Source of the DNA: an uncultured Nitrososphaeraceae archaeon
GTDB taxonomy: Archaea > Thermoproteota > Nitrososphaeria > Nitrososphaerales > Nitrososphaeraceae
Assembly: GCA_963825865.1 (NCBI GenBank)
Contig: CAWGVG010000021.1
Coordinates: 32,001-96,000, forward strand
Length of the DNA: 64,000 nucleotides
Reading direction: 5' to 3'
Both the position numbers and the translations under genes were made by a program. A model generated the notes under the pieces. It was not told where the DNA came from. It saw only the letters and a list, made by a program, of their open reading frames with translations, and did not search any database. Below, one piece after another: positions 1 through 64,000 of the stretch (within the stretch, counting starts at the first letter, position 1; each line of letters opens with the position of its first letter).

Positions 1-616
1 TCCGCTGAGCGGAAATCCAAATTCAATATTTATCTGTGGAAACGGCAAGAGTCTAGGTAAGAGCATAGGTATCATAAGCCTGTATCGAATATACGATAAA
101 TACAAGCAAGAACACTTTCCGAAACTATTGGAGAGTCCTAACGTTCCGCCTGAAGACAAGCAAAAAATTAAAGAATTGCTCAAGAAGCCCTGGAATCCAT
201 ACATCAGAAGGCATTCAGCATTGACAGACAAATCTAAGATATTGAAGGAACATGTATTAAGACAGTATGCAGGATGGTCTATAGGTTCGCAAATGCCTCA
301 AAAATATCTCCACTATTTTGGAAATGAATCAAACGAAAGTATCTTAGAAGCATATGGAATAGTTACTAAGGACAAACAATTTGCAGATGCATTGAGGCCA
401 AAACAGTGTCCCAACTGCAATGAGCCAAACAAACCAGATAGCAAGTTCTGTGCTAAATGTAGGATGGTATTAACATATGACGCTTACAATGAAACGATCG
501 AACAGAAAGAGCAGAACGACAAGCAGATTGAGACCTTAACAAAGAAGCAGGAACAGTTCGAGCAGTTAATTCAATCACTTATAGATTCAGGACAGTTGAC
601 TCCGGGTATTAAGTAG
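1..616 (+). CDS. Tyrosine recombinase/integrase, C-terminal part (5' end outside window), with C-terminal zinc ribbon and coiled coil
   Basis: NPYIRRHSALT (HxxR-equivalent box), YAGWS (H/W) and QKYLH (catalytic Tyr), followed by CPNC..FCAKC zinc ribbon; frame is open from the window start. Confidence 0.85.
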   Translation, partial: PLSGNPNSIFICGNGKSLGKSIGIISLYRIYDKYKQEHFPKLLESPNVPPEDKQKIKELLKKPWNPYIRRHSALTDKSKILKEHVLRQYAGWSIGSQMPQKYLHYFGNESNESILEAYGIVTKDKQFADALRPKQCPNCNEPNKPDSKFCAKCRMVLTYDAYNETIEQKEQNDKQIETLTKKQEQFEQLIQSLIDSGQLTPGIK

Positions 617-1020
617 TTGAGCAATGCATTTGCATAATATGATCAAAGTATGTTATACCCCCTTGAGTGTATACGGCTCTTTTTTCCTCTTCTGTTGACT
701 TTGTATCACGAGCGAGATCAGTAGCAATTTTCTTAATCAGATCATCAGTAACATCTTCTTTATTTATGAATGCACTACCAGATTGTATTTCCTTAATGCC
801 ATATTTTAAGACTGGTCTATAGGTATTGAGAAATTCTTTTTCATATCCTTTCATCTGATGAAGACCAGCCTCAATGGAATATTTTCTATGTTCGAAATAA
901 ATATCTGAGCTAGTAATTGCATTATCGATTTTTTTAAAAGATTCTTGGTCGTTAAGAACTTGATCTATTATCTGCTTTACTCTTGATTTGTCATATACGA
1001 TTTTCTTCCCCTTGTTTCAT
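609..1020 (-). CDS. Hypothetical protein (one frameshift; ORF track shows only 609-854)
   Basis: ATG at 1020 (MKQGKKIVYDKSRVKQII) directly after the 1023-1427 ORF; joins the 609-854 frame after one indel. Confidence 0.5.
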
Positions 1021-1022
1021 TG

Positions 1023-1427
1023 TTAGGGTTTGACTGAGAGATAGGTCTTCCCCTTGGATTGGAAAAGTTCTTTTTTGCTGCGTTTCAAGATAAGCCGTCT
1101 AGATATTGAAGATAGCACATCAGATAACTCAGGATTTCCTATATTCTTTTCTTCATTTGCTAGTACAGCCCTAAAATCACGTGGACGTGTAGGGAGCTTC
1201 CGATTATTAGTTAAAATATTGATAGAGATAGTATTGTCAGTTACAGCTGTTTTAGATTGTTTAAATGGCTTTGAATCATGAACGGCACATTCCTCAGGAC
1301 TTTCTCTTGCGATCGTTCTTTTCATGATAGTCAATGTACCCCAAATAATGCCATCAGTGATAGTTGACATTTGTTCTGCATTGACAGTTATCTTTGATTC
1401 CTCATCAGTCAAATCAAAACTAGCCAA
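1023..1427 (-). CDS. Hypothetical protein, basic C-terminus (possible DNA-binding)
   Basis: 134-aa ORF divergent from the RHH gene. Confidence 0.5.
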   Translation of the reverse strand: MASFDLTDEESKITVNAEQMSTITDGIIWGTLTIMKRTIARESPEECAVHDSKPFKQSKTAVTDNTISINILTNNRKLPTRPRDFRAVLANEEKNIGNPELSDVLSSISRRLILKRSKKELFQSKGKTYLSVKP

Positions 1428-1462
1428 TAATAACCATATATTTTATACCATAAAAAGCGTTT

Positions 1463-1600
1463 GTGAACTCTCGTAACACAATTACTATACGACATCAAGT
1501 ATATGAACGTCTAAAACGTCACGGTGTGTTCGGAGAATCTTTTAGCAAGTTGATAACCAGACTTTTGGACGAACTAGAAAGAGGGAGCAACACAGATTGA
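1463..1600 (+). CDS. Ribbon-helix-helix (CopG/VapB-antitoxin-like) DNA-binding protein, 45 aa, missed by ORF track
   Basis: GTG start; MNSRNTITIRHQVYERLKRHGVFGESFSKLITRLLDELERGSNTD matches the TITI..VYERL....GESFS.LI.RLL RHH pattern; stop overlaps next start (TTGA). Confidence 0.8.
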   Translation: MNSRNTITIRHQVYERLKRHGVFGESFSKLITRLLDELERGSNTD

Positions 1601-1818
1601 CGTATAACAGCTTGGATTTTCTTAGCAGATACTGCAGAAATAACAAGCATAACGAATGTTCTGGCATATGGCATGGATTAGGTATAGAAGTTTCCTGTTA
1701 TTGTAACTGTCATAGTAAAAAAGATAAGCAGGCGTTAGATTCGGTAGAGGGACCAGCAGCTAACGCCTTTCATCATATTCAGTTGTCTTCTTCTAAAGAG
1801 GTTAATCAAAGAAGATGA
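1597..1818 (+). CDS. Small Cys/His-rich putative zinc-binding protein
   Basis: CxxxxHxxC...CxCxCH; overlaps the genes on both sides (TTGA, ATGA). Confidence 0.6.
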   Translation: MTYNSLDFLSRYCRNNKHNECSGIWHGLGIEVSCYCNCHSKKDKQALDSVEGPAANAFHHIQLSSSKEVNQRR

Positions 1819-4800
1819 CAGTGAACTGATATAGCCTCTAAAGATAACAATAAACCTTTCGATAATTCTATTACTGTATATAAGAATAGTTCTACCGAAG
1901 AACTGACATATAATGATAATAATTATGATAGCATCCGGCCCGAACTATTAACAAAATACCTTGGGGCAGGTTTCAAGCTTGTACCTGTTGGGAAGGACTC
2001 GAAAACTCCTGCTGTTGATTCTACTAACGAGATTTACAATAATACTAATTACTGGACAGAAGAAAAGCTGGTAAAAGATTATTCCAGATTTTCAAATGTG
2101 GCTACTACGTTTGGTATAACTCATGTTAAGGACGGACATGGAAAAGAAGAAGTCTTGTATCTGCATTGTTTGGACATCGATAGCGATAATGTCTTAAGAC
2201 TCACATCTGATTCTGCTGGAAGAATTACAATCAAAAACATTTGTGACCAAGACGAAGAAAGATTGTAGATACCATGTATACTGGTTAAGTCATACACAGA
2301 ACCCTTCTATTGGAGTAAATAAGTGTAAGCGTGATTATGAATTTGAAATAAAAACTGATAATAGTTTGGGACTCTGCAGTTTGCCTCCTAGCCAACATAG
2401 AGACGATCCATATTTCAGATATCAATGTGTGGGACGAGAAATAAGATCGCTCTTGATGACGGACTTTATGATAAATTATTACAACTACTTTCAAAAGACT
2501 GTTTGATAAGTAATGATGACGATGATAATAATGACGAAGGGAAAAATACAAGAGAAGATGCCAGCAGAGCAAATAGAAGATCTAGATTTGAAACTGCTTA
2601 CAAGGATTTAACAGATACAGCTGTAGAGCAAGTAATAGCCCACGTCAAAGATAGTCTATCAGAAAGGATATAGAGATCCCATAGTTTTTGGCCTTTCTGG
2701 TTTATTGTTCAAAGGTAACGTAGCATTACCAAGTGCCAAAAATCTGATAGGTAGATTATGTGATTATGCTCAGGATGAAGAGAAAATCAATAGACTTGAA
2801 GTATTAAACAACACATATCTGAAAGGTTTAAACGGAAATGAAATAAAGGGAGTGACGCAACTTTTAGAGACTTTAACAACAATCCATGGTGGAAACAAAG
2901 GTTCCGCAACAAAAATTTTAAAAAATATTTGCCAGGTTTTGGATGAGGAGGAAGACGGGTCTAGCAAAAATGGTGCTACCCAGCTATTGATACAGTTAGC
3001 AAAGGATAACACTTTGCTATTTTTCAAGGACCAGTATGATATAACATATGCAAAGGTCAAGGTAGCACAGCATAGTGAGATAATAGCACTCGGAAGCGGT
3101 AAATTTGAATACTTTGTTAGCAAGATATATTACGACTATACCCGAGGGGAAGTAGTAGGCCAAGAATCATTAAACAACGCCATCCGTGTTCTAGTGGCAC
3201 AAACTCTGTTTGACAGTACAACGACTAGGACATTAAATTTAAGGGTTGCATGGGGAGAACAAAAAGGTAGAGGAAATCTATTATGACTTGGCAGACTCGG
3301 AACTGGCGATGCATCAAGATAACTCAACAACGATGGCACATAGTAGCACAAGACTCTCCTGTGTTATTTACCAGGTTCAATCAAAAGGCACAGGTTGAAC
3401 CAGATAGAAATTATTCAGATGATATATTTGACAAGTTTCTTGATCTAATGCATATTAATGACCAAGGACATAGATTATTGACCAAAGTCTGGATTGTATC
3501 GTTGCTGATACCGGATGTTCCACATCCCATTAATATTACATTTGGTGAAAAAGGTAGTTCAAAATCTACATTTTGTAGGTTTGTAAAGAGGCTTATTGAT
3601 CCAGACAAGATAGAACTACTAACCATTCCAAAGGACAAGTCAGAATTTGTACAGCAACTCTATCATAATTATCTTGCCGTGTATGATAACGTAAAAAAGT
3701 TGCCATATTGGTTTTCTGATGAAGCTTGCAAAGCTGTCACAGGAGTTGGTAACAGCAAAAGAAGTTTGTATACTAATGACGAAGACATAATTTACAACTA
3801 CAAGCGCTGTCTGATGATAAATGGCATCAACAACAGTCTAACTGAGCCTGATGCTTTAGACCGCAGCATATTAACAGAATTTGATAGAATATTCCTGAAC
3901 AAAGAAGGGAAGAAGCAAAGGTAGAAGCAGAGTTTGAGGAAATGCGAGCCTAAACTTCTAGGATATATTTTAGATATTTTAGTCAAGGCATTGCAAATCA
4001 AATCAACTATAGAATTAATCAATCTTCCTAGGATGGCTGATTTTGCAGTTTGGGGTGAAGCCATTGCAAGAGCCATGGGATATAAGCCGATGGAATTTGT
4101 TAATGCATACAACGAAAATATAGGAAGACAAAATGTAGAAGCAATTGAATCCAATCTATTAGCTCAGGCAATAGATAAGTTTGTTGACAGTTGGTATAAA
4201 GAAGAGCAAAAGGTAACCTTTGGGAAGGTTCAACTAAAGAAGCATTAGAACAATTAAACAAAATCTCCCAGGCATACAAAATAGATACCACCAGTAAAGC
4301 ATGGCCCAAAGCTGGCCAACTCTCTGACAAGAAGGCTAAGACCTATACTATCAAACCTACGTGAGGGTCTTGGAATTAATGTTGTTATCGGTAGACAAAC
4401 CACTAGTAACGGTACTGACAGTAAAAACAAAGAAGAATACGTCTACCATAAGAATAGAGAAAATATCTCCACTACCTCCACCATCTCCACCAGACCAAAA
4501 TCACGCACAAAATCAAGGCAAAAGCGGTGGAGATATTTTAGATAGTGGAGATAATATCTCCACCCAACAGCAAATACCTCCACCAGAAAATGGCCAAAAT
4601 CACGCTCAAAAAACAGAAAGTGGAGGTAGTGGACATAGTGGAGGTATTATTCCGACCTTAAAAGAGGAGAAAGTAGCAATACGGAAACATATGTTACAAA
4701 CAATCTTTAAAAAGATATGTTGCATTTGACTTCGAATGGTCATTCCTCGGAAGAATCTTCCTCTTCTACATGCAATTTTAGGACAGTCAGCCTTTGTGGA

Positions 4801-6692
4801 CAGTAATGGAAACTATAAGGTAATACATATATCAGATTATTCTGATAAAATCTGCTAATTCAGAAGCACGAACTTTTATTAAATATTAATCAAAGGAGCT
4901 GTTAAAGTATGACTATTCAATAGGATGGTATTCAACTGGTGTTGCTAAATACCACGAAGACACACAAGAATACCTTGATGGAGTTGACTCTGATCTTGTC
5001 GTATTACACAATAGGTGTATTGCAAATGGTATAGATTCTATAGTCAATTTTAACAGCGGGTACTCCATATATTAGAAGCCATCACATATCGACTTCACAA
5101 TGTTTTTAGCAAACCAATGGTGCAAACTATTATTTTCAAGAACGCGTATCGAATCTAAGACTAGATGAAGTATCAAAGGCAATATTATCAGATAATCTGA
5201 GGGTCTAGGAGTAATGAACAGGAAAATACAGAGGACTAACAGGCAAAGACATTCAATCCTTTCAGTTGAAGAGCAGAAGAAGTATGTTCTACGGGATGCA
5301 GGATGGTAATGCGACTTTCAAAGCATAACAATAGTGAAGTTCTTGATGCTATGAAGGCATATCAGAGATAACTGGACTTGAGTTTTGAAAGAGTATGTAG
5401 GACTGGAATATCAACGTGGTGGGCAGCTATTTTTGATAAGATGGTACATGATGGAGAATGTGAAGAACCACCTGTGGTTGCTTCAATTGAGAGAATCAAG
5501 AACAAAAATCTGAAATACAATATATTGGGGGAATTGTCCTTCAACCAAAAAAGGGACTTTATCATAACTTGATTGTTGTAGACGTTACTAGTTTATACCC
5601 TACAATGGCAATACTTCACAACATATCATTTGATACAGTTAACTGTGGATGCTGTGAAGATAATCTTGCAATGCAGAATAGACAAAGGAATTACAAAGGA
5701 CTGCAAAATAGAAAAAGAGTATTGGGTATGCAAACAAAAAGAAGGTTCATTTCCAAAGAAGTTAAAAGTATTCAGAGAAGAGAGACTAAAACAAAAGAAT
5801 CTAGGAAATCAAGTTAAAACAGCTAGCATTAAAGACTCTAATCAATGGTGGATATGGTGTCTTTGGAAGTCGATATTTCAAGTATTATGGCCCAAGGGTG
5901 GCAGAACTAATCACAGCTTATGGTAGATTCACTCTATTAAGAATGCAAGAAATTGCCAAAAGTATGGGATTTGAGATTGTCTACGGTGACACTGACTCTT
6001 TATTCCTTTACAACCCATCTTATGGCAGTAGTGGAGCCGTTCCAAGCCGTGATATTATTTCAAGATTCCAAGAAGAATGTGGTAAGCAATTAGGTGTTGA
6101 AGCCGAGCATGCCAAAACATACCAAACTGCAGTAATTTCTGATAAGAAAAAACATTATGTTGGTTGGACTGTCATAGAAGGAAAAGAACCAGACATTGTA
6201 GGAATGGAAGGAGATAAGAATGATAGGCCTAAATGGATTAACACTGTTTTTAGACAGACAGTACGTGACATTGTTAATAACGCAGATCCTATAGTTAATC
6301 TACGGAAAGCAATTTCGGGTTTAGAATCAGGTCATGTAGATCCAGAATTACTAAAAAGATTTAATAGGCTATCCAAAAATCCAGAAGAATATGAGAACGA
6401 AAATGATCGTAAACGCAAGATAGGGTTAGCAATTGGTGCGAGAAAAGGAGATATTATCGAGTATTTCGAATCAGACAACAATAAAGAGGGATATTCTCTA
6501 AATCCGCAAGACATCAGTGTTAAGAAATACAAGATTATGCTGTGGAAAGCAGTCAAGGACATTCTGGAAATTGCAGGTTATGATACTGCAGCATTAGAAC
6601 ATGAATTAGTTTATACAAACATGACCACACAGCAAAGCCTCCCAGTGGCGTGGTCGGGTTACGCTAATTTGCATACAGGAGGTGAGATATAA
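1815..6692 (+). CDS. Putative fused replicase: PrimPol-type primase, SF3-like helicase, Pro/Gly linker, 3'-5' exonuclease and family B DNA polymerase (many indels)
   Basis: PrimPol motifs GFKLVPV..K.P, CLDID, YHVYW, LPPSQH; helicase GEKGSSKST (Walker A), LAVYDN (Walker B), INGIN, DALDRS; PolB YVAFDFEW (ExoI), YVLRDA (ExoIII), DVTSLYP, K..INGGYG, YGDTDS, KKHY; no in-frame start codon for the PolB part. Confidence 0.7.
4465..4645. repeat. Iteron-like array: ten 9-bp AYCTCCACY units in inverted symmetry (putative element origin)
   Basis: Forward units at 4465, 4474, 4483, 4556, 4576; reverse units at 4526, 4544, 4619, 4628, 4637; CCAAAATCACGC also occurs twice. Confidence 0.8.
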
Positions 6693-6693
6693 T

Positions 6694-7049
6694 TTGGCAT
6701 CAGAAAGTCAAGTATTAAGTCCTAAAGCCAAGGAAAATTTGCAGAGAAATGCAGAGTGTAAGACAAAAGGACAACAAGTTTATAAAAATAGAGCCAAGCG
6801 AGAAGAGAATTTTGCAATTCAATCCAGAGAAAATCGAGCAAGTAGAAGCAGAATTTAACGGAAAGAAGAGTCAAAGATATAGATACACAGTTACAGACCC
6901 AGCAGTGGAGCAATCAAGAAAAGTATCTAGAAGTAGGAAAACGAACTTCTGAAGACATTGACGCATATTTAAGTGAAGGAAAAACATTACTTAAAATTCA
7001 AAGGTTTGGCTTAGGCAAGGATACACGATACCACGTTACACCTGCCTAA
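6694..7049 (+). CDS. Putative phage/plasmid-type single-stranded DNA-binding protein (frameshifted)
   Basis: GGAGGTGA RBS before TTG; FIKIEPSEKRILQF and C-terminal LKIQRFGLGKDTRYHVTPA resemble the I.R.G.G.DT.Y motif of phage OB-fold SSBs. Confidence 0.55.
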
Positions 7050-7366
7050 AGTAACCAAACCTTCTCTATTATTTTTTGTTAGAAATATAACATTGTAATA
7101 TATATAAAGTTAAAAGACTAGGTTTGTACTAATATACTACCATATATTATGTACCTGCGATAGTCAAAATGGTACTTTGGTTTTATGAAAGAAAAATAAA
7201 TAAACCTTCAATAGTATAGCATTTAAAAAAGTTTTTTCTTTTGAGATAAAGTCATGTAATAACAACGAATCCCATGATCAGTCTCTATTTTTTCTTCAGA
7301 TCATATTGACGTATTGTAGTCATATTCCATTAAAAAGGTATATGCAACCTACAAGGACTAGTTTTT

Positions 7367-8110
7367 ATGCCATCAACCATCACTTTTTACGGTGTAGTCC
7401 ATGAGATAGGTGGAAACAAATTTCTTGTGGAAGACAAAGGAACTAAGATTTTCTTGAATTTTGGAATGCAGATGGGTAAGGTTAACCAATATTTTACAGA
7501 ATTTCTGAATCCTCGTACATGTAATGGAATGGGCGATCTGTTTGCATTTGGATTATTACCAAAACTCAAAGGACTCTACAGAAAGGATTATGCCAAACAT
7601 ACAGATTTTGGTGGCAGTGAAGATAATGAAATAGATGCTATAGTCTTAACCCATGCACACGTAGATCATGGAGCTTATATTCACTATCTGAGACCGAGCA
7701 TTCCTATTTACTGTTCAGAAGCAACCATGTTGATAATGCAAGCATTTCAAGACACTGGATCTTTTGAAAAAGTATGTTACCTTTAAGGAAAACTTCATGG
7801 TTAGATTAAACCAGATAGGCGATCTTTCGAATATAAAAGGCAAGGAAATGAGTTATCCAAGAAAAGTTCGAACCTTTCAGGACTAGAAGAAGTTTAATGT
7901 AGATTCTATCGAAGTTGAAGTATTTCCAGTAGACCTTTTACCTTCCCGGTGCTTGTGGTTTCGTATTGCATACTTCAACTGGGTCTATAGGTTATACCGG
8001 AGATATTCGTTTTCATGGTAGAAGAAGATCAGACACACAAAAGTTTGTAGAAAGGTGCGGAAATTCAGATCTTAATATTTTATTGTGCGAGGGAACTCGC
8101 ATCCTGCCAT
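7367..8110 (+). pseudogene. Metallo-beta-lactamase-fold hydrolase (RNase J/beta-CASP-like), truncated
   Basis: EIGGNK, THAHVDH, GYTGDIRFHG and LLCEGT motifs; internal stops and truncation after CEGTRI. Confidence 0.75.
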
Positions 8111-8235
8111 AAAAAGTTGCATTTGGTTGATGGAATTGCATTGAGGATTTGTAACTGTAGCAAAGTTGAAAATGATAAGATCCATAGAGTTGATGACAAA
8201 AGTCAAACCTTTTGGACTTTTATAATGGATACATA

Positions 8236-9330
8236 TTAAGTAGCATTATTCTTTTCTAAGAACTTTAAGGTCTCCTGTAGGGTCGGAGGTTCAGAAAATG
8301 GACTTGTAATATATAAATATGCGTATGCATTTGAAAATACTAACTGTTCTTCCTCTCTAAGATCAATGATTTTGCTCACAATATTTGCTGCATCCCAAGC
8401 ATCTCCTGCACCAGTCAACGTATGAGGATTCTTTACCTTAAATGAATGAGCAAATACGGATCTTTTACCATCTGACCAGACTGCGCCATTTTTAATATGC
8501 ACATTTGTATTAATATTTATTTTATTGGCCAGCACTTTTGCTAATTCTTTTAGCCTATTAACTGCTCTAATTTTGCCATTATCTTCACTGTATTCAAAAG
8601 AATTATCGCTATCATATATAATATCAGATAAAGTATCAGATTTCAATCCTAAAGCAGTTAATATTGAGTTACACTCATTTTCATTTATACTAAGAGTATT
8701 TCTCTTACCAGAAAATTGTGGCAAATCATCGATAAACTCTTTTTTTCTACTTTCTATGTCGGCAGGATCTAATAAGTGAAGTGCATGATAAGAGTTTTTG
8801 AATGCATACTCTACAAGTTCAGTTCCTTTTAAATTACTTCCCCAATTGACTACCATTACACCATCAGCATCCTGCAATATCCTTCTAGTATCCTCGTTAT
8901 CTATACGATCAGGTCCAAAAAAGGCAATATCGCCAACATCGTTTAGCATTATATTTACTTTTGAATGGAGATCGCCTTGAAACTCCATTACTACAGTGTG
9001 GCCATGTTTTCCATGGGAAACTCTGAGTTCTACTCTGTCACCAAATTGAGAGAATTGCTGTTTTAATATATTTGAACCAATTTCGTTAGCAATGGTAAAG
9101 AGCACCACTTTTACTCCCAGTCTTGCAAGACAATACGCAATATTCACAGCATTTCCACCTTTAACATCTGAAATAGAGACATTGCGAATACTTCCTCCCC
9201 CAAATTTTTCTTTTTCAGAAATAATTTCAAACAATTCCTTAGTCGATTGCAACCTAACAAAGCGATCAAGGAAGAAATCGGGCATCACCACGATAGAATA
9301 ATTTTCTAATTCAAAGTCTTTATCAATCAT
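8236..9330 (-). CDS. PfkB/ribokinase-family carbohydrate kinase
   Basis: GGNAVNIA N-terminal motif and TLTGAGDAW anion-hole motif; likely start MIDKDF. Confidence 0.9.
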   Translation of the reverse strand: MIDKDFELENYSIVVMPDFFLDRFVRLQSTKELFEIISEKEKFGGGSIRNVSISDVKGGNAVNIAYCLARLGVKVVLFTIANEIGSNILKQQFSQFGDRVELRVSHGKHGHTVVMEFQGDLHSKVNIMLNDVGDIAFFGPDRIDNEDTRRILQDADGVMVVNWGSNLKGTELVEYAFKNSYHALHLLDPADIESRKKEFIDDLPQFSGKRNTLSINENECNSILTALGLKSDTLSDIIYDSDNSFEYSEDNGKIRAVNRLKELAKVLANKININTNVHIKNGAVWSDGKRSVFAHSFKVKNPHTLTGAGDAWDAANIVSKIIDLREEEQLVFSNAYAYLYITSPFSEPPTLQETLKFLEKNNAT

Positions 9331-9633
9331 TTGTATGATAAATATAGCTATATTCAAGATGTTAATATGAATATATCTATATTTCAAAGTCTGATGTAAT
9401 GAGGGAAGAAGGTGTAAGGTTACTTGCATTCTTATCTCATAGATTAAACTTTAATATAAAATCCTCTTAACTATTCTACCATCCTATTTATTGGTTAGTG
9501 TCAAATATGTATATTATCACAGATATATGATATGCTGTAGGTATCTAATCGTAGTTTGTATCTTATTCTCATGTTATTTCCTGTTTGTAACTTTTTCGTT
9601 TGGTGAATCAATAAACGAATTTAATACTCCAAC

Positions 9634-10711
9634 ATGAGTAGCATAGAATCAAATAAAGGAAGATACTTACAAGGCGAAGCTGTAAATATTAATGGGACTC
9701 TATGGAATGACAAAGTAAATAAAACTAACACTTGTGTTCCACCTAGGACTAACCTAACATTACAGGTAAAACCGATTAACCATAACTTAACCCTTGAAGT
9801 GGATACATCAATTCATCTCAATGGCTGTTCTTTTAGTCACACTTTCGTAAATATATGGGATGTAGGTAAATATGAAATCATTTCTTCAATCGAAAATAAA
9901 ACTCTAGGCCGGACAACTATTGAAATAATCCCTATTTATTGGACACCTGTTCTTCTGGTTTTTAGATGATAAGTTTATGTTTTTTTAGTGCCTTGATGTT
10001 GTCAATTTATTTTTATGCCAGAAAACATACACACATTTATCCGAAATCCAAGTGCTTGGTTATCTCTTTTTCAAGAGGATGGTTTTACGTATTATGGAAA
10101 AACGATCTAAGAACGTAACATTCAAGAAAAAGATATGAGTTTTTATGTTTATATAGACATATTGCGCTTTGTTTGTATTTCAGGAATGGTTATCTTTTTT
10201 ATAATTTCTTTCTTCTCACTTACTTCAGAAATAGGTGGCAATGGACCCATTGGTTTAGTATTGAGGCATATGTCTAACTCTTCCAAAAGCAGTAATACGG
10301 ACATTATGGAAGAGCAATCTACCCGGCAAGTTTGGGTTTTCAACGTAGGAGGAACTTCAACTAGTAAGTCCTATATCTGGTCTTAATATCCCTATTTTTG
10401 TCATATTGGTCGGCGTAGTGGGTGGTTACATTAGATATCTTTACAAAGCAGCAACAAAACGAGATGTGTATGTAGCAACGGCACACAAAGATAACCAGGA
10501 CTCCATAAGCCCTGGAAAATTTGGACATGAAACATTTGAAGAGATTTCGGAAATTATACTTGCTGGCTTACTAGCGATAATTGTCTGGTTTATAATTTCA
10601 CAGGGAACTATAAATACTAATATATATACGCTGGGAGCAGTAAGTCTCACTGTAGGATTAATTACAAAAGAAATTGTCCAAATTCTTAAAAATTTTTCGA
10701 AGAAATTTTAG
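9634..10711 (+). CDS. Hypothetical membrane protein with extracellular N-terminal part (split into 3 ORFs by indels)
   Basis: Consecutive same-strand ORFs 9634-9969, 10135-10386, 10406-10711 with hydrophobic helices (GVVGGYIRYL...). Confidence 0.5.
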
Positions 10712-10886
10712 CGGGAGTGAGTCAAAAGTAACCTAAGATTATGGTCCCAAGTGGATGTAAATCAAATTTGACATGATTTTCAGGTTCGTCTTACTTCGAT
10801 TTCTATTACACAGGTTCTTAAGTTCTTTAAAAATTGTATATAATACCACTCATATTGCTTTATACTAAGCTCGTGAAATCCTTGCC

Positions 10887-10979
10887 AAAGCCTTCCTTTT
10901 CTGCCCTCTTAGATAGGTTAATGACGTTTTCTTTTGTTGCCTGTTCTCCTATTTGTGGTAAGGTTATTCCAACTTTCAC
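10887..10979 (-). pseudogene. N-terminal fragment of a luciferase-like (LLM-class) oxidoreductase
   Basis: MKVGITLPQIGEQATKENVINLSKRAEKEGF, then homology stops. Confidence 0.6.
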
Positions 10980-11205
10980 ACGTTGATGCTTTTATTATCA
11001 CTCCTACTAATATTATTTATCATCGTCGTTGTTGCTGGTCATTATTTGATTTCTTCCAAATACCAGAATAGCATATTTGATAGTGCCAGTATGAAGACTT
11101 TCTTTACTAGCCTTGACATACCTAAAGCCAGTAGAGTAATTGTGTTTGGGACATCAGGTATACAAATGAAGAAATATATTTGAAGCTAGTAGTAGAAACA
11201 TTATT

Positions 11206-11656
11206 GTGAAAGAAATGATATCCAAGATTCTTGTTGCCATGGATGGTTCAGAGTCATCGGTAAGGGCTTATGAATACGCTTCTTTTTTAGCCAAAAAATG
11301 TGATGCCACTCTACTTATTGTAAACATAAATGATACATTTGAAAGAATATCACATAATATTAAAGAATTTAGAGAAATTGCTAAGCAGATAGAAGAAGGA
11401 GGTGGAACAGCAGTAACTATACAAGTTCTTGAAGATTATCAGTCTCGTGCCAAAGATTCTGGGATAAAAAGATGTAAAAACAATAAGACGTGAAGGAAAT
11501 GCAGTCGTAGAAATATTGCTCATAGCAGATGAAGAGAAGGCGGATACTATAGTAATTGGCAGTACAGGTATGAATGCAGTTAAAGAATTTCCGCTAGGTG
11601 GTGTATCTCATAAAGTCATTCATCAGGCAAAATGCCCTGTTACTGTTGTTAGGTAA
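11206..11656 (+). CDS. Universal stress protein (one frameshift)
   Basis: KILVAMDGSESS and ADTIVIGSTG...GGVSHKVIHQAKCPVTVVR. Confidence 0.9.
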
Positions 11657-11846
11657 AAGAAGAGATGAGACCTCCAATATAGCGCAGTCAAAAAGTCTGT
11701 GAATCTTCCCATAATTGATATCAAATTATGTAGTTTATGCTTTGTTGCACGATTCAGAAATGTCGCTTTTATTAGTTGATTTCATTATATGTCATACTAG
11801 CACATATGCGAAATGGACCTATCCAGTTGGAGATTTCAGACATAAT

Positions 11847-12135
11847 TGAGACTGGGGAATAATTTGATTATGCAATTTTCAAGTTAGTTTTGTTGTTGTT
11901 GTTGATTAGTTCCTAACATGTGTTTGATTGCTTTTGGATGTTCTTTGCGAGTCTTACAATTGTAATAAACAATGATTTGATAGAGCAGTAGTCCTGATAG
12001 CAGGACTAGTCAAGCTGCTTTCTGGTACCCTCTTATTGACAAAGGATTCTACTGGAACATCTTTGATGTGTTCTATTAACGGCTCTATTGATATGCCTCT
12101 CCAAGAGTAAATTATCTGTCCTAATTCAGACTCAT
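11847..12135 (-). mobile_element. 3' remnant of a DDE IS (same family as the element at 63.1 kb) with terminal inverted repeat
   Basis: ESELGQIIYSWRGISIEPLIEHIKDV...LLYQIIVYYNCKT..HPKAIKHMLG; TGAGACTGGGGAATAATT at ~11847 resembles TGAGGCTTGGGCATAATT at 63101. Confidence 0.65.
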
Positions 12136-12288
12136 AGGGCTCATTTTTGATATCTTGCCAGAGTTCAGTTCCTAATGGAGACCCTTCAGAAATCCTTTCT
12201 GGGTTTGGCTATGACTAGATAAAATGCCATATGAATCTCTGCAACATCATTACATAAAAAGATGGTTTGCGTTAAGAGTAGATAAAAT

Positions 12289-12563
12289 ACCTCCACTATC
12301 TCCACTACCTCCACCAAAGCCAAACTCGTGCTCAAATTTAGTCCAAAAACGGTGGAGATATTCTTAGTTGCTGTATACAATATCTCCACCTTTCAACAAA
12401 TACCTCCACCTAATAGTGCAGAAAATAATGTGCCAGCCATTGACGGTGGAGATATTGCAGCCATTGGTGGACATATGCCTTTACGATACCTCCACTAAAA
12501 GAAGTAAAATCATATTCCTTTTTCAAAATAAGCAAAAGTGGAGATGGTGGAGATAGTGGACAT
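12289..12563. repeat. Second AYCTCCACY iteron array (12 units), homologous to 4465-4645
   Basis: Forward units at 12289, 12298, 12307, 12382, 12402, 12488; reverse units at 12351, 12445, 12466, 12537, 12546, 12555. Confidence 0.8.
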
Positions 12564-13121
12564 ATTTTCGGTATTGTTGTGTAGTATATAAAATAAATAA
12601 AAAATCATTCAACATATTAAAAAATTAATGTCATCAGTATATTACTTCCCTATTGAGTTCAATTTGAAATAAATTGGTAGCAGGTGATATCAGATGAAGA
12701 CAGGTGGAAACAAGGAGGGAGCAGGGGTAACAAAATTGGTAACAGGTGGTAGGAGCCCTTATCATTCTTTTTTATTGTGTATTTATTAAACAAGTTAGAT
12801 GGTATTAACAAGACAGCAAAGGGAAAGACTTGTTCTCGATCTCTACAGTCAAGGTAAAAACACGCGCGAGATAGCAGAAGAAGCCAGAATGTCATTTAGT
12901 GCTATAGGCGCCATTCTGAAAAAAGCAGAGGAAGAAAAGGAGGCACAGGGAGAGCAAGAACAAAAGCTGTCTCTAGCCTCTCAAGCTTACAAACTATTTT
13001 CAGAACCTAAAAAACTCTGGCACAAGTAGCTATTGCATTGAACCTAAGGGAGCCTGAGGTAACCAAATTTTACATGGAGTATTGTAAGCTAACTCAACTT
13101 GACAGCTTTTGTCGGATTTAT

Positions 13122-14119
13122 TGCTCTGTTGCATAATTCATTAGGATTTTAGGTTATGCAAACCGTTAGTAGGTTATTCGATTGAACATGTTATACAGAG
13201 CTGCCTTTAGGAGGATCTCTTTTACCATGTGAGGAAACTTTCTAGCTGTTACATGTTCACCAAATGTTCTTTTAATGGAAGAGAATGCTGTTTCTGCTAT
13301 CCACCTGTACCCATAGCTCACGCTACGCTTCCATTTTTTGAGGTTTGCTTGTTGTCTTACTACAGACATATTCCTAGCATAACAGTTAGTTGACTTGACC
13401 TTGGAATTACTTCTTGTCTTTATACCAGGCTTAATGTGGTTCTTTGATAGGTATCTAAAATTCTTATTGCTGTTGTACATACCATCTGCTAATATACCCT
13501 TCAGATTATTATTTTCAGAAGCATTGTCTACTAACTTCTTTAGCATCTTACCATCATGTACCTCTTCACTTGTTACCTCCAGAGATACAATTCTTTTCTT
13601 CTCGATATCAACTGCTATGTGTATCTTTAGATATCCTTTTCTGACATGCCATTTGTGGTGCATCCATTCCCCTCGATTAGCTACCTTAATGCCGGTGCTG
13701 TCTAAAGCAATGACAATATCATTTCCTAATTTTTCATCGATTTTAATCTCTAGCCTGTTTATACGTCTATTAATGGTACTATAATGTGGTGTGTTTGATA
13801 CTTCTTTACTTGCATGAGCTATGACTACACCCTGTGTTTGTCTATATGGTAGATGGAAATATGCTCTCATGTAACCTAGAAGCTGAATAAATGAATTTGG
13901 GTAGCAGTAGGGCTCACCAACCTTACCAAGGTTCATTTGACATAATTCATGATCCCATCCATCAAGTACATCAAAATCCAAGAGTACTTGACCACGCCTA
14001 ACTAGTGATTCATTATAGCAAGGCCAGTCAACCATACCAGAATAATTAATACTAGCAAGCTAAATGGTGAGTGGTCAAATAAGTATCACTTACAAGATAA
14101 TTAATCATGCAACAAAGCA
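13122..14119 (-). mobile_element. IS5-family (IS903-like) insertion sequence, copy 1
   Basis: TIRs TGCTCTGTTGCAT / ATGCAACAAAGCA; 8-bp TSD GGATTTAT at 13114-13121 and 14120-14127. Confidence 0.95.
13166..14035 (-). CDS. IS5-family DDE transposase
   Basis: DWPCYNESLVRRG, ALDSTG, KIHIAVD, LADG.Y, RWIAETAFSSIKR. Confidence 0.95.
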   Translation of the reverse strand: MVDWPCYNESLVRRGQVLLDFDVLDGWDHELCQMNLGKVGEPYCYPNSFIQLLGYMRAYFHLPYRQTQGVVIAHASKEVSNTPHYSTINRRINRLEIKIDEKLGNDIVIALDSTGIKVANRGEWMHHKWHVRKGYLKIHIAVDIEKKRIVSLEVTSEEVHDGKMLKKLVDNASENNNLKGILADGMYNSNKNFRYLSKNHIKPGIKTRSNSKVKSTNCYARNMSVVRQQANLKKWKRSVSYGYRWIAETAFSSIKRTFGEHVTARKFPHMVKEILLKAALYNMFNRITY

Positions 14120-15504
14120 GGATTTATGATCAAATTAAGGATGACATTTACCCTTTTGTGAATTTGTACATTTTGTCTAAGGTGGCACGTATAGATACAC
14201 AACAGGTGGTCAGACTTCTTACAATCGCTAATAATGATCTACCATCAGTACAATGGAGATGTGAAAAACTCAAAAGAGAAGAAGCGTCTCTAAAAGCTGG
14301 TAATCAGAATTCTGCTATGATTTTGCAGGAATTAAGCGACCAGATATCAGATTTACGAAATACATCAGACTCCTGTCGTTTATCATTAGAAGAAGAAAAA
14401 AGACAAATGGCTGAGCTGCGCCAACAAAAGATGAACCAAGAAGCACTTGTAAATGACTTTCAAAACGGTAATGAAGAATTTATCAAAATCATAAAAACTG
14501 TTGAAGAAAAAGTGGTTAGTATTTTGTCAAATGCAAAAGTGCTTCTAAGATGTGCACTTTTGTCTATAACTGAATCAATAACAAATAACCCAGAAAGATT
14601 TAGGTTGATTTTTTACAATATGCCTTCAATAATAGATTGTTACGACAGTAATGGCCAGGATTACGCTACATCCTATATGTATGGAGGACAAATACGACAA
14701 TCACAACAGTACCCATCACCGAATTATAATACTGAAGCTAATGTAGCTATGATAGTAGGTGAAGCTGAAAAACTTTACAATAAGATAGTAAAAGATTGTA
14801 TAAGCAAAGTTGTTGCTGATTATGCTGTTAACAAATCATCATTACCATTGTTACCACCACCCAATGAAGAACAAAAGTCACCTAACATCAACTAGAAGAA
14901 CACACATTCATTCGATACCAAATGAGGACGAAGTTAATTAAAGAGTGATAATAGCGTCATTTTTATTATTGGTCTGATTAATCCCCAACTATGCAAATAT
15001 GAAAAACGTGCAAAGATGTTTAATTACAAATATATAGGTAAGGTGATTGGTAAAAGAGAGAACAAGCCTTTTCTCCCCAGATTTCTTACAGAAAAAGCTA
15101 TCAGAACAGCCTTGCAGAATCTGTACGTATCCTTTGTGAAATGTACATAAATAATAAATGAAAATGCCAGAACATTGCTTGAAAAAGACTTAAGTAATAT
15201 TAGCATGTATCTTGCAAAAGGAAACGAGCGTGTAAGGGCGTCTTTCATAGCCGCAGTCTCATGGTTAGCTCTTGGTAGCAAATTTGCCTTGGCATATGAG
15301 ATCTTCGCTGAACAGATTCTCGAATCGGCTCGTTGCGCTGCTCGCTTCATCATGAGTATTAGGAGATTTTCCTCTCCTACGGCTACACTTGATGGAATTA
15401 TCTTCGCAAGATCTGATCCATACTACATGTATATATATTTGTCAAGTTGCTAAATGTCTCGATAGGTAATATTTTTCATGTCGTTATAGCAGATACATTA
15501 CAAC

Positions 15505-16911
15505 ATGCTAAATTCAGAAGAGAGCACGAATTCATCCTCATTGTCACCTACGTCTACATCACCACCTTCACGACCACCAATAATCTCAGCAATTTCCTCA
15601 TTAAAATTTCCATTTAAGCTTACAAAGGATCAGCTTGAAGCGGTTGATGCATGGATAACAAATGGCTATAGAGGTTCGATAATATACAGTACTGGCACGG
15701 GCAAAACAGAAATAGCATTTGAATGCGCAAAAAGAGCGTGTGAAGCAATAGAACATAAAGAAGATAATAAATCGTCATTTAATATCCTCTTTCTTGTACC
15801 ACGAATTGTACTATTACAGCAGAATATAGACAGGCTAATAAGATATGGTATTGCTCAAGAGAGAATAGGAACATATTTCGGAGAGCGCAAGGAAGTACGA
15901 GAAATAACGATAAGCACGTACCAGAGTGTAATTAGCAATCTTGATCTTTTTAATAATTCTAACATGGTCATATTTGATGAAGTGCATTTAGTAAGTGACA
16001 CTGCTACAACTTTGAGAAAGGTGTTTGATTTTGTAACTGCTGCTGATCCTAAAAAACCATTATTAGGTCTAACCGCAACAATAGATGAACAAGATCCTAG
16101 ATACAACACAATACTGTCATTGCTGCCGCCAGTCAAAAAATATATGATAAGAGATGCTGTGAAAGATAAGCGATTAGCAAGGCCTGTTGTTATTCCAATA
16201 AAAGTTAATCTAACACATAATGAACAAAAGATCTATAATGAATGCTCTACTAAAATCAGAAACATCTCCGGCTATCTTAATACCTCTGACCCCAAATCAA
16301 TATCTTCTCTATTAAGGAGAGGAGGAGGACGAACAGCTGGACTAGCGAGAGCATGGTTTGCAAATGTTAAAGAGAGAAAGAATTTAATTAACTGTGCCAA
16401 AAATAAACTGTCAGCAGCAGTAGATATCATAGCAACAAAACATCGTTCTGAAAGGATTATGGTGTTTAGTGAAACTATAGAATCAATCCAAAAATTAAAG
16501 GAAATGTTACAAAGTAAAGGAATAGAATCCATGCTAATTGATAGCAAACTAAAATCAAAGGAAAGACAAAAAATACTATCAGCATGGGGAAAAGAATTTT
16601 TTCCATTACTTTCAGTACATACGCTAGAAATAGGATATGACGTACCTGAAGTTAGAGTGGGAATAATATTAGCAACGACATCTAATATGAACCAAATAGT
16701 ACAAAGAATAGGTAGAACAATAAGAAAGACTGAAGCGAAAGATACAGCATTGATATACACTATATATCTATCAGAGACTCGTGATGCCAGCACTCTGAAG
16801 ATGGTAAGACAAGCAACAGATGTAGGAGTCGAAAATAAGGATAAGAAAAAGCCAAGAGACAACAGAAGCTTATCCTCTAATAACGATAATCTGGATAGAT
16901 ATATCATTTAA
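15505..16911 (+). CDS. xpb: XPB/Rad25-like superfamily 2 helicase
   Basis: Q motif, TGTGKT, FDEVH, GLTAT, GYDVP, QRIGR. Confidence 0.85.
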   Translation: MLNSEESTNSSSLSPTSTSPPSRPPIISAISSLKFPFKLTKDQLEAVDAWITNGYRGSIIYSTGTGKTEIAFECAKRACEAIEHKEDNKSSFNILFLVPRIVLLQQNIDRLIRYGIAQERIGTYFGERKEVREITISTYQSVISNLDLFNNSNMVIFDEVHLVSDTATTLRKVFDFVTAADPKKPLLGLTATIDEQDPRYNTILSLLPPVKKYMIRDAVKDKRLARPVVIPIKVNLTHNEQKIYNECSTKIRNISGYLNTSDPKSISSLLRRGGGRTAGLARAWFANVKERKNLINCAKNKLSAAVDIIATKHRSERIMVFSETIESIQKLKEMLQSKGIESMLIDSKLKSKERQKILSAWGKEFFPLLSVHTLEIGYDVPEVRVGIILATTSNMNQIVQRIGRTIRKTEAKDTALIYTIYLSETRDASTLKMVRQATDVGVENKDKKKPRDNRSLSSNNDNLDRYII

Positions 16912-17174
16912 TTAGTTACATTGATATGGCTTCCATGTATACGAGAAACTATAGGCATATGATGTGATATGATGATATCCATATTACTGATCCTTGTGCT
17001 GATACTGGGTGGGCTTGGAGGAATAGCAGGCCATAGCAGATCTGGTATTACAGATGGTGGCATGGGTTACAACGTGACACGCAGCACTTATTGTATGTAA
17101 GATGGTTAATCTTATCATTGATACAGCAGTATCATTTATTGATTAAATATAGTATTGATAGCAAGTTATTTTTC

Positions 17175-18170
17175 TCAACAGTCTATTGCTGCTAATAGTT
17201 TATTTTCAGCACAATTGATCAAATTCTTTCTATTTTTAACATTTGCAAACCATGCTCTAACTAATCCAGCTGTATGTCCTCCTTTTCTTAATAGAGAAGA
17301 TAGTGATTTGGGATCAGAGGTATTAAGGAATTCAGAAATGTTTCTGATTTTAGCAGAGCATTCATCATAGATTTTTTTCTCATTATGTGTCAGATTAACT
17401 TTTATTGGAATAACAACAGGCTGTGCTAATCTTTTATCTTTCACAGCATCTTTTATCATATATTTTTTGACTGGCGGCAGCAATGACAGTATTGTATTGT
17501 ATTTAGGATCTTGTTCATCTATTGTTGCGGTTAGGCCTAATAATAATGGCTTCTTTTGGCGATGCGTTGTTGCTGCTATTACAGCATCAAATATTTTTCT
17601 CAAAGTTGTAGCGGTATCGCTTATTAAATGTACCTCGTCGAATACTATCATGTTAGAATGATAAATGAGATTAAGGTCGTTAATTACACTCTGGTACGTG
17701 CTTATTGTTATTTCACGCATTTCTTTGCGCTCTCCAAAATATGCTCCTATACGATATTGGGAAATGCCATATTTTATTAGCCTGTTAATATTCTGCTCTA
17801 CTAGAATAATGCGCGGTACTAGAAAGAGTATATTGAAAGAGTTGTTGTTGATGGCATCATCATTACTATTATGATGGAATAAAATATTATTGTCTTTTGG
17901 ATGTACTATTGCTTCAGCCGACGCTCTTTTTGCACATTCAAATGCTATTTCTGTTTTGCCCGTGCCAGTACTATATATTATCGAACCTTTATAGCCATTT
18001 GATACCCAGGCATCAACCGCTTCAAGCTGATCCTTTGTAAGTTTAAATGGAAATTTAAGTGAGGAAATAGCTGATGATGAGGATGATACTATTGACGTAG
18101 ATTCTTCTGGTGCTGATGGTGTCGCTGATTTTTCTGCAGTTGTTTTTGAATTCAGCATATTGTAATACAC
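17175..18170 (-). pseudogene. Truncated second copy of the XPB-like helicase
   Basis: Highly similar to 15505-16911 up to KNKL.AA; lacks the C-terminal RecA domain (motifs IV-VI). Confidence 0.8.
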
Positions 18171-18574
18171 TAAACACCATAGACATGTCCAATTGAAAAA
18201 TGTTGTCTATAAAAATACATAATCTCTAACAATTACACAATCATTCAATGCATTCGCTTAACTATGTAATTTTTTCAATAACTTTGCGTTTAATGGAGAC
18301 TAGACGCTATTGTATATATTCTAAGCCCCGATATTTAGAGTTTCTTTATCAATTCGTCTTTCTTTAGGCGGTCGTTCTTCTATGAGAGCACTCTTTTCAA
18401 TATGCCTAAATGTATTAGTAGCAATTAACTCAACTCTGACAACTTGTCCATTAACTAAAGTCTATGTTTTCTGAAAATACAACTATTGCTAAATATCAAA
18501 GGTTCTTACATATTAGTATATTTGTAATTAAACATCTTTGCACGTTTTTCATATTTGCATTACATAGTTGTTGA

Positions 18575-18778
18575 TTAATCAGACACTTTCTTGTTGTTAT
18601 CATTATTCTTCTTCTTTGCAATTTTTTTAATAGTACCAAATAGCAAAGTGTAGCCACATTTAACACATTCTTCGGAACTGCAGAACTGCCCGTTATGAAT
18701 GGATGTTTTCTTGAAAAGTTCGCCACCACATTCCAAGCAAAAATGCTGCAAATTCTGGTTAAGCATGAGGTTTGTCAA
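18575..18778 (-). CDS. Small zinc-ribbon protein
   Basis: CLECGG...ECVKCG. Confidence 0.55.
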   Translation of the reverse strand: MTNLMLNQNLQHFCLECGGELFKKTSIHNGQFCSSEECVKCGYTLLFGTIKKIAKKKNNDNNKKVSD

Positions 18779-19131
18779 TAGTGTATAGTACCTAATAAAT
18801 CACCTAACTGAATCATTATCTTAAATCATTGATATGTCTCAAATATACGTTTTAGTAATAAAAACAAAGATCAGATACTATTTAACTGAATTCCTTGTTT
18901 TGTCTCTTTCTTACTTTATTTCCGAAAAAAATTGTTGACTTTTTTCGTACAAAGCAAAAATAGGATGCAATATCATGAGATAAAAATAAGCTAATGCAGA
19001 ATTCCGTTAATTGGATGTCTGTGAATACTCTTTATGGGCTTTAATCGGACTCAATGGGCATTAGCAAATATCATCATTCAAATGAATTTATTATATATAT
19101 ACATATATAGACAATCAAGGTATTTTCTACC

Positions 19132-19398
19132 TTAGAGTTTCGAGAATTTCATATCAAGTCCACGTTTATCTCCAATTGATACTGTATATCGCCCATCTTT
19201 AGCTAAATGCATTAGAGAAACGCTTTTGTCCTTACACATTGGACATATATGAATGGTAGTTTTCTTATCCTCAACAACATATTCGTGTTCTTTTATTGAA
19301 TTATGAAAAATAGTTGCACACCAAAAACATGATTCATAAAGGGCAAATTCGTGTTGACATTCCTGTAATGGTCTTACGTTGACGTTCACTGAATACAT
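19132..19398 (-). CDS. Small putative zinc-binding protein
   Basis: ESCFWCAT...CPMC. Confidence 0.6.
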   Translation of the reverse strand: MYSVNVNVRPLQECQHEFALYESCFWCATIFHNSIKEHEYVVEDKKTTIHICPMCKDKSVSLMHLAKDGRYTVSIGDKRGLDMKFSKL

Positions 19399-19746
19399 AC
19401 GGCACGTTCATTCTACTTCTATTAAACAATTTGCAAAATCTACAGTGATATCTAAAAGATTAATAGTCCTAATGGGGTGATTTATATGTGTAACTTTTTT
19501 GCAAATTCAAGGCTGCGGGTAAACTATCAAGACTTTGATTGTTATCTTACTAATAACAAATAACTTTTAGAACGAGGTATAGTAATTTCTCTAAATTGTG
19601 GAGGACAATTAGATTGAATTTAAAAAAATAAAAGTCATTTAGAGGTCATGAAGCAGCAGCTCATGATATCTAATTAGTCATTATTGTTGTTATTACTAGT
19701 ACTATTAACTTCTGTGACGCATTATTTATGTTGCATCAGTAGCATC

Positions 19747-20025
19747 CTAACCAGTTTTATTGGTCATATTACCTGTTGCATTGATAATATTTTTGGTTGC
19801 TGTATTTGTTGCAGTAGTATTTTTAGCGGCATTAAGGACAGCAGTTATACCAGTTTGACTTGCTGCTTTGCTTGTTGTATTTGTTGTATTAGTTTTATCG
19901 GCCCCTTGTGCTAGCGCTTTTTGCGTTAATTGGTCACCAGAGATCAATAGCGATGCTACAAGTATGGCTGAAATGGCAATTCCAGATAGGCAGCAATACA
20001 CAATTTGTCTGTTGTTTTCTATTCA
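19747..20025 (-). CDS. Secreted low-complexity Thr/Asn/Ala-rich protein (3' end frameshifted)
   Basis: Hydrophobic signal-like N-terminus ending ALAQ; several N-x-T sequons. Confidence 0.55.
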
Positions 20026-20553
20026 TTATAGAAAAGACTTCATATGAAATTTATTAATTTTTCTAATGTCTATTCTAACACTACATTCGGTCTTGCATAT
20101 TCAGAATTATCATATCACATATAGAATATAACAAATAATACAGATATAAATATAGATATATATTCAGATATTACATGATAAGAACCAGTCAATGTATTTG
20201 GTTGATAAAGTTCTCCAAATTGTTGCCGACAATATGATAAATTTCGTTATTGTTTCGATACATATTCAATCTAGATTTTCACCAGGGTTCCTTACATTGA
20301 CATTGAGGGTAAAATCTTAAATTTCAGAAGTTATTGGATAAAGAAATCAAATTTTATTTTGCTGATAAAATATTGGCTACTAAGGATTATTTTGTTAGTA
20401 TTTGAATAAGTGACATAATTGAATGCAATTCTATTTAACATTAGATCGTAAAACAAGACAATAATTTATAAATAAAAAATAAATATGGATGGGACGTCTG
20501 TTTGGTTTTCTGTTGTTATTATCCTATGCACTTATTATGCAAATGAGTATTTG

Positions 20554-21373
20554 TTATGTTCCCTTGCACATTCCACTAGGAGTAGCAGTTTGACAATTGT
20601 TGCCTGAGAAGTCATTGTGATTAATGTTTGTAGGCAATCCGTTAGCATTGTTGATGTCTTGAACATTTTTCAGCGCTGTGTTGGAGTTTATGGAGTTATC
20701 GTGGCTCTGGGGATCTATAAATATACCATTGGTCGCTCCTTGTATGATATTCTGTAGCTATATTAGATCCGAAACTATTTACCAGTGCAGCTCCAGCCAA
20801 TGCGTTACCGGTTAGCAGGTTAGACTCTACATCAATACCACTGGCAGAATGAGCTGCTATTGCAATTGTATTTCTCTTCATTATATTTTCTGAAAGTGTT
20901 GTATCACGGGTACCAGTCATAAACATCGCAATTTGGTTGTCCTCAGCGATTAGTGTTGATACTTTTACGTGGTGAGCTCCAGTCATCAAAACTCCAGCTT
21001 GGAAGTTCCTTAAGGCTCCCGGTCCCACTATTTCCACATCGTCTGTAGCAGGTATCATTATCCCTACTTTTGAACTGTCTTTTCCAGGGCCACCTATAGA
21101 ATAACCATTTAGGTTTATCCTTGTATGGTCAGCACCTACAATTAACCCATCTCCTCCACAGTTGAGGTTGGATGTTAACGTGACATTTCCTGCCACAACC
21201 TGTCCGCATGCGGGGTTTGTGGTTGTGGGTGTTGTGGTCGTAGGATCTGTGGAAGCAGTATTTGTGAATTGTTGTGGTACAGCCATTACAAGCGTGGGTT
21301 GCATTGTTAATGCACCTAGTGCAGCGAATGAGACTATCGTCGCTACCATGTATGACATTCTAGTTCGATTCAT
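20554..21373 (-). CDS. Secreted right-handed parallel beta-helix (NosD/pectin-lyase-like) protein (one frameshift)
   Basis: Signal peptide, Thr-rich linker, CGQVV..LTSNLNC..GL, INLNGY, N..G repeats, C-terminal NNCQ...GMC. Confidence 0.8.
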
Positions 21374-22087
21374 TCAGAGAACGCTCGGAGATAAACTATT
21401 TATGTGAAACCCTATTTTGTACTAAACTTCATCTTTGTGTCTATTAGATATAACTATGTATTTGCATTGTTGCGCTTAACTATGTATTAGTATAAGTAAC
21501 ACATCTACTAAAAACTGTATTCAGCTTTATCTCTTATAACTAATTATACGTTACTATTAGCATATAATTCCGAATGATAAGCATTATTATCAACAAACAT
21601 TAACTATAATGATAATTGCCATTTAGATATATGTGTGTGTACAATAGCATTATCGGAAAAAATCACTTCAGTTATAACAAATGGGGAATTAGTTTAATCC
21701 ATGACTTTAGTTCTGATGGTTTTTCAATAATTTCGAATAAGTATCCACTACAAGCATAAATTAAAGTACTGAAATAGTATAAAGAATCCTTATGCAATCA
21801 TGATTCTTAATTTGTCCATTTAATGCTACTATTTTTAACGTGTGTGCCAATTCAAGAATCATGACCATTGTGTTAATTAAATAGGTAACAATTAAATCAT
21901 AAAGATCATTGATAATATTATAAACACAAAGCATTCAACCATTTATAGATTAAGACACAACAGTTTTTAAATGTCAATTAATGAAGTTTTCCATCTCAAC
22001 TATAAAAAGTAAAATCCCAATATTGATAGATAGGTCAGCAAAAAAGACATTTGATTATAATGCCAAGCATTTTATTATCTAAATTTT

Positions 22088-23092
22088 TGCTCTGTTGCAT
22101 AATTCATTAGGATTTTAGGTTATGCAAACCGTTAGTGAGGTTATTTCGATTGAACATGTTATACAGAGTCTGCCTTTAGGAGGATCTCTTTTACCATGTG
22201 AGGAAACTTTCTAGCTTGTTACATGTTCACCAAATGTTCTTTTAATGGAAGAGAATGCTGTTTCTGCTATCCACCTGTACCCATAGCTCACGCTACGCTT
22301 CCATTTTTTGAGGTTTGCTTGTTGTCTTACTACAGACATATTCCTAGCATAACAGTTAGTTGACTTGACCTTGGAATTACTTCTTGTCTTTATACCAGGC
22401 TTAATGTGGTTCTTTGATAGGTATCTAAAATTCTTATTGCTGTCGTACATACCATCTGCTAATATACCCTTCACATGATTATTATTTTCAGAAGCATTGT
22501 CTACTAACTTCTTTAGCATCTTACCATCATGTACCTCTTCACTTGTTACCTCCAGAGATACAATTCTTTTCTTCTCGATATCAACTGCTATGTGTATCTT
22601 TAGATATCCTTTTCTGACATGCCATTTGTGGTGCATCCATTCCCCTCGATTAGCTACCTTAATGCCGGTGCTGTCTAAAGCAATGACAATATCATTTCCT
22701 AATTTTTCATCGATTTTAATCTCTAGCCTGTTTATACGTCTATTAATGGTACTATAATGTGGTGTGTTTGATACTTCTTTACTTGCATGAGCTATGACTA
22801 CACCCTGTGTTTGTCTATATGGTAGATGGAAATATGCTCTCATGTAACCTAGAAGCTGAATAAATGAATTTGGGTAGCAGTAGGGCTCACCAACCTTACC
22901 AAGGTTCATTTGACATAATTCATGATCCCATCCATCAAGTACATCAAAATCCAAGAGTACTTGACCACGCCTAACTAGTGATTCATTATAGCAAGGCCAG
23001 TCAACCATACCAGAATAATTAATACTAGCAAGTGAAATGGTGAGTGGTCAAATAAGTATCACTTACAAGATAATTAATCATGCAACAAAGCA
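22088..23092 (-). mobile_element. IS5-family insertion sequence, copy 2 (near-identical to copy 1)
   Basis: Same TIRs; 8-bp TSD TAAATTTT at 22080-22087 and 23093-23100; transposase 22211-23008 with indels at the 3' end. Confidence 0.95.
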
Positions 23093-23191
23093 TAAATTTT
23101 CATTTTATTACCATACAATTCAATGATACATATACATATTAATGCTTGACGCAACAGGAATTATAAGGAAAAAGGATGGATTATTGATCGC

Positions 23192-24224
23192 ATGAAGATT
23201 GCCATTGCTGGAGCAGGTGTGGCTGGCAGTTATCTTGGTCATTTACTTCAAAAACGTGGCCATGAAGTAGAGATATTTGAATCTTCAAAGAAAGAAAACC
23301 ACTTGGCAGTATGTGCATGGGGAGCATCAAGACATATGCTTTCAAAGTTTTCTGAGCAGGCTGACCTCAATTTTGATGATTACATTTTCCATGTAGGTAA
23401 AATTCTTAGAATGGATCTTCCAAATAACATTAGAGAATACCTTGATCTTAAAGGGTTAGTTACTTATGATAAACATAGATGGGAACATGATCTATTAGAA
23501 GGTGTCAAGATCACATATGGTGTTAAATGTACTCTGAAAACTTTTCCGTTAAATGAGTATAATTATGTAATCGATTGTACTGGACTTCATCGGTACATTA
23601 CTTCCAAAATCAAAAGAGGATTTTATAATACCTGCATATGAATACCTCGTTGAAAACATTCAAGGCGTCGAGGAATTTTATGTGATAGGTTACAAGGGCG
23701 CACGAGGCTACTTTTGGTATTTCCCTCTTGACAAGGGGATGGGATATGTAGGTGCTGGCGATATCGACAAGAAATATTATGGTGTCGAGGAATTTTTCAA
23801 ACAGCATTCTCAAGCTAGAATTGTAAAGAAGATAGGTAGACCCATACGCCTTGCTCCTCCCAAACGAATGGAGCCATTTAATCATGAAAATATAATAGGA
23901 GTCGGCGAATCTATTGGATGTGTTTTCCCCATGTTAGGTGAAGGTATAATTCCTTCGCTATTATGTTGCAACATTTTCCTAGAAGTATTTGACAAAGATA
24001 ATAACAGATTTGATTTCAAACAATACAGAAGAAAAGTGCTCGATAGATTTGAATACTATGACGATGTTTACAGAATTGTGAGACTAAAGATGGATGGTAA
24101 ATTGAGTATCATCAGACACATTAATTTGTTGATGAGTATGTATATGAATATGAAGAAGGAAGAACAGCGTTTTGGCTTTGAAATCAGTTTTGATAAAATG
24201 ACAAGGCTTGTTAATGCGTTGTAG
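23192..24224 (+). CDS. FAD-dependent oxidoreductase, geranylgeranyl-reductase-like (one frameshift)
   Basis: IAGAGVAG, GYFWYFP, VGESIG.V.P..GEGI. Confidence 0.85.
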
Positions 24225-24533
24225 TAGTAGTTATCTACCAAGTAATCTAATTTTTCAGAATCATTATTTTTATTACCATCTTCATAGTTGCCAGTGATGG
24301 TTTTTGGAGTAATTATTTCTGCTATGAGATCTGGCAGTGAAAAAACTATTATCATAAAACACATATTAGCGAACTGTACATTATACGAGTAACAGAAAGT
24401 CAATATCGGAGTTGATGACAGCTTTTAATGATATAACATTAATAGCGAAGGTAATTTTTTATTCAACTAGCGACAGAAGAATTTTTGACAATAATGAAAG
24501 GAAACAATAATAATTTAATCAGTATTCAGATTC

Positions 24534-25238
24534 TTAACAGTCCATTCGATCTACTTGCGGATGATACGGAGTGACCCCTGAATCGACAACCTTCCATTGG
24601 TCGGCTGCCAATATAGCATTAATATCGCATTTAGATATAGATCCTGTTTTGTTATCTACTATTGTAGACATGAGGTCACCATTGAAGTTTGTATGTCCAA
24701 GGCCAAGAGCATGACCTATTTCATGCTGTGTCAATTGCTTTATTTTATTTGAGTCGAATGTATCGCCAAAGGCGCTCCTCGCTATGGTGATCAGTACACT
24801 ACTTATGAAGCCATTTTCATCAAGGTTATTTGTAGATTGTGCTGCTGTTACAGCATTTGTAACCGTATGACCCGCTGCTGTCACTCCATGGTCAATCTTA
24901 TGCGCTTCTGGATTGAAGTTTACTTCTATGTCTGCGTTAATGTTTCCTGAAACTTCTGTAATTTCTATACTTTTGACTTTTGCATTCCATTCATTTATTG
25001 CATTTCGAACAGCCTTTTGCGTTAGTGCATCACCACCAATTATCTTATAAGTCAATGCTCCATCTGCAAGCTTATTACCCCAACTACAACAGATTTGTAT
25101 AGAATGTTGCTGTTGTTTAATATTGTCTGATAATGGAGATGCTTTTGTCATTTGAAAAATACATGGTGTTTCTATAACAGCTAAAATTAATACTATCACT
25201 ATTCCTTTTGATAACCCAAAGAATAATGTCTTTTGCAA
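24534..25238 (-). CDS. Secreted matrixin (M10-like) zinc metalloprotease
   Basis: HEIGHALGLGH with Met-turn DLM; N-terminal signal. Confidence 0.9.
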   Translation of the reverse strand: MQKTLFFGLSKGIVIVLILAVIETPCIFQMTKASPLSDNIKQQQHSIQICCSWGNKLADGALTYKIIGGDALTQKAVRNAINEWNAKVKSIEITEVSGNINADIEVNFNPEAHKIDHGVTAAGHTVTNAVTAAQSTNNLDENGFISSVLITIARSAFGDTFDSNKIKQLTQHEIGHALGLGHTNFNGDLMSTIVDNKTGSISKCDINAILAADQWKVVDSGVTPYHPQVDRMDC

Positions 25239-25877
25239 TGGGAAATGTCTCTTGAATGACTTAATACGCGTTCTTTAGAATATCTAAATTTCTTTCCTTT
25301 TAAAAAAACTATAATACTCAAATTCTTTATTTTTATTATACTATATGTTGCTAGTAGTTGATAACTTTTTAAAACGTTGCTGATAAATTTTACGAATATG
25401 AAATAGAGTTGCTGATAATTTCTGTATGAATATAAGTCAATACTTGACATGATTAACGTACACTCAAATACTTCTGTAATTTTGAGTGATAATTTGTTAT
25501 GCTGAAAAGTTAGGAAATTTTGAGATTATAATTGCCTTTACTGTTTATCGATAATTACTTTAGAAGGATTTTTACCAATCGTAGCCCATAGTAGAAGGGA
25601 GTCAGAAGGTCATCATAGTAGCAGCAGATCAGTGTTTAATCCTTTAATTTTTCCATTTGGAAGAGCTCATTATTTTGTTTATTTGTTTTATCAGATCTTC
25701 ATTCCCTATTGGTTTTCTAATAAAGCAATTTTTTATTGGACTATAACACGATACTGTCTATCGCATCCATTTATTTATAACAGTAAATATCAATTAATAG
25801 AGATTTGTTATATATACTTGAAAATATTTTACCTTCGGAGCTTAAAAATTGCGTTAGAGTCGGTAAGCAAAATGCTT

Positions 25878-25899
25878 GGAGTGGGATTTGAACTGACGA
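25878..25899 (-). repeat. Copy of the tRNA-Ser 3' arm (att-like scar)
   Basis: GGAGTGGGATTTGAAC identical to 27192-27207; 20/22 match when extended. Confidence 0.6.
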
Positions 25900-26055
25900 T
25901 TTCTAATTGCGATCCTTAAGCTTAAATTTTTTTTGAATCAATGACCATATCATTATTAAGTTGAATAAATCTAAGGGCCAATGTTACATACTTACTGACC
26001 AGCATATAAGAACAACAACAAACAAATGATTATAAAAAAAGAAAACTACTGTTTA

Positions 26056-26331
26056 TTATTTCTTTTTGACATTTTCAATAGACATTATTTCATCGAATTG
26101 GTTATACATCTGCAAAAGGCGTACACCTTTTTCTGTTGTTCTAAAGAACTGCCTTCCTTCTTCATACTCTAGCAAACCATTTTCTAACAAAACCGTCAAG
26201 TATTCCTTTAGCTGCGCATAAGACAGGAATGCTTTGTACATTATTTTTGTCTTGGTAGCTCCACCACCATTGGCAGATTCTAGAATCAATCCAACGATAT
26301 CACTTCTGCTTCTGTATTTCATAACAATCAA
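26056..26331 (-). CDS. Winged-helix transcriptional regulator (COG3432-like), paralogue 1
   Basis: YRSRSDIV.LIL...GATKTKIMYKAFLSYAQLKEYL..L.ENGL..TTEKG. Confidence 0.9.
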   Translation of the reverse strand: MIVMKYRSRSDIVGLILESANGGGATKTKIMYKAFLSYAQLKEYLTVLLENGLLEYEEGRQFFRTTEKGVRLLQMYNQFDEIMSIENVKKK

Positions 26332-26351
26332 TATAACAAATGGATACTAAC

Positions 26352-26430
26352 TATTTATGGGAATCCGTACTATTGATCTTAATATTTGATCATACTATCT
26401 GATCGAACAAGTGATCATTCTATTAGAACA
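26352..26430 (-). promoter_or_regulatory. TATA-like box plus periodic GATC array upstream of wHTH paralogue 1
   Basis: CATAAATA on the - strand; GATC at 26375, 26388, 26401, 26413. Confidence 0.6.
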
Positions 26431-27186
26431 GTTACAAATTAAGTATTGAGCTTATCATATGCCACAGTATTGGTACACTATAACGTCTAATTTCGAAAAC
26501 TATACCAGTTAACAAAAGTTCGCTAACAACTATCGACGTATTTCAACTCAAAATATTAGCAAAGTGTTAGTGAATTAATGTTAATTGGTATATTTAGTGT
26601 ATGGTAAGACCAACTATGATAGTATGTCAAGTATTACAAAGGTACCTGATACCTGCTATATACTTACTAAGGTCTTCTTTCTGTATCTACAAATCCAATG
26701 TCAGAAAGCATTTCAGATATTTCAGTAAACGAATAAGATCTTCCTTCATATGTCACTAAGATCATGTTAAGCTATTTAGAGCTGAAGGAATGGATTTGTC
26801 TTTTTATCATTTTACCAATTACCCATAAATCATAACAGTGTTTTTATCAGGCAAACTATCGTAAACCTTCCCTTATAGATCAGAAATGTTTTTCAATCCA
26901 GGTATACAATTTTAGCGTTGTAATGAACTCAATTAAATGTATAATACTCTAAAAATCGGAATCATCCAACTCATCAATGAATACTATTGAATTGATGAAA
27001 GAGGTCAAAAAAATAAAATGGTAGCACAAAATTGACTTCGAACCGGAGTTATTAGTCTAGGCATAGATATAATACCAGAAAAGTTGAAGTGGATTCAGAT
27101 GACTCGAACCAAGACTACAATCATTTGTATGTTGCAATTCTCCGAGTCAATTATGAGGATATGAGCGTATCTTTCCGTAAGTAAAG

Positions 27187-27270
27187 CGCGGGGAGTGGGA
27201 TTTGAACCCACGAGTTCTTTCGAACATGGGATTAGCAATCCCACGCCCTACCAGGCTAGGCGACCCCCGC
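27187..27270 (-). tRNA. tRNA-Ser (GCT)
   Basis: GCGGGGG/TCCCCGC acceptor stem, TGGGA-TTGCTAA-TCCCA anticodon arm, long variable arm, GGTTCAAATCC T-arm, discriminator G. Confidence 0.95.
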
Positions 27271-27437
27271 CCTAAAGCAAAAGACTCTAATAGCCATTAT
27301 ATTAATGGTAGGCAGATTAATAGGAAACTAAATGTTTGGATTTATATGCACAGATATGAGCAACTAGATGATATTAGAAAGTTTATAATCTTTTAGTTAA
27401 AAAGATTATAAAATAGGCAGGCTTCGTTATACTGTCT

Positions 27438-27875
27438 TTGAACCTCAAAGAGTCAAATGAGATATTCCGCAAGGCCATAATTAAGACTTACTTTGAGCCT
27501 AAATTACTAAAAATGGATTATCATAAATCTCTTGTTAAACATCCGTTCATTCAGGAAGACGGTTTAACAGTAGAAGATGTTTTACATCTATATTTTGACA
27601 TCATTACTGGAAATGATTATCCTGATGGCGACGAATGGTTCACTATTGAATATCTAATCCCTTTTAATATAAAATTACCTGACCATTTGAAAGGGCCTGA
27701 CTATTTTACAACAATTTCAATTTTAGAAGACAAACATTTCTGGAGACATAGGGAGTTAATTCGTTTCAAGTATGGTAAATCGAAGAAACTATTAGAGTCC
27801 TTAGAATTTATAGACAAAAAATATCGTGAACTCAGTAAAGCTTTACATGATTCATCAGTTACTAATCAATCATAG
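27438..27875 (+). CDS. Hypothetical protein
   Basis: 145-aa ORF with normal composition. Confidence 0.7.
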   Translation: MNLKESNEIFRKAIIKTYFEPKLLKMDYHKSLVKHPFIQEDGLTVEDVLHLYFDIITGNDYPDGDEWFTIEYLIPFNIKLPDHLKGPDYFTTISILEDKHFWRHRELIRFKYGKSKKLLESLEFIDKKYRELSKALHDSSVTNQS

Positions 27876-27887
27876 TAACAATAATAA

Positions 27888-28424
27888 TCACTTCTTCCAC
27901 TCATTGCTCTTAAAAAAATACTCTAAACCATCATCATCCTTTGCAAGATATGGAAGCCATTTAAAACTAACTTCATCATAAGAATAGGTAATTTCTTTTG
28001 TATTAGTAGGAAGCGTTCCCAGTTGTATAGGCACGATATCCACTAAATATTCAATTTTTTCAATACCCATTTCAAACTGTCTATCGCTCTTATTCATAAG
28101 TGAAAATATTAAATGCGATTTTATTCCTGTCATGACTCCACAAAAACACAAGGATGCTTTGATTCCTTTTTTACCTCTTCTTCGTTTCATTTCTTTAATA
28201 ATGCCCTTAATTTTGAACCATCTATCCATTGTAAAAAATTCAAAAAAAGATTCACCGAAGGGAATCGGAAATTCTATTTCAACCATGCTGACATATCTAC
28301 TATCGTCTATTGAAAGTTGCTCTTCCACTACTTCAAAAGGTCCTCTTAATGTATCATAAATAACTTCGATCTCAAAAAGCGCTATGCCATAATAACGAAA
28401 TTTGGCTATTCTTCCTATACTCAA
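27888..28424 (-). CDS. Hypothetical protein
   Basis: 178-aa ORF convergent with the previous gene. Confidence 0.7.
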   Translation of the reverse strand: MSIGRIAKFRYYGIALFEIEVIYDTLRGPFEVVEEQLSIDDSRYVSMVEIEFPIPFGESFFEFFTMDRWFKIKGIIKEMKRRRGKKGIKASLCFCGVMTGIKSHLIFSLMNKSDRQFEMGIEKIEYLVDIVPIQLGTLPTNTKEITYSYDEVSFKWLPYLAKDDDGLEYFFKSNEWKK

Positions 28425-28926
28425 CTATTAAGTTAAATAAGTATAAAAATTAAAACTTTTGATGAATGATGCCTATAGACGGGAGGATTTTATATTAGAT
28501 ATCTAGACTAACAATACGGTTTATTATGAAGTATGTAATATACTTACAACACGATCATTAGTATTTTCGGTGAATAAGTTAGAAGTTGGTGATCCAATAT
28601 TTTATATAAGTTGTAAGAGCCTATAAAAGGAAATATATCCTAACTTGTGTCTTCTTCAATTCCAATGGCACGTACTGGTGAGCCTGATGCGCCTATCAGT
28701 TTTAATGGCGTAACTATAAGTGTCAATCGTTGATTGTTTAATTTCTCTAAATTGCAAAGATTTTCTATTATTAGAGTGTCATTGGATAGGAAAATTTTAT
28801 GAGCAGTAAAGTTATTATCCACTCCTATGTCAATACTTGGGCCATCTATTGCAATGGCATTTACTTTCTTTTCGGCCAGAAATTTTGCAGCATCTGCAGA
28901 CAGCCCGGGGTTATCTGATACCTAAT

Positions 28927-29957
28927 TGTTGTACTTACACAGATGGGTAACAATTTTGATTACCTACATAGGTTACACTTTCTTGCTTCCTTTTTGTATA
29001 TGTCTTAGATTTAATTAACCTTTGTACAAACCTTTCAGAAGGAGTAAGATCATTTATTCCACCATGTTCCCTAGTTTCATTATATGCTTTGACAAACATA
29101 TCATACCTTAGTTTTCCATCATCAATACTTGTTATTTCTTCAACTGTCAAGAACTCATTCTTTACAATCTTGTTATATGCTTCTATCTTTCCTTGTAACT
29201 GTGGATATGAATTTGGAATTGGTTTATCCTTTATGTTATTCTTATATAGAAAGTGTTTGAATAGTTTAGATGTAAACTGCTTACCGTTGTCATGCATAAC
29301 TTTCCTGGGCTTTCCGTTATCCATAATCCACTCCTCTAGTACATTCAAAACATCAATGCTCCTCTTTCTTTCAGACCACTTGCTAGCAACTTTTCTTGAA
29401 CAGTCATCTATACAGCTTATCATGTAATTTCTTGTGCTAGAACAGCGTACGTAAAATGGTCCAAGTATATCCATTTGAAGCATGTCATTTGGATGTTTCA
29501 TTGCAAATCGCTTATACTTTCTATTATTCTTTACCTTACAGTTTAGAACGTTGAGAGTATGTTTTTTCAATGTCTTGTATATGGTTCTACTGCTCAATGA
29601 TACTCCAAGTCTTTTTAATCTGAACCTGATTCTACTACATACCAAAGGTCTTTAATCTTAAATCAAGTATTGTTTCTTCTATTTCTTTAGATACTTTGGT
29701 TTTGATGCTATGAGGCCTTCTAGATAGGTCTTTCAACCCGTCTATTCCGTGCTCTATGTATCTATTTTTCCACCTGTAATATGTCTTCCTAGATATTTCG
29801 TATTTATTGCAAATATCGCTAATACTATTACCAGTCCATTCATGTTCATGAATGAGATTGAATTTTGTTCTAATTTCTATAGAGATTTCCACTTCCTAGC
29901 AGAAGTGTTACCTATGTCTGTAAGTCTATATTGTTACCTATGTTTGTAAGTACAACA
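28927..29957 (-). mobile_element. IS481-family insertion sequence
   Basis: TGTTGTACTTAC...GTAAGTACAACA ends (~28-bp imperfect TIR); 6-bp TSD CCTAAT/CATAAT; subterminal GTTACCTATGT repeats. Confidence 0.9.
28935..29892 (-). CDS. IS481-family transposase (HTH + rve integrase core; one frameshift)
   Basis: ISRKTYYRWKNRY...GL.D.SRRPH, QMD, DDCSR, DNGKQF, GKIE, YN..REHGGI. Confidence 0.9.
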
Positions 29958-30652
29958 CATAATTATTATCTTTTTCATAATGCTTTTCCCACCCTGTAGA
30001 AAATATTATAGTATCTTTTTCATATATGTTACAACCAGTTTCAATAATATCATCGCGAGTAATCATCTGATTAGCTTCCTGTTCCATTTTCAGCAACAAT
30101 GTATTCTTACAAACAAATCTATTAATCGCAACCTGGTTGATATTGTCAGCACCACTGATGAAATGAGAGGGCGCGTCTATATGAGTTCCCGTATGAGTAC
30201 TCAAAAACATTACTTCAGAATCATAGCCATGAATATCAAATTTTGACCATCTTATAAAAGAAGGTTTGGGGATCCTGGGAAGACCCTGATATTTGGTGAA
30301 ATTTCCAGTGTAAGGTCTACTATTTCATAACTATTATTTAATAAATATTTTGCTCTGTATATACGCTATGAAATAATATTAATAATCAGTTACAGATGAT
30401 TAATAAATAGATAAAACAGCATAATTATCTTCAGTTTTTAGTGACCATTCTAAAAGTCAATAAGGTTAAATACAACAGATTTAATTCATTATTGATATCA
30501 TGTTTTTATGTTACTAGTGAAAATTAGCCTTTCTTCCTTATTTGATCTAACCTACATGGTCCAGTTCCTAACTACAAATAGATAATAATAATCCTTTTAC
30601 AAAAATTGAGTTAAAAACAGTTTAATACTCACGGAGTAGATTTATCATTATA

Positions 30653-30919
30653 ATGCCAACAGCATATGTCTTAATTAACTGTGATCTTGGTTCCGAGGAA
30701 GAGATTATAAGAGAGGTAAAAAAATTGCCTGAAATTATTGAGGTTAGCGGTGTATACGGTGTTTATGATATTGTTGTGAAGATTAAATCAGATACAATGG
30801 ACAGACTAAGGGAAACTATTACTTGGCATGTAAGGAGAATTGATAAAGTAAGATCTACTCTAACTATGATTGTAATTGAGGGCCAAGGAGATAAAGGCAA
30901 GAAACAGCAATCATTTTAG
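30653..30919 (+). CDS. Stand-alone Lrp/AsnC ligand-binding (RAM) domain protein
   Basis: AYVLINC.LG.E, VYGVYDIVVKI, VRSTLTMIV. Confidence 0.9.
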   Translation: MPTAYVLINCDLGSEEEIIREVKKLPEIIEVSGVYGVYDIVVKIKSDTMDRLRETITWHVRRIDKVRSTLTMIVIEGQGDKGKKQQSF

Positions 30920-31032
30920 AATATTTTAATAGATGTGATAGTTCGCACGGCTTCTTCGCTGTTAAAAAAGTGACGTGATGCCTTAGATATCATAATCCAT
31001 TATATTCTGCATCTATCCAACTGACATATAAG

Positions 31033-31665
31033 TTGAACACTGCCTATAACGATATCCTGAGCTCAAATGGATTGAACACTCTAACATTTAACGATCCGTA
31101 TGCAAAGCTTTGTTTTACTGCAATGCTAGCATCACAATGTAAAAAACTAATCTATATTGACCTTGATACTGTATTTACTGCGTATGTGAAGGCAGGGTTA
31201 TTGCTGAAGAATATAATCAATTTTCATAAAACCATCGAGATTTACCTTCCGAGAGAAAACAGATTTGAATCAATTTTAACAGATATTATTAATTCAATGT
31301 CAGATTCTTCAATTGTTATTTTTGATTCTATCAACAGCTTTTACAACATGTATTATAAAAAAATTAACGCGGACTCAGGACATAAAATGAGTAACTTTAA
31401 TCACCTTCTTTCAATTTTTCTTATGTTACTCGTAAAACATGGCATATCTCTAAATATTCCGATTCTCGCGACTAGCATGATTCGTTACAAAAAAGATAAA
31501 GAATGGGTTCAGTCTCCTACTAGCAAACGACTTTTACAAAAAAAGAGTATCGTAAAACTAAATGTAAGTATGGTGAATGAAGAGGACCTTTCTGTAGAGA
31601 TAATAACACATCCTGTTCTAACTCCTGAGATAATTATTTTTCGAAATCAAGGGATCAAATTTTGA
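31033..31665 (+). CDS. Hypothetical protein, degenerate RecA/P-loop-like fold
   Basis: IYIDLD and IVIFDSIN strands; no Walker A. Confidence 0.6.
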   Translation: MNTAYNDILSSNGLNTLTFNDPYAKLCFTAMLASQCKKLIYIDLDTVFTAYVKAGLLLKNIINFHKTIEIYLPRENRFESILTDIINSMSDSSIVIFDSINSFYNMYYKKINADSGHKMSNFNHLLSIFLMLLVKHGISLNIPILATSMIRYKKDKEWVQSPTSKRLLQKKSIVKLNVSMVNEEDLSVEIITHPVLTPEIIIFRNQGIKF

Positions 31666-31676
31666 AAGATATCAGC

Positions 31677-31985
31677 CTAAAACCCAACATCAAAGATATT
31701 CCAAGGACGGCGAAACCTGCTGCCTAACAATCCTTCTTGACTTTTTGGGGTATTTGTTTTTCCCGATTTATAAAGCAAGAAAGCGCCAGCCATTCCCATA
31801 AATAGAATCATAGTTGTCACGATCGTTTCTCCTATTGTTTGTACTGACCTTGACGGTATGATGAAGGATCTAGCACCTCGCCCTCCTTCTATGATCGCGT
31901 TAAACAGGCCAGATGCTAAAGCGAAAAAGACCACAAGATAAGCAATAGCAACCATAAGTGCAAGTTTGGGAGATTTAGTAAGCAT
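31677..31985 (-). CDS. Small membrane protein resembling OSTC/DC2 and the OST3/OST6 C-terminal domain (3' frameshift)
   Basis: TM-(SGLFNAIIEG)-loop-(QTIGET)-TM-(MGMAG...LYKS) layout. Confidence 0.55.
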   Translation of the reverse strand: MLTKSPKLALMVAIAYLVVFFALASGLFNAIIEGGRGARSFIIPSRSVQTIGETIVTTMILFMGMAGAFLLYKSGKTNTPKSQEGLLGSRFRRPWNIFDVGF

Positions 31986-32269
31986 AGATGGTTTACCTTA
32001 AAAAGACATCCATACATAAGTTTATCGACCAAAAATTCCATAAAACCTAGAACACTATACAAATAGAGTATGACAGATATGGCATGAAAACGAGAGAAAT
32101 TTTGGTGTATTGTCCGTTACAAATACAGAATCAGTTCATATAATCAATTCAACGAATTGTAATCAAAAATAATGCAAAGTCACTTACAGATGAAATGTAT
32201 AGTTTAAGATTCAGCTTTAGAGTAGCTTTAAATAAATATAAATAATTCTGGAAAAAGATTCAGAAAAAT

Positions 32270-32440
32270 GAGAATTATTTCAAAAAATGAACCTTCAGCT
32301 AATATTCCCAAACATTCACTCACTAGAAAGACAAGGCTCAGATTTACAAAGCAAGGTAGAAGAATTAGAAGACGAATAGTTCATCAAGAGAACAAGATAA
32401 GATAAAAGACAATGCCATAGCACATTTATCTATTCAAAAA
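32270..32440 (+). pseudogene. Degraded remnant, possibly an integrase C-terminal coiled coil
   Basis: Fragments NIHSLERQGSDLQSKVEELED and DKIKDNAIAHLS with stops. Confidence 0.35.
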
Positions 32441-32704
32441 TTATGATTTTTATCTGTAAGGCTACAGGAACTTGAAAGGAAACAACGAACAGCGATAACA
32501 ACGTCATAGCCGATATCAATGCTAGGCTGACAAGAACGTGATTCAAATTTGACTTAATTATAAACCACAAATTTAAGACCGTTCTAATGAGAAAATCCTT
32601 AAAGAAAGACACCAAGCATGCTGTCAGAATATACTTGGTTCAAAAAATCCTTTGTTTACAAATATGTGAACTAAGGAAGACAAAAGAAGGTATCTATTTT
32701 GTTA

Positions 32705-32965
32705 TTATTTTCTTTGTGTGTCGATAGACAACATTTCATCGAATTGGTTATACATCTGCAAAAGGCGTACACCTTTTTCTGTTGTTCTTAAGAATTGTCT
32801 TTCTTCTTCATATTGTAATAGAGCGTTTTCTAATAGAACTGTTAGGTATTCTTTTCACTGAGCATAGGACAGAAAGGCCTTATACATTATTTTTGTCTTG
32901 GTAGCTCCACCGTTAGCGGCTTCTAGAATCAACCCAACTATATCAGTTCTGCTTCTATATTTCAT
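32705..32965 (-). pseudogene. Winged-helix regulator paralogue 2 with in-frame TGA (missed by ORF track)
   Basis: MKYRSRTDIVGLILEAANGGATKTKIMYKAFLSYAQ*KEYL...; TGA at 32855-32857 replaces the conserved Leu; frame otherwise intact (87 codons). Confidence 0.85.
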
Positions 32966-33153
32966 AACAATGTTGTAATAAAAGATCAAGTATTTATGAG
33001 AAGCCGTACTATTGATCATAGTATTCGATCGATGAAGTGATCATTCTACTAGATCGAAAATGCATTTAGCATCAAATCATTTTCTGAAGTTACTAGATCA
33101 TCACTCCATGTATGTTGTAATAAGATATTCCTTCAAATCCACTTCGTATTCAT

Positions 33154-33417
33154 ATGCACATACGTGTCAATCCATTTATGCAAGTGAGAAATGTACTTTA
33201 CATGGACACAAAATGCTCTGCTTGCTCACAAAAAGTTTCAACAGGCAAATACTGTTTTCATCATAGCCAAGCATTTGATAGTCTCAAAGAACATCATAAG
33301 GCATGGATTGAAGCGTATGGAATTATTTCTTGGAATAATTTTTTGAATAAATTGATAAAGATGAATGGAACAGGAAGTTGGATAAAAGAAGTAATTGTTG
33401 TAGAATTAAAGGGTTAG
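33154..33417 (+). CDS. Hypothetical zinc-binding protein
   Basis: CSAC...YCFHH...W..AYG.ISW. Confidence 0.6.
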   Translation: MHIRVNPFMQVRNVLYMDTKCSACSQKVSTGKYCFHHSQAFDSLKEHHKAWIEAYGIISWNNFLNKLIKMNGTGSWIKEVIVVELKG

Positions 33418-33462
33418 AGCGATAGAATAAACTATCGAACTAGTTTTATCTATCTATCTATC

Positions 33463-35117
33463 TTACATTTCTCCGCCCATTCCGCCCATTCCGCCAGGTG
33501 GCATACCACCAGGTGGTCCACCAGCTGATTTACCTGATGCAATTACATCATCGATCCTGAGGATCATTGATGCAACCTCTGTAGCAGATTTAATAATCTG
33601 CTCTTTTACAGAGAGTGGCTCTAAAATATCTAATTTTGACATATCTGCAATTTTGGTATTTCTTACATCAACTCCAGTCCATTTTGAACCTTTGCTCTGT
33701 TTTGAACGTAGATCTGTCATAGTATCAATTGGATCCATGCCTGCATTTTCTGCTAGTGTAAGTGGAATTGATTCCAATGCCTCAGCGAATTTTTGTGCTC
33801 CAGTTGTTCCCGGCCAGATAATGTACTTGCCCATTCACTCAATTTACCAGCTACATGTACCTCAGGGGCTCCGCCGCCTGCCACGATTGCAGGCTTCTCA
33901 AGGACATCCTTTGTAACCATCAGTGCATCATGGATTGAGCGTTCGGCTTCATCAACAACTCTTTGTGATCCGCCTCTAATCAATATTGTTACTGATTTTG
34001 GATGTTTGCACCCTTCAACGAATACCCACTTGTCTGTCTCAACCTTGCGCTCTTCTACTAAATCAGCAGCGCCGAGATCTTTGCCCGTAAGATCGTCAAG
34101 GTTATTCACTACTCGTGCCTCTGTTGCTCTTGCCAGCTTGGTCATATCACTTTCCTTTACTCTACGTATTGTCAAAATGTTAGCCTTTGCCAGATAATGT
34201 TGTGCAATGTCATCTATGCCCTTTTGACAGACAACCACGTTAGCACCAGCAGTGATAATCTTATCAACCATGTCCTTTAGCATCTTATTCTCTTCGTCTA
34301 AGAACATCTTCATCTGATCTGGAGAACTGATGTTTATCTTGGCATCAAACTCCGTCTTTTCAATCTCAAGAGCAGAATTGATCAGTGCAATTTTTGCTTT
34401 CTCCACTCTTTTAGGCATTCCGCCATGAACAACTTCCTTATCAAGAACGATACCCTTGATCAATTTAGTATCACGCAGCAAGCCGCCTGCTTTCTTCTCT
34501 ACTTTAATATCATCAATATCTACCTTATAATGAGAATCAGTTTTTTCTGAAACTTGTAGTATTGAATTAACCACAACTTGTGCTATCTCGGTGGCTTCCT
34601 TTGAGATTAGCTTTGTTTGCATTGAGGTCTTTGCAATCTTAGTCAATAGTTCTTTATCACTGCCGTTAACCTTCATGGCAATGTGGTTGTAAACTTCAAT
34701 GGCCTTGATGGCACTCTTTCTATAACCATCAACTATGATTGTTGGATGAACGTCTTTTGCGATTAATTCCTCTGCTTTTTCAATCAGTGCGCCTGCTAAT
34801 ACTACCACAGAGGTTGTACCATCGCCTACTTCATTGTCTGTCGCTTTGCTAATTTCGACCATCATCTTGGCTGCTGGATGCTGAACGTCAATTTCTTTCA
34901 AAATTGTTGCCCCGTCATTTGTGATTGTAACATCACCAAGAGTGTCTACTAACATCTTGTCCATGCCTCTAGGACCAAGGGAGCTTCTTACTATTTCTGA
35001 GATCAATTTTGCAGCAGTAATATTATTCTTCTGGGCATCTCGGCCTTTTGTCTGACTAGCACCTTCTTTTAATATTAGTACTGGCATTCCGCCAGCTGAA
35101 CCTTGTTGAATTGACAC
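33463..35117 (-). CDS. ths: Thermosome (group II chaperonin) subunit (one frameshift near 33800)
   Basis: [26 protein letters not shown]-rich tail. Confidence 0.97.
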
Positions 35118-35675
35118 TTACCATTCACCTAAAATCTATAAAATAAATTGCACAGTTTGGTATATTTTAAACTTACTGTAGAGATATGTGTAGATATCGT
35201 GCACTGGCCTACTCAGATCTTTTACATATAGACTTGTACGTTGTTTTCGATACTTATGCAACAGAGCTCGACAGTAATAGCTGCCTGCTGCCTGTGTTTA
35301 ACATATGCCTCAGTTTTCTTCTGTCTGTATTTAGGTTCTGGAGCTTATTTTTATCATATAGATCTATCGTTAGGAAGTCTTACTAAACGGCAGTTACTTA
35401 TCATACATAAAAATGGGTAGTTTAGTTGATATTTATATATATACTAGTCATTTTACAGGTCATTTTACAGTTCCAAATGTTTACGTAGTAATAACCGTAA
35501 CATATGATCAGAGCCTATTTTTCAAAAACACATAAGATATTAACGCCAGTTTATACTATGTGTTAATAGTTCTACATTACATAGCCCTTATAAATAATCT
35601 CTAAATAGATCTTACATTATACATAGGTCATACCATTGCTAAAGCATATTAAGAGTGATTTGTATCTTTTTTTTT

Positions 35676-35846
35676 ATGACAATGAATTGTCCATTGTGCG
35701 GCACAATGATGGTATGGTTAAATGGTTCTATAAGTCATGATCCTCCAGTAAAATACTATTTATGCAGGATATGTAATGTAAATGTGACAAAGCAACTAGA
35801 TGGTTCGTATGAAGTTACCAAAGTAAAAGCTGAACAAAAGAAGTAA
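35676..35846 (+). CDS. Small CPxCG zinc-finger protein
   Basis: MNCPLCG...CRIC. Confidence 0.6.
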   Translation: MTMNCPLCGTMMVWLNGSISHDPPVKYYLCRICNVNVTKQLDGSYEVTKVKAEQKK

Positions 35847-36021
35847 CAGTATAATTAAAGTCAGTAAGAGCATACGAATTGCATATCCGTTTAATTTCAA
35901 AAGGATGAGAAACTTCTACTTCAATATTGGGGTCTCGACTCAATAACTCAGAAAGATTAATTTTTCCTGAACTAGGAAAAACCATACTTTTAATTTTAAT
36001 TTAAATAAACAAATGAGAAAC

Positions 36022-36065
36022 GACACTTGCCTGCTCATAGCTCCGCGACTCTACAGGCAAGTGTC
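36022..36065. repeat. Perfect 12-bp inverted repeat (hairpin)
   Basis: GACACTTGCCTG-N20-CAGGCAAGTGTC. Confidence 0.7.
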
Positions 36066-36292
36066 TACTTTGTATCAGAAATTGGAAAGAAGATTAAGAA
36101 ATCTATAAAAAAATTAATTCTTAAAAATAACATTTAAATTGAATCAAAGTAACTGGAAATCAGAAACAAGATCCATTTACTTATAGATTCTGTAGGTAAC
36201 CTTGAAGAACCAATCATACTGGAAATTGGGCAGCAGAATAATGAGATCAAATAAAGCATTTTAATATTAAGTGTTTCTGAAACAGCAGTAGC

Positions 36293-37165
36293 ATGCAAAA
36301 GACAAAAAGCAAGGTTTCATTAAGGGAACAAATTGAAGATAACAAAAAGATCATAGTATTGCCCGGAGTTTTTGATGCACTGAGTGCTAGAATAGCAGAA
36401 CAAGTAGGATTTGATGCAATGTTTCAAACAGGATATGGTTCTGCTGCTGCGTTATTAGGAATGCCTGATTATGGACTTCTAAATGCGGGAGAAACTACAG
36501 ATAATGCTCGCAGAATTGTACAGGCGGTAAATGTTCCGGTGCTCGTTGATGCTGATACTGGGTATGGCAACCCATTGAATGTATGGCGGCTTGTCCGCGA
36601 TCTGCAAAGTCTTGGTGCAGCAGGTATTTTTCTCGAGGATCAGATATGGCCGAAAAGATGCGGCCATATGACAGGAAAGGATGTTATTTCAACAGATAAT
36701 TATATTCCGAAACTAAAAGCAGCTTTAGAAGCACGTAAAAGTAAGGACTTTATCATTGTTGCTAGAACAGATGCACGGGCTCCGCTTGGACTAGAAGAAG
36801 CCATCGAACGTGGCAAAGCATATCGTAAGGCAGGTGCAGACGTAATCTTTATAGAGGCACCTAGATCAATCGAAGAATTAAAAAAAATTGCCAATCACAT
36901 TGATGCACCATTAGTGGCAAATATGATCGAGGAAGGAGTAACACCCATTTTGCCTGCAAAAGAACTGTTAAAGATGGGCTACAGAATTGCAGTATTTCCA
37001 TTATCTGGGCTTTATGCTGCAACTTTTGCAATAAAAGAAGTATTTATGGAATTAAGGAAAACTGGCATAACAAAAGGGAGGCGTAAAATGATGGTTACTT
37101 TCAAGGATTTTAACAAATTTGTAGACCTGCAGGGATATATGGCTCTAGAGAAAACATACACTTGA
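36293..37165 (+). CDS. prpB: 2-methylisocitrate lyase-like (ICL/PEP mutase family)
   Basis: DADTGYG, LEDQ..PKRCGH, ARTDA. Confidence 0.85.
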   Translation: MQKTKSKVSLREQIEDNKKIIVLPGVFDALSARIAEQVGFDAMFQTGYGSAAALLGMPDYGLLNAGETTDNARRIVQAVNVPVLVDADTGYGNPLNVWRLVRDLQSLGAAGIFLEDQIWPKRCGHMTGKDVISTDNYIPKLKAALEARKSKDFIIVARTDARAPLGLEEAIERGKAYRKAGADVIFIEAPRSIEELKKIANHIDAPLVANMIEEGVTPILPAKELLKMGYRIAVFPLSGLYAATFAIKEVFMELRKTGITKGRRKMMVTFKDFNKFVDLQGYMALEKTYT

Positions 37166-37672
37166 GCTGGTTTTAACAGTAGAAACTCTTCTCACACAAT
37201 TGATAAGTGTGAAGAATAGTTTTCTCATATTTCTCCCAAATCAAGTAATTCGAGCAACTTATCCTATATCTTTGATCTTTTACTAGAAATTTCTCTTTTA
37301 AAAAAGATCATGACGCCACATTTGTGAAGATTGTCGATATTTTATGCAGTTATAGTATTATTGAAAACCCTCAATTTATACTTTAAATTTGTTTTATGTA
37401 TAAAAGAATTTTTTTTCAAAATTCGATGTTAATGAAAAATAAAGGGAATTGTTTTATTAAAAACTGAAGAATCAGTGATAGCAAAATTATACATTGGATA
37501 ATAGAACATATCGTCTAATTTAGATAGCAGTTTACATTATATCGACTGGTATAACCGAACTTTGATATCAGTATAATAAAAAAACACATCATCGTATTAA
37601 CATACCTATTAATTACAATACTATATGATAGCGGTTTACCAAACATTTTAAACATTCAAACAATTCAACACA

Positions 37673-37703
<31 letters not shown>

Positions 37704-37729
37704 TGATAAAGTGGATAAGTATTTAATGG

Positions 37730-38767
37730 ATGAATAGTATCACAATTAACCTGAAGACATCGATGCAAGCAAAGCAGCAGATTGATATGCTCGATAAAAA
37801 ACTTTTGAATGAGATCCAATGGACTTTTCCGCTTATTGATAGGCCTTATCTTGAAATTTCAAAGCATCATAATATTTCCGAAGATGAAATCATGCAAAGG
37901 ATCACATATATGAAGGAGTTGGGTTTAATTAGGCAGATTAACGCTATCTTTGATACAAGACGTCTGGGTTACAAAAGTGCCCTTATTGCATTTGCAATCA
38001 AGAGTGATAAACTTGAATATGTCGCTAGTGAGGTAAATAAACACCCAGGCGTTAGTCATAATTACGAAAGAAACCATGAATTCAATATGTGGTTTACACT
38101 TGCTGTTCCTCCATATTCTGATATGAAAATAGATTTAGATAGAATGGCTTCGCTTGAGGGTATTATAAAATACAGGATATTACCAACTCTGAAACTTTAC
38201 AAGATTGGCGTTAGACTTGACATGGTTAATGAAGATCCACAAAAGCCAAAACCAACAGACGAAGTTAAGAAGTTAAGCCCGAAGAAATTCGATCTCACAG
38301 AACGTGACAAGGATTTTGTTCGTGAATTGCAAAAAGATCTGAAAGTAATTCCAGAACCATTCAAGGAGCTGGCCGGAAATCTTGGCATTACAACAGCTGA
38401 ACTCTTTACAAAAGCCAAAGAATATGAACAGATTGGAGTTATGAGAAGGTTTGCAGCAATATTACGTCATCGTAATGCAGGCTTCTCTGCAAATGGCATG
38501 ATAGTTTGGAAGGTGCCTGAAGAAAAAATTGATAAAATTGGCCATACGCTTGCATCTTTCCCACAGATAAGCCATTGTTATCAAAGACCCGTCTATCCTG
38601 ACTGGCAATTCAACTTATTTAGCATGATTCATGCGCGTACATTAGAAGCAGCAGAAAAAATTGCGGCCGAGATGTCGGAAACAGTTGGAATTAAAGACTA
38701 TAGAATTCTATTCAGTTCGCGAGAATTTAAGAAAGAGCGAGTGAAATACTTTGAAGAGGAGAACTAG
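37730..38767 (+). CDS. ahbAB: Siroheme decarboxylase, fused AhbA/AhbB (NirDL-like)
   Basis: Two Lrp-like halves, HPGVSHNYER..NMWFT and ISHCYQR...NLFSMIH. Confidence 0.9.
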   Translation: MNSITINLKTSMQAKQQIDMLDKKLLNEIQWTFPLIDRPYLEISKHHNISEDEIMQRITYMKELGLIRQINAIFDTRRLGYKSALIAFAIKSDKLEYVASEVNKHPGVSHNYERNHEFNMWFTLAVPPYSDMKIDLDRMASLEGIIKYRILPTLKLYKIGVRLDMVNEDPQKPKPTDEVKKLSPKKFDLTERDKDFVRELQKDLKVIPEPFKELAGNLGITTAELFTKAKEYEQIGVMRRFAAILRHRNAGFSANGMIVWKVPEEKIDKIGHTLASFPQISHCYQRPVYPDWQFNLFSMIHARTLEAAEKIAAEMSETVGIKDYRILFSSREFKKERVKYFEEEN

Positions 38768-38991
38768 TATTCAACTTTATCTCCACCATCTTCCTGCAAG
38801 CTGTAATTTTTCAGCATACACACATGTGGCAATAACACATGAAGAGCCAACAGGACATTATTTTTAGTTTCAAATATGTTTTAGCATATTCCTGTATTTT
38901 GCTAAATAATCTGGTCGATTTTTTGTAATTAATCTAAGTGTAACAGGTTATCACATAATACTTATATTGTAATTCAGGCGATTAATGTATA

Positions 38992-39768
38992 ATGGCATTT
39001 TTAGAAGTTAAGGACTTACATGCTAACATCGAAGGAAAAGAGATCCTGACAGGTCTTAGTTTAAACATTAACAAAGGTGAAGTTCATGCAATCATGGGTC
39101 CAAATGGTTCAGGCAAGAGCACTTTTGCAAATGTACTATTAGGTCATCCAAAATATACAATTACTGCCGGTGATATACTTGTTAAAGGGCAAAGTATTCT
39201 AGACCTATCGACTGATGAAAGATCAAAGAAAGGATTATTCCTTGGTTTTCAATATCCAACCGAAATTTCAGGCGTAGGTTATAGCCATTTTTTAAGAAAT
39301 GCATACAACACTTTGAGTAAATCATTGGGTGAAGAGCAACAGAACAGAGAAGTTTTCTTGACTGTCAGAGAATTTCATGAATACGTAAAGAGGAACCTAG
39401 GCTATGTCGGGCTTGATCCATCTTTTCTTGGAAGATATCTTAACGAAGGATTTTCTGGTGGAGAGAAAAAAAGATCGGAGGTAATGCAGATGCTGGTTCT
39501 AAAACCAAATATTGCAGTTCTTGATGAACCGGATTCTGGCTTAGATATTGATTCAGTAAAGGCTGTTGCAGAGGCAATTAACACATTAATTAGAACAGGA
39601 GCAGGTCTCGTTGTAATTACTCATTATGCCCGAATTCTAAGATATCTTACAAAGCTCGATCAAGTTCACGTTATGACTAAGGGAAAGATTATCAAATCAG
39701 GTGGAAAGGAATTATCCGAAAAGCTTGAATTGAAAGGCTATGAATGGCTCGGATTAGAAGACAAATAA
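38992..39768 (+). CDS. sufC: Fe-S cluster assembly ATPase SufC
   Basis: GPNGSGKS, FQYP, NEGFSGGEKKR, LDEPDSGLD, ITHY. Confidence 0.95.
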   Translation: MAFLEVKDLHANIEGKEILTGLSLNINKGEVHAIMGPNGSGKSTFANVLLGHPKYTITAGDILVKGQSILDLSTDERSKKGLFLGFQYPTEISGVGYSHFLRNAYNTLSKSLGEEQQNREVFLTVREFHEYVKRNLGYVGLDPSFLGRYLNEGFSGGEKKRSEVMQMLVLKPNIAVLDEPDSGLDIDSVKAVAEAINTLIRTGAGLVVITHYARILRYLTKLDQVHVMTKGKIIKSGGKELSEKLELKGYEWLGLEDK

Positions 39769-39946
39769 CAGGATAATAACAAATTATTTTTATTTTATCT
39801 GTTTATAACATTTAACTATTCTTTGTTTTAGTTGTTTGAGTAAAATACCTTTATATCAAAAAACCTGCCTTGCTTTTACACACTTTAATTTATGGCAAAA
39901 TCTTACACCTATTTTTAAATATGGTTTCATATTCTTCGTTCATTAA

Positions 39947-40643
39947 ATGATCTCTAGCGAGGCGACAGGAAAGGTAAGAACATCATCATATCTAAATTTT
40001 TCATTCTTTAAAGTTGATCCAAAATGGCGATGGCTAAACGAACTTGGAAAAGATGAGGCTATAAAAGAATTTTCAAGTTTAATAGAAGTTGCGAGTACAA
40101 AGATGAAAGTTCGAACTTATTCTACTATAGGGCTCCGATACGATACCGAATTTATGTTATGGACGATTTCGGATTCTGTTGAAAAGATGCAGATATTGAT
40201 ATCAAAAATTTATTCTACGATTTTAGGAAAGTATGTCGAACCTTCATATATATACCTATCAACTTCCCGCCCATCGGTGTATTCAAATAAAGTTGTTCCA
40301 GGATTTGTGACAGATGAACAACCTATGAAATATGTTATTGTTTATCCTTTCGTAAAATCAAGAGAATGGTATTTGCTTCCGTTTGAAGAACGAAAGAAAA
40401 TGATGGAAGAACATATAGACTGTTGGGAGAAAATTTCCACAAATTAGACTAAATACCTCTTATTCATTTGGTCTTGATGATCAGGACTTCATGCTTGCAT
40501 TTGAAACAAATGATTTAATTGATTTTCAGGATTTGATAGTTCAATTACGTGAAACTCGAGTTAGTAAGTATGTGGTGAGAGATACTCCAATGATGGTTTG
40601 TATTTATAAGGGTATTGAAGACATTATCAGGAGTCTTGCATAA
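39947..40643 (+). CDS. Chlorite-dismutase/HemQ-family heme protein (one frameshift)
   Basis: YPFVKSREWYLLP.EER..MM.EH...SFGLDDQDF. Confidence 0.88.
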
Positions 40644-41200
40644 TGGCTGCACTTAAGGAATGGGCAATAGTTTGTAAAGCACTAGAAGAAGGAAGACAGG
40701 TATTGCTTCTACGGAAGGGTGGAATTATGGAGTACAGACAAGGTTTTGAGGCAAAGCATGAAAAATTTTTGTTATTTCCAACTTTTGAACACCAATCAAA
40801 GGAATCCATACAACCAGATTATGTTAATAATTTAGATGTCCTGCTTCAAAATGTCCCAATAAACGACAAGAATAAAATAACTTCTTTTGCGGAAGTCGCA
40901 GCGGTTAAGGAAGTTAATGATAGATCAATATTACAAAAATTGAATAAATATCATATATGGAACGATCGTTATGTAAATGTCAGAATGGACTATAATCCTA
41001 AAAGACCCATGAGCATAGTATTGCTACGGGTTTACAAAATGAATAATCCTATAGAAGTCGATACTAAACCAGAATGGGCAGGGTGTAAATCATGGATTCC
41101 GATTGATTTCCAGCAGGGAAGTGATAATTATCATCAACCTGCTTTAGAGGATTCAAAGTTCTATGAAGTTGTAGCAGAGATTAAAGGGGTATTAAACTAA
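40643..41200 (+). CDS. DUF1802-family protein
   Basis: ALKEWA, LLRKGGI.E, FPTFEH, GCKSWI. Confidence 0.85.
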   Translation: MAALKEWAIVCKALEEGRQVLLLRKGGIMEYRQGFEAKHEKFLLFPTFEHQSKESIQPDYVNNLDVLLQNVPINDKNKITSFAEVAAVKEVNDRSILQKLNKYHIWNDRYVNVRMDYNPKRPMSIVLLRVYKMNNPIEVDTKPEWAGCKSWIPIDFQQGSDNYHQPALEDSKFYEVVAEIKGVLN

Positions 41201-41202
41201 AT

Positions 41203-42195
41203 ATGAAGTATCGAAAATTAGGGAAAAGTGGGATTAAGGTAAGCGAAATAGGATTTGGAGCGTGGATTATTGGTCTAGATTGGTGGGGGAAGAAGATCGA
41301 TGATGATGAAGCAATCAAAATGTTGAAACGTGCCTACGATCTAGGTATCAATTTTTACGAAACTGCAGACATGTATGGTAAGGGTAAAAGCGAAAAGGTG
41401 ATCGCACAGGCATTCAAAGATATGCGCAATGAAGTAGTTTATTCCACAAAATGGGGTTATGATATGTATAATGCTGAACAGATCGGACACAATGAGATAC
41501 CCCAAAAACATAATTCTGATTTTTTGGAATATGCATTGCAGCAGAGTATGAAACGTTTACAAACTGATTATATCGATGTTTACAGTCTTCATAATCCAAA
41601 AATGGATGCTATAAAAAATGATAGTTTGTTTCTCTCACTTGATACTTTAGCAAAAAGTGGAAAGATCAAGAGTCATGGTGTTGCATTGGGTCCGGCTATA
41701 GGCTGGAAGGATGAAGGAATTCTAGCCATAGAAAAACGCAATATCACCTGCCTTCAAACGGTTTACAATGTCTTAGAACAAGATCCTGGTAGAGCCTTTT
41801 TAGAAGCGGCAAGCAAGAATGATGTAGCGGTTATGGTTAGAGTTCCCGATGCTTCTGGAGTATTAACCGGCAAGGTTGATGAAAAAACAATATTTGATAA
41901 GAATGATCACAGAGGAAATAGAAAGAAAGAATGGATTCATGAAGCAATGCAAAAAATAGAAAAAATGAAACCAATTGCAAATGCAAAAGGATGGAATATA
42001 TTCCAGCTGGCAATCAAATTCATACTATCTCAAAAAGAAGTATCAGTAGTTTTACCAACTGTTATAGATGTTGAAGAAATTGAAATGTTTGCAGAAATGT
42101 CAGATGGTACCTATCTAAGTGAAAAAGAAATGTCGCAGATAATTGATCTCTATAACAACAACTTCTATGTTCAACCTATTGCTCCTTACAAATGA
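41203..42195 (+). CDS. Aldo/keto reductase
   Basis: MKYRKLGKSG..VSEIGFG, ETADMYG, LQTDYIDVY.LH. Confidence 0.92.
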   Translation: MKYRKLGKSGIKVSEIGFGAWIIGLDWWGKKIDDDEAIKMLKRAYDLGINFYETADMYGKGKSEKVIAQAFKDMRNEVVYSTKWGYDMYNAEQIGHNEIPQKHNSDFLEYALQQSMKRLQTDYIDVYSLHNPKMDAIKNDSLFLSLDTLAKSGKIKSHGVALGPAIGWKDEGILAIEKRNITCLQTVYNVLEQDPGRAFLEAASKNDVAVMVRVPDASGVLTGKVDEKTIFDKNDHRGNRKKEWIHEAMQKIEKMKPIANAKGWNIFQLAIKFILSQKEVSVVLPTVIDVEEIEMFAEMSDGTYLSEKEMSQIIDLYNNNFYVQPIAPYK

Positions 42196-42839
42196 GGAAT
42201 GCTACAAGGAACAAGATATTGTTTTAAAATGTTATGATAAACTTTATGCCAATGAAAATACTCCCTTTGAACATATTGAAAGTATCCTCGATGGTAATTG
42301 AAGAATATGCTAGTAGGTTCCGTCATGAATGAAGGAGCAATATTAAAATGTTATGTCTAATATTTTTACTGATCTAGCTTTGCTACCCACCTACCATTTC
42401 TTGGATAGTTTTTACAATTAATTAAACTAACCACCGTCGGGCTGAATGCAGTGATAAAGTCTGATTAAAAACTAACACATATTTAGACTTTTTAGGCACA
42501 CAACAGTGAAAACACTCCAAAGCAATATTCGCAGAGATAGGTCATCAGCAAGTAATTTTATGATAGTTATAATTCTTAAAATACAGTATAATGACAAGTT
42601 CAGGAAGCAATAAGAAAGAGTCAAATATCGAGTTAATGGAACAACTTACCTTTACCGCAGATTGGATTTTATAAGTATCGTAAAAAAAATAGGTTAAGCC
42701 ACTGAAACTATTGGAACTTTTGAACAGGATAGATACTTGTAAAAAAGAGGCATCGTACAAATCATACCACCAACATAATAAACAATGGATAAGTCAACAG
42801 ATCAAAACGATAATTAAAAATAGATACAGTTAATGAATT

Positions 42840-43364
42840 TCATCCTACGAGGACTTTTCCTGTCATATAAGGATGAATTTTACAGTAAAATGGATGTTCT
42901 CCTTGTCCGATTTTGATTGCTGGGATACTGTATTTTTGACCTGGATTCAAAATATCTGAATCGAATAGTTTACCGGTGTTGGGATCTTGTATACCACTAC
43001 CACTGGTAGCAGTATGAGGCACGATATCACTATTAGTCCATGTAACCAGTGCATCAGTACTTACCTTTGCTGCGTTAGGATCATAGCTCGGATTACCTTG
43101 TGTTGATGCTCCCTTTAAAATGGTAATGGCAACTTTATTATGGAATTTAGACTCATCTATTACTACTATAGGTTTATTTTCTTTCGTTCCAGTTGCAGGT
43201 GGAAGATCATTTCGATACATTGATTCAACTACTCCTTGATGTGGCATAACCAAAGCAAACAAGTAATACGCCACAATACCAGTAACTGCACCTAGCGCAA
43301 GAATTACTGTGAATGCAACTTTTCCAACTGAACCCATATTTGTATATCTTACTTCGATGCTCAA
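42840..43364 (-). CDS. Membrane-anchored blue-copper (plastocyanin-like) protein
   Basis: TM helix; PHTATS and YCKIHPYM type-1 Cu ligands. Confidence 0.9.
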   Translation of the reverse strand: MSIEVRYTNMGSVGKVAFTVILALGAVTGIVAYYLFALVMPHQGVVESMYRNDLPPATGTKENKPIVVIDESKFHNKVAITILKGASTQGNPSYDPNAAKVSTDALVTWTNSDIVPHTATSGSGIQDPNTGKLFDSDILNPGQKYSIPAIKIGQGEHPFYCKIHPYMTGKVLVG

Positions 43365-43571
43365 CCCCTATTAATCCTTTTTAGTGGAAGAGCATAACAT
43401 TTTATACATCAATTCAAAAAGTAGTTCTCGTTTCTAAGATGGTAAAGGAAACCTTTGTGCTACACTGGCTGTTAATGCTGTAAAAATATCCGTCTAATTA
43501 TTGTTTAATAACAACATATTCCTTGGTAAATGCTGCAGATTTCAACCGACTCACATAATATGAGGGTTTTG

Positions 43572-43712
43572 TTATTGTTCTTGATTTTGTTGAGGAGCAA
43601 TAATAGTAGCACTACTATGAATATTTTTTATATGATTTTTTAGTTCTCCCATACTTCCACCGACATCCTTGTTGCAAGATGGGCATCTCCATTTTACTCC
43701 TACAATTCCCAT
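43572..43712 (-). CDS. C2H2 zinc-finger microprotein (46 aa, missed by ORF track)
   Basis: MGIVGVKWRCPSCNKDVGGSMGELKNHIKNIH... Confidence 0.6.
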   Translation of the reverse strand: MGIVGVKWRCPSCNKDVGGSMGELKNHIKNIHSSATIIAPQQNQEQ

Positions 43713-44021
43713 CTACATATCTTTGACGATGTAATATATACGGGTTACTTTTTTTGACATTGTTAATTTATCGGTGATTTAATAATTATTTCTCTATGTG
43801 TGTGTCATGATGATTTTTAAATGCGTTATCAGTGGATCATCACAACAACAATAACAAAAGATTGATATTTTTAAATCTTTTAAGAATTAAGATCATCTCT
43901 TTGAGGTCTGCAGAGATCCCCATTTTTAGATCGAAAGATAAGAATAGTTATTCTCAAAAATGAATTTAGCATGCTTATTTATGCGATATTTTAAATTAGG
44001 AAGTGCAGGGCAAGTTTATTC

Positions 44022-45359
44022 ATGCAAATGAGTCCAAAAGCCTTCTATGATGAAGTCTTAAGATTGATGAAAGAACATCACGAATGGTTCAATAAATCAA
44101 TTCCACTTATTGCTAGTGAAAACATACCAAGCCCAGCAGTAAGAGAAGCAATAATGTCAGACTTCGGCAATAGATATGCCGAAGGATGGCCTGGCGAGAG
44201 AGTTTACGCGGGCTGTATTTACATAGATCAGGTAGAGATAATTTGCAACGATTTAGCAAAGAGGGTTTTTAGAGCAGAATTTGCTGATTGTAGAGCGACA
44301 TCTGGCGTAGTTGCAAATCTTGCAATTTATGCCGCATTCTCAAATCCAGGAGATCATATGATGGCTGCTTCTATTCCTAACGGAGGACATATTTCACATG
44401 GGAAGAAGGAACACTTTGGTACCGCAGGTCTTGTCCATGGACTAAACATTGAACATTATCCCTTTTCAAAGGAAGAGATGACAATTGATGTTGATGCTAC
44501 AAAAAAGAAGATTGAAAAAATGACTTATGATGGCAAAGCACCAAAGATAGGAATGTTTGGAGGAAGTCTGTTTCTCTTTCCACATCCTGTAAAAGAACTG
44601 TCAAATTTTATGCATGACCACGGCATGTATATTAATTATGACGGAGCCCACGTTGCGGGGCTGATTGCTGGTGGAGAATTTCAAGACCCATTAAAGGAAG
44701 GAGCAGATTCCATTACCATGAGCTCACACAAAACTCTCTGGGGACCACAAGGGGGGATTATTGTATCACTAGAAAAACATGCAGACCCAATCAAGAAGGC
44801 AATCTTTCCTGGTAACACCAGCAGCCATCATCTGCACCATGTTGCTGGAAAAGCTATTGCATTAGCAGAATCATTAGAGTTTGGAAAAGATTATGCAAAG
44901 CAAATAATCAAAAATGCTAAGGCACTTGCAGAAGCTCTTGTTGGCCATGGTTTTATGGTGTTAGGTGAAAAACGAGGATACACTGCATCACATCAAATTG
45001 CAGTCGATGTTTCAAAGTTTGGTGATGGTGGTAGTATTGAAAAGAATCTAGAAAAGGCTAACATAATTTTGAACAGACAATTACTGCCAGGAGACATTAA
45101 GGCAGGACGGCACTACATGCATCCAAGTGGAATAAGAATTGGTGTTCCTGAAACAACCAGACTTGGAATGAAAGAAAGTGAGATGAAAGAGATTGCCAGT
45201 TTTATAAAACAGGTAGTTGTTGATATGCATGACCCCAATATAGTGGCGAAAAATGTTGCTGACTTCAGGAAGCAATTCCAAAAAGTGCAGTATGCATTCG
45301 ATAACACGTTAGGTGCATATGAGTACATAAATCTCGTTGTTGGCACCATAAGAAAGTAG
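44022..45359 (+). CDS. glyA: Serine hydroxymethyltransferase
   Basis: LIASEN, RYAEG.PG.R.Y.G, GGHISH, SSHKT..GPQGG. Confidence 0.97.
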   Translation: MQMSPKAFYDEVLRLMKEHHEWFNKSIPLIASENIPSPAVREAIMSDFGNRYAEGWPGERVYAGCIYIDQVEIICNDLAKRVFRAEFADCRATSGVVANLAIYAAFSNPGDHMMAASIPNGGHISHGKKEHFGTAGLVHGLNIEHYPFSKEEMTIDVDATKKKIEKMTYDGKAPKIGMFGGSLFLFPHPVKELSNFMHDHGMYINYDGAHVAGLIAGGEFQDPLKEGADSITMSSHKTLWGPQGGIIVSLEKHADPIKKAIFPGNTSSHHLHHVAGKAIALAESLEFGKDYAKQIIKNAKALAEALVGHGFMVLGEKRGYTASHQIAVDVSKFGDGGSIEKNLEKANIILNRQLLPGDIKAGRHYMHPSGIRIGVPETTRLGMKESEMKEIASFIKQVVVDMHDPNIVAKNVADFRKQFQKVQYAFDNTLGAYEYINLVVGTIRK

Positions 45360-45555
45360 TAAGTCGTATGCGGATATATACAATTATCAGAACATAATCA
45401 GTTTTAGAAAATCTTCTTAAATGTGGAAAGGATTAGTCGTCAATGCATTGTTTAGTTATTATTATCATTCTTTCAATTTTTACTATTAGTATTCTTTGTA
45501 TACATTAAAGAAAATTAAAGTTGTCTCTGATTAACTATAGTTCAGATGGATATGC

Positions 45556-45574
45556 ATATATATATATATATATA
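45556..45574. repeat. (AT)9 microsatellite between glyA and DP2
   Basis: Direct read. Confidence 0.85.
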
Positions 45575-45661
45575 ATAGATTTATTACAAATGTTCAGTAG
45601 GCCAATCTTTTTACGTATCAGTCTTGATTGTTAAACCTACCTTTTAGTAATCTATCGCTAG

Positions 45662-48600
45662 TTAACCCATAAATTCCGTCAGAGTTAACTGTTCTTTCTT
45701 TTGTTCCTTAAAGATTAATTTTAGTTCCATTGTCAAAGATTCAACTCTGCTACGTAAATAATCATTGATTTTGAATTGATTACACAGACTTGTTGCAATA
45801 TTAACATATTTTTCAACTGAACCTTTAGTAACTGTTTGCAAAAGTTCATTTCCACATTCAATACACTTGCCCATAAGTGGTATTCGACGATATTTTTCTC
45901 CACACCTACTGCATCGAAAGGCTTGAGAAGAATATGATCGCATGTTACCCATAATGTCGGGTAAAATGTGTGTCGTAAGTACCATTGATACCACTTCATC
46001 AGGATTGACGGCATTGATTAGTTTTGCAGTAGTTATCTGCATTTCCAATTTTTCATCCATAGTATTGAGTCTAGAATATGCACTTCGCTGACTATTGGTT
46101 GTTAGCAGACCTGTAAAATGAGTAAAGCCATAGTTGAAAAATTGGTTTTCATTTCCAATCCTATTTTTAATAATTTCTATCTTGCTGGCAAAGTCTCCAG
46201 CTTTGGACTGGTTCCATGTTGCTTCGTAAAATTCAAGTGGATAAACTGAAGTGACGTCAATATTATGGGCTTGTCTTTGCACTTCATCGGGCAATACAAC
46301 TGGTTGAATCAATAGTGGTGCATCCATGAGTCCGCCGATTTTATTGGGCAAAAAGTCATATGAAAAGTTTAGCAATGCATCCATCAAAAGCATTATCGAG
46401 TCTGCATCGCCATCACAATCCCTACGTTTTGCAGCGTGCCAGATAGGAGACGCCAGACAGACCTGGGAATCTGTAAAGCCTATAATTCTTCCTATAATAC
46501 CCACAGAAGTGTGTGGTGCGAGCCCAACTATCAGATGTCCTATAAGATCTTCTACGGAGGATGTATTATAGAAAGGTTCAAGTCCATATATTTTTACAAG
46601 TTCTTCATCGATAAATTTGGCTACATTGAGTAAATGTTTAGCGGCATCTAAAGGTATCATTACATCTTGCATCAACAGTTCGACTAACTGATCAGGCGAC
46701 GTCAGTTCCCTGCCAATATAATCCCTTCTATAACCCAATTCTTTTAATTTTCGATATCGACCATGGTCCACTTTGGTTTGAAGTGGGTCAGCGGCTCGTT
46801 GGTTGCGTCAAATCTAATAGTCCCATCCTTGAAAGTATACAGCCCATATTTTTGTCTTAATATTCCTTTTTCTAGTGGCTCGCCTGCCTTGTCCTTGCTC
46901 ATAAGAGCCTTAACACCTTTGAGTGGTTCAGTCGCCATGATTCCAAGTTTTCGTTGTGCTTCTTCAAGTACTGTTTTTAGTGGATAGCTGATAGGGGAGT
47001 AAGTCTTACCCTCCTTACCACACCTATAGCACTGGTTATTGACGGCATCATCTGCAATTTCCTCTCTACAAACTATACATAAATTGCGTAAAGAAGTAAG
47101 AGCACCACAATTACGGCAGTGGGATCCAATTGAAGGAAGTTTACAATTATTACAAAATCTATTTGCGATTTCAGCATAAAATGATTCGTCCTTTGCTGCC
47201 TTCAAAATATCACGTGTTGCACCTCCTTTGATACCAATAGGAAACAATACATGAACAGGTGGTTTCATTTTACGTTCAGCAGCCTTTTCAGGACGCCCAA
47301 CTCTGACTGCAATTGATGAAGCAAATTTTGGCTTGACTTCAACTCCTGATATCTTTGAAATAAATTCGAATGCATCTTTTGCCTTAATACCACTTTTGAC
47401 AGATGCTGTTGATAATCCCGTGGTTGATGGATACGTTATTGTTGCTGGTTCAGAACAGATCAATAACTTGGTCAGCGAATACACCTGATCCATGCTGTTA
47501 ATTTCAATAATATTTGCTATTTTTAATTGAATGGATAACACCTAGTCGTTCCAAGATATCTTTTAACTTTGGATTATCGTTAGGCGAATTGTAAAAAAGA
47601 ATGAATGGGGTTATTATCGTTATTGATATCAACATTCTGTTGCTGGTGCTGTTTTCGTTGTTGACCCTGTAATACTTTTCCCTCAATAATAAAACTTCAT
47701 TTATGCTGACAGAATCCCAATAGAATGAGTATTTTGGATGAAGAGGAATGTTAAACTTTCTGCTGATTTCAAATGCTTCTTCAACTGTTGGAAACATTGT
47801 GAAGGGTTCTTTTGATAATTGAATTAGCCTTTCGCTGATTATTTCTCTCACTTAGTAAGAGATAAACAAGGGATGACGATGTAGACAGTTTCGAATGTAA
47901 TTGTAATGCCCAAATTTCTTCCACATAACTAGCAGGTGGTAGTTGAGCATTATTTTCAAGAAAATCGCCATAACTTATTAAAATATCGCCAAGGTAAATT
48001 ATTTTTTCAATCTTAGGTCGGATCTTAGTAGCCTGTTCTATTGTTAACACGTACATAACATTGCCATCATCAAGCCTAACAAGCGGAGGCTCAATAGTAT
48101 CTACAAGTGCAATAGTTGATGCTTTTCCAGGTACATCCATTTTAATTTGTGTACCCACAACAAAGGCATGATTTAGTAATATAGGCACAGCAGGATGAAT
48201 TCCAATAGTTGCAAAACCGGTATTATAACATCGGCCATACCTTAACCGGAAGCCTCCGATTTTCTTCGACATCGAAAGCACTGGCCTGCCAGTAATCACT
48301 TCAGACATTCTGTGGTGTAGCGGCATCATCCTCATTACCTGTTTGAATTGCCCCCTTGAGATCCTTGAGCCAATTCCAGCCCTCCAGTTTTAATGTTTCA
48401 ACAAGTTTGAGCAACTTTCTACTTCTACCGATCAGACCATCATTCATTACTCTCAGAGCACCACCACGAACCCTATTGGTAGAAATTCTCTTCATTCCTC
48501 TATGTCCCACAACTTCTACCGGATCAGTATCTATACCATCAAGCTCTACTGGCAAATTGACTATACATTTAACTACATCTTCATCTAACACTTTAAACTG

Positions 48601-49230
48601 AAAATTGCCAACTTCACGTTCGTAAATTCTGAGTTCTTCGACAAATCTTCCTGTCTCATCATCGTAGGAGTTTGCAATGTATTTACCTAATCCAGCAATT
48701 TTTCTTACATGGTCTGCTATTAGCATCGTAAATGCGGCCTCAGTTCCTCCCGCAGACCGGATAGGGCCAGCAAACGATATTGAAAGGTATTGGCTTCCGT
48801 CATGAGTTATTTTTTAGTTGTACATCAGCAATTCCTTGTAGAGGAGCAACTGTCACACCTTCTGTAACTATAGCTAGACTAACACGTACAGCATTATCCA
48901 ATTTGGTTCGTAAGTCGCCATTGCCATATTCTCCCATGGCAATTTCTTCAGCAATTTTAAGTGCTGCCTTTTCCTTGGTGGTCCGCGAAAGTAGAGCACG
49001 CAATCGATCTGCGATATCAATATTATGCATTTTTGCAACTCTGTCTGCCAAGTCAAACGCAATTTTTGGTTCTACTCTGTCTACAACATCTAATCCTAGT
49101 TTCCGTGCTTTCGTACCGCAACTCAAAATTCTTTTGTACATTTTTCAAAATATTGTGTTGGTAATTTAAATAATACAATGGCATACGCATATTTTTTAAA
49201 CGAGATTTCAGCCTCATCAATCATTGTCAT
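45662..49230 (-). CDS. polC: DNA polymerase D large subunit DP2 (several indels)
   Basis: TEGVTVAPLQGI, GGFRLRYGR, RVGRPEKAAER, HAAKRRDCDGDAD, C-terminal zinc finger. Confidence 0.97.
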
Positions 49231-49245
49231 GTCATGTTATTGTTG

Positions 49246-49996
49246 TCATCTTCTTATCGTCTTGATAATCGAAGAGAGTTTATCTTCCCAGTTCCCCTCT
49301 TGCTCAATCATTGTACCAATTACAATAATATCTGCGCCTGCTTTAGCTATTTCCTTTGCTGTTTCAGGATCACGAATTCCACCGCCAACTAATAAGTATT
49401 CCTTTATAATGTTTTCTTACAGCCGATACCATGTGTGGCGAGATACTTCTGCATAGCACCTGAGCCAGCCTCAAGGTATAAAAATCTCATACCTAAGATA
49501 CTGTGCTGCCAAGAGAATACATGACTGCAATTCCCGATTTATTGAAAGGAATTCCACGTGCCCGGCCTACAAACCATGCAGTAGTACCTTCCCCGATAAT
49601 TAGCGTAACCAGTTGGCAACGGTTCGATGTCATACTTTTTGACAGCAAGAGCTCCCAGATGCCTGAGCTTCAGTAATAAAGTAAGGATTCTCTGAGTTAA
49701 GTAATGAGTGCTGAAGAGAATAGCATCAGCTCTGGGCGATACTCCCGTGACATTGCCAGGAAACAATATCACAGGAATTTTGATTTGCGATTTGATATTT
49801 GAAACTGTGTCTGCCAGTTCAAGTTGATCAATTGCCGAAGATCCACCTACTAAAATGGCATGAAGCTCCCATTCTTTCAACCTTCTTTGCAATTGAAGAT
49901 GCATCCAGCAGAATTTTCGGAATCTATAAGTGGAAAGCATAATGTGCCATACTTTTTGACCTCACTTTGAATGTAATCCTCGACCTTATTTCTCAT
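49246..49996 (-). CDS. Geranylgeranylglyceryl phosphate synthase (several indels)
   Basis: LID.E, AILVGGS, LFPGNVTG, YLEAGSGA, VGGGIR. Confidence 0.9.
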
Positions 49997-50092
49997 GTCG
50001 CTCCTGAAATGTATCTATTATATACCTTGCTATCAATATACCTCTACATAAGGTTATAGTCCTATAAATCATAAACAAAAAATCTTATTCAG

Positions 50093-50365
50093 CTATTTTT
50101 TATTAATGTAATTGGTATGAACAAGTCCCTCCGTTCTGTTTTGAATCTGCAAAAAACATATTCCCTTCTCCGTTGTTCTATAAGATCGCATTCCATCTTC
50201 ATATTCTATCAAACCATTTTTCTCTAAAACTGCCAAGTATTCCTTTAATTGAACATAAGATAGAAAGGCTTTATACATTATTTTTGTCTTGGTAGCTCCA
50301 CCATTAGCGGCTTCTAGAATCATTTCAGCTATGTCACTTCTGCTTCTATATCGCATCAGAATCAA
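50093..50365 (-). CDS. Winged-helix regulator paralogue 3
   Basis: YRSRSDIAEMILEAANGGATKTKIMYKAFLSY. Confidence 0.9.
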   Translation of the reverse strand: MILMRYRSRSDIAEMILEAANGGATKTKIMYKAFLSYVQLKEYLAVLEKNGLIEYEDGMRSYRTTEKGICFLQIQNRTEGLVHTNYINKK

Positions 50366-50709
50366 AGAGGAAATGAAAGAATAAGTATTTATGCTATCCC
50401 TCTATTTGTACTAAACCCAGTACTAGTTTCTATCAAACATATTACTTTGCAATAGATAATGTATATAATAAGCCTCATTTGTTTGATAACAATTAATTAT
50501 CCTAAGACATATCTGGTTGTCACGTACGATTGACTAATTATGACGAATAGAAGCTAATTATACATAAATTATAATATTCGTATACATAATTGTGATATTT
50601 ATATAATCATATAGGGATTTTATACAGATAGTTAATGATATTCATTTAGGAGTGGACAATTACGATCCCAGATCAGACAATAACTTATATTGAAGTCGCC
50701 TATACAGAT

Positions 50710-51093
50710 TTGTATAGCTTTATGATAAAGCAGGAAACTAATTTTAATTACATTTATAAAAATATTATTGCAAATTCTTTCTTCACTGAAAGACAAATAT
50801 ATATTATTTCTAAAAGGTTGATTGGTAAAAATAGAGTAGAAAATATTAGTTCTGGTGCATATTATAGACAGTTAAAGCAGTGTCAGGACAAAGTTATCAG
50901 TCTTTTGTATAGCATACTTCTACTCAGGTCTATAAGAGCTGTTGATGAACAAGCACTTTCCATAATTGACGGATTAGCTGATCAAATAGCCGTGATGTTA
51001 CATACAGAAAATAGTGATATCAACGCTAATGAAAATGTACAAAGTGTGATATCAGTAATGGAACAGATAATTAAAAGAATGTCACAAGTGTGA
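50710..51093 (+). CDS. Hypothetical protein (HTH-like, oriC-proximal)
   Basis: SFFTERQI...ISSGAYYRQL. Confidence 0.7.
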   Translation: MYSFMIKQETNFNYIYKNIIANSFFTERQIYIISKRLIGKNRVENISSGAYYRQLKQCQDKVISLLYSILLLRSIRAVDEQALSIIDGLADQIAVMLHTENSDINANENVQSVISVMEQIIKRMSQV

Positions 51094-51142
51094 AGTAATG
51101 CTACTCATTAAGAATAAATAAAAGTTCTATTACTAGTGTGAT

Positions 51143-51856
51143 ATGACTGGTGATATCTCTGTCTTTATTTGGAAATTTATGATATTTGCTGTGATTTCAT
51201 TTACTGTTGGCGCTGTCAGCATGATAATGTATAATATATTAAAAAAAATGTTTCGAGTATCCAATCTCTGTACTGACAAAGACATTATCGATGCGATTGT
51301 AGCAGAGTATACGTATAGATTAAAGAATTTGGAGAAGACAATTGCCGAATTACGTGTCAAAACAGATACTATGGAAATGCGGATATCACAGCAACCTGCA
51401 TCACAAACTCCTATCATTACTAGCACCTCTGTGACAACTGACCTAGGCAAAGAAGCATCACAGCATCAATCACAGGTAGGATATCCTCCTACATCCTCCG
51501 TAAGTGAGACAGGGGCTATTATTCAGCTGTCGGCGTTACCTGCGACTAAGAGCAATGGAGATGTATATAACAACACTATGGATTATATACTTAAATTGTT
51601 AATTGAAAGACCTAGAACTTCAAGGGAAATACAACACGCCATCAGGAGAACGCGAGAACACACATCGCGTCTTATGAAAAAGCTTCACCAAGCCAACCTT
51701 GTGAGTAGAGATAACAATAGCAAACCCTTCAAATACGCCATTAGTGATGCAGGTCGTATACAGTTGAAGGAACATCAAAAGACAAGTGCTGCTGTTGCTG
51801 ATGGTATGCAGGCTCTTGTTGACGCGCCTGAGTCTCAATTACAGACGACGGTCTAG
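51143..51856 (+). CDS. Membrane-anchored coiled-coil protein with C-terminal winged helix
   Basis: N-terminal TM helix, heptads (YRLKNLEKTIAELRVK), RTSREIQ..RTREHTSRLMKKL..LVSR..KPFKY. Confidence 0.75.
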   Translation: MTGDISVFIWKFMIFAVISFTVGAVSMIMYNILKKMFRVSNLCTDKDIIDAIVAEYTYRLKNLEKTIAELRVKTDTMEMRISQQPASQTPIITSTSVTTDLGKEASQHQSQVGYPPTSSVSETGAIIQLSALPATKSNGDVYNNTMDYILKLLIERPRTSREIQHAIRRTREHTSRLMKKLHQANLVSRDNNSKPFKYAISDAGRIQLKEHQKTSAAVADGMQALVDAPESQLQTTV

Positions 51857-52257
51857 ACTATTTTATATATCCATTCTTTTCCTTTTTTGTTTCTGTCTAC
51901 CTTGCCTCTTTCACAATATCTAGACAAATAAGTTGAAATTATACTTAATAATATAGGTTCGTTATACTCGTCCTCGTATATCTCCTGGATATCTGATGAA
52001 GTAAAAGTGGTATATGGAAATTTATTTTCAACAATACCCCATATCTTAGAGCCAACTGAGGCCAAATTCTTGTTCAGTTGACTTTTCATATTATTGTTGT
52101 CAGTATTATTATTTTGTCCTTTTATGTCAAGGACTTCAATTAATTCAAAGACCTTCATTATCTTCTCTTTTGACATATTACCTTCTAAAGAAAGGTTATA
52201 CTTGCCTCCATCGGCATCCTCAAGTTCTATCTTTATTTTCTTTTTACCCAAGGTCAA
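51853..52257 (-). CDS. Hypothetical protein with C-terminal winged helix
   Basis: FTSSDIQEIYEDEY....ISTYLSRY..RG...KGKEWIY. Confidence 0.7.
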   Translation of the reverse strand: MTLGKKKIKIELEDADGGKYNLSLEGNMSKEKIMKVFELIEVLDIKGQNNNTDNNNMKSQLNKNLASVGSKIWGIVENKFPYTTFTSSDIQEIYEDEYNEPILLSIISTYLSRYCERGKVDRNKKGKEWIYKIV

Positions 52258-52329
52258 TCTAGAGCATCTTTTACTTGTTAATCATATTAGCACCTTAACA
52301 CTTAACACAGCTACTCATAATTTTGATAA

Positions 52330-52790
52330 CAAAGAGATTAGTTTTTGTTAACTTTGTATGAGAGAAGATTATAATAGTGTTAACGACTTCAGCTGTTAAT
52401 TATCCTAATCATTTTATTAATGTTTTTTCGATTCCAGTAGAAATTAAGGGGTCTGATTCAATGATATTAACAGTGTTAACGACTACCTTAACAGTCCAGT
52501 GGAAATAAGGGGGTCATATTTTACCTGCTTTCTCTACTATCAATAATTCTGTTAATATATTGTTAATACCCGATACTTTTTTAGAATCCACACCCCACCA
52601 TTTCCTGTGTGCATCATCTACTCATAATCTAAAAAATTATAATTAAATATTTTATATAATAGTTAATATTACTTGATTTAGTGGTTTATAAATAAAATGT
52701 TAACATGTTGTTAACATACGGTAAGAAGTCTTCTTATATGTGGAAAGGAAAAACAGGGGTGTGGGCAAGATCAGACTTGCGTAGAAATGG
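52330..52790. promoter_or_regulatory. Chromosomal replication origin (oriC) with ORB elements and AT-rich unwinding region
   Basis: TTCCAGTAGAAATTAAGGGG (52432) and GTCCAGTGGAAATAAGGGGG (52494); AT-rich 52620-52720; directly upstream of cdc6. Confidence 0.9.
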
Positions 52791-52793
52791 TGA

Positions 52794-54021
52794 ATGAATT
52801 TGAGCGATGATTTGCTTGACAATATTTTTGAAAGAGTCGCTACAGGAAAAATACTGATCAAGAACCGCCGGACCTTGGCAATAGATTATGTACCTGAAAA
52901 ACTTTCATTTAGGGATGAGGAAACCAAAACAATTGCACAGGCATTATCAGTGGTTTTAAAAAGAGCAAGACCATCTAATCTCCTGTTATTCGGTAAACCT
53001 GGCACCGGAAAGACTGCAGTAGTGAAAAACGTAATTGAACGCCTATACAAAAAAGCCAAGGAACTTGGAATAGAAATTATAGTACCATTTGTAAATACAA
53101 AAACTGCAAACACTGCATACAAAGTTCTCTATGAAATTGCCGAGGATATGGGTATTAACAAAGGTGAAAAGAAATTACACGTACATTTTACTGGACTGTC
53201 AATGGGCGAGGCAACAGATAGAATTCTTGATTTCATTCAAAAGAAAAAATTTTACGTCATTCTGGTATTTGATGAAATTGATTCACTCGTTGACAAAAAC
53301 GGTGATGATATATTATATAATTTTACAAGGGCAAATGAGCGAATTTCTGAAACAGGGTTTATCAGTCTAATTGGAATATCTAACAGCCTTACATTCAAAG
53401 ATAAACTTGACCCTCGCGTTCGAAGCAGCCTGAGTGAAGAAGAGATGGTATTCAATCCATATACAATAGAGCAATTACGAAAAATTCTATCAGATAGGGC
53501 TAAACTCGCATTTAACGACGATGCAATATCGGGCGGCAGCAATCAATTTGTGTGCGGCAATGGCTGGTAAGGAAAATGGTGATGCAAGAAAAGCAATTGA
53601 TTTATTAAGAGTTGCTGCTGAAATTGCTGAAAGAGAAAGAGTGTCTAAAGTTGAAGAAAAGCATATCCGGTTAGCACAAGAAAAAATTGAAAAAGATACT
53701 AATTATGAAGTTATAAAAAATTCTACTACTCATACTAAAATAGTAATATTGGCGATAATGAAATCAAAAAATGGAAATACTGGTGAGGTATACGAAATTT
53801 ATTCGTCATTTTGCAAGCATAGTGAGCAAGAACCACTTACACAACGTCGTATAACACAAATAATAAGTGAGCTCGACCAACTTGGTCTGATAACAAGTAA
53901 TGTAGTAAGCCAGGGGAGATATGGTCGGTCACAAAGAATCAAAATTACCGTCCCGACCTTGACTATCAAAGAAGCACTAAAAGATGATCTAATCCTTTCT
54001 ACATTATTGTTAAAGGATTGA
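52794..54021 (+). CDS. cdc6: Orc1/Cdc6 replication initiator (one frameshift)
   Basis: GKPGTGKT, FDEID, LDPRVRSSL, GDARKAIDLLR, GRYGR. Confidence 0.97.
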
Positions 54022-55539
54022 AGTCCATTTGAAAGGGCTGAAAGAGTAGCTAGATTAATTAGAATTGCAATTCCAGGAGTTGGCATAATGCCCATAGTCT
54101 GTTGATATTTGGTTTGCGCTTGCCATGCACCTGAATTAACGATTAAAGTTCCTCGATAATTTTGAACATCTATAATATGGATGTGTCCTGAATGTAATAT
54201 ATCTGGGACCTCAGTAATTACCATCATATCCTCCTGTTCTGGTGCTATAGGGTACGCTTCCCATATATTGGAGATAGATGTCTAGCTTTGAGTAACACCT
54301 TCATTGCCTCTGCTGGCTTTGAGTATGTTAGACCAGGAGTTGTAGCAATAATGTCATCTAAGCTCTGTCCGTGATACATCAATACTTTTACACCATTTAA
54401 TTCTAACAAACTAGGATTTCCAAGCATTGTAAAATTCTCAAAAGTATATAATTTATCAGAATCCTTTCTTGGCAGTGATGGTTGTGGGAAGCTCTTCTAC
54501 CCTGATCATGGTTACCAGGAATTATAAAAACCTTGATATGGTTTGGAATTTTAGCAAGCAAATCTATGGCATGTGTCATTTGCTTGATTGTATCCATTTC
54601 AAGTAATTCTCTATCCTGATTGGGAAATATACCGATACCATCAATTAAATCCCCTCCAATACACACAAACTTGATCTTGCGTACAATTTCATCGTCGGTT
54701 GACGAAAGCCAGTTTAAAAATCTAATAAATTCTGCTTCCATGAAATATTTACTACCAATATGAAGATCCGAAATTAAAACTACATAGGATTCCGATTTTG
54801 ATCTGATTAGGAAGATGATCCGGAATGTCTGGAGAAGTCAGATTCTTTATAACAAACCCTTGGATTTCTTTCTTAATATATTCGACCTCTAACATCACCA
54901 TTTGGTCCAGAGTAAGCATTGAAGCCTGCTTCTTTAATTCATCAGTAACTGTAAGGGCGCTCATAGTTCCGCTGTAGTCATCAATTACTATCTCCAACCC
55001 TTTCTTCCTTGAATGCCTGGACATTAGCAAACCGGCTATGATAGAAGAGGAATTTATACTCAAATCCCTATGAGTGTCGTACTTCTTCTTACCTTTGCAT
55101 TATTTGCTTTCTGTTTTACAGATGCAATTTTTGTAATTCGCTTGCTATCCGGGCGTAATGCTAAGATGCGAAGTGATTTTTCAAACCGACTGCGGAAAAG
55201 TGCAGTATAACCTTCAACTCCCTCTCCAGAGTTAATGCTGAAAGTCGGATCTAAAATTACTTTATGGGAATTCTGCTCGGGAAAAGAATTAACAGCAAGA
55301 CCAATACTATTAACATCATTGGCAGTAATTTTGCTTTCTGGATTGATAAGGTTCTTGATATCCTCAACTACAATAAGAGAACTTTCTTTTTGTTTGATCT
55401 TCATTTTAACAATGTCTTGGATGATCTTTAAAGCATTGGTATCAAGACCTTTGAGCATCGCAAAAGCATCAGGATGTACTTGATATCCATTACTAGTAGC
55501 ATAGGATAGTGCATTAAAAATTTCTCTTTGCAAAGTCAA
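53999..55539 (-). CDS. polB: DNA polymerase D small subunit DP1 (several indels)
   Basis: SDLHIG, GDLIDGIGIFP, PGNHD, HGQSLDD, RHLSP.YG, HSGHIH, WQAQT. Confidence 0.95.
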
Positions 55540-55612
55540 GCTAGTTGCTATTTTTTTCTACGGATATCATGTTTAATTACATTTCCATATTTGACAAAAC
55601 TAATTATAGAAT

Positions 55613-56173
55613 ATGATGTCATTATTTTACACATTGAATTTTAATATTAAGCGACGTCTTCTCTATTTGGCATTTGGTGCAACTGCTTTTCTGATTGCTT
55701 ATTCTGCGGGCGCAGCCATTACTATGAATAAGAAGGAAGCAGAGGATCTAAAAGGACAATTTGCTAAACAAATTGTAGGTATTGATCAAAACGGAATTTT
55801 TATCAATAACGTGAAGATTGCGATTGGAATGTTTATTCCTGCAGTCGGGACGGGACTAGGAATATTTTCTGGCTTTTCAACAGGAATGGTATTTAGCGCA
55901 ATGGTAAAAGCGTCTTCTCTTAATAATATTCCTCCACTGATAATTCTACTTACACCATTTGGAATTATGGAAGTTTTTGCTTACGGCTTAGCAATGTCTA
56001 GAAGTGGTATGATCATTTATCAACTTGTAAAGAAAAAACCATGGAGAGAATATGTTATCCCTACACTTATCGAGATCGGAATCGTTGTAGTGGTCTTGTT
56101 TGTAGCAGCCATAATTGAGTGGCAGCTGATAGAACAGTTTGGTAGACTTAATGTCAGTCGTCATAGCATATAA
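55613..56173 (+). CDS. SpoIIM-like (stage II sporulation protein M family) membrane protein
   Basis: IFINN.KIA, PFGIME, AAIIE. Confidence 0.8.
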   Translation: MMSLFYTLNFNIKRRLLYLAFGATAFLIAYSAGAAITMNKKEAEDLKGQFAKQIVGIDQNGIFINNVKIAIGMFIPAVGTGLGIFSGFSTGMVFSAMVKASSLNNIPPLIILLTPFGIMEVFAYGLAMSRSGMIIYQLVKKKPWREYVIPTLIEIGIVVVVLFVAAIIEWQLIEQFGRLNVSRHSI

Positions 56174-56292
56174 TTTTAATTAAAAATTGGCTTTTTTTAT
56201 ATAATTTTTCTATATATTAATGGGTTTACTTGAAGCAATCATAACTATAAAAACAGAATACTTTAATAATTTGAAAGAACATATGATTCTTT

Positions 56293-56652
56293 ATGTATGA
56301 AATGCTAAAGGATGAGTCGTTGGCTCTTTTATTGCGGGGCTATGACCTGATCCCTAATAGCCCACTTGTAACTAAGATCGCCGTCTATACTCCTGAGATT
56401 GTGGAGACCATTTTGACAGAACATCCAGAAATCGTCGATCGTTGGCTACAAAAATTACATAAGGAGTATATTGATAACAAAAAGACCTGTGATTTTGATA
56501 ATGACCCAACTGCATGCTTTAACCTTGGAGTATATGAAGAATTTGAGAGAAACCTGAAAAGTTGGGAAGAGGGTGGATTAATAAAATTAATACTGCCTGG
56601 AAATAAAGAAATACGGATCAGCAAGCAGCCAATATTCACGCTTGTAACATAA
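56293..56652 (+). CDS. Hypothetical protein
   Basis: 119-aa ORF. Confidence 0.65.
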   Translation: MYEMLKDESLALLLRGYDLIPNSPLVTKIAVYTPEIVETILTEHPEIVDRWLQKLHKEYIDNKKTCDFDNDPTACFNLGVYEEFERNLKSWEEGGLIKLILPGNKEIRISKQPIFTLVT

Positions 56653-56845
56653 CCTCCAACTTACTATACGTGGTATCTTTATCGCTAAAAAGGATCTTTA
56701 ATTTTGCATGTGTTTATCTTATAGTTACTTTTGGATATTGGTATGTGTATATTTTCATAAGTGATGAGGCAAAAAGTCAAAGAAAGAACTGTCAATATAT
56801 GATATGCTAAATTAAAAGCCGCAACAAAAAAGTAATGAAGCGTAA

Positions 56846-56977
56846 GTTACGCTTGAGTTTCGCCGCATGCAGGACAAATACGCGAGATTTTCGACATTTT
56901 TGCTCCACATTCAAGGCAGTACTTGGTCGAATTATAGAGTCCTGAACCATGCCAAGAGATTTATTATCTATTGACAT
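56846..56977 (-). CDS. Small zinc-ribbon protein (frameshifted 5' end)
   Basis: KYCLECGAKMSKISRICPACGETQA*. Confidence 0.5.
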
Positions 56978-57239
56978 AATAATTCAAGATTAACTATATA
57001 TTTAAATGCACTTGCAAAGTCTTGTAACAATAATATTTATCTCGGAAATATGACGAATTCCTTAATATAATTAGAGAAGATGTGAATACTACTTAAAAAT
57101 TTATGAAACTCGTAGATTGCTGCTCACTCATGTATGATTGCTGCCCTGCCTGCTATGGAAATGTTGTAGGCATCAACATCGGATTTCTGGCAAATGATTT
57201 AATGCAAAATTTGTTTGAAGATTTCTCTTAGTGACCCCA

Positions 57240-57963
57240 TCAATCAAATTGCAAATATGTCTGACGCTTTACCTGGTCAATTACCATGACAGAAAGCTCA
57301 CTGAATTCTCTTCCTTCCAAGTCACTGACTTTGCCTTTGAAGACAGTTTCTTTATTCTCTTTCGTTAGGTGTTCAAAAACCCAACTTTTAAGATTTGAAG
57401 TATCAATCCCATTTTTTTTTAAGAAAATTGCAATGTCAGACTGCATAAAGTTTCTTAGAGGGTCTCTAGGCCACGGTCGTGGCAGCAAAATTACACTTTT
57501 CTTATCCATTACAGCTTTGATCAATTCCAATTTTTTTTGCTCAATATCACCCGTTACATGGAAAGTAACTATATGTGCTTTGTCAAGTGGCACCCTGGAT
57601 TTTGCTGCTCCAATCTGAATTGAACTAATACCTGGAATAATTTCCACATTGTCGTCCCCAAATAATTCTAACAACCTATCAACTACTTCAGATTCGGAAA
57701 AATTTACGTCGCCTGTAAAGGGTACAGTTACAACAATCGTTATCCTTCATTACTGTATATGTATCTTGATAGACGTCCTCTTGATTCTTCATGGTGACCT
57801 CTGAAATCTTTTGCATGCTTTTATCAACTACGCCTTCAATGATCATAAGAGCATATCTATATCCTACAACATAGCGGGATTTATGGATGGCGTCTTTAGC
57901 CGCGTCAGTCAAATATTTTGGCGAGCCAGGGCCTACCCCAATAACAAATAGCTTCTTTGACAA
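57240..57963 (-). CDS. cbiE: Precorrin-6Y/cobalt-precorrin-7 C5-methyltransferase (indels)
   Basis: IGVGPGSP.YLT, TGD..F, IIPGISSIQI.AA. Confidence 0.85.
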
Positions 57964-58198
57964 TTACAGTACACAGACATGATATGAAGAAGGGTCATAA
58001 ATTCTTGTGCAGTATGTGCGAATGCCTGTAACTAAAGAGAAATCTCTTGTTTCCCTTAGACTTTTCATTAATATCTCTATTCATATCATATTTGTCATAA
58101 GAACAGTTCTCTAAATCGTGTTACGCGATAATTAGAACAAATGCCCTTCTGCATTATTAATGGTTTTCCTCTTCTATTGTTTTTTAATTTTTCATACT

Positions 58199-58786
58199 CT
58201 ATATAGAAGTTTTAAAAAGGTTGATGAGAGGATTCCAGTCCACATGCTGAAATTCAATTGGATCTTTTGCAGGATACTTTACCCAGCCTTTAACAATTGA
58301 AAACTTGTAGTTTTTTGATTTATCTACCATCTTAACCTTAACTTTAAGTAGTGTCCCCCAGCGTTTCTCTTCAGAGGTAATATCTAAAATCTGGCTAAAC
58401 ACAATCTCACGGTTTTCATCAGACTTATCAAGATCATTTTCTAAATCCTTCACCTTATATCCCTCCAAAGGACGGAATACATTTTCATCTTCCTTGAATC
58501 GTTCAAGTTGTCTTCTGGAGTACACATCGTGTATTCGATAAGTCATATTTGTTTTTGTAATAAAAGCAATGCGTCTATCAGTAATAACAAGCATACCTTC
58601 CTTGCCTCTTTTCATAAAACCCTCCTCTTCGCCCCATACCCAAACTAGATGGGCCTTGATTTGCTCGTCCCAGCCTATCAATATGTCTATACAAATCTTT
58701 TGTATGATTAAAAACTGTTCTCGTCGTCTTGATGGGGAAGAATCAGTAGATGTAACGTTAAATCTTGAACTCAGTTCTGTGCTCAT
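58199..58786 (-). CDS. Hypothetical protein with PH-like beta segment
   Basis: EGMLVITDRRIAF. Confidence 0.6.
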   Translation of the reverse strand: MSTELSSRFNVTSTDSSPSRRREQFLIIQKICIDILIGWDEQIKAHLVWVWGEEEGFMKRGKEGMLVITDRRIAFITKTNMTYRIHDVYSRRQLERFKEDENVFRPLEGYKVKDLENDLDKSDENREIVFSQILDITSEEKRWGTLLKVKVKMVDKSKNYKFSIVKGWVKYPAKDPIEFQHVDWNPLINLFKTSI

Positions 58787-59122
58787 ATAGCAAATCTGTT
58801 TGTTAATTTTTTAATCTATCTTTGTCACGTGAGATGTTCTCGTTTATGTACATTTTGTACCTTGTTATTCTGGAACATACTTGAGCTTTGGTCTTGGGTA
58901 ATTAGTACATGGCATCAATAAAGTATGTCAGAAAGTCTTTTTACTTCCTCTATTGCCGTCAACAATAATTCTATTATTAAAGAATGATTAGATATTTTGC
59001 CGTTATTAAGCAAATCCATAGGATTTAGCAACTGGAGAGTTGATTCTATTATTTGTTATCGTTGTATACATGCATCATTAATATATTCTATTTGCAATTT
59101 TAGTGAATTATAGTAATAGTCA

Positions 59123-59644
59123 ATGACTAAGATAGGTGACACCTACCGATGGATTTATGGACGTGTGGTAAACAGACCCACCAATTTTAGCTGGGTTATT
59201 AAAGGTAAACTTGCTGGAAGTGGTATGCCTGTGACTTATTCTCAATTTGTATGGGTGGTTACACATGGTATCAAAACGATAGTTACTGTAAGAGAAGTGC
59301 CATTACCATCAAAATGGTTTACTGCTGATAATATCAATAGTGTTGATTATTTTCATCTAAAAGTAGAAGATTACGGTGCTCCTTCTATCGAAGAAATGGA
59401 CAATACAGTTGACTTTATCCAACGACAGATAGCTAATGAAGAACCAGTTATGGTTCACTGCGCTGCTGGTAGAGGAAGAACTGGAACTATATTAGCCGCT
59501 TACCTCCTCAAAGAAGAGAACTTGACATCTGATCAAGCAATCAAGAAAATAAGGAAGATCCGCCCTGGATCTATTCAATCAGATCGACAAGAAATGGTGA
59601 TTTCTATGTATGAAAAATACCTAAAAGACGACGAAAAGGATTAA
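59123..59644 (+). CDS. Dual-specificity protein phosphatase
   Basis: VHCAAGRGRTG (CX5R), RPGSIQ. Confidence 0.92.
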   Translation: MTKIGDTYRWIYGRVVNRPTNFSWVIKGKLAGSGMPVTYSQFVWVVTHGIKTIVTVREVPLPSKWFTADNINSVDYFHLKVEDYGAPSIEEMDNTVDFIQRQIANEEPVMVHCAAGRGRTGTILAAYLLKEENLTSDQAIKKIRKIRPGSIQSDRQEMVISMYEKYLKDDEKD

Positions 59645-59871
59645 ACTAAAAAATTTATGTGATTATTTTAAAACCAAGCACTGGCAAAAATAGTGATAAT
59701 ATATCTTCCTGTATTATAAGTAAAATAGCCTATTCAGTAAGATAAAGTAACTACATGAGCTGGATTTGGTGTTATGTATTTTTTATTTATTTATACCACT
59801 AAGAAAACAAAATTTAAGCTTATAAATTTAAAAAAAGGAATTTTTAGGACTTTTTTCTTGGGATGATGATG

Positions 59872-60165
59872 TTAACCTTCTTCCCAGCCCTTTACAAACA
59901 CTGCGTTCTTCTTTAATGGAATCGGTTGTCCTGGTGTATAATCCATTGGTCTCATCCAGAATATTGCCTTTGTTGGGCAAACACCAATACACGCTCCATC
60001 GGAGATACATCGCTCTGGATAGAATACAAAGGCTTTACCTCTCTTCCATCCTTCTACTGGCTTTACTCTCAATACATCTGGACCAAGAGCAGTGCAAATT
60101 TCTACACATAGGGCACAGCCAATACAGTGTTGTTCGCTAATATCCGGAATTATTGCGACTGGCAT
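59872..60165 (-). CDS. 4Fe-4S ferredoxin
   Basis: CIGCALCVEIC and CISDGACIGVCP. Confidence 0.92.
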   Translation of the reverse strand: MPVAIIPDISEQHCIGCALCVEICTALGPDVLRVKPVEGWKRGKAFVFYPERCISDGACIGVCPTKAIFWMRPMDYTPGQPIPLKKNAVFVKGWEEG

Positions 60166-60656
60166 CTATTTCACTACATTCGATCCATGTTGAAACTATT
60201 TAAACCCTATGCCTGCTGTATAACAGTGATATAAAATTCGTTTTACTTTAAACGGTTTAAACGGAGGTATGAGGCAGAATTGCTGTATCTTACTCTACAT
60301 TTCTGAAATAGCAATAAAACGAAATAATGGGATAACTCATTCTGATCACCACATTTGTATAGAACCTAAAAAGCCTCTTCTACCTCCTGATGATTATATG
60401 TCCCGTAGACCTTGAGAAAAAACAGTAATTATAAAACATTAGTCATTGCAGATAGGTGTTATATGATTCATAAAGCATTATTAATCTGCTTAAAACATAC
60501 TATTTCGCTGCCTACCGCGAAAATTCTATATGATTGAATCCTGATTCTTATAAATTACGAACGTATCATGTAATAAGTAGGCTAGTAGAGGTACATGTGA
60601 GTTGTCTTAACTAAACAAAGAAGCAGACTTTTATATTTACAGCAGAAAAGATTTTC

Positions 60657-61924
60657 ATGTCATATTCCAACTTTTCGAAAATGAGCTTTGACATTTCTGA
60701 AGAGCAGAAAAAGTTTTTGAAGGTAGTAGACAGCACATGCAAGTCAATACGTTCCTATGAAGAAAAATGCTACCTTGAGGAAAAGTCAAATGAAAGGGTA
60801 ATTCCAGAATTTGGAAAAATTGGAATGCTTGGCTGTCCTATATCTACCAAATACGGTGGTTTGGGATTTGATATTCTCACATATGCTCTTGCAATCGAAA
60901 GAATAGGCAAAGAAGGGAGTTCTTTGCGAACCTTCTTTTCAGCTCATACCTCCATAGGTCAAATGGTTCTTCAAGGCTGGGCAACCGAGGAACAAAAGAA
61001 AGAATATCTTCCAAAAACCTCCGATGGCCGAAGTGTCATGGCCTTTGCACTTACAGAGCCTACAGCAGGCAGCAACCCTTCATCTATGATTACAAAATTT
61101 GAAGATAAAGGTGACCACTATGTCTTGAAAGGAAAAAAACATTGGATTGGCAATGGTACGTTTGCTACCATCATGACAACTTATGCAAAAGAAAATGGTG
61201 GCGATAGCCACAATGGAAAAGTATCCGCATTTATCGTCAATGGAGATTCTCTTGGCATGCGAACAGAAGAAATGAAGGACAAGTTAGGGTTATTAACTGT
61301 CAAAAATGCAGAAGTTTATTTTGACAATTGCATTGTTCCAAAGAAGAATTTGCTTGGACAAAAAGGTCAAGGGTTGAACATTGCATACAGCGCATTAATA
61401 GATGGTAGACTTAGCGTAGCTGCAGGTGCAGTAGGAGTAATGAGAGATTGTTTGAAGGAATCAGTTATATATTCAAAAATAAGGGAACAACATGGCTCCT
61501 TGCTAGCTAAAAAACAACTAATACAAGAGCATATTGCCAGAATGGCCGTAAACATAGAAAGTTCTCGCTGGTTAGTATACTGTGCAGCTCGGCAAGACAA
61601 AAGCTTCATGATTATGTCGAACAGTTCAAGACAGAAGATGATGAATGGCAATCGAAATTGAACAAAAGTAACAAGGAGTATTCGATATTAAGGAATGAGG
61701 CAGACAGATTGGCGGCCATTGCGAAATTTCATTCAAGCAATTCTGCGTTTGATTCAGCTAATAGGGCCGTTCAAATTTTTGGATCTTTTGCATATAGAAA
61801 GACAAGTAGGGTAGCAAGACACTTTTTAGATTCACGCGCAATTATGATATATGAAGGAGCAAATGAAGTACTTGAACTAAAAATGGCATCACAAATTCTT
61901 GGAGAAGATTATAGATCTTTCTAG
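60657..61924 (+). CDS. Acyl-CoA dehydrogenase (one frameshift)
   Basis: AFALTEP.AGS, G.K.WI.NG, GRL.VAA, IYEGANE. Confidence 0.92.
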
Positions 61925-62418
61925 TATCAATGTATCTGCTACTACCTATTACCCTAACACTTCTTATTACTGCAACAATGCTTCATTCATTATTGCTTAT
62001 CATTATTGTACCTCCTCTCCCATTATTAGCATACCTACTGAAAAACTAACAAATACTTCCGATATAGAACTAGAGAAATTCCTTTCGGCAAAAGTATTGT
62101 AATATACTACCAATGAAAAAGAAAAATGGTGGGAAAAAGCTCAAGCCTTGTCACCTTCTATTTACAGACTACTGTCATCAAAGACGTCAAATATATCGAG
62201 TCTTAATCTCATCAAGTTAGGCGTCGCGAAAAAAGATAACAATGGTGAATTATGTTATTGTAGAAATTGTTAGTATCTTAAGCAAGTAAACTGGTAATAA
62301 CATGTTTGAATATGTCCTTTTGATATCTATTATAGACATTTGTGCAAATGATTCAACAAAGAAGGTATAAAGTGTATGAACAAGTTAATTATATCGCTTT
62401 TATGGAAATATACAATAA

Positions 62419-63099
62419 ATGCAACTTATAAGGAAACTGGAGATACAATCTAAGAAGAAGGTCATTGAATTTCTAAACAGCCAGCCTGTAGGCAGGATAG
62501 CATCAATAGATGCTAATGGCTATCCAGAGGTGATACCAATGAATTTTGTTTATGTAAAAGCAGACGACCCACGCGTTGATACACACTGCACAATAGATTT
62601 AGATGCAATTTATATGCATTCTCATCCTTTAGGTGAAAAACTTGACAATATTAAAAGAAATTCACAAGTCGGATTCGAAGTTGATCAGCATATCTGCTTT
62701 TTACCGTCATACTATTTTCATCCTACTGATGCGTCACAAGCTGATACTCTTTACATAAGTATAGTTATCAAAGGAAATGCATTGATTGCTGAAGATAATA
62801 AAGAGAAAGCAAAGGCACTCAATGCCCTAATGCAAAAATACCAGAAAGAGGGAAAATATGAAACACTTGACTTCTATATGCCATCCGTCCACGAGGTCAC
62901 AGTGATCAAGATAATTCCAAAAGAAATGCGAGGTAAATATAAAGTAGGTCAACACTGGGCTCCTGCTTATAGATTAAAAATAGCTAAAAATATTATTGAA
63001 AGAGAAGGAAAGGAGCAAGCGAAACAGAGCCTTGAAATTATGGGAATAATGGTTTTGCCCAATGGTAACTTAAAGATAAAAGAAGAACCGTCAATGTAA
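62419..63099 (+). CDS. Pyridoxamine 5'-phosphate oxidase-like flavin-binding protein
   Basis: VGRIAS..GYP..IPMNF, IYMHS...GEKLDNI..N..VGFEVD. Confidence 0.85.
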   Translation: MQLIRKLEIQSKKKVIEFLNSQPVGRIASIDANGYPEVIPMNFVYVKADDPRVDTHCTIDLDAIYMHSHPLGEKLDNIKRNSQVGFEVDQHICFLPSYYFHPTDASQADTLYISIVIKGNALIAEDNKEKAKALNALMQKYQKEGKYETLDFYMPSVHEVTVIKIIPKEMRGKYKVGQHWAPAYRLKIAKNIIEREGKEQAKQSLEIMGIMVLPNGNLKIKEEPSM

Positions 63100-63100
63100 T

Positions 63101-64000
63101 TGAGGCTTGGGCATAATTCCAGATTCGTATTTTTGGCAATGTCTATTGATGAATTAGGATAAAGCTATCCTTTGAGTGTTTGAATTTGTGATGAAACATA
63201 ATCAAACATTCCCAAAGGATAGCATATGGTAGTAGTAAATGTGAATCTATCCTTTTTAGTATTCTGTATTTGATAGGATTGATACCATGGTCAGAATCAC
63301 AAAAAAAGATGAAAAGAAGGAGAAGAAGGGGCAGACCGTATGTCTATTCACCTAGCATAATTCTGAGATGTTTCATAGTAAGACTATGGTTTAGACTGGA
63401 TTCTAACAATGCATTACATAAATTCCTAGAATTGGATTATCCTTACAATAAGAAGATAATGAAAAGATGTGGTCTGAGCCAAATACCAGATAGACGAACA
63501 TTTGACAGACGACTTAAGACCATATCCATAGACATCAAGGAAAGGATTGCTGTCATGACCTGCCTGTTTGTATGCGAAAAGATGATAGATCCATACATTG
63601 TTGCAATAGATAGCACCTTACTCAAGGCCAAAGGATCTGTCTGGCACAAATCATCTATGGAGAATGGAATAGTACCACGTTCAGGTATTGATACTGATGC
63701 AAGGTGGGGATTCAGTCATACTAAAGGATGGATATTTGGTTACAAACTACATATGATATCAAGTACTGGTTTGACTATATTACCATTAGCAGCTGATTTT
63801 ACAACTGGCAACATACAGGATAACCAGATGTACAATCCAATGACATCGTCATCAATGACTACAACTTCTACTATACCAGAAGAAAAAATATGTTACATGA
63901 TAGGCGATTCTGGTTATGATGATCAAAAACTATATGATCTTAGCATAAACAGAGGATTTGAACTGATATGTCCAGTACAGAGGTATGAACATACTCCTGC
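63101..64000 (+). mobile_element. DDE (IS4/IS5-like) insertion sequence running off the window
   Basis: Left end TGAGGCTTGGGCATAATT; transposase GRPYVYSP, RRTFDRRL, AIDSTLLKA, WIFGYKLH, GDSGYD. Confidence 0.85.

Follow-up and report, generated by a model that had tools for sequence, protein, structure and literature searches.

Does the replication operon that lies beside a tyrosine integrase at this locus belong to a self-contained mobile element, and could this copy still replicate? The window analyzed is a stretch of 64,000 nucleotides from an uncultured Nitrososphaeraceae archaeon (positions 32,001 to 96,000 of contig CAWGVG010000021.1, here C21). The original prediction confined a self-synthesising integrative element to positions 1–7090. 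This interval covers only part of it: it is the integrase-proximal (left) third of an 18,053-bp mobile element inserted in an SF2 helicase gene of this soil ammonia-oxidising archaeon. We assign a probability of roughly 0.72 to the reading that positions 1–7090 are part of a plasmid-like cryptic integrated element of that length, with a replication operon, of which this copy is probably replication-dead. The insertion is delimited by the following features.

C21:31130–31150 (870–850 nt upstream of window base 1): attL, CTACTGCTGCCTAATAGTTTA
C21:30633–31094 (window −1367 to −906): C-terminal 153 codons of target helicase B, left of attL
15505–16911, plus strand: intact, element-borne SF2 helicase A (ResIII/Helicase_C, XPB-like)
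17175–18170, minus strand: N-terminal part (331 codons) of target helicase B, interrupted by the insertion
17183–17202, no strand: attR core, CTATTGCTGCTAATAGTTTA, right boundary of the 18,053-bp insertion

The two att copies form a direct repeat of 20/21 nt, the left copy having one mismatch and one extra base. The 20-mer occurs once in the window with 0 mismatches and once, at up to 3 mismatches, inside helicase A; 0.00 occurrences are expected in shuffled sequence. A direct repeat had been anticipated upstream of the window and was found there, but its partner lies at 17183–17202 rather than near 7.05 kb, and the target is the SF2 helicase gene. Both helicase B fragments overlap paralogue A at A 16404–16424. 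Joining the flanks yields an uninterrupted 495-codon helicase ORF, with 0 frame breaks over 1.49 kb, that is 77% identical (amino acids) to helicase A in one HSP. We propose that the tyrosine recombinase would have inserted the element at the 20/21-bp core inside this gene. The cassette predicted as a mobile unit does recur, with the same order of integrase, RHH gene, replicase and small gene, in G041:C2, and the element is not fixed, because the syntenic locus of G001 is without the insertion.

A single integrase was found in the element, of the tyrosine type as predicted. It is intact: 440 uninterrupted codons run from an ATG at C21:31294 (L001:19294), 706 nt upstream of the window and 144 nt inside attL. 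It matches the phrog_1 integrase (E 8e-15), combines a SAM-like N-domain (PF02899) with a C-terminal zinc ribbon, and aligns with the integrases of related elements. The left third of the element is organized as follows.

1–616, plus strand: 3′ part of the tyrosine integrase (204 codons and stop; frame open at 2–616)
609–854 (81 aa) and 1023–1427 (134 aa), minus strand: two ORFs without known family
1463–1600, plus strand: ribbon-helix-helix (RHH) protein, first gene of the replication operon (PF02697)
1597–1818, plus strand: Cys/His-rich ORF of 73 aa, its TTG start overlapping the RHH stop
1815–2670, plus strand: Prim-Pol (AEP) domain; DxD motif LDIDS at 2170–2184; breaks near 1826, 2211, 2437 and 2655
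2639–4360, plus strand: PriCT-like helical linker and P-loop helicase-like domain; Walker A GEKGSSKST at 3544–3570
4430–4600, no strand: linker with three copies of the 10-mer ATATCTCCAC (4463 plus, 4527 minus, 4554 plus)
4677–6689, plus strand: family B DNA polymerase (PolB); ExoI FDFEW at 4725–4739, motif A at 5590–5604, motif B at 5844–5858
6682–7049, plus strand: small conserved OB-fold protein, SSB-like candidate, read in three frames
7050–7115, no strand: T-run and shared end of the replication module

Relatives carry one minus-strand ORF in place of 609–1427, between the integrase and the replication operon. The RHH gene was confirmed, scoring 31.5 bits against PF02697 (cutoff 27.9). 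The ORF that follows, described earlier as a Zn microprotein, is present and Cys/His-rich; it has no family match in Pfam or PHROGs, no counterpart was found in relatives, and zinc binding is putative. An ATG at 1815 overlaps its stop (ATGA) but does not share the frame of the Prim-Pol segment.

The predicted replicase stands as a continuous stretch of homology but not as one ORF. Similarity to intact relatives extends without interruption from 1923 to 6658, through Prim-Pol, helicase-like and PolB regions, and all catalytic motifs are present; the reading frame is broken about 20 times. No direct Pfam match to the Prim-Pol was obtained with pieces of the window. An hhalign comparison with the N-termini of 18 PF09250-annotated proteins gave 99.4% probability (E 1.6e-21, 243 columns), with LDIDS and conserved G-x-H and EFEIK motifs in the alignment, and the sole matches of this alignment among PDB profiles were pRN1 ORF904 chains, at E 0.28. 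The helicase-like domain has breaks near 3272, 3303, 3892, 3949, 4215 and 4315; in its 534 homologues it is joined to PF09250, to PF00136 or to both. It has no Pfam or PHROGs match, and sequence profile searches of the PDB returned P-loop noise only. Atlas features placed it with DUF5906, Pox_D5 and VapE clusters at 0.91, and Atlas structures gave TM scores of 0.53–0.70 to primase-fused proteins. The AF2 model is poor (pLDDT 58); Foldseek hits to it were led by Cch, AsfvPrimPol and D5/E5 (best E 2.5e-3, TM about 0.2). The P-loop, the context and these weak structural leads suggest that the domain is helicase-like, a candidate for superfamily 3 (D5-like). PolB matches PF00136 at E 2.2e-13 and 8.9e-17, its nearest solved chain is the crenarchaeal PolB1 1S5J (3.6e-48), and motif C is the canonical YGDTDS (5982–5999). 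Its 5′ half has many frame breaks; 5805–6689 is a single open frame.

The SSB-like gene of the original prediction belongs to a genuine family with a predicted OB fold, but in this copy it has two frameshifts, as it is read in three frames, and SSB function is a lead at the level of the fold, with Z scores below 8. The AF2 model (pLDDT 84.9) has a strand-rich core and one helix. LEF-3 (Z 6.6, rmsd 3.1, 72 aligned) and the Rim1 SSB (Z 6.4, rmsd 3.6, 77 aligned) head the VIA list, which contains many SSB, PriB and RPA rows and no Z that reaches 8; the best Foldseek match is weak (E 0.066). Two of 10 family members match the phrog_1192 SSB at E 0.003, and the gene adjoins PolB matches in seven loci. 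Judged by the predicted fold, the protein is probably an ssDNA binder. Viral proteins are frequent among its Atlas neighbours and those of the helicase protein.

The first two genes of the operon would encode an RHH regulator and a small Cys/His-rich protein, the following ones a Prim-Pol/P-loop helicase-like/proofreading PolB1-like replicase and, last, an OB-fold protein. In an episomal state this set would carry out the priming, unwinding and copying of the element's DNA. The CTCCAC clusters, candidate iterons or a candidate origin, are possible start sites of replication; the linker at 4430–4600 holds further CTCCAC repeats beside the three 10-mers. We infer that such replication could be independent of host PolD/PriSL. 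The proposal of a gene with that capacity is not supported for this copy: its replicase gene is not intact in the sequence, so that independent replication is doubtful.

Between the replication module and helicase A lies a set of cargo genes.

7367–8240, plus strand: metallo-beta-lactamase-fold (MBL) gene, fragmented
8236–9429, minus strand: PfkB-family sugar kinase, 397 aa, open
11206–11656, plus strand: universal stress protein (Usp), two ORFs in different frames
12260–12470, no strand: second iteron-like module, 78% identical to 4430–4600
12799–13029, plus strand: HTH-like protein, 76 aa, weak GerE match
13166–14035, minus strand: IS transposase (DDE_Tnp_1)
14107–14895, plus strand: 262-aa protein without family match

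This arrangement raises the question of whether the 18 kb is one element. It might instead be an integrase and replication element, about 8 kb long, next to cargo or host DNA unrelated to it, or a tandem pair, with helicase A a displaced host gene. The seven right ends that were aligned share homology as far as about 7078, and with the C53 copy it reaches about 7115; the cargo (PfkB, Usp, MBL) looks cellular; the second iteron-like module has its own three ATATCTCCAC copies (12352 minus, 12380 plus, 12446 minus); and helicase A, at 85–88% identity, is nearer than helicase B to the helicases of other genera. We nevertheless regard such a composite as unlikely. There are only two att cores, which flank the whole 18,053 bp with no third copy near 7.1 kb, the integrase is single, and the outer flanks, once joined, give back the exact target ORF. 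Described thaumarchaeal integrated elements also carry cargo such as UspA-family genes, as stated in the available part of the survey (PMC6563490). The cargo at 7.1–17.2 kb could have a separate history. The IS is one of 19 aligned copies in the genome that are at least 97% identical.

The expectation that capsid and conjugation genes are missing held: capsid, portal, terminase and conjugation families gave 0 matches in 16 scanned ORFs of the whole 18-kb element (Pfam and PHROGs). These scans returned PolB, helicase, transposase, Usp, PfkB and MBL only, and left some ORFs without a family (609–1427, 9634–10711 and 14107–14895). Structural genes of an unfamiliar archaeal virus could in principle sit among the latter, making the locus a provirus, and the viral Atlas neighbours mentioned above are in keeping with this. 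We consider it highly improbable given that none of the 16 ORFs matches a capsid, portal or terminase family and that IMG/VR holds no close relative: a single-protein search had no match, and alignment reached six loci at 25–35% identity, in PolB only. What was predicted as an integrated, non-viral-looking mobile element is borne out in its gene set, a tyrosine integrase with RHH, Prim-Pol, helicase-like NTPase, PolB and OB-fold proteins.

Whether this copy is decayed depends on how its frame breaks are read. The replicase falls into at least 15 open segments distributed over three frames; frameshift-aware alignment gave 19–22 frameshifts and 1–3 in-frame stops, depending on the reference, a density of about 4–5 breaks per kb. 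Were the breaks consensus errors, the replicase and OB-fold gene would be intact in the organism and the element active, recently integrated and self-replicating, an alternative that we take seriously while leaning against it. The assembly adds single bases throughout, with an error spectrum of 80–90% insertions. Essential genes are affected too: of 43 conserved host genes, 14 are frameshifted, metK among them (0.42 frameshifts per kb, no stops, 16 of 21 shifts +1). Over 18.1 kb of aligned IS sequence, 53 gap openings separate the copies, or about 1.5 per kb for each copy, with 61 inserted versus 6 deleted bases. Open frames of at least 150 aa take up 48% of the genome, against 69–89% in six loci from relatives. 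The C7 sister copy has 10 shifts (2.4 per kb), 9 of them +1, and no stops. Independent soil and rhizosphere contigs from three studies (88–100% identical) are without breaks at all 11 of the listed replicase sites that they cover, where they omit or insert single letters; contigs at least 98.7% identical have one gap each, which in two of them is listed at 2211 and 2655. The replicase retains no unambiguous nonsense substitution: the apparent nonsense codons at 3922 and 5369 sit between compensating indels, and for the apparent stops at 4887 and 5073 alternative alignments give flanking shifts instead. The motifs are intact, dN/dS against the C3 paralogue is 0.16, and the integrase, att repeats and target-gene halves are clean. 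With the target gene clean over 1.49 kb, genuine heavy decay of the replicase would need to be older than the insertion.

Assembly error does not account easily for the whole pattern, however. The break density exceeds that of host genes, IS copies and the C7 sister alike, and breaks cluster in the replicase, whereas the integrase, PfkB, helicase A and PolB 5805–6689 are clean. Losses of 1 nt make up about half of the events, five of them being seen against both paralogues, and decay is likely because such losses misfit insertion-biased errors. Contigs that restore two listed losses (3892 and 5357) are just 91–97% identical and therefore come from relatives. Part of the about 20 one- or two-base indels in the replicase and OB-fold gene is assembly error, and the surplus of 1-nt losses is most likely genuine. 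We thus favor, by a modest degree, real decay of the replicase in this copy, which would then probably be replication-dead with an intact integrase and att sites. The case also shows that an insertion-prone assembly can mimic gene decay.

The replicase of the window, with its broken frames, may be of a fused or a split type. Nitrososphaeraceae genomes repeatedly contain related elements whose intact replicases are either fused (1381–1797 aa) or split, and broken copies are scattered through the source genome. Intact frames in relatives measure 1381–1401 aa and 1797 aa. The G069 replicase unites helicase, AEP primase and PolB in one 1792-aa polypeptide, P0085 (1468 aa) has PF09250 and PF00136 in one polypeptide, and G041 and G042 have split genes.

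How does this architecture compare with known systems? The pRN1-type plasmids of Sulfolobales encode the ORF904 prim-pol/helicase and a CopG-like RHH protein, and are not known to have PolB or an OB-fold gene. The element shares with them the order of an RHH gene and then a P-loop helicase with N-terminal prim-pol, at marginal sequence similarity (the E of 0.28 above), and adds PolB and the OB-fold gene. Like the cryptic integrated elements (CIEs) of Krupovic et al. (2019; PMC6563490), as described in the accessible text of that survey, it has a tyrosine integrase, short att repeats (20/21 nt here; median 17 bp, mostly under 26 bp, there) at an identifiable target and no virion or conjugation genes; nor was a Cas1 match found in the scanned ORFs (Pfam and PHROGs). 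The same text lists RHH proteins, primpol fused to superfamily 3 helicase (primpol-S3H) and UspA-family genes among CIE content, and PolB beside MCM (ThaMY3-E2) or in a PolB/RadA-like operon (NitGar-E5). It describes no CIE in which PolB is fused or coupled to a primpol-helicase, in contrast to the Prim-Pol, helicase, PolB and OB-fold module found here. A further difference is that the present element carries a paralogue of the helicase gene it disrupts. The locus is a thaumarchaeal CIE whose replication module is unusually complete.

Helicase, AEP primase and PolB are also joined in the HelPrimPolB phage fusions, such as gp55 of Lactococcus phage 1706 (PMC4889955, PMC7544198), and the relatives G069 and P0085 share this three-domain fusion. 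According to the portions of those papers available, HelPrimPolB proteins belong to Lactococcus or Rhodococcus phages and have divergent MotifC and KxY, whereas the present elements are integrative and have archaeal hosts; motif C in this copy is the canonical YGDTDS, and the nearest solved PolB is the crenarchaeal PolB1 1S5J. Pipolins and casposons likewise are integrated elements with their own family B polymerase, and pipolins also use tyrosine recombinases and direct repeats, as far as the excerpted sources go (PMC5695915, PMC4046053). That the element is one or the other is scarcely credible. Its ends carry a direct repeat, no terminal inverted repeats appeared in a repeat scan of 12 kb around the replication module, the recombinase is a tyrosine integrase, and the scanned ORFs gave no Cas1 match, unlike casposons. 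PF03175 scores just 16.1 bits (cutoff 25.8), and PolB is of the nucleic-acid-primed PF00136/1S5J type, accompanied by its own primase and helicase, unlike pipolins. The architecture claimed as different is neither casposon, pipolin nor evident provirus, but it is less new than supposed, with primpol-S3H CIEs and phage helicase-primase-PolB fusions already described.

A further-reaching interpretation, which we consider less likely than not, is that these elements form a distinct, widespread class of self-replicating integrative elements in soil ammonia-oxidising archaea. Such elements would have Prim-Pol, helicase and proofreading PolB in one polypeptide, a dedicated OB-fold ssDNA binder and iterons in the replicase linker, some members inserting into an SF2 helicase gene with a replacement copy; the window copy would be recent and possibly active, its breaks artefacts. 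The family offers a further example of the shuffling of replication modules among archaeal elements, with Prim-Pol joined to this helicase or to MCM and PolB fused or separate. To our knowledge, only a small number of the mobile elements in ammonia-oxidising archaea are understood, and we know of no plasmid or vector for these organisms. A family with its own primase, helicase, proofreading polymerase, probable ssDNA binder and an integrase directed to a 20-bp target is a candidate minimal replicon and integration tool.

The original prediction confined the element to positions 1–7090. The insertion is in fact 18,053 bp long and is bounded by repeats that lie in a gene for an SF2 helicase (helicase B). 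The features that frame the argument are as follows.

Features of the disrupted helicase gene and of the genes following the integrase
Left of the integrase, minus strand: C-terminal helicase fragment, 153 codons (PF00271)
609–854 and 1023–1427, minus strand: two unannotated ORFs, after the integrase
1463–1600, plus strand: RHH gene (PF02697, 31.5 bits against a cutoff of 27.9)
TTG start overlapping the RHH stop, plus strand: Cys/His-rich ORF, 73 aa, no family match
17175–18170, minus strand: N-terminal helicase part of the same SF2 kind, 331 codons

Both helicase B fragments overlap the intact paralogue carried inside the element (helicase A, 15505–16911) at the same 21 nt. The direct repeat consists of CTACTGCTGCCTAATAGTTTA at 31130–31150 of the contig (C21, whose bases 32001–96000 form the window) and CTATTGCTGCTAATAGTTTA at window 17183–17202; it is the sole near-exact pair genome-wide, and shuffles gave 0.00 chance matches. 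When the flanks are joined with one repeat copy, an uninterrupted 495-codon ORF results, which aligns collinearly with helicase A in a single HSP (77% identity). The start of the integrase lies 144 nt inward of the left repeat (attL). A tRNA/att direct repeat had been suggested as something to look for; a direct repeat exists, in the helicase gene. A tRNA target was rejected, as there is none near the element (the window's single tRNA is at 27186–27270), and a 17-nt repeat at 1433–1449 and 7139–7155 (88% identical) was dropped as an att candidate once the helicase-gene repeat was found. No att pair was found in a 12-kb stretch around positions 1–7090; the true repeat lies outside that range. 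In a relative's genome, G001, eIF2-alpha, Nop10 and a homologue of window 20699–21373 are adjacent, with neither insertion nor helicase, so the cassette is not fixed in all relatives. An external empty site was not found. In five relatives, the closest helicase homologues occupy unrelated contexts and share no flanking gene with helicase A or B. Helicase A is in the opposite orientation to the disrupted gene, 272 nt from the right repeat (attR), and is 85–88% identical to helicases of other genera; the values for the disrupted copy are 68.9–75.1% (N-fragment) and 73.0–82.1% (C-fragment).

The integrase frame, open in the window at 2–616, extends upstream to an ATG at C21:31294 and comprises 440 codons with no break. 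Its match to phrog_1 (integrase, E 8e-15) confirms the predicted tyrosine integrase, which has a SAM-like N-domain and a zinc ribbon at the C-terminus. The RHH gene was likewise borne out. The proposed Zn microprotein does exist as a Cys/His-rich ORF, but one without a family match in Pfam or PHROGs. Its stop overlaps the ATG at 1815, after which the plus-strand operon continues for ~4.9 kb with homology to large replicases, followed by a small gene ending at 7049. Scans for bacterial promoters (35 promoter-like sites vs 27.8 expected) and terminators (2 vs 3.7 expected) were uninformative. Elsewhere in the element lie an MBL-fold gene in fragments, genes for a PfkB kinase, a Usp (frameshifted, 11206–11656), an HTH protein, a transposase of an IS and a protein of 262 aa, and helicase A. 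Among its 16 scanned ORFs there is no match to capsid, terminase, portal or conjugation families, in agreement with the earlier reading. Neither a Cas1 match (ORF scans) nor a terminal inverted repeat (scan of 12 kb around 1–7090) was found; the element is not a casposon, and no close relative was found in IMG/VR. An IS with a DDE_Tnp_1 transposase lies at 13166–14035 and 22214–23047; its 19 aligned copies genome-wide are at least 97% identical. This mobile load, together with integrase relatives at about 25 loci, fits the large genome of 4.98 Mb.

The replicase is supported as continuous homology and not as an ORF. Stop-to-stop translation yields at least 15 open pieces across three frames; a frameshift-aware protein-to-DNA alignment follows 1923–6658 continuously along three intact relatives and requires 19–22 frameshifts and 1–3 in-frame stops. 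With the window's own pieces, Pfam and PHROGs matched PolB alone (PF00136 at 5491–5814 and 5805–6689), and PF03175, the protein-primed type, stayed below its cutoff. ExoI and motifs A, B and C (YGDTDS) were all found in the window; for the polymerase part of the relatives, the nearest match is Sulfolobus PolB1 (1S5J, 3.6e-48). The N-terminal Prim-Pol domain gave no direct Pfam match. When nine homologous N-termini were compared with those of 18 PF09250-annotated proteins, hhalign returned a probability of 99.4% (E 1.6e-21), and a DxD motif (LDIDS) lies at 2170–2184. In a PDB profile search, the prim-pol chains of pRN1 ORF904 were the sole matches, at a non-significant E of 0.28.

The middle domain carries a Walker A motif (GEKGSSKST, 3544–3570). 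No helicase family in Pfam, PHROGs or PDB sequences recognizes it, the helicase and N-terminal regions of the relatives, searched against the PDB as single sequences, had no match, and the helicase profile returned only P-loop noise from the PDB. Its 534 database homologues (E up to 1e-5) are fused to PF09250 (about 800–970 aa), PF00136 (1240–1427 aa) or both (P0085, 1468 aa). Atlas structural neighbors are primase-fused proteins (TM 0.53–0.70), and the feature neighbors include DUF5906, Pox_D5 and VapE clusters at 0.91. The AF2 model of the helicase protein was poor (pLDDT 58), so the Foldseek list obtained with it, headed by the SCCmec Cch helicase, AsfvPrimPol and poxvirus D5/E5 at a TM of about 0.2 and with no E-value of 0.001 or better, is a lead only. 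Assignment as a primase-associated replicative helicase, probably SF3-like, is only moderately supported.

The small gene (6682–7049) has a family with members in 25 of 121 family genomes and with 501 cluster representatives among 1.84 billion proteins (E up to 0.001), each of them small and stand-alone; a Pfam scan of 44 members gave two matches in total, both under the cutoff. The predicted structure (pLDDT 84.9) has a strand-rich core. The top structural neighbors bind DNA through an OB fold: baculovirus LEF-3 heads the list (Z 6.6, rmsd 3.1, 72 aligned), which also includes Rim1 SSB (Z 6.4, rmsd 3.6, 77 aligned) and many SSB, PriB and RPA rows. Because every Z is below 8, toxin B-subunit OB folds are listed too and Foldseek gave no match with an E-value of 0.001 or less, the predicted SSB-like function is kept as a fold-level lead. 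The lead is strengthened by position: the gene adjoins PolB matches in seven loci of other genomes. Solo copies or pieces, away from any PolB, occur in the source genome (G000) at C53:35028–35498, C62:33998–34431, C15:134516–134663, C28:79558–79647 and C3:27573–27678; all those inspected are broken.

The PolB piece matches 19 places in the source genome and the helicase piece six. The copy on contig C15 is near full length and broken, with mixed shifts and a TGA. That on C3 (200409–204022, L037) is a truncated PolB and small-gene module with a Trp-to-stop change; it is flanked by an unrelated tyrosine recombinase of 389 aa and by a 3' fragment of dnaK. Contig C7 (22100–31500; L036:6120–15442) carries a complete element of a sister subfamily, with integrase, replicase and AEP-PriX protein. 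In its replicase, which shares 68% identity with a relative of 1395 aa, the shifts are all +1/+2 and there are no stops, so the actual gene may be intact. The same building blocks are arranged in yet another way on C31 (3586–6072, L007), where a PolB polymerase part is followed, in one open frame of 829 codons, by a C-terminal AEP-like domain carrying a PriX module.

The frame breaks in the replicase could be purely an artefact of what is a noisy assembly. Open frames of at least 150 aa make up 48% of it, vs 69–89% in six loci of relatives, and metK (L038:2340–2400), otherwise 84% identical to its orthologue, has one extra G within a G-run. When 43 conserved host genes were aligned to G001 orthologues by the method used for the replicase, 14 were broken; the 50.6 kb aligned contained 21 frameshifts (16 of them +1; 0.42 per kb) and no stops. 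Differences among the 19 IS copies amount to 61 inserted and 6 deleted bases, plus 55 substitutions. The host-gene shifts and IS differences thus mark base insertion as the error signature; such single-base insertions throughout the assembly probably also lower its reported completeness of 81.8%. Short contigs from public reads of four soil/rhizosphere runs in three studies (88–100% identical) omit one window letter at 1826, 2211, 2655, 3272, 3303, 3949, 5382, 5664 and 5814 and add one at 3892 and 5357, and lack every listed replicase break that they cover; the share of sampled words present in any one run is at most 0.08, and uncovered stretches are uninformative. True nonsense codons at 3922 and 5369 were abandoned, as both are flanked by compensating indels.

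The density of replicase breaks is nevertheless about 4–5 per kb, ten times the host rate and 2–3 times that of the IS copies (about 1.5 per kb per copy) or the C7 sister replicase (2.4 per kb), where 9 of 10 shifts are +1. About half of the events are losses, and five 1-nt gaps (at about 5153, 5197, 5257, 5301 and 5359) are seen against both the C3 and C15 paralogues. The breaks are clustered, whereas the integrase, PolB 5805–6689, PfkB and helicase A of the same element are clean, and the contigs that restore the losses at 3892 and 5357 are only 91–97% identical. We favor real inactivation of this replicase copy, with a probability of about 0.6. A dN/dS of 0.16 over 291 codons against the C3 paralogue favors a gene that was recently functional. 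The insertion is young, because the target-gene halves have no break over 1.49 kb; real decay would then largely predate insertion, which is in tension with inactivation. The integrity of the window copy is doubtful, and this assembly cannot settle it.

The 10-mer ATATCTCCAC occurs seven times in the window (0.19 expected), always inside the 18-kb element, at 304–313 and, as two clusters of three in mixed orientation, at 4463–4563 and 12352–12455 within modules 78% identical. These clusters are candidate iterons, origin or regulator sites. Environmental contigs match just ~33–41 nt around 4450–4490 and then diverge. The ~140-nt repeat at 4437–4585 was dropped as a MITE; its sequence codes for the C-terminal tail that is conserved among the helicase proteins.

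In 56 of the 121 family genomes the PolB piece has a match with an E-value up to 1e-20; cellular PolB (about 900 aa) and the unpublished G034 are counted in this tally. Open replicase frames occur in G013, G073 and G002 (1381–1401 aa) and in G069 (1797 aa). Cryptic integrated elements of thaumarchaea have been described with tyrosine integrases, short att sites, RHH and UspA-family genes and primpol-S3H proteins; in the available part of that account, PolB is always either accompanied by MCM or part of a PolB/RadA-like operon (PMC6563490). Helicase-primase-PolB fusions, named HelPrimPolB, are reported from Lactococcus and Rhodococcus phages in the accessible portions of PMC4889955 and PMC7544198. 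We found no description of Prim-Pol/helicase/PolB integrase elements of Nitrososphaeria in the full-text literature, supplements aside; a relative may already be catalogued.

In G041 (C2, L081) the same layout runs from an integrase through minus-strand ORFs, an RHH gene (54.5% identity over 33 aa), a small ORF and a Prim-Pol protein to PolB and the small protein. There and in G042 (C1:1120554–1126102, L078), an MCM-type helicase (PF00493) follows the same Prim-Pol domain, and PolB is a separate downstream gene. The G042 integrase adjoins a tRNA-Arg whose 3' end is partially repeated 21.6–22.5 kb away. Within one element family, therefore, the helicase module has been exchanged. The insertion is a real integrated element, bounded and plasmid-like; it belongs to a broad kind already known, and its replication set is unusually complete and modular.

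Follow-up and report, generated by a model that had tools for sequence, protein, structure and literature searches.

A predicted all-in-one replicase joining primase, helicase and family B polymerase in a putative integrated element of a Nitrososphaeraceae archaeon

Does a locus whose reading frame is broken throughout encode a single chain that primes, unwinds and copies DNA? The window, a 64,000-nucleotide stretch of contig C21 in an assembly (G000) of an uncultured Nitrososphaeraceae archaeon, was analysed with this question in mind. We consider it likely that positions ~1906-6692 are the gene for an all-in-one replicase of an integrated element of ~18 kb. An initial annotation, made from the sequence alone, had described motifs of a primase, a helicase, a proofreading exonuclease and a family B DNA polymerase (PolB) in two frames joined by one indel correction. 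The motifs were all present in that order, but the full length of the gene has to be corrected at ~25-30 places. The features of the locus are as follows; the start codon cannot be fixed in such noisy sequence, and 1906 is approximate.

1906..6692, + strand: putative replicase gene, ~1590 codons in ~25 alternating frames (PrimPol, helicase, linker, PolB)
1906..2640, + strand: predicted archaeo-eukaryotic primase (AEP) domain of the Prim-Pol type (motifs, blastx, hhalign)
3304..4440, + strand: predicted P-loop helicase, primase-linked SF3 type, and its C-terminal helix/strand domain (identity, invariant columns, weak Foldseek matches)
4447..4660, + strand: linker, Pro-rich then Gly-rich, whose DNA is an inverted array of nine YCTCCAC words (+++--++--)
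4706, + strand: frame break at the helicase/PolB junction, a +1 shift with an extra base near TTTAAAAAG (frameshift-aware alignment)
4713..6692, + strand: predicted family B DNA polymerase lacking the usual N-terminal domain (motifs, Pfam DNA_pol_B)

Domain content and intact relatives

The motifs are spread over all three frames, and the longest ORF with an ATG, GTG or TTG start is 264 aa (5898..6692), ending at the TAA stop codon of the gene (6690-6692). Among nine window fragments searched against Pfam, only 5898-6689 matched a relevant family (DNA_pol_B, 6.5e-10). A frameshift-aware alignment with an intact 1709-aa relative as template gave 25 frame shifts and four stops; when stops were penalised, the same template required 28 shifts and no stop, and two closer relatives required 32 and 34. 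Threading on P0016 placed residues 3-1580 of 1586 at window positions 1912-6719 with 34 frame corrections and no stops, and threading on P0001 covered residues 236-1687 with 28 corrections. Identity was 69% to P0016 and P0020 over nearly the whole length and 66% to P0001 over 1404 aligned codons. Judged by these alignments, the locus is a full-length member of a fused replicase family.

AEP catalytic motifs are named I (DxD), II (sxH) and III. In the window, LDIDSD (2170-2187), CRYHVYW (2264-2284) and PPSQH (2384-2398) align with DIDGD, GRHIIF and APPSLH of P0001. The window primase is 48-57% identical to the N-termini of fused relatives of 1583-1612 aa (blastx). Pfam Prim-Pol (PF09250) matched intact P0001 (1.5e-15, residues 79-268) and P0058 (4.5e-20) and gave no match in the window fragments, P0020 or P0016; hhalign aligned the N-terminal group of the window with the Prim-Pol-positive group at 95.3% probability (E 2.1e-8, 212 columns). 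The profile comparison and the catalytic motifs place the predicted domain in the AEP/Prim-Pol family.

SF3 helicases are defined by a compact ATPase core with Walker A, Walker B, a sensor asparagine (motif C) and an arginine finger. The helicase part, 69% identical to P0001 residues 560-930, carries the Walker A sequence GEKGSSKST (3544-3570), AVYDNV (3676-3693) and INGINN (3817-3834). In our reading, the residues invariant in nine aligned helicases (G121, K123, G124, K127, S128; D168, N169; K192, R193; N216; R227) fit the SF3 pattern. No Pfam, NCBIfam or PHROG model matched this part, and a profile search against PDB sequences returned matches at the P-loop level only (best E 0.033). The structural model had a pLDDT of 68.3, with core residues 142-221 below 50. 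Its ten best Foldseek matches were the helicase parts of NrS-1, PriRep1 and poxvirus E5/D5 (E 4.3e-3 to 3.3e-2, TM ~0.3; none at E 1e-3), with the ASFV PrimPol and the SaPI5 primase-helicase lower in the list. Motifs and weak fold matches together suggest an SF3-type helicase.

The polymerase part contains ExoI (FDFEW, 4725-4739), ExoII (VDSDL, 4983-4997), ExoIII (YVLRDA, 5283-5300), motif A (DVTSLYPTM, 5581-5607), motif B (5838-5867), motif C (YGDTDS, 5982-5999) and the KxY motif (KKKHY, 6144-6158). These motifs and the profile matches, which in intact P0001 reach 7.8e-38 for DNA_pol_B (residues 1285-1604), indicate membership in the family B DNA polymerases (PF00136). Its best solved relative, with the same canonical ExoI-III and motifs A-C, is Saccharolobus solfataricus PolB1 (PDB 1s5j); chain 1s5j_A matched residues 1051-1631 of an intact relative over 218-791 at 1.8e-38. 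The best-scoring NCBIfam models, named 'DNA-directed DNA polymerase I', matched at 1e-60 over profile positions 306-883 of 932 (NF004419) and 228-842 of 858 (NF004417) only. An archaeal PolB1 equivalog was rejected on the late start of these matches and on their scores (205.3 and 201.5 bits, where the respective cut-offs are 1285 and 780). Nothing in the replicase PolB corresponds to the N-terminal domain of the PolB1 models (their first 230-300 positions), because ExoI directly follows the linker, and it is just ~28-32% identical to the ~900-aa chromosomal PolB of most genomes of the family. A protein-primed PolB (casposon family 1 or phi29 type) was likewise rejected, with no PF03175 match in P0001, P0020, P0016, P0038 or P0049 at thresholds of E 0.01-0.05. 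Precomputed domain lists, a separate source, show PF03175 beside PF00136 in a few relatives.

From N- to C-terminus, the ~1590-residue protein would thus comprise a Prim-Pol type AEP, an alpha-helical middle part, a P-loop helicase of the SF3 kind linked to primases, bearing a small helix/strand domain at its C-terminus, a linker passing from Pro-rich to Gly-rich, and a PolB with ExoI-III and motifs A-C, and may form a ring helicase bearing its own primase and polymerase. In relatives this architecture exists as one open frame. An ATG ORF of 1709 aa in G332 (contig C53) contains Prim-Pol, a Walker A helicase, a Pro/Gly linker and DNA_pol_B, and DxD, Walker A, ExoI and motif A share one frame of 1382-1719 aa at six loci in five other genomes (G332, G385 twice, G381, G456 and G415; 1382-1660 aa in the last four genomes). 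The fusion is real, because in 47 of 121 retrieved proteins the helicase profile precedes PolB motif A in one chain. The family of the helicase part itself is very large, with 7092 cluster representatives at E 1e-30, mostly of 500-1000 aa. The single polypeptide proposed at the outset therefore holds for the family, whose intact relatives keep one frame, and fails as a two-frame reading of this locus, with its ~25 frames.

Frame breaks and the integrity of the gene

The junction indel had been predicted within 4677-4713, and the alignment placed the frame break at 4706; the TAG (4674-4676) in the ExoI frame and the ATG at 4691, the only one nearby, in the linker frame (4361..4729) were also as described. 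That TAG would suit a pair of genes, a primase-helicase ending in the linker and a separate PolB starting at ~4691-4725, with the fusion a read-through artefact, and other genomes of the family do have members of the same PolB clade as stand-alone frames of ~650-760 aa. Such a division is nonetheless very improbable. The nearby ATG belongs to the linker frame, the paralogue on contig C15 and all intact relatives hold linker and ExoI in one frame, and the relatives, from independent genomes and metagenome proteins, show no stop between the helicase and ExoI, the linker included. A stop and restart at the junction, which the initial annotation had named as evidence against a fusion, was seen in none of the intact homologues.

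The gene probably looks shattered only through small insertion/deletion errors of this assembly; in the organism it would be one intact ORF, its breaks being uncorrected single-base indels. Essential genes of the assembly contain frame breaks of the same kind and density: rpoB on C44 had 12 frame shifts and one stop in 970 codons (88% identity to G332), and the chromosomal polB on C27 had five shifts in 891 codons. Throughout the 4.98-Mb assembly (completeness 81.8%), only one stop-to-stop frame reached at least 1000 aa and 149 at least 500 aa, and only 37.7% of bases lay in frames of at least 200 aa. Short contigs from four other public runs lacked the extra or missing base at seven predicted breaks with visible cover, differing from the window by 1-nt indels at 2655, 3272, 3303, 3892, 3949, 5664 and 5816, each at most 2 nt from the predicted breaks (2656, 3272, 3303, 3892, 3951, 5665 and 5816). 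These contigs are 94-99% alike to the window and come from other samples, so they represent near-identical intact sequence and not the copy of this strain; a search for reads of the source sample gave a best word share of 0.08. None of the contigs listed visibly bridges the break sites at 4204-5462. At the predicted break at 6609, a contig agrees fully with the window; since the C3 paralogue has the same frame there, this break is read, with some doubt, as a lineage difference in the C-terminal tail and not an error.

A decayed pseudogene, our own first reading, was set aside given the broken rpoB and polB, the indel-free contigs and a threading that needs no in-frame stop. It would make the indels real and the element fixed and immobile, with only its integrase and replacement helicase kept, and we regard it as unlikely. 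Breaks are denser here than in polB and, by a smaller margin, than in rpoB (25-34 in ~4.8 kb against 5 in 2.7 kb and 12 in 2.9 kb, the two essential genes measured). Two neighbours within the element, of 472 and 468 aa, read without a break, which implies either very uneven noise or extra, real damage in the replicase gene. Decay would also accord with the lack of homopolymer enrichment among the breaks (9 of 25, against a background of 0.31) and with the broken state of other copies in the genome (11 shifts on C15, 10 on C7, and one shift plus one stop on C3). However, with rpoB and polB broken likewise and long frames missing genome-wide, broken frames in this assembly carry little information and are not evidence of pseudogenes. 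Real decay should yield stops as well as indels, yet threading required no nonsense substitution, and near-identical contigs lack the indels at every visibly covered break except the doubtful 6609.

The element and its iteron arrays

The replicase gene, read as intact, lies in an element whose integrative nature, already proposed, is supported by att-like repeats inside a split SF2 helicase gene, next to an integrase-like ORF. Its other features are listed below.

1..613, + strand: 3' two thirds of the integrase-like ORF, a 472-aa frame (G000:C21:31198-32613) starting 802 bases before the window
6758..7046, + strand: small conserved gene directly 3' of the replicase gene, 118 aa in G332, with one frame shift here
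12290..12553, no strand: second iteron array, non-coding, with ten YCTCCAC words (+++-++-+--), then an AT-rich tract
15505..16911, + strand: complete SF2 helicase gene; 418 nt match the host 3' fragment (C21:30733-31150) in inverted orientation at 88.5% identity
17183..17202, + strand: right att-like repeat; its partner (G000:C21:31130-31150) lies ~870-850 bases before the window start
17175-18170, minus strand: 5' fragment of the split SF2 helicase gene; the 3' fragment is C21:30636-31139 (minus)

The att-like direct repeats (21 and 20 nt, 90% identity) are flanked by the halves of one SF2 helicase gene, for which the complete SF2 helicase of the element is likely a replacement. Pfam matches of the integrase-like ORF were weak and included no catalytic domain (Phage_int_SAM_1, N-terminal SAM-like, 8.8e-5, and zinc ribbons). 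The small gene follows the replicase in G332, G456, G143 and contigs C15, C3, C53 and C62 of this genome (tblastn). Its model (pLDDT 79) gave OB-fold single-stranded DNA binders as best Foldseek matches, none at E 1e-3. With this conserved gene following the replicase, the earlier description of a whole replisome in one chain is too strong.

YCTCCAC occurs 29 times in the window against 6.79 expected, a count reached in none of 100 shuffles, and 19 of the 29 matches lie inside the two arrays. The C15 paralogue and the intact gene in G332 have the same array in their linkers. The linker array is a candidate origin. After excision, the replicase would prime and copy the element, acting at the linker-coded array and at the other array elsewhere in the element. 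Tentatively, and short of calling it probable, we propose that the replicase gene carries its own origin, the linker DNA being an iteron array bound by the C-terminal helicase domain of the protein, with an iteron word that co-varies with protein lineage; the linker may once have been an intergenic origin, read through when PolB was fused. If so, initiator, primase, helicase, polymerase and ori would all come from one ORF, which would amount to a minimal module that copies itself.

The repeats could instead belong to a low-complexity Pro/Gly spacer without a role at the DNA level, the origin lying elsewhere, which is conceivable but rather doubtful. Fused domains are often joined by flexible Pro/Gly linkers, no second array was seen in the 10-12 kb loci of the ATCGCCTG lineage, the linker of G143, the most distant fused form, lacks any repeated 8-mer, and an array lies near the gene end in just one of four testable relatives with primase and helicase only. 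A spacer does not account for the same word and arm layout at 12290-12553, which no stop-to-stop frame >70 aa crosses, for the array just 3' of the small gene in G332 (L034:8911-9026), or for orphan array sites on C15, C53 and C55 (genome background, 0.16 words per kb). Nor does it fit three lineages that keep the layout while the word changes (YCTCCAC, ATCTTCAC and ATCGCCTG).

An origin within the replicase gene would have parallels. Phage P4 alpha, a primase-helicase, binds two iteron clusters that lie apart (ori/crr), and the lambda ori lies inside gene O, in the part coding the interdomain linker of its own initiator. The archaeal element resembles P4 in combining a primase-helicase with two iteron clusters, although binding here is predicted, and resembles lambda in its candidate origin within the linker-coding part of the initiator gene. 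Unlike the archaeal replicase, P4 alpha and lambda O have no fused polymerase.

Relationship to known replication proteins

The initial annotation did not recognise the combination as characterised, which overstates its novelty. Two reports already describe an SF3 helicase, an AEP primase and PolB in one chain, gp55 of Lactococcus phage 1706 (Kazlauskas et al. 2016, PMC4889955), and name such chains the HelPrimPolB group of PolBs, with the order helicase-primase-PolB and divergent motif C and KxY (Kazlauskas et al. 2020, PMC7544198). As in those descriptions, the archaeal chain unites the domains of three activities, is encoded by a mobile element or virus and is known from sequence. gp55 (1317 aa, L058:13583-17533) consists of a helicase (Pfam DUF5906, 181-292), a primase-like part and PolB, with KTDS as motif C, whereas the archaeal order is primase, helicase, PolB, with canonical YGDTDS and KKKHY. 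[quoted passage not shown] BLASTP aligned gp55 with the archaeal replicase in no more than a 63-residue stretch near motifs B and C (E 7e-4), and none of 566 matching phage records covered 80% of P0001. Compared with this exemplar and the group as partially described, domain order, motif C, KxY and the 63-residue match rule out HelPrimPolB membership. The archaeal chain is most likely a fusion independent of the phage one, with an unrelated PolB.

ORF904 of pRN1 is the Primpol-S3H replication protein of an archaeal plasmid. Primpol-S3H proteins are also encoded by integrase-bearing, cryptic elements integrated in thaumarchaeal genomes, where PolB genes are separate, and the portion of the report available makes no mention of a triple fusion (Krupovic et al. 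2019, PMC6563490). The archaeal replicase shares with the proteins described there an N-terminal Prim-Pol, a helical linker, a predicted SF3-type helicase and a setting in elements of ammonia-oxidising archaea. Primpol-S3H proteins, however, end after the helicase and depend on another polymerase, whereas the replicase continues into PolB. Apicoplast PREX combines primase, helicase and proofreading polymerase in one chain. The same source on phage chains describes a primase, a helicase and a family A polymerase in one chain, Pas55 of Actinoplanes phage phiAsp2 (PMC4889955). In both PREX and Pas55 the polymerase is of family A and the primase of the DnaG/TOPRIM type, in contrast to the Prim-Pol and PolB of the archaeal replicase.

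If its domains work as suggested, the protein would be a compact archaeal replication machine, a ring helicase with its own primase and a proofreading polymerase, whose gene is carried in integrated elements of soil ammonia oxidisers. As a single protein, it would make the coupling of priming, unwinding and synthesis tractable to study and would be a candidate enzyme for primer-free isothermal DNA amplification, and its iteron-coded linker would allow a direct test of origin placement within an initiator gene. It would also be a second, independent invention of the helicase-primase-PolB chain known from phages.

Primase-helicase-PolB fusions in intact relatives

The fusion of primase, helicase and PolB is a real, recurrent gene architecture, because intact frames and profile matches are found across relatives of the window replicase. 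A 213-aa helicase fragment was searched against 401 genomes of the order and matched in 43. The match on contig C53 of G332, another archaeal genome, is 80% identical and lies within a 1719-aa open frame, in which the ORF starts with ATG and spans 1709 codons. Pfam assigns residues 79-268 of the 1709-aa product (P0001) to Prim-Pol (1.5e-15) and residues 1285-1604 to DNA_pol_B (7.8e-38); in between come first the Walker A GEKGSSKST (residue 640), then a linker rich in Pro and Gly, and then FDFEW (residue 1024). When the PolB part was used as the query against proteins of 939-2991 aa, 143 matches were returned. Among the best 120, which were listed, many are 1350-1813 aa long, with soil metagenomes and Nitrososphaera/Nitrososphaeraceae MAGs as their sources; these are annotated as DNA polymerase only. 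A helicase profile made from a nine-sequence alignment matched N-terminal to PolB motif A in 47 of 121 stored proteins, and DxD, Walker A, ExoI, and motif A share one frame at six loci (G332, G385 twice, G381, G456, and G415). The family-wide PolB search found matches in 196 of 238 genomes at E 1e-30 (best 150 of 273 matches listed; eight unpublished genomes tallied only). Frames of at least 1300 aa surround the PolB match, among the matches listed, in G332, G456, G385 (two), G415 (two), G381, G143, and G433 (two). The same PolB clade also occurs there as stand-alone frames of ~650-760 aa, and nearly every genome has a ~900-aa chromosomal PolB that, among the matches listed, shows just 28-32% identity to the replicase PolB. 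Eight further protein clusters of 1067-1200 aa (P0054, P0056-P0061, and P0063) contain Prim-Pol, helicase, and ExoI without polymerase motifs A or C; possible explanations are truncated calls, split genes, and a form made of primase, helicase, and exonuclease.

Reading frames of the window copy

Long ORFs are absent from the window gene: within 1815-6692, none that begins with a start codon exceeds 264 aa (5898..6692). Three-frame translation revealed all of the motifs named in the initial annotation, in the order it described.

Motifs of the replicase gene (window positions, plus strand)
2170-2187, primase LDIDSD
2264-2284, primase CRYHVYW
2384-2398, primase PPSQH
3544-3570, helicase Walker A GEKGSSKST
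4725-4739, ExoI FDFEW
4983-4997, ExoII
5283-5300, ExoIII
5581-5607, polymerase motif A
5838-5867, polymerase motif B
5982-5999, polymerase motif C YGDTDS
6144-6158, KKKHY
6690-6692, stop codon TAA

Pfam searches of nine window fragments of the replicase identified DNA_pol_B in the last (6.5e-10) and no relevant family in the other eight. When the window was aligned to the 1709-aa protein with changes of frame allowed, 1404 codons were paired at 66% identity, at the cost of 25 shifts and four stops (5206, 5212, 5215, and 5488). The initial annotation had joined helicase and polymerase by one indel correction. Its description of the junction was accurate (no stop interrupts the linker frame up to 4729, the ExoI frame has TAG at 4674-4676, and the ATG at 4691 belongs to the linker frame), and the alignment placed a shift exactly where it was predicted, at 4706. 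The one-indel, two-frame layout did not survive, as motifs occupy all three frames and the alignment needs 25 shifts. When stops were penalized above shifts, the region threaded onto P0001 with 28 shifts and no in-frame stops; the four stops were therefore rejected as real and are read as short mis-framed stretches. Threading onto the closer fused relatives P0020 and P0016 needed 32 and 34 shifts, respectively, again with no in-frame stops, and almost the whole of each protein was followed (in P0016, residues 3-1580 of 1586 by window 1912-6719).

These breaks could mean that the window copy is a decayed pseudogene, a reading adopted at first and then dropped, since rpoB and polB show damage of the same kind and near-identical contigs lack the breaks where they give cover. 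We now consider it unlikely. Several observations do fit decay: the shifts are not enriched in homopolymers (9/25 vs. a background of 0.31), the adjacent 472-aa and 468-aa frames are unbroken, and the other replicase copies in the same genome (G000) are also broken, with 11 shifts on C15, 10 on C7, and one shift plus one stop on C3. The density of breaks in the replicase also exceeds that in chromosomal polB. However, the latter (on C27) itself has five frame shifts in 891 codons relative to a 906-aa G332 frame, and rpoB (on C44), 88% identical over 970 codons to a G332 gene that is a single 1117-aa frame, has 12 shifts and one stop. Across the 4.98 Mb of G000 (81.8% complete), there is one stop-to-stop frame of at least 1000 aa and 149 of at least 500 aa, and only 37.7% of bases fall within frames of at least 200 aa.

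Contigs from four other public runs, obtained from other samples and 90-100% alike to the window, also argue against decay. Seven 1-nt indels separate the window from them (2655, 3272, 3303, 3892, 3949, 5664, and 5816), each no more than 2 nt from a predicted replicase break; the sole further indel listed is a 6-nt in-frame insertion at 1889. Their cover of the replicase is partial, the uncovered parts carry no information, and the breaks at 4204-5462 are not visibly bridged by them. No public run contained more than 0.08 of the sampled words, so none supplied the source reads. At the predicted break at 6609 the covering contig is identical to the window, and we take this break as a probable lineage difference because the C3 paralogue has the same C-terminal frame. 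Indel-only damage common to essential genes is the pattern of an unpolished or poorly polished assembly; the replicase gene is therefore probably intact in the organism, its shattered appearance probably being an effect of noisy assembly. The G000 assembly is riddled with single-base indels elsewhere (e.g., C44:20000-31000 and C27:82000-90000), and pseudogene or frameshift calls anywhere in it require accurate reads first.

Replicase domains and the iteron array of the linker

The window N-terminus shares 48-57% identity with the corresponding regions of 1583-1612-aa fused relatives, a group in which Pfam Prim-Pol has no match. Alignment of that group with the Pfam-positive group by hhalign gave a probability of 95.3% (E 2.1e-8) and aligned DxD, sxH, and PPSxH. 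The short N-terminus of a ~1390-aa subfamily gave no hhalign signal against Prim-Pol (probability 0.7%), and the sole feature suggesting a primase there is an FDID motif. The helicase part has no family-library match. Its family is very large, with 7092 cluster representatives matched at E 1e-30, mostly proteins of 500-1000 aa; this family swamped the cluster-representative search, so no usable fusion count came from it. Invariant residues of the nine-sequence helicase alignment fit what we take to be Walker A, Walker B, a basic pair, a sensor asparagine, and an arginine. Searching PDB sequences with the helicase profile returned P-loop noise only. A moderately confident structural model (pLDDT 68.3), poor in the core, had as its best fold matches the primase-helicases of NrS-1, PriRep1, poxvirus D5/E5, ASFV PrimPol, and SaPI5, none at E 1e-3. 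The helicase is likely an SF3 member. The polymerase of the intact relative is closest to Saccharolobus PolB1 (1s5j, 1.8e-38) and also nearest to NCBIfam "DNA polymerase I" models, with scores far under the cut-offs and matches beginning only at profile positions 228-306. Judged from its sequence, the replicase PolB is without the usual N-terminal domain, the linker leading directly into ExoI.

The linker-coding DNA carries an array of a short iteron word, YCTCCAC, which recurs in a second array in the window.

Iteron arrays in the window
4447-4660, linker-coding DNA, nine YCTCCAC words
12290-12553, non-coding DNA, second array, no frame >70 aa crossing it

The window has 29 copies of the word where 6.79 are expected, a count attained by 0 of 100 shuffles, and 19 of the 29 fall in these two arrays; the G000 background is 0.16 words per kb. 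In the linker, the left three words are tandem with 9-nt spacing, the middle is mixed, and the right is inverted, and the two arms encode the Pro-rich and then the Gly-rich peptide. The same YCTCCAC array is present in the linkers of the C15 paralogue and the intact G332 gene, and G332 has a further one just 3' of the small gene that follows the replicase (L034:8911-9026). In other lineages the layout is kept but the word differs: G456 has ATCTTCAC (pattern +++--+-), and G385, G381, and G415 share ATCGCCTG (pattern ++--+---), each word being confined to the linker within the loci examined of its lineage. The linker of the distant G143 form has no such array. Phage lambda ori sits within gene O, and P4 has ori/crr; by analogy, the linker array is a candidate origin or initiator-binding site. 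An array lies near the gene end in one of four testable primase-helicase-only loci, and a once-intergenic origin is not supported so far.

A second word, approximately AATCRYGCTCAAA, lies inside arrays at window 4495-4537, 4594-4636, and 12320-12362 and in the L035 linker; this word (peptide NRAQ/NHAQ) is kept across lineages with differing iteron words and also in the non-coding array. Orphan YCTCCAC arrays of the same mixed-orientation layout, with no replicase gene nearby, occur in G000 at C15:134094-134358, C15:144676-144923, C53:27422-27662, and C55:29187-29380 and are possible satellite origins or relics.

The putative integrated element and known replicases

The element appears to split an SF2 helicase gene and carries a complete copy of it.

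Features of the element and its flanks
C21:30636-31139, minus, SF2 helicase 3' fragment left of the insert (Pfam Helicase_C 3e-19)
C21:31130-31150 and window 17183-17202, direct repeats, 20/21 nt
Left end of element, integrase-like ORF of 472 aa (SAM-like domain 8.8e-5)
Window 6758-7046, small conserved gene directly after the replicase (118 aa in G332)
Window 15505-16911, complete SF2 helicase gene copy, 88.5% identical to the left fragment over 418 nt
Window 17175-18170, minus, SF2 helicase 5' part right of the insert

The 118-aa gene lies 3' of the replicase in G332, G456, G143, and on four G000 contigs; in a fold search of its product, OB-fold ssDNA binders led weakly (best Foldseek E 0.062). 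A stretch of ~970 bases at 13170-14136 contains a 289-aa ORF on the minus strand (13166..14035) and has copies on C12, C14, and C15 that reach 97-99% identity in translation; this stretch is probably an insertion sequence within the element.

The load of polymerase-bearing elements in G000 is unusual: Pfam DNA_pol_B matched at 24 places, and at least four replicase-related copies are present (C21, C15, C7, and C3). At C31:3586-6072, an 829-aa open frame shows the reverse of the replicase order: residues 47-411 match DNA_pol_B (1.3e-35), residues 728-825 at the C-terminal end match the PriX primase domain (2.5e-8), and primase-like DxD and GHGYH motifs lie between the two. Metagenome proteins P0052 and P0055 have the same PolB and PriX pair in precomputed domain lists.

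An SF3 helicase, an AEP primase, and PolB joined in a single chain were reported for gp55 of Lactococcus phage 1706 (Kazlauskas et al. 2016, PMC4889955). A HelPrimPolB group with divergent motif C and KxY has been named (Kazlauskas et al. 2020, PMC7544198, accessible portion). Its exemplar, gp55, has the helicase (DUF5906) first and KTDS as motif C, and BLASTP aligned 63 of its residues with P0001. In the phage collection, no record covered 80% of P0001. The accessible part of a survey of thaumarchaeal elements describes primpol-S3H fusions and PolB as separate genes and mentions no triple fusion (PMC6563490). An archaeal primase-helicase-PolB chain is not described in the portions seen of that survey, PMC7544198, or PMC5695915, although the group member lists of PMC7544198 may include such proteins; PolB and Thaumarchaeota have zero occurrences in PMC5862659. 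The replicase is a real, full-length member of a primase-helicase-PolB family of archaea that is apparently undescribed so far. The predicted function of these archaeal chains is like that of phage HelPrimPolB, and their origin is most likely independent. Helicase-primase-PolB chains were already known from phages, and the archaeal family is apparently their undescribed, independently built counterpart.
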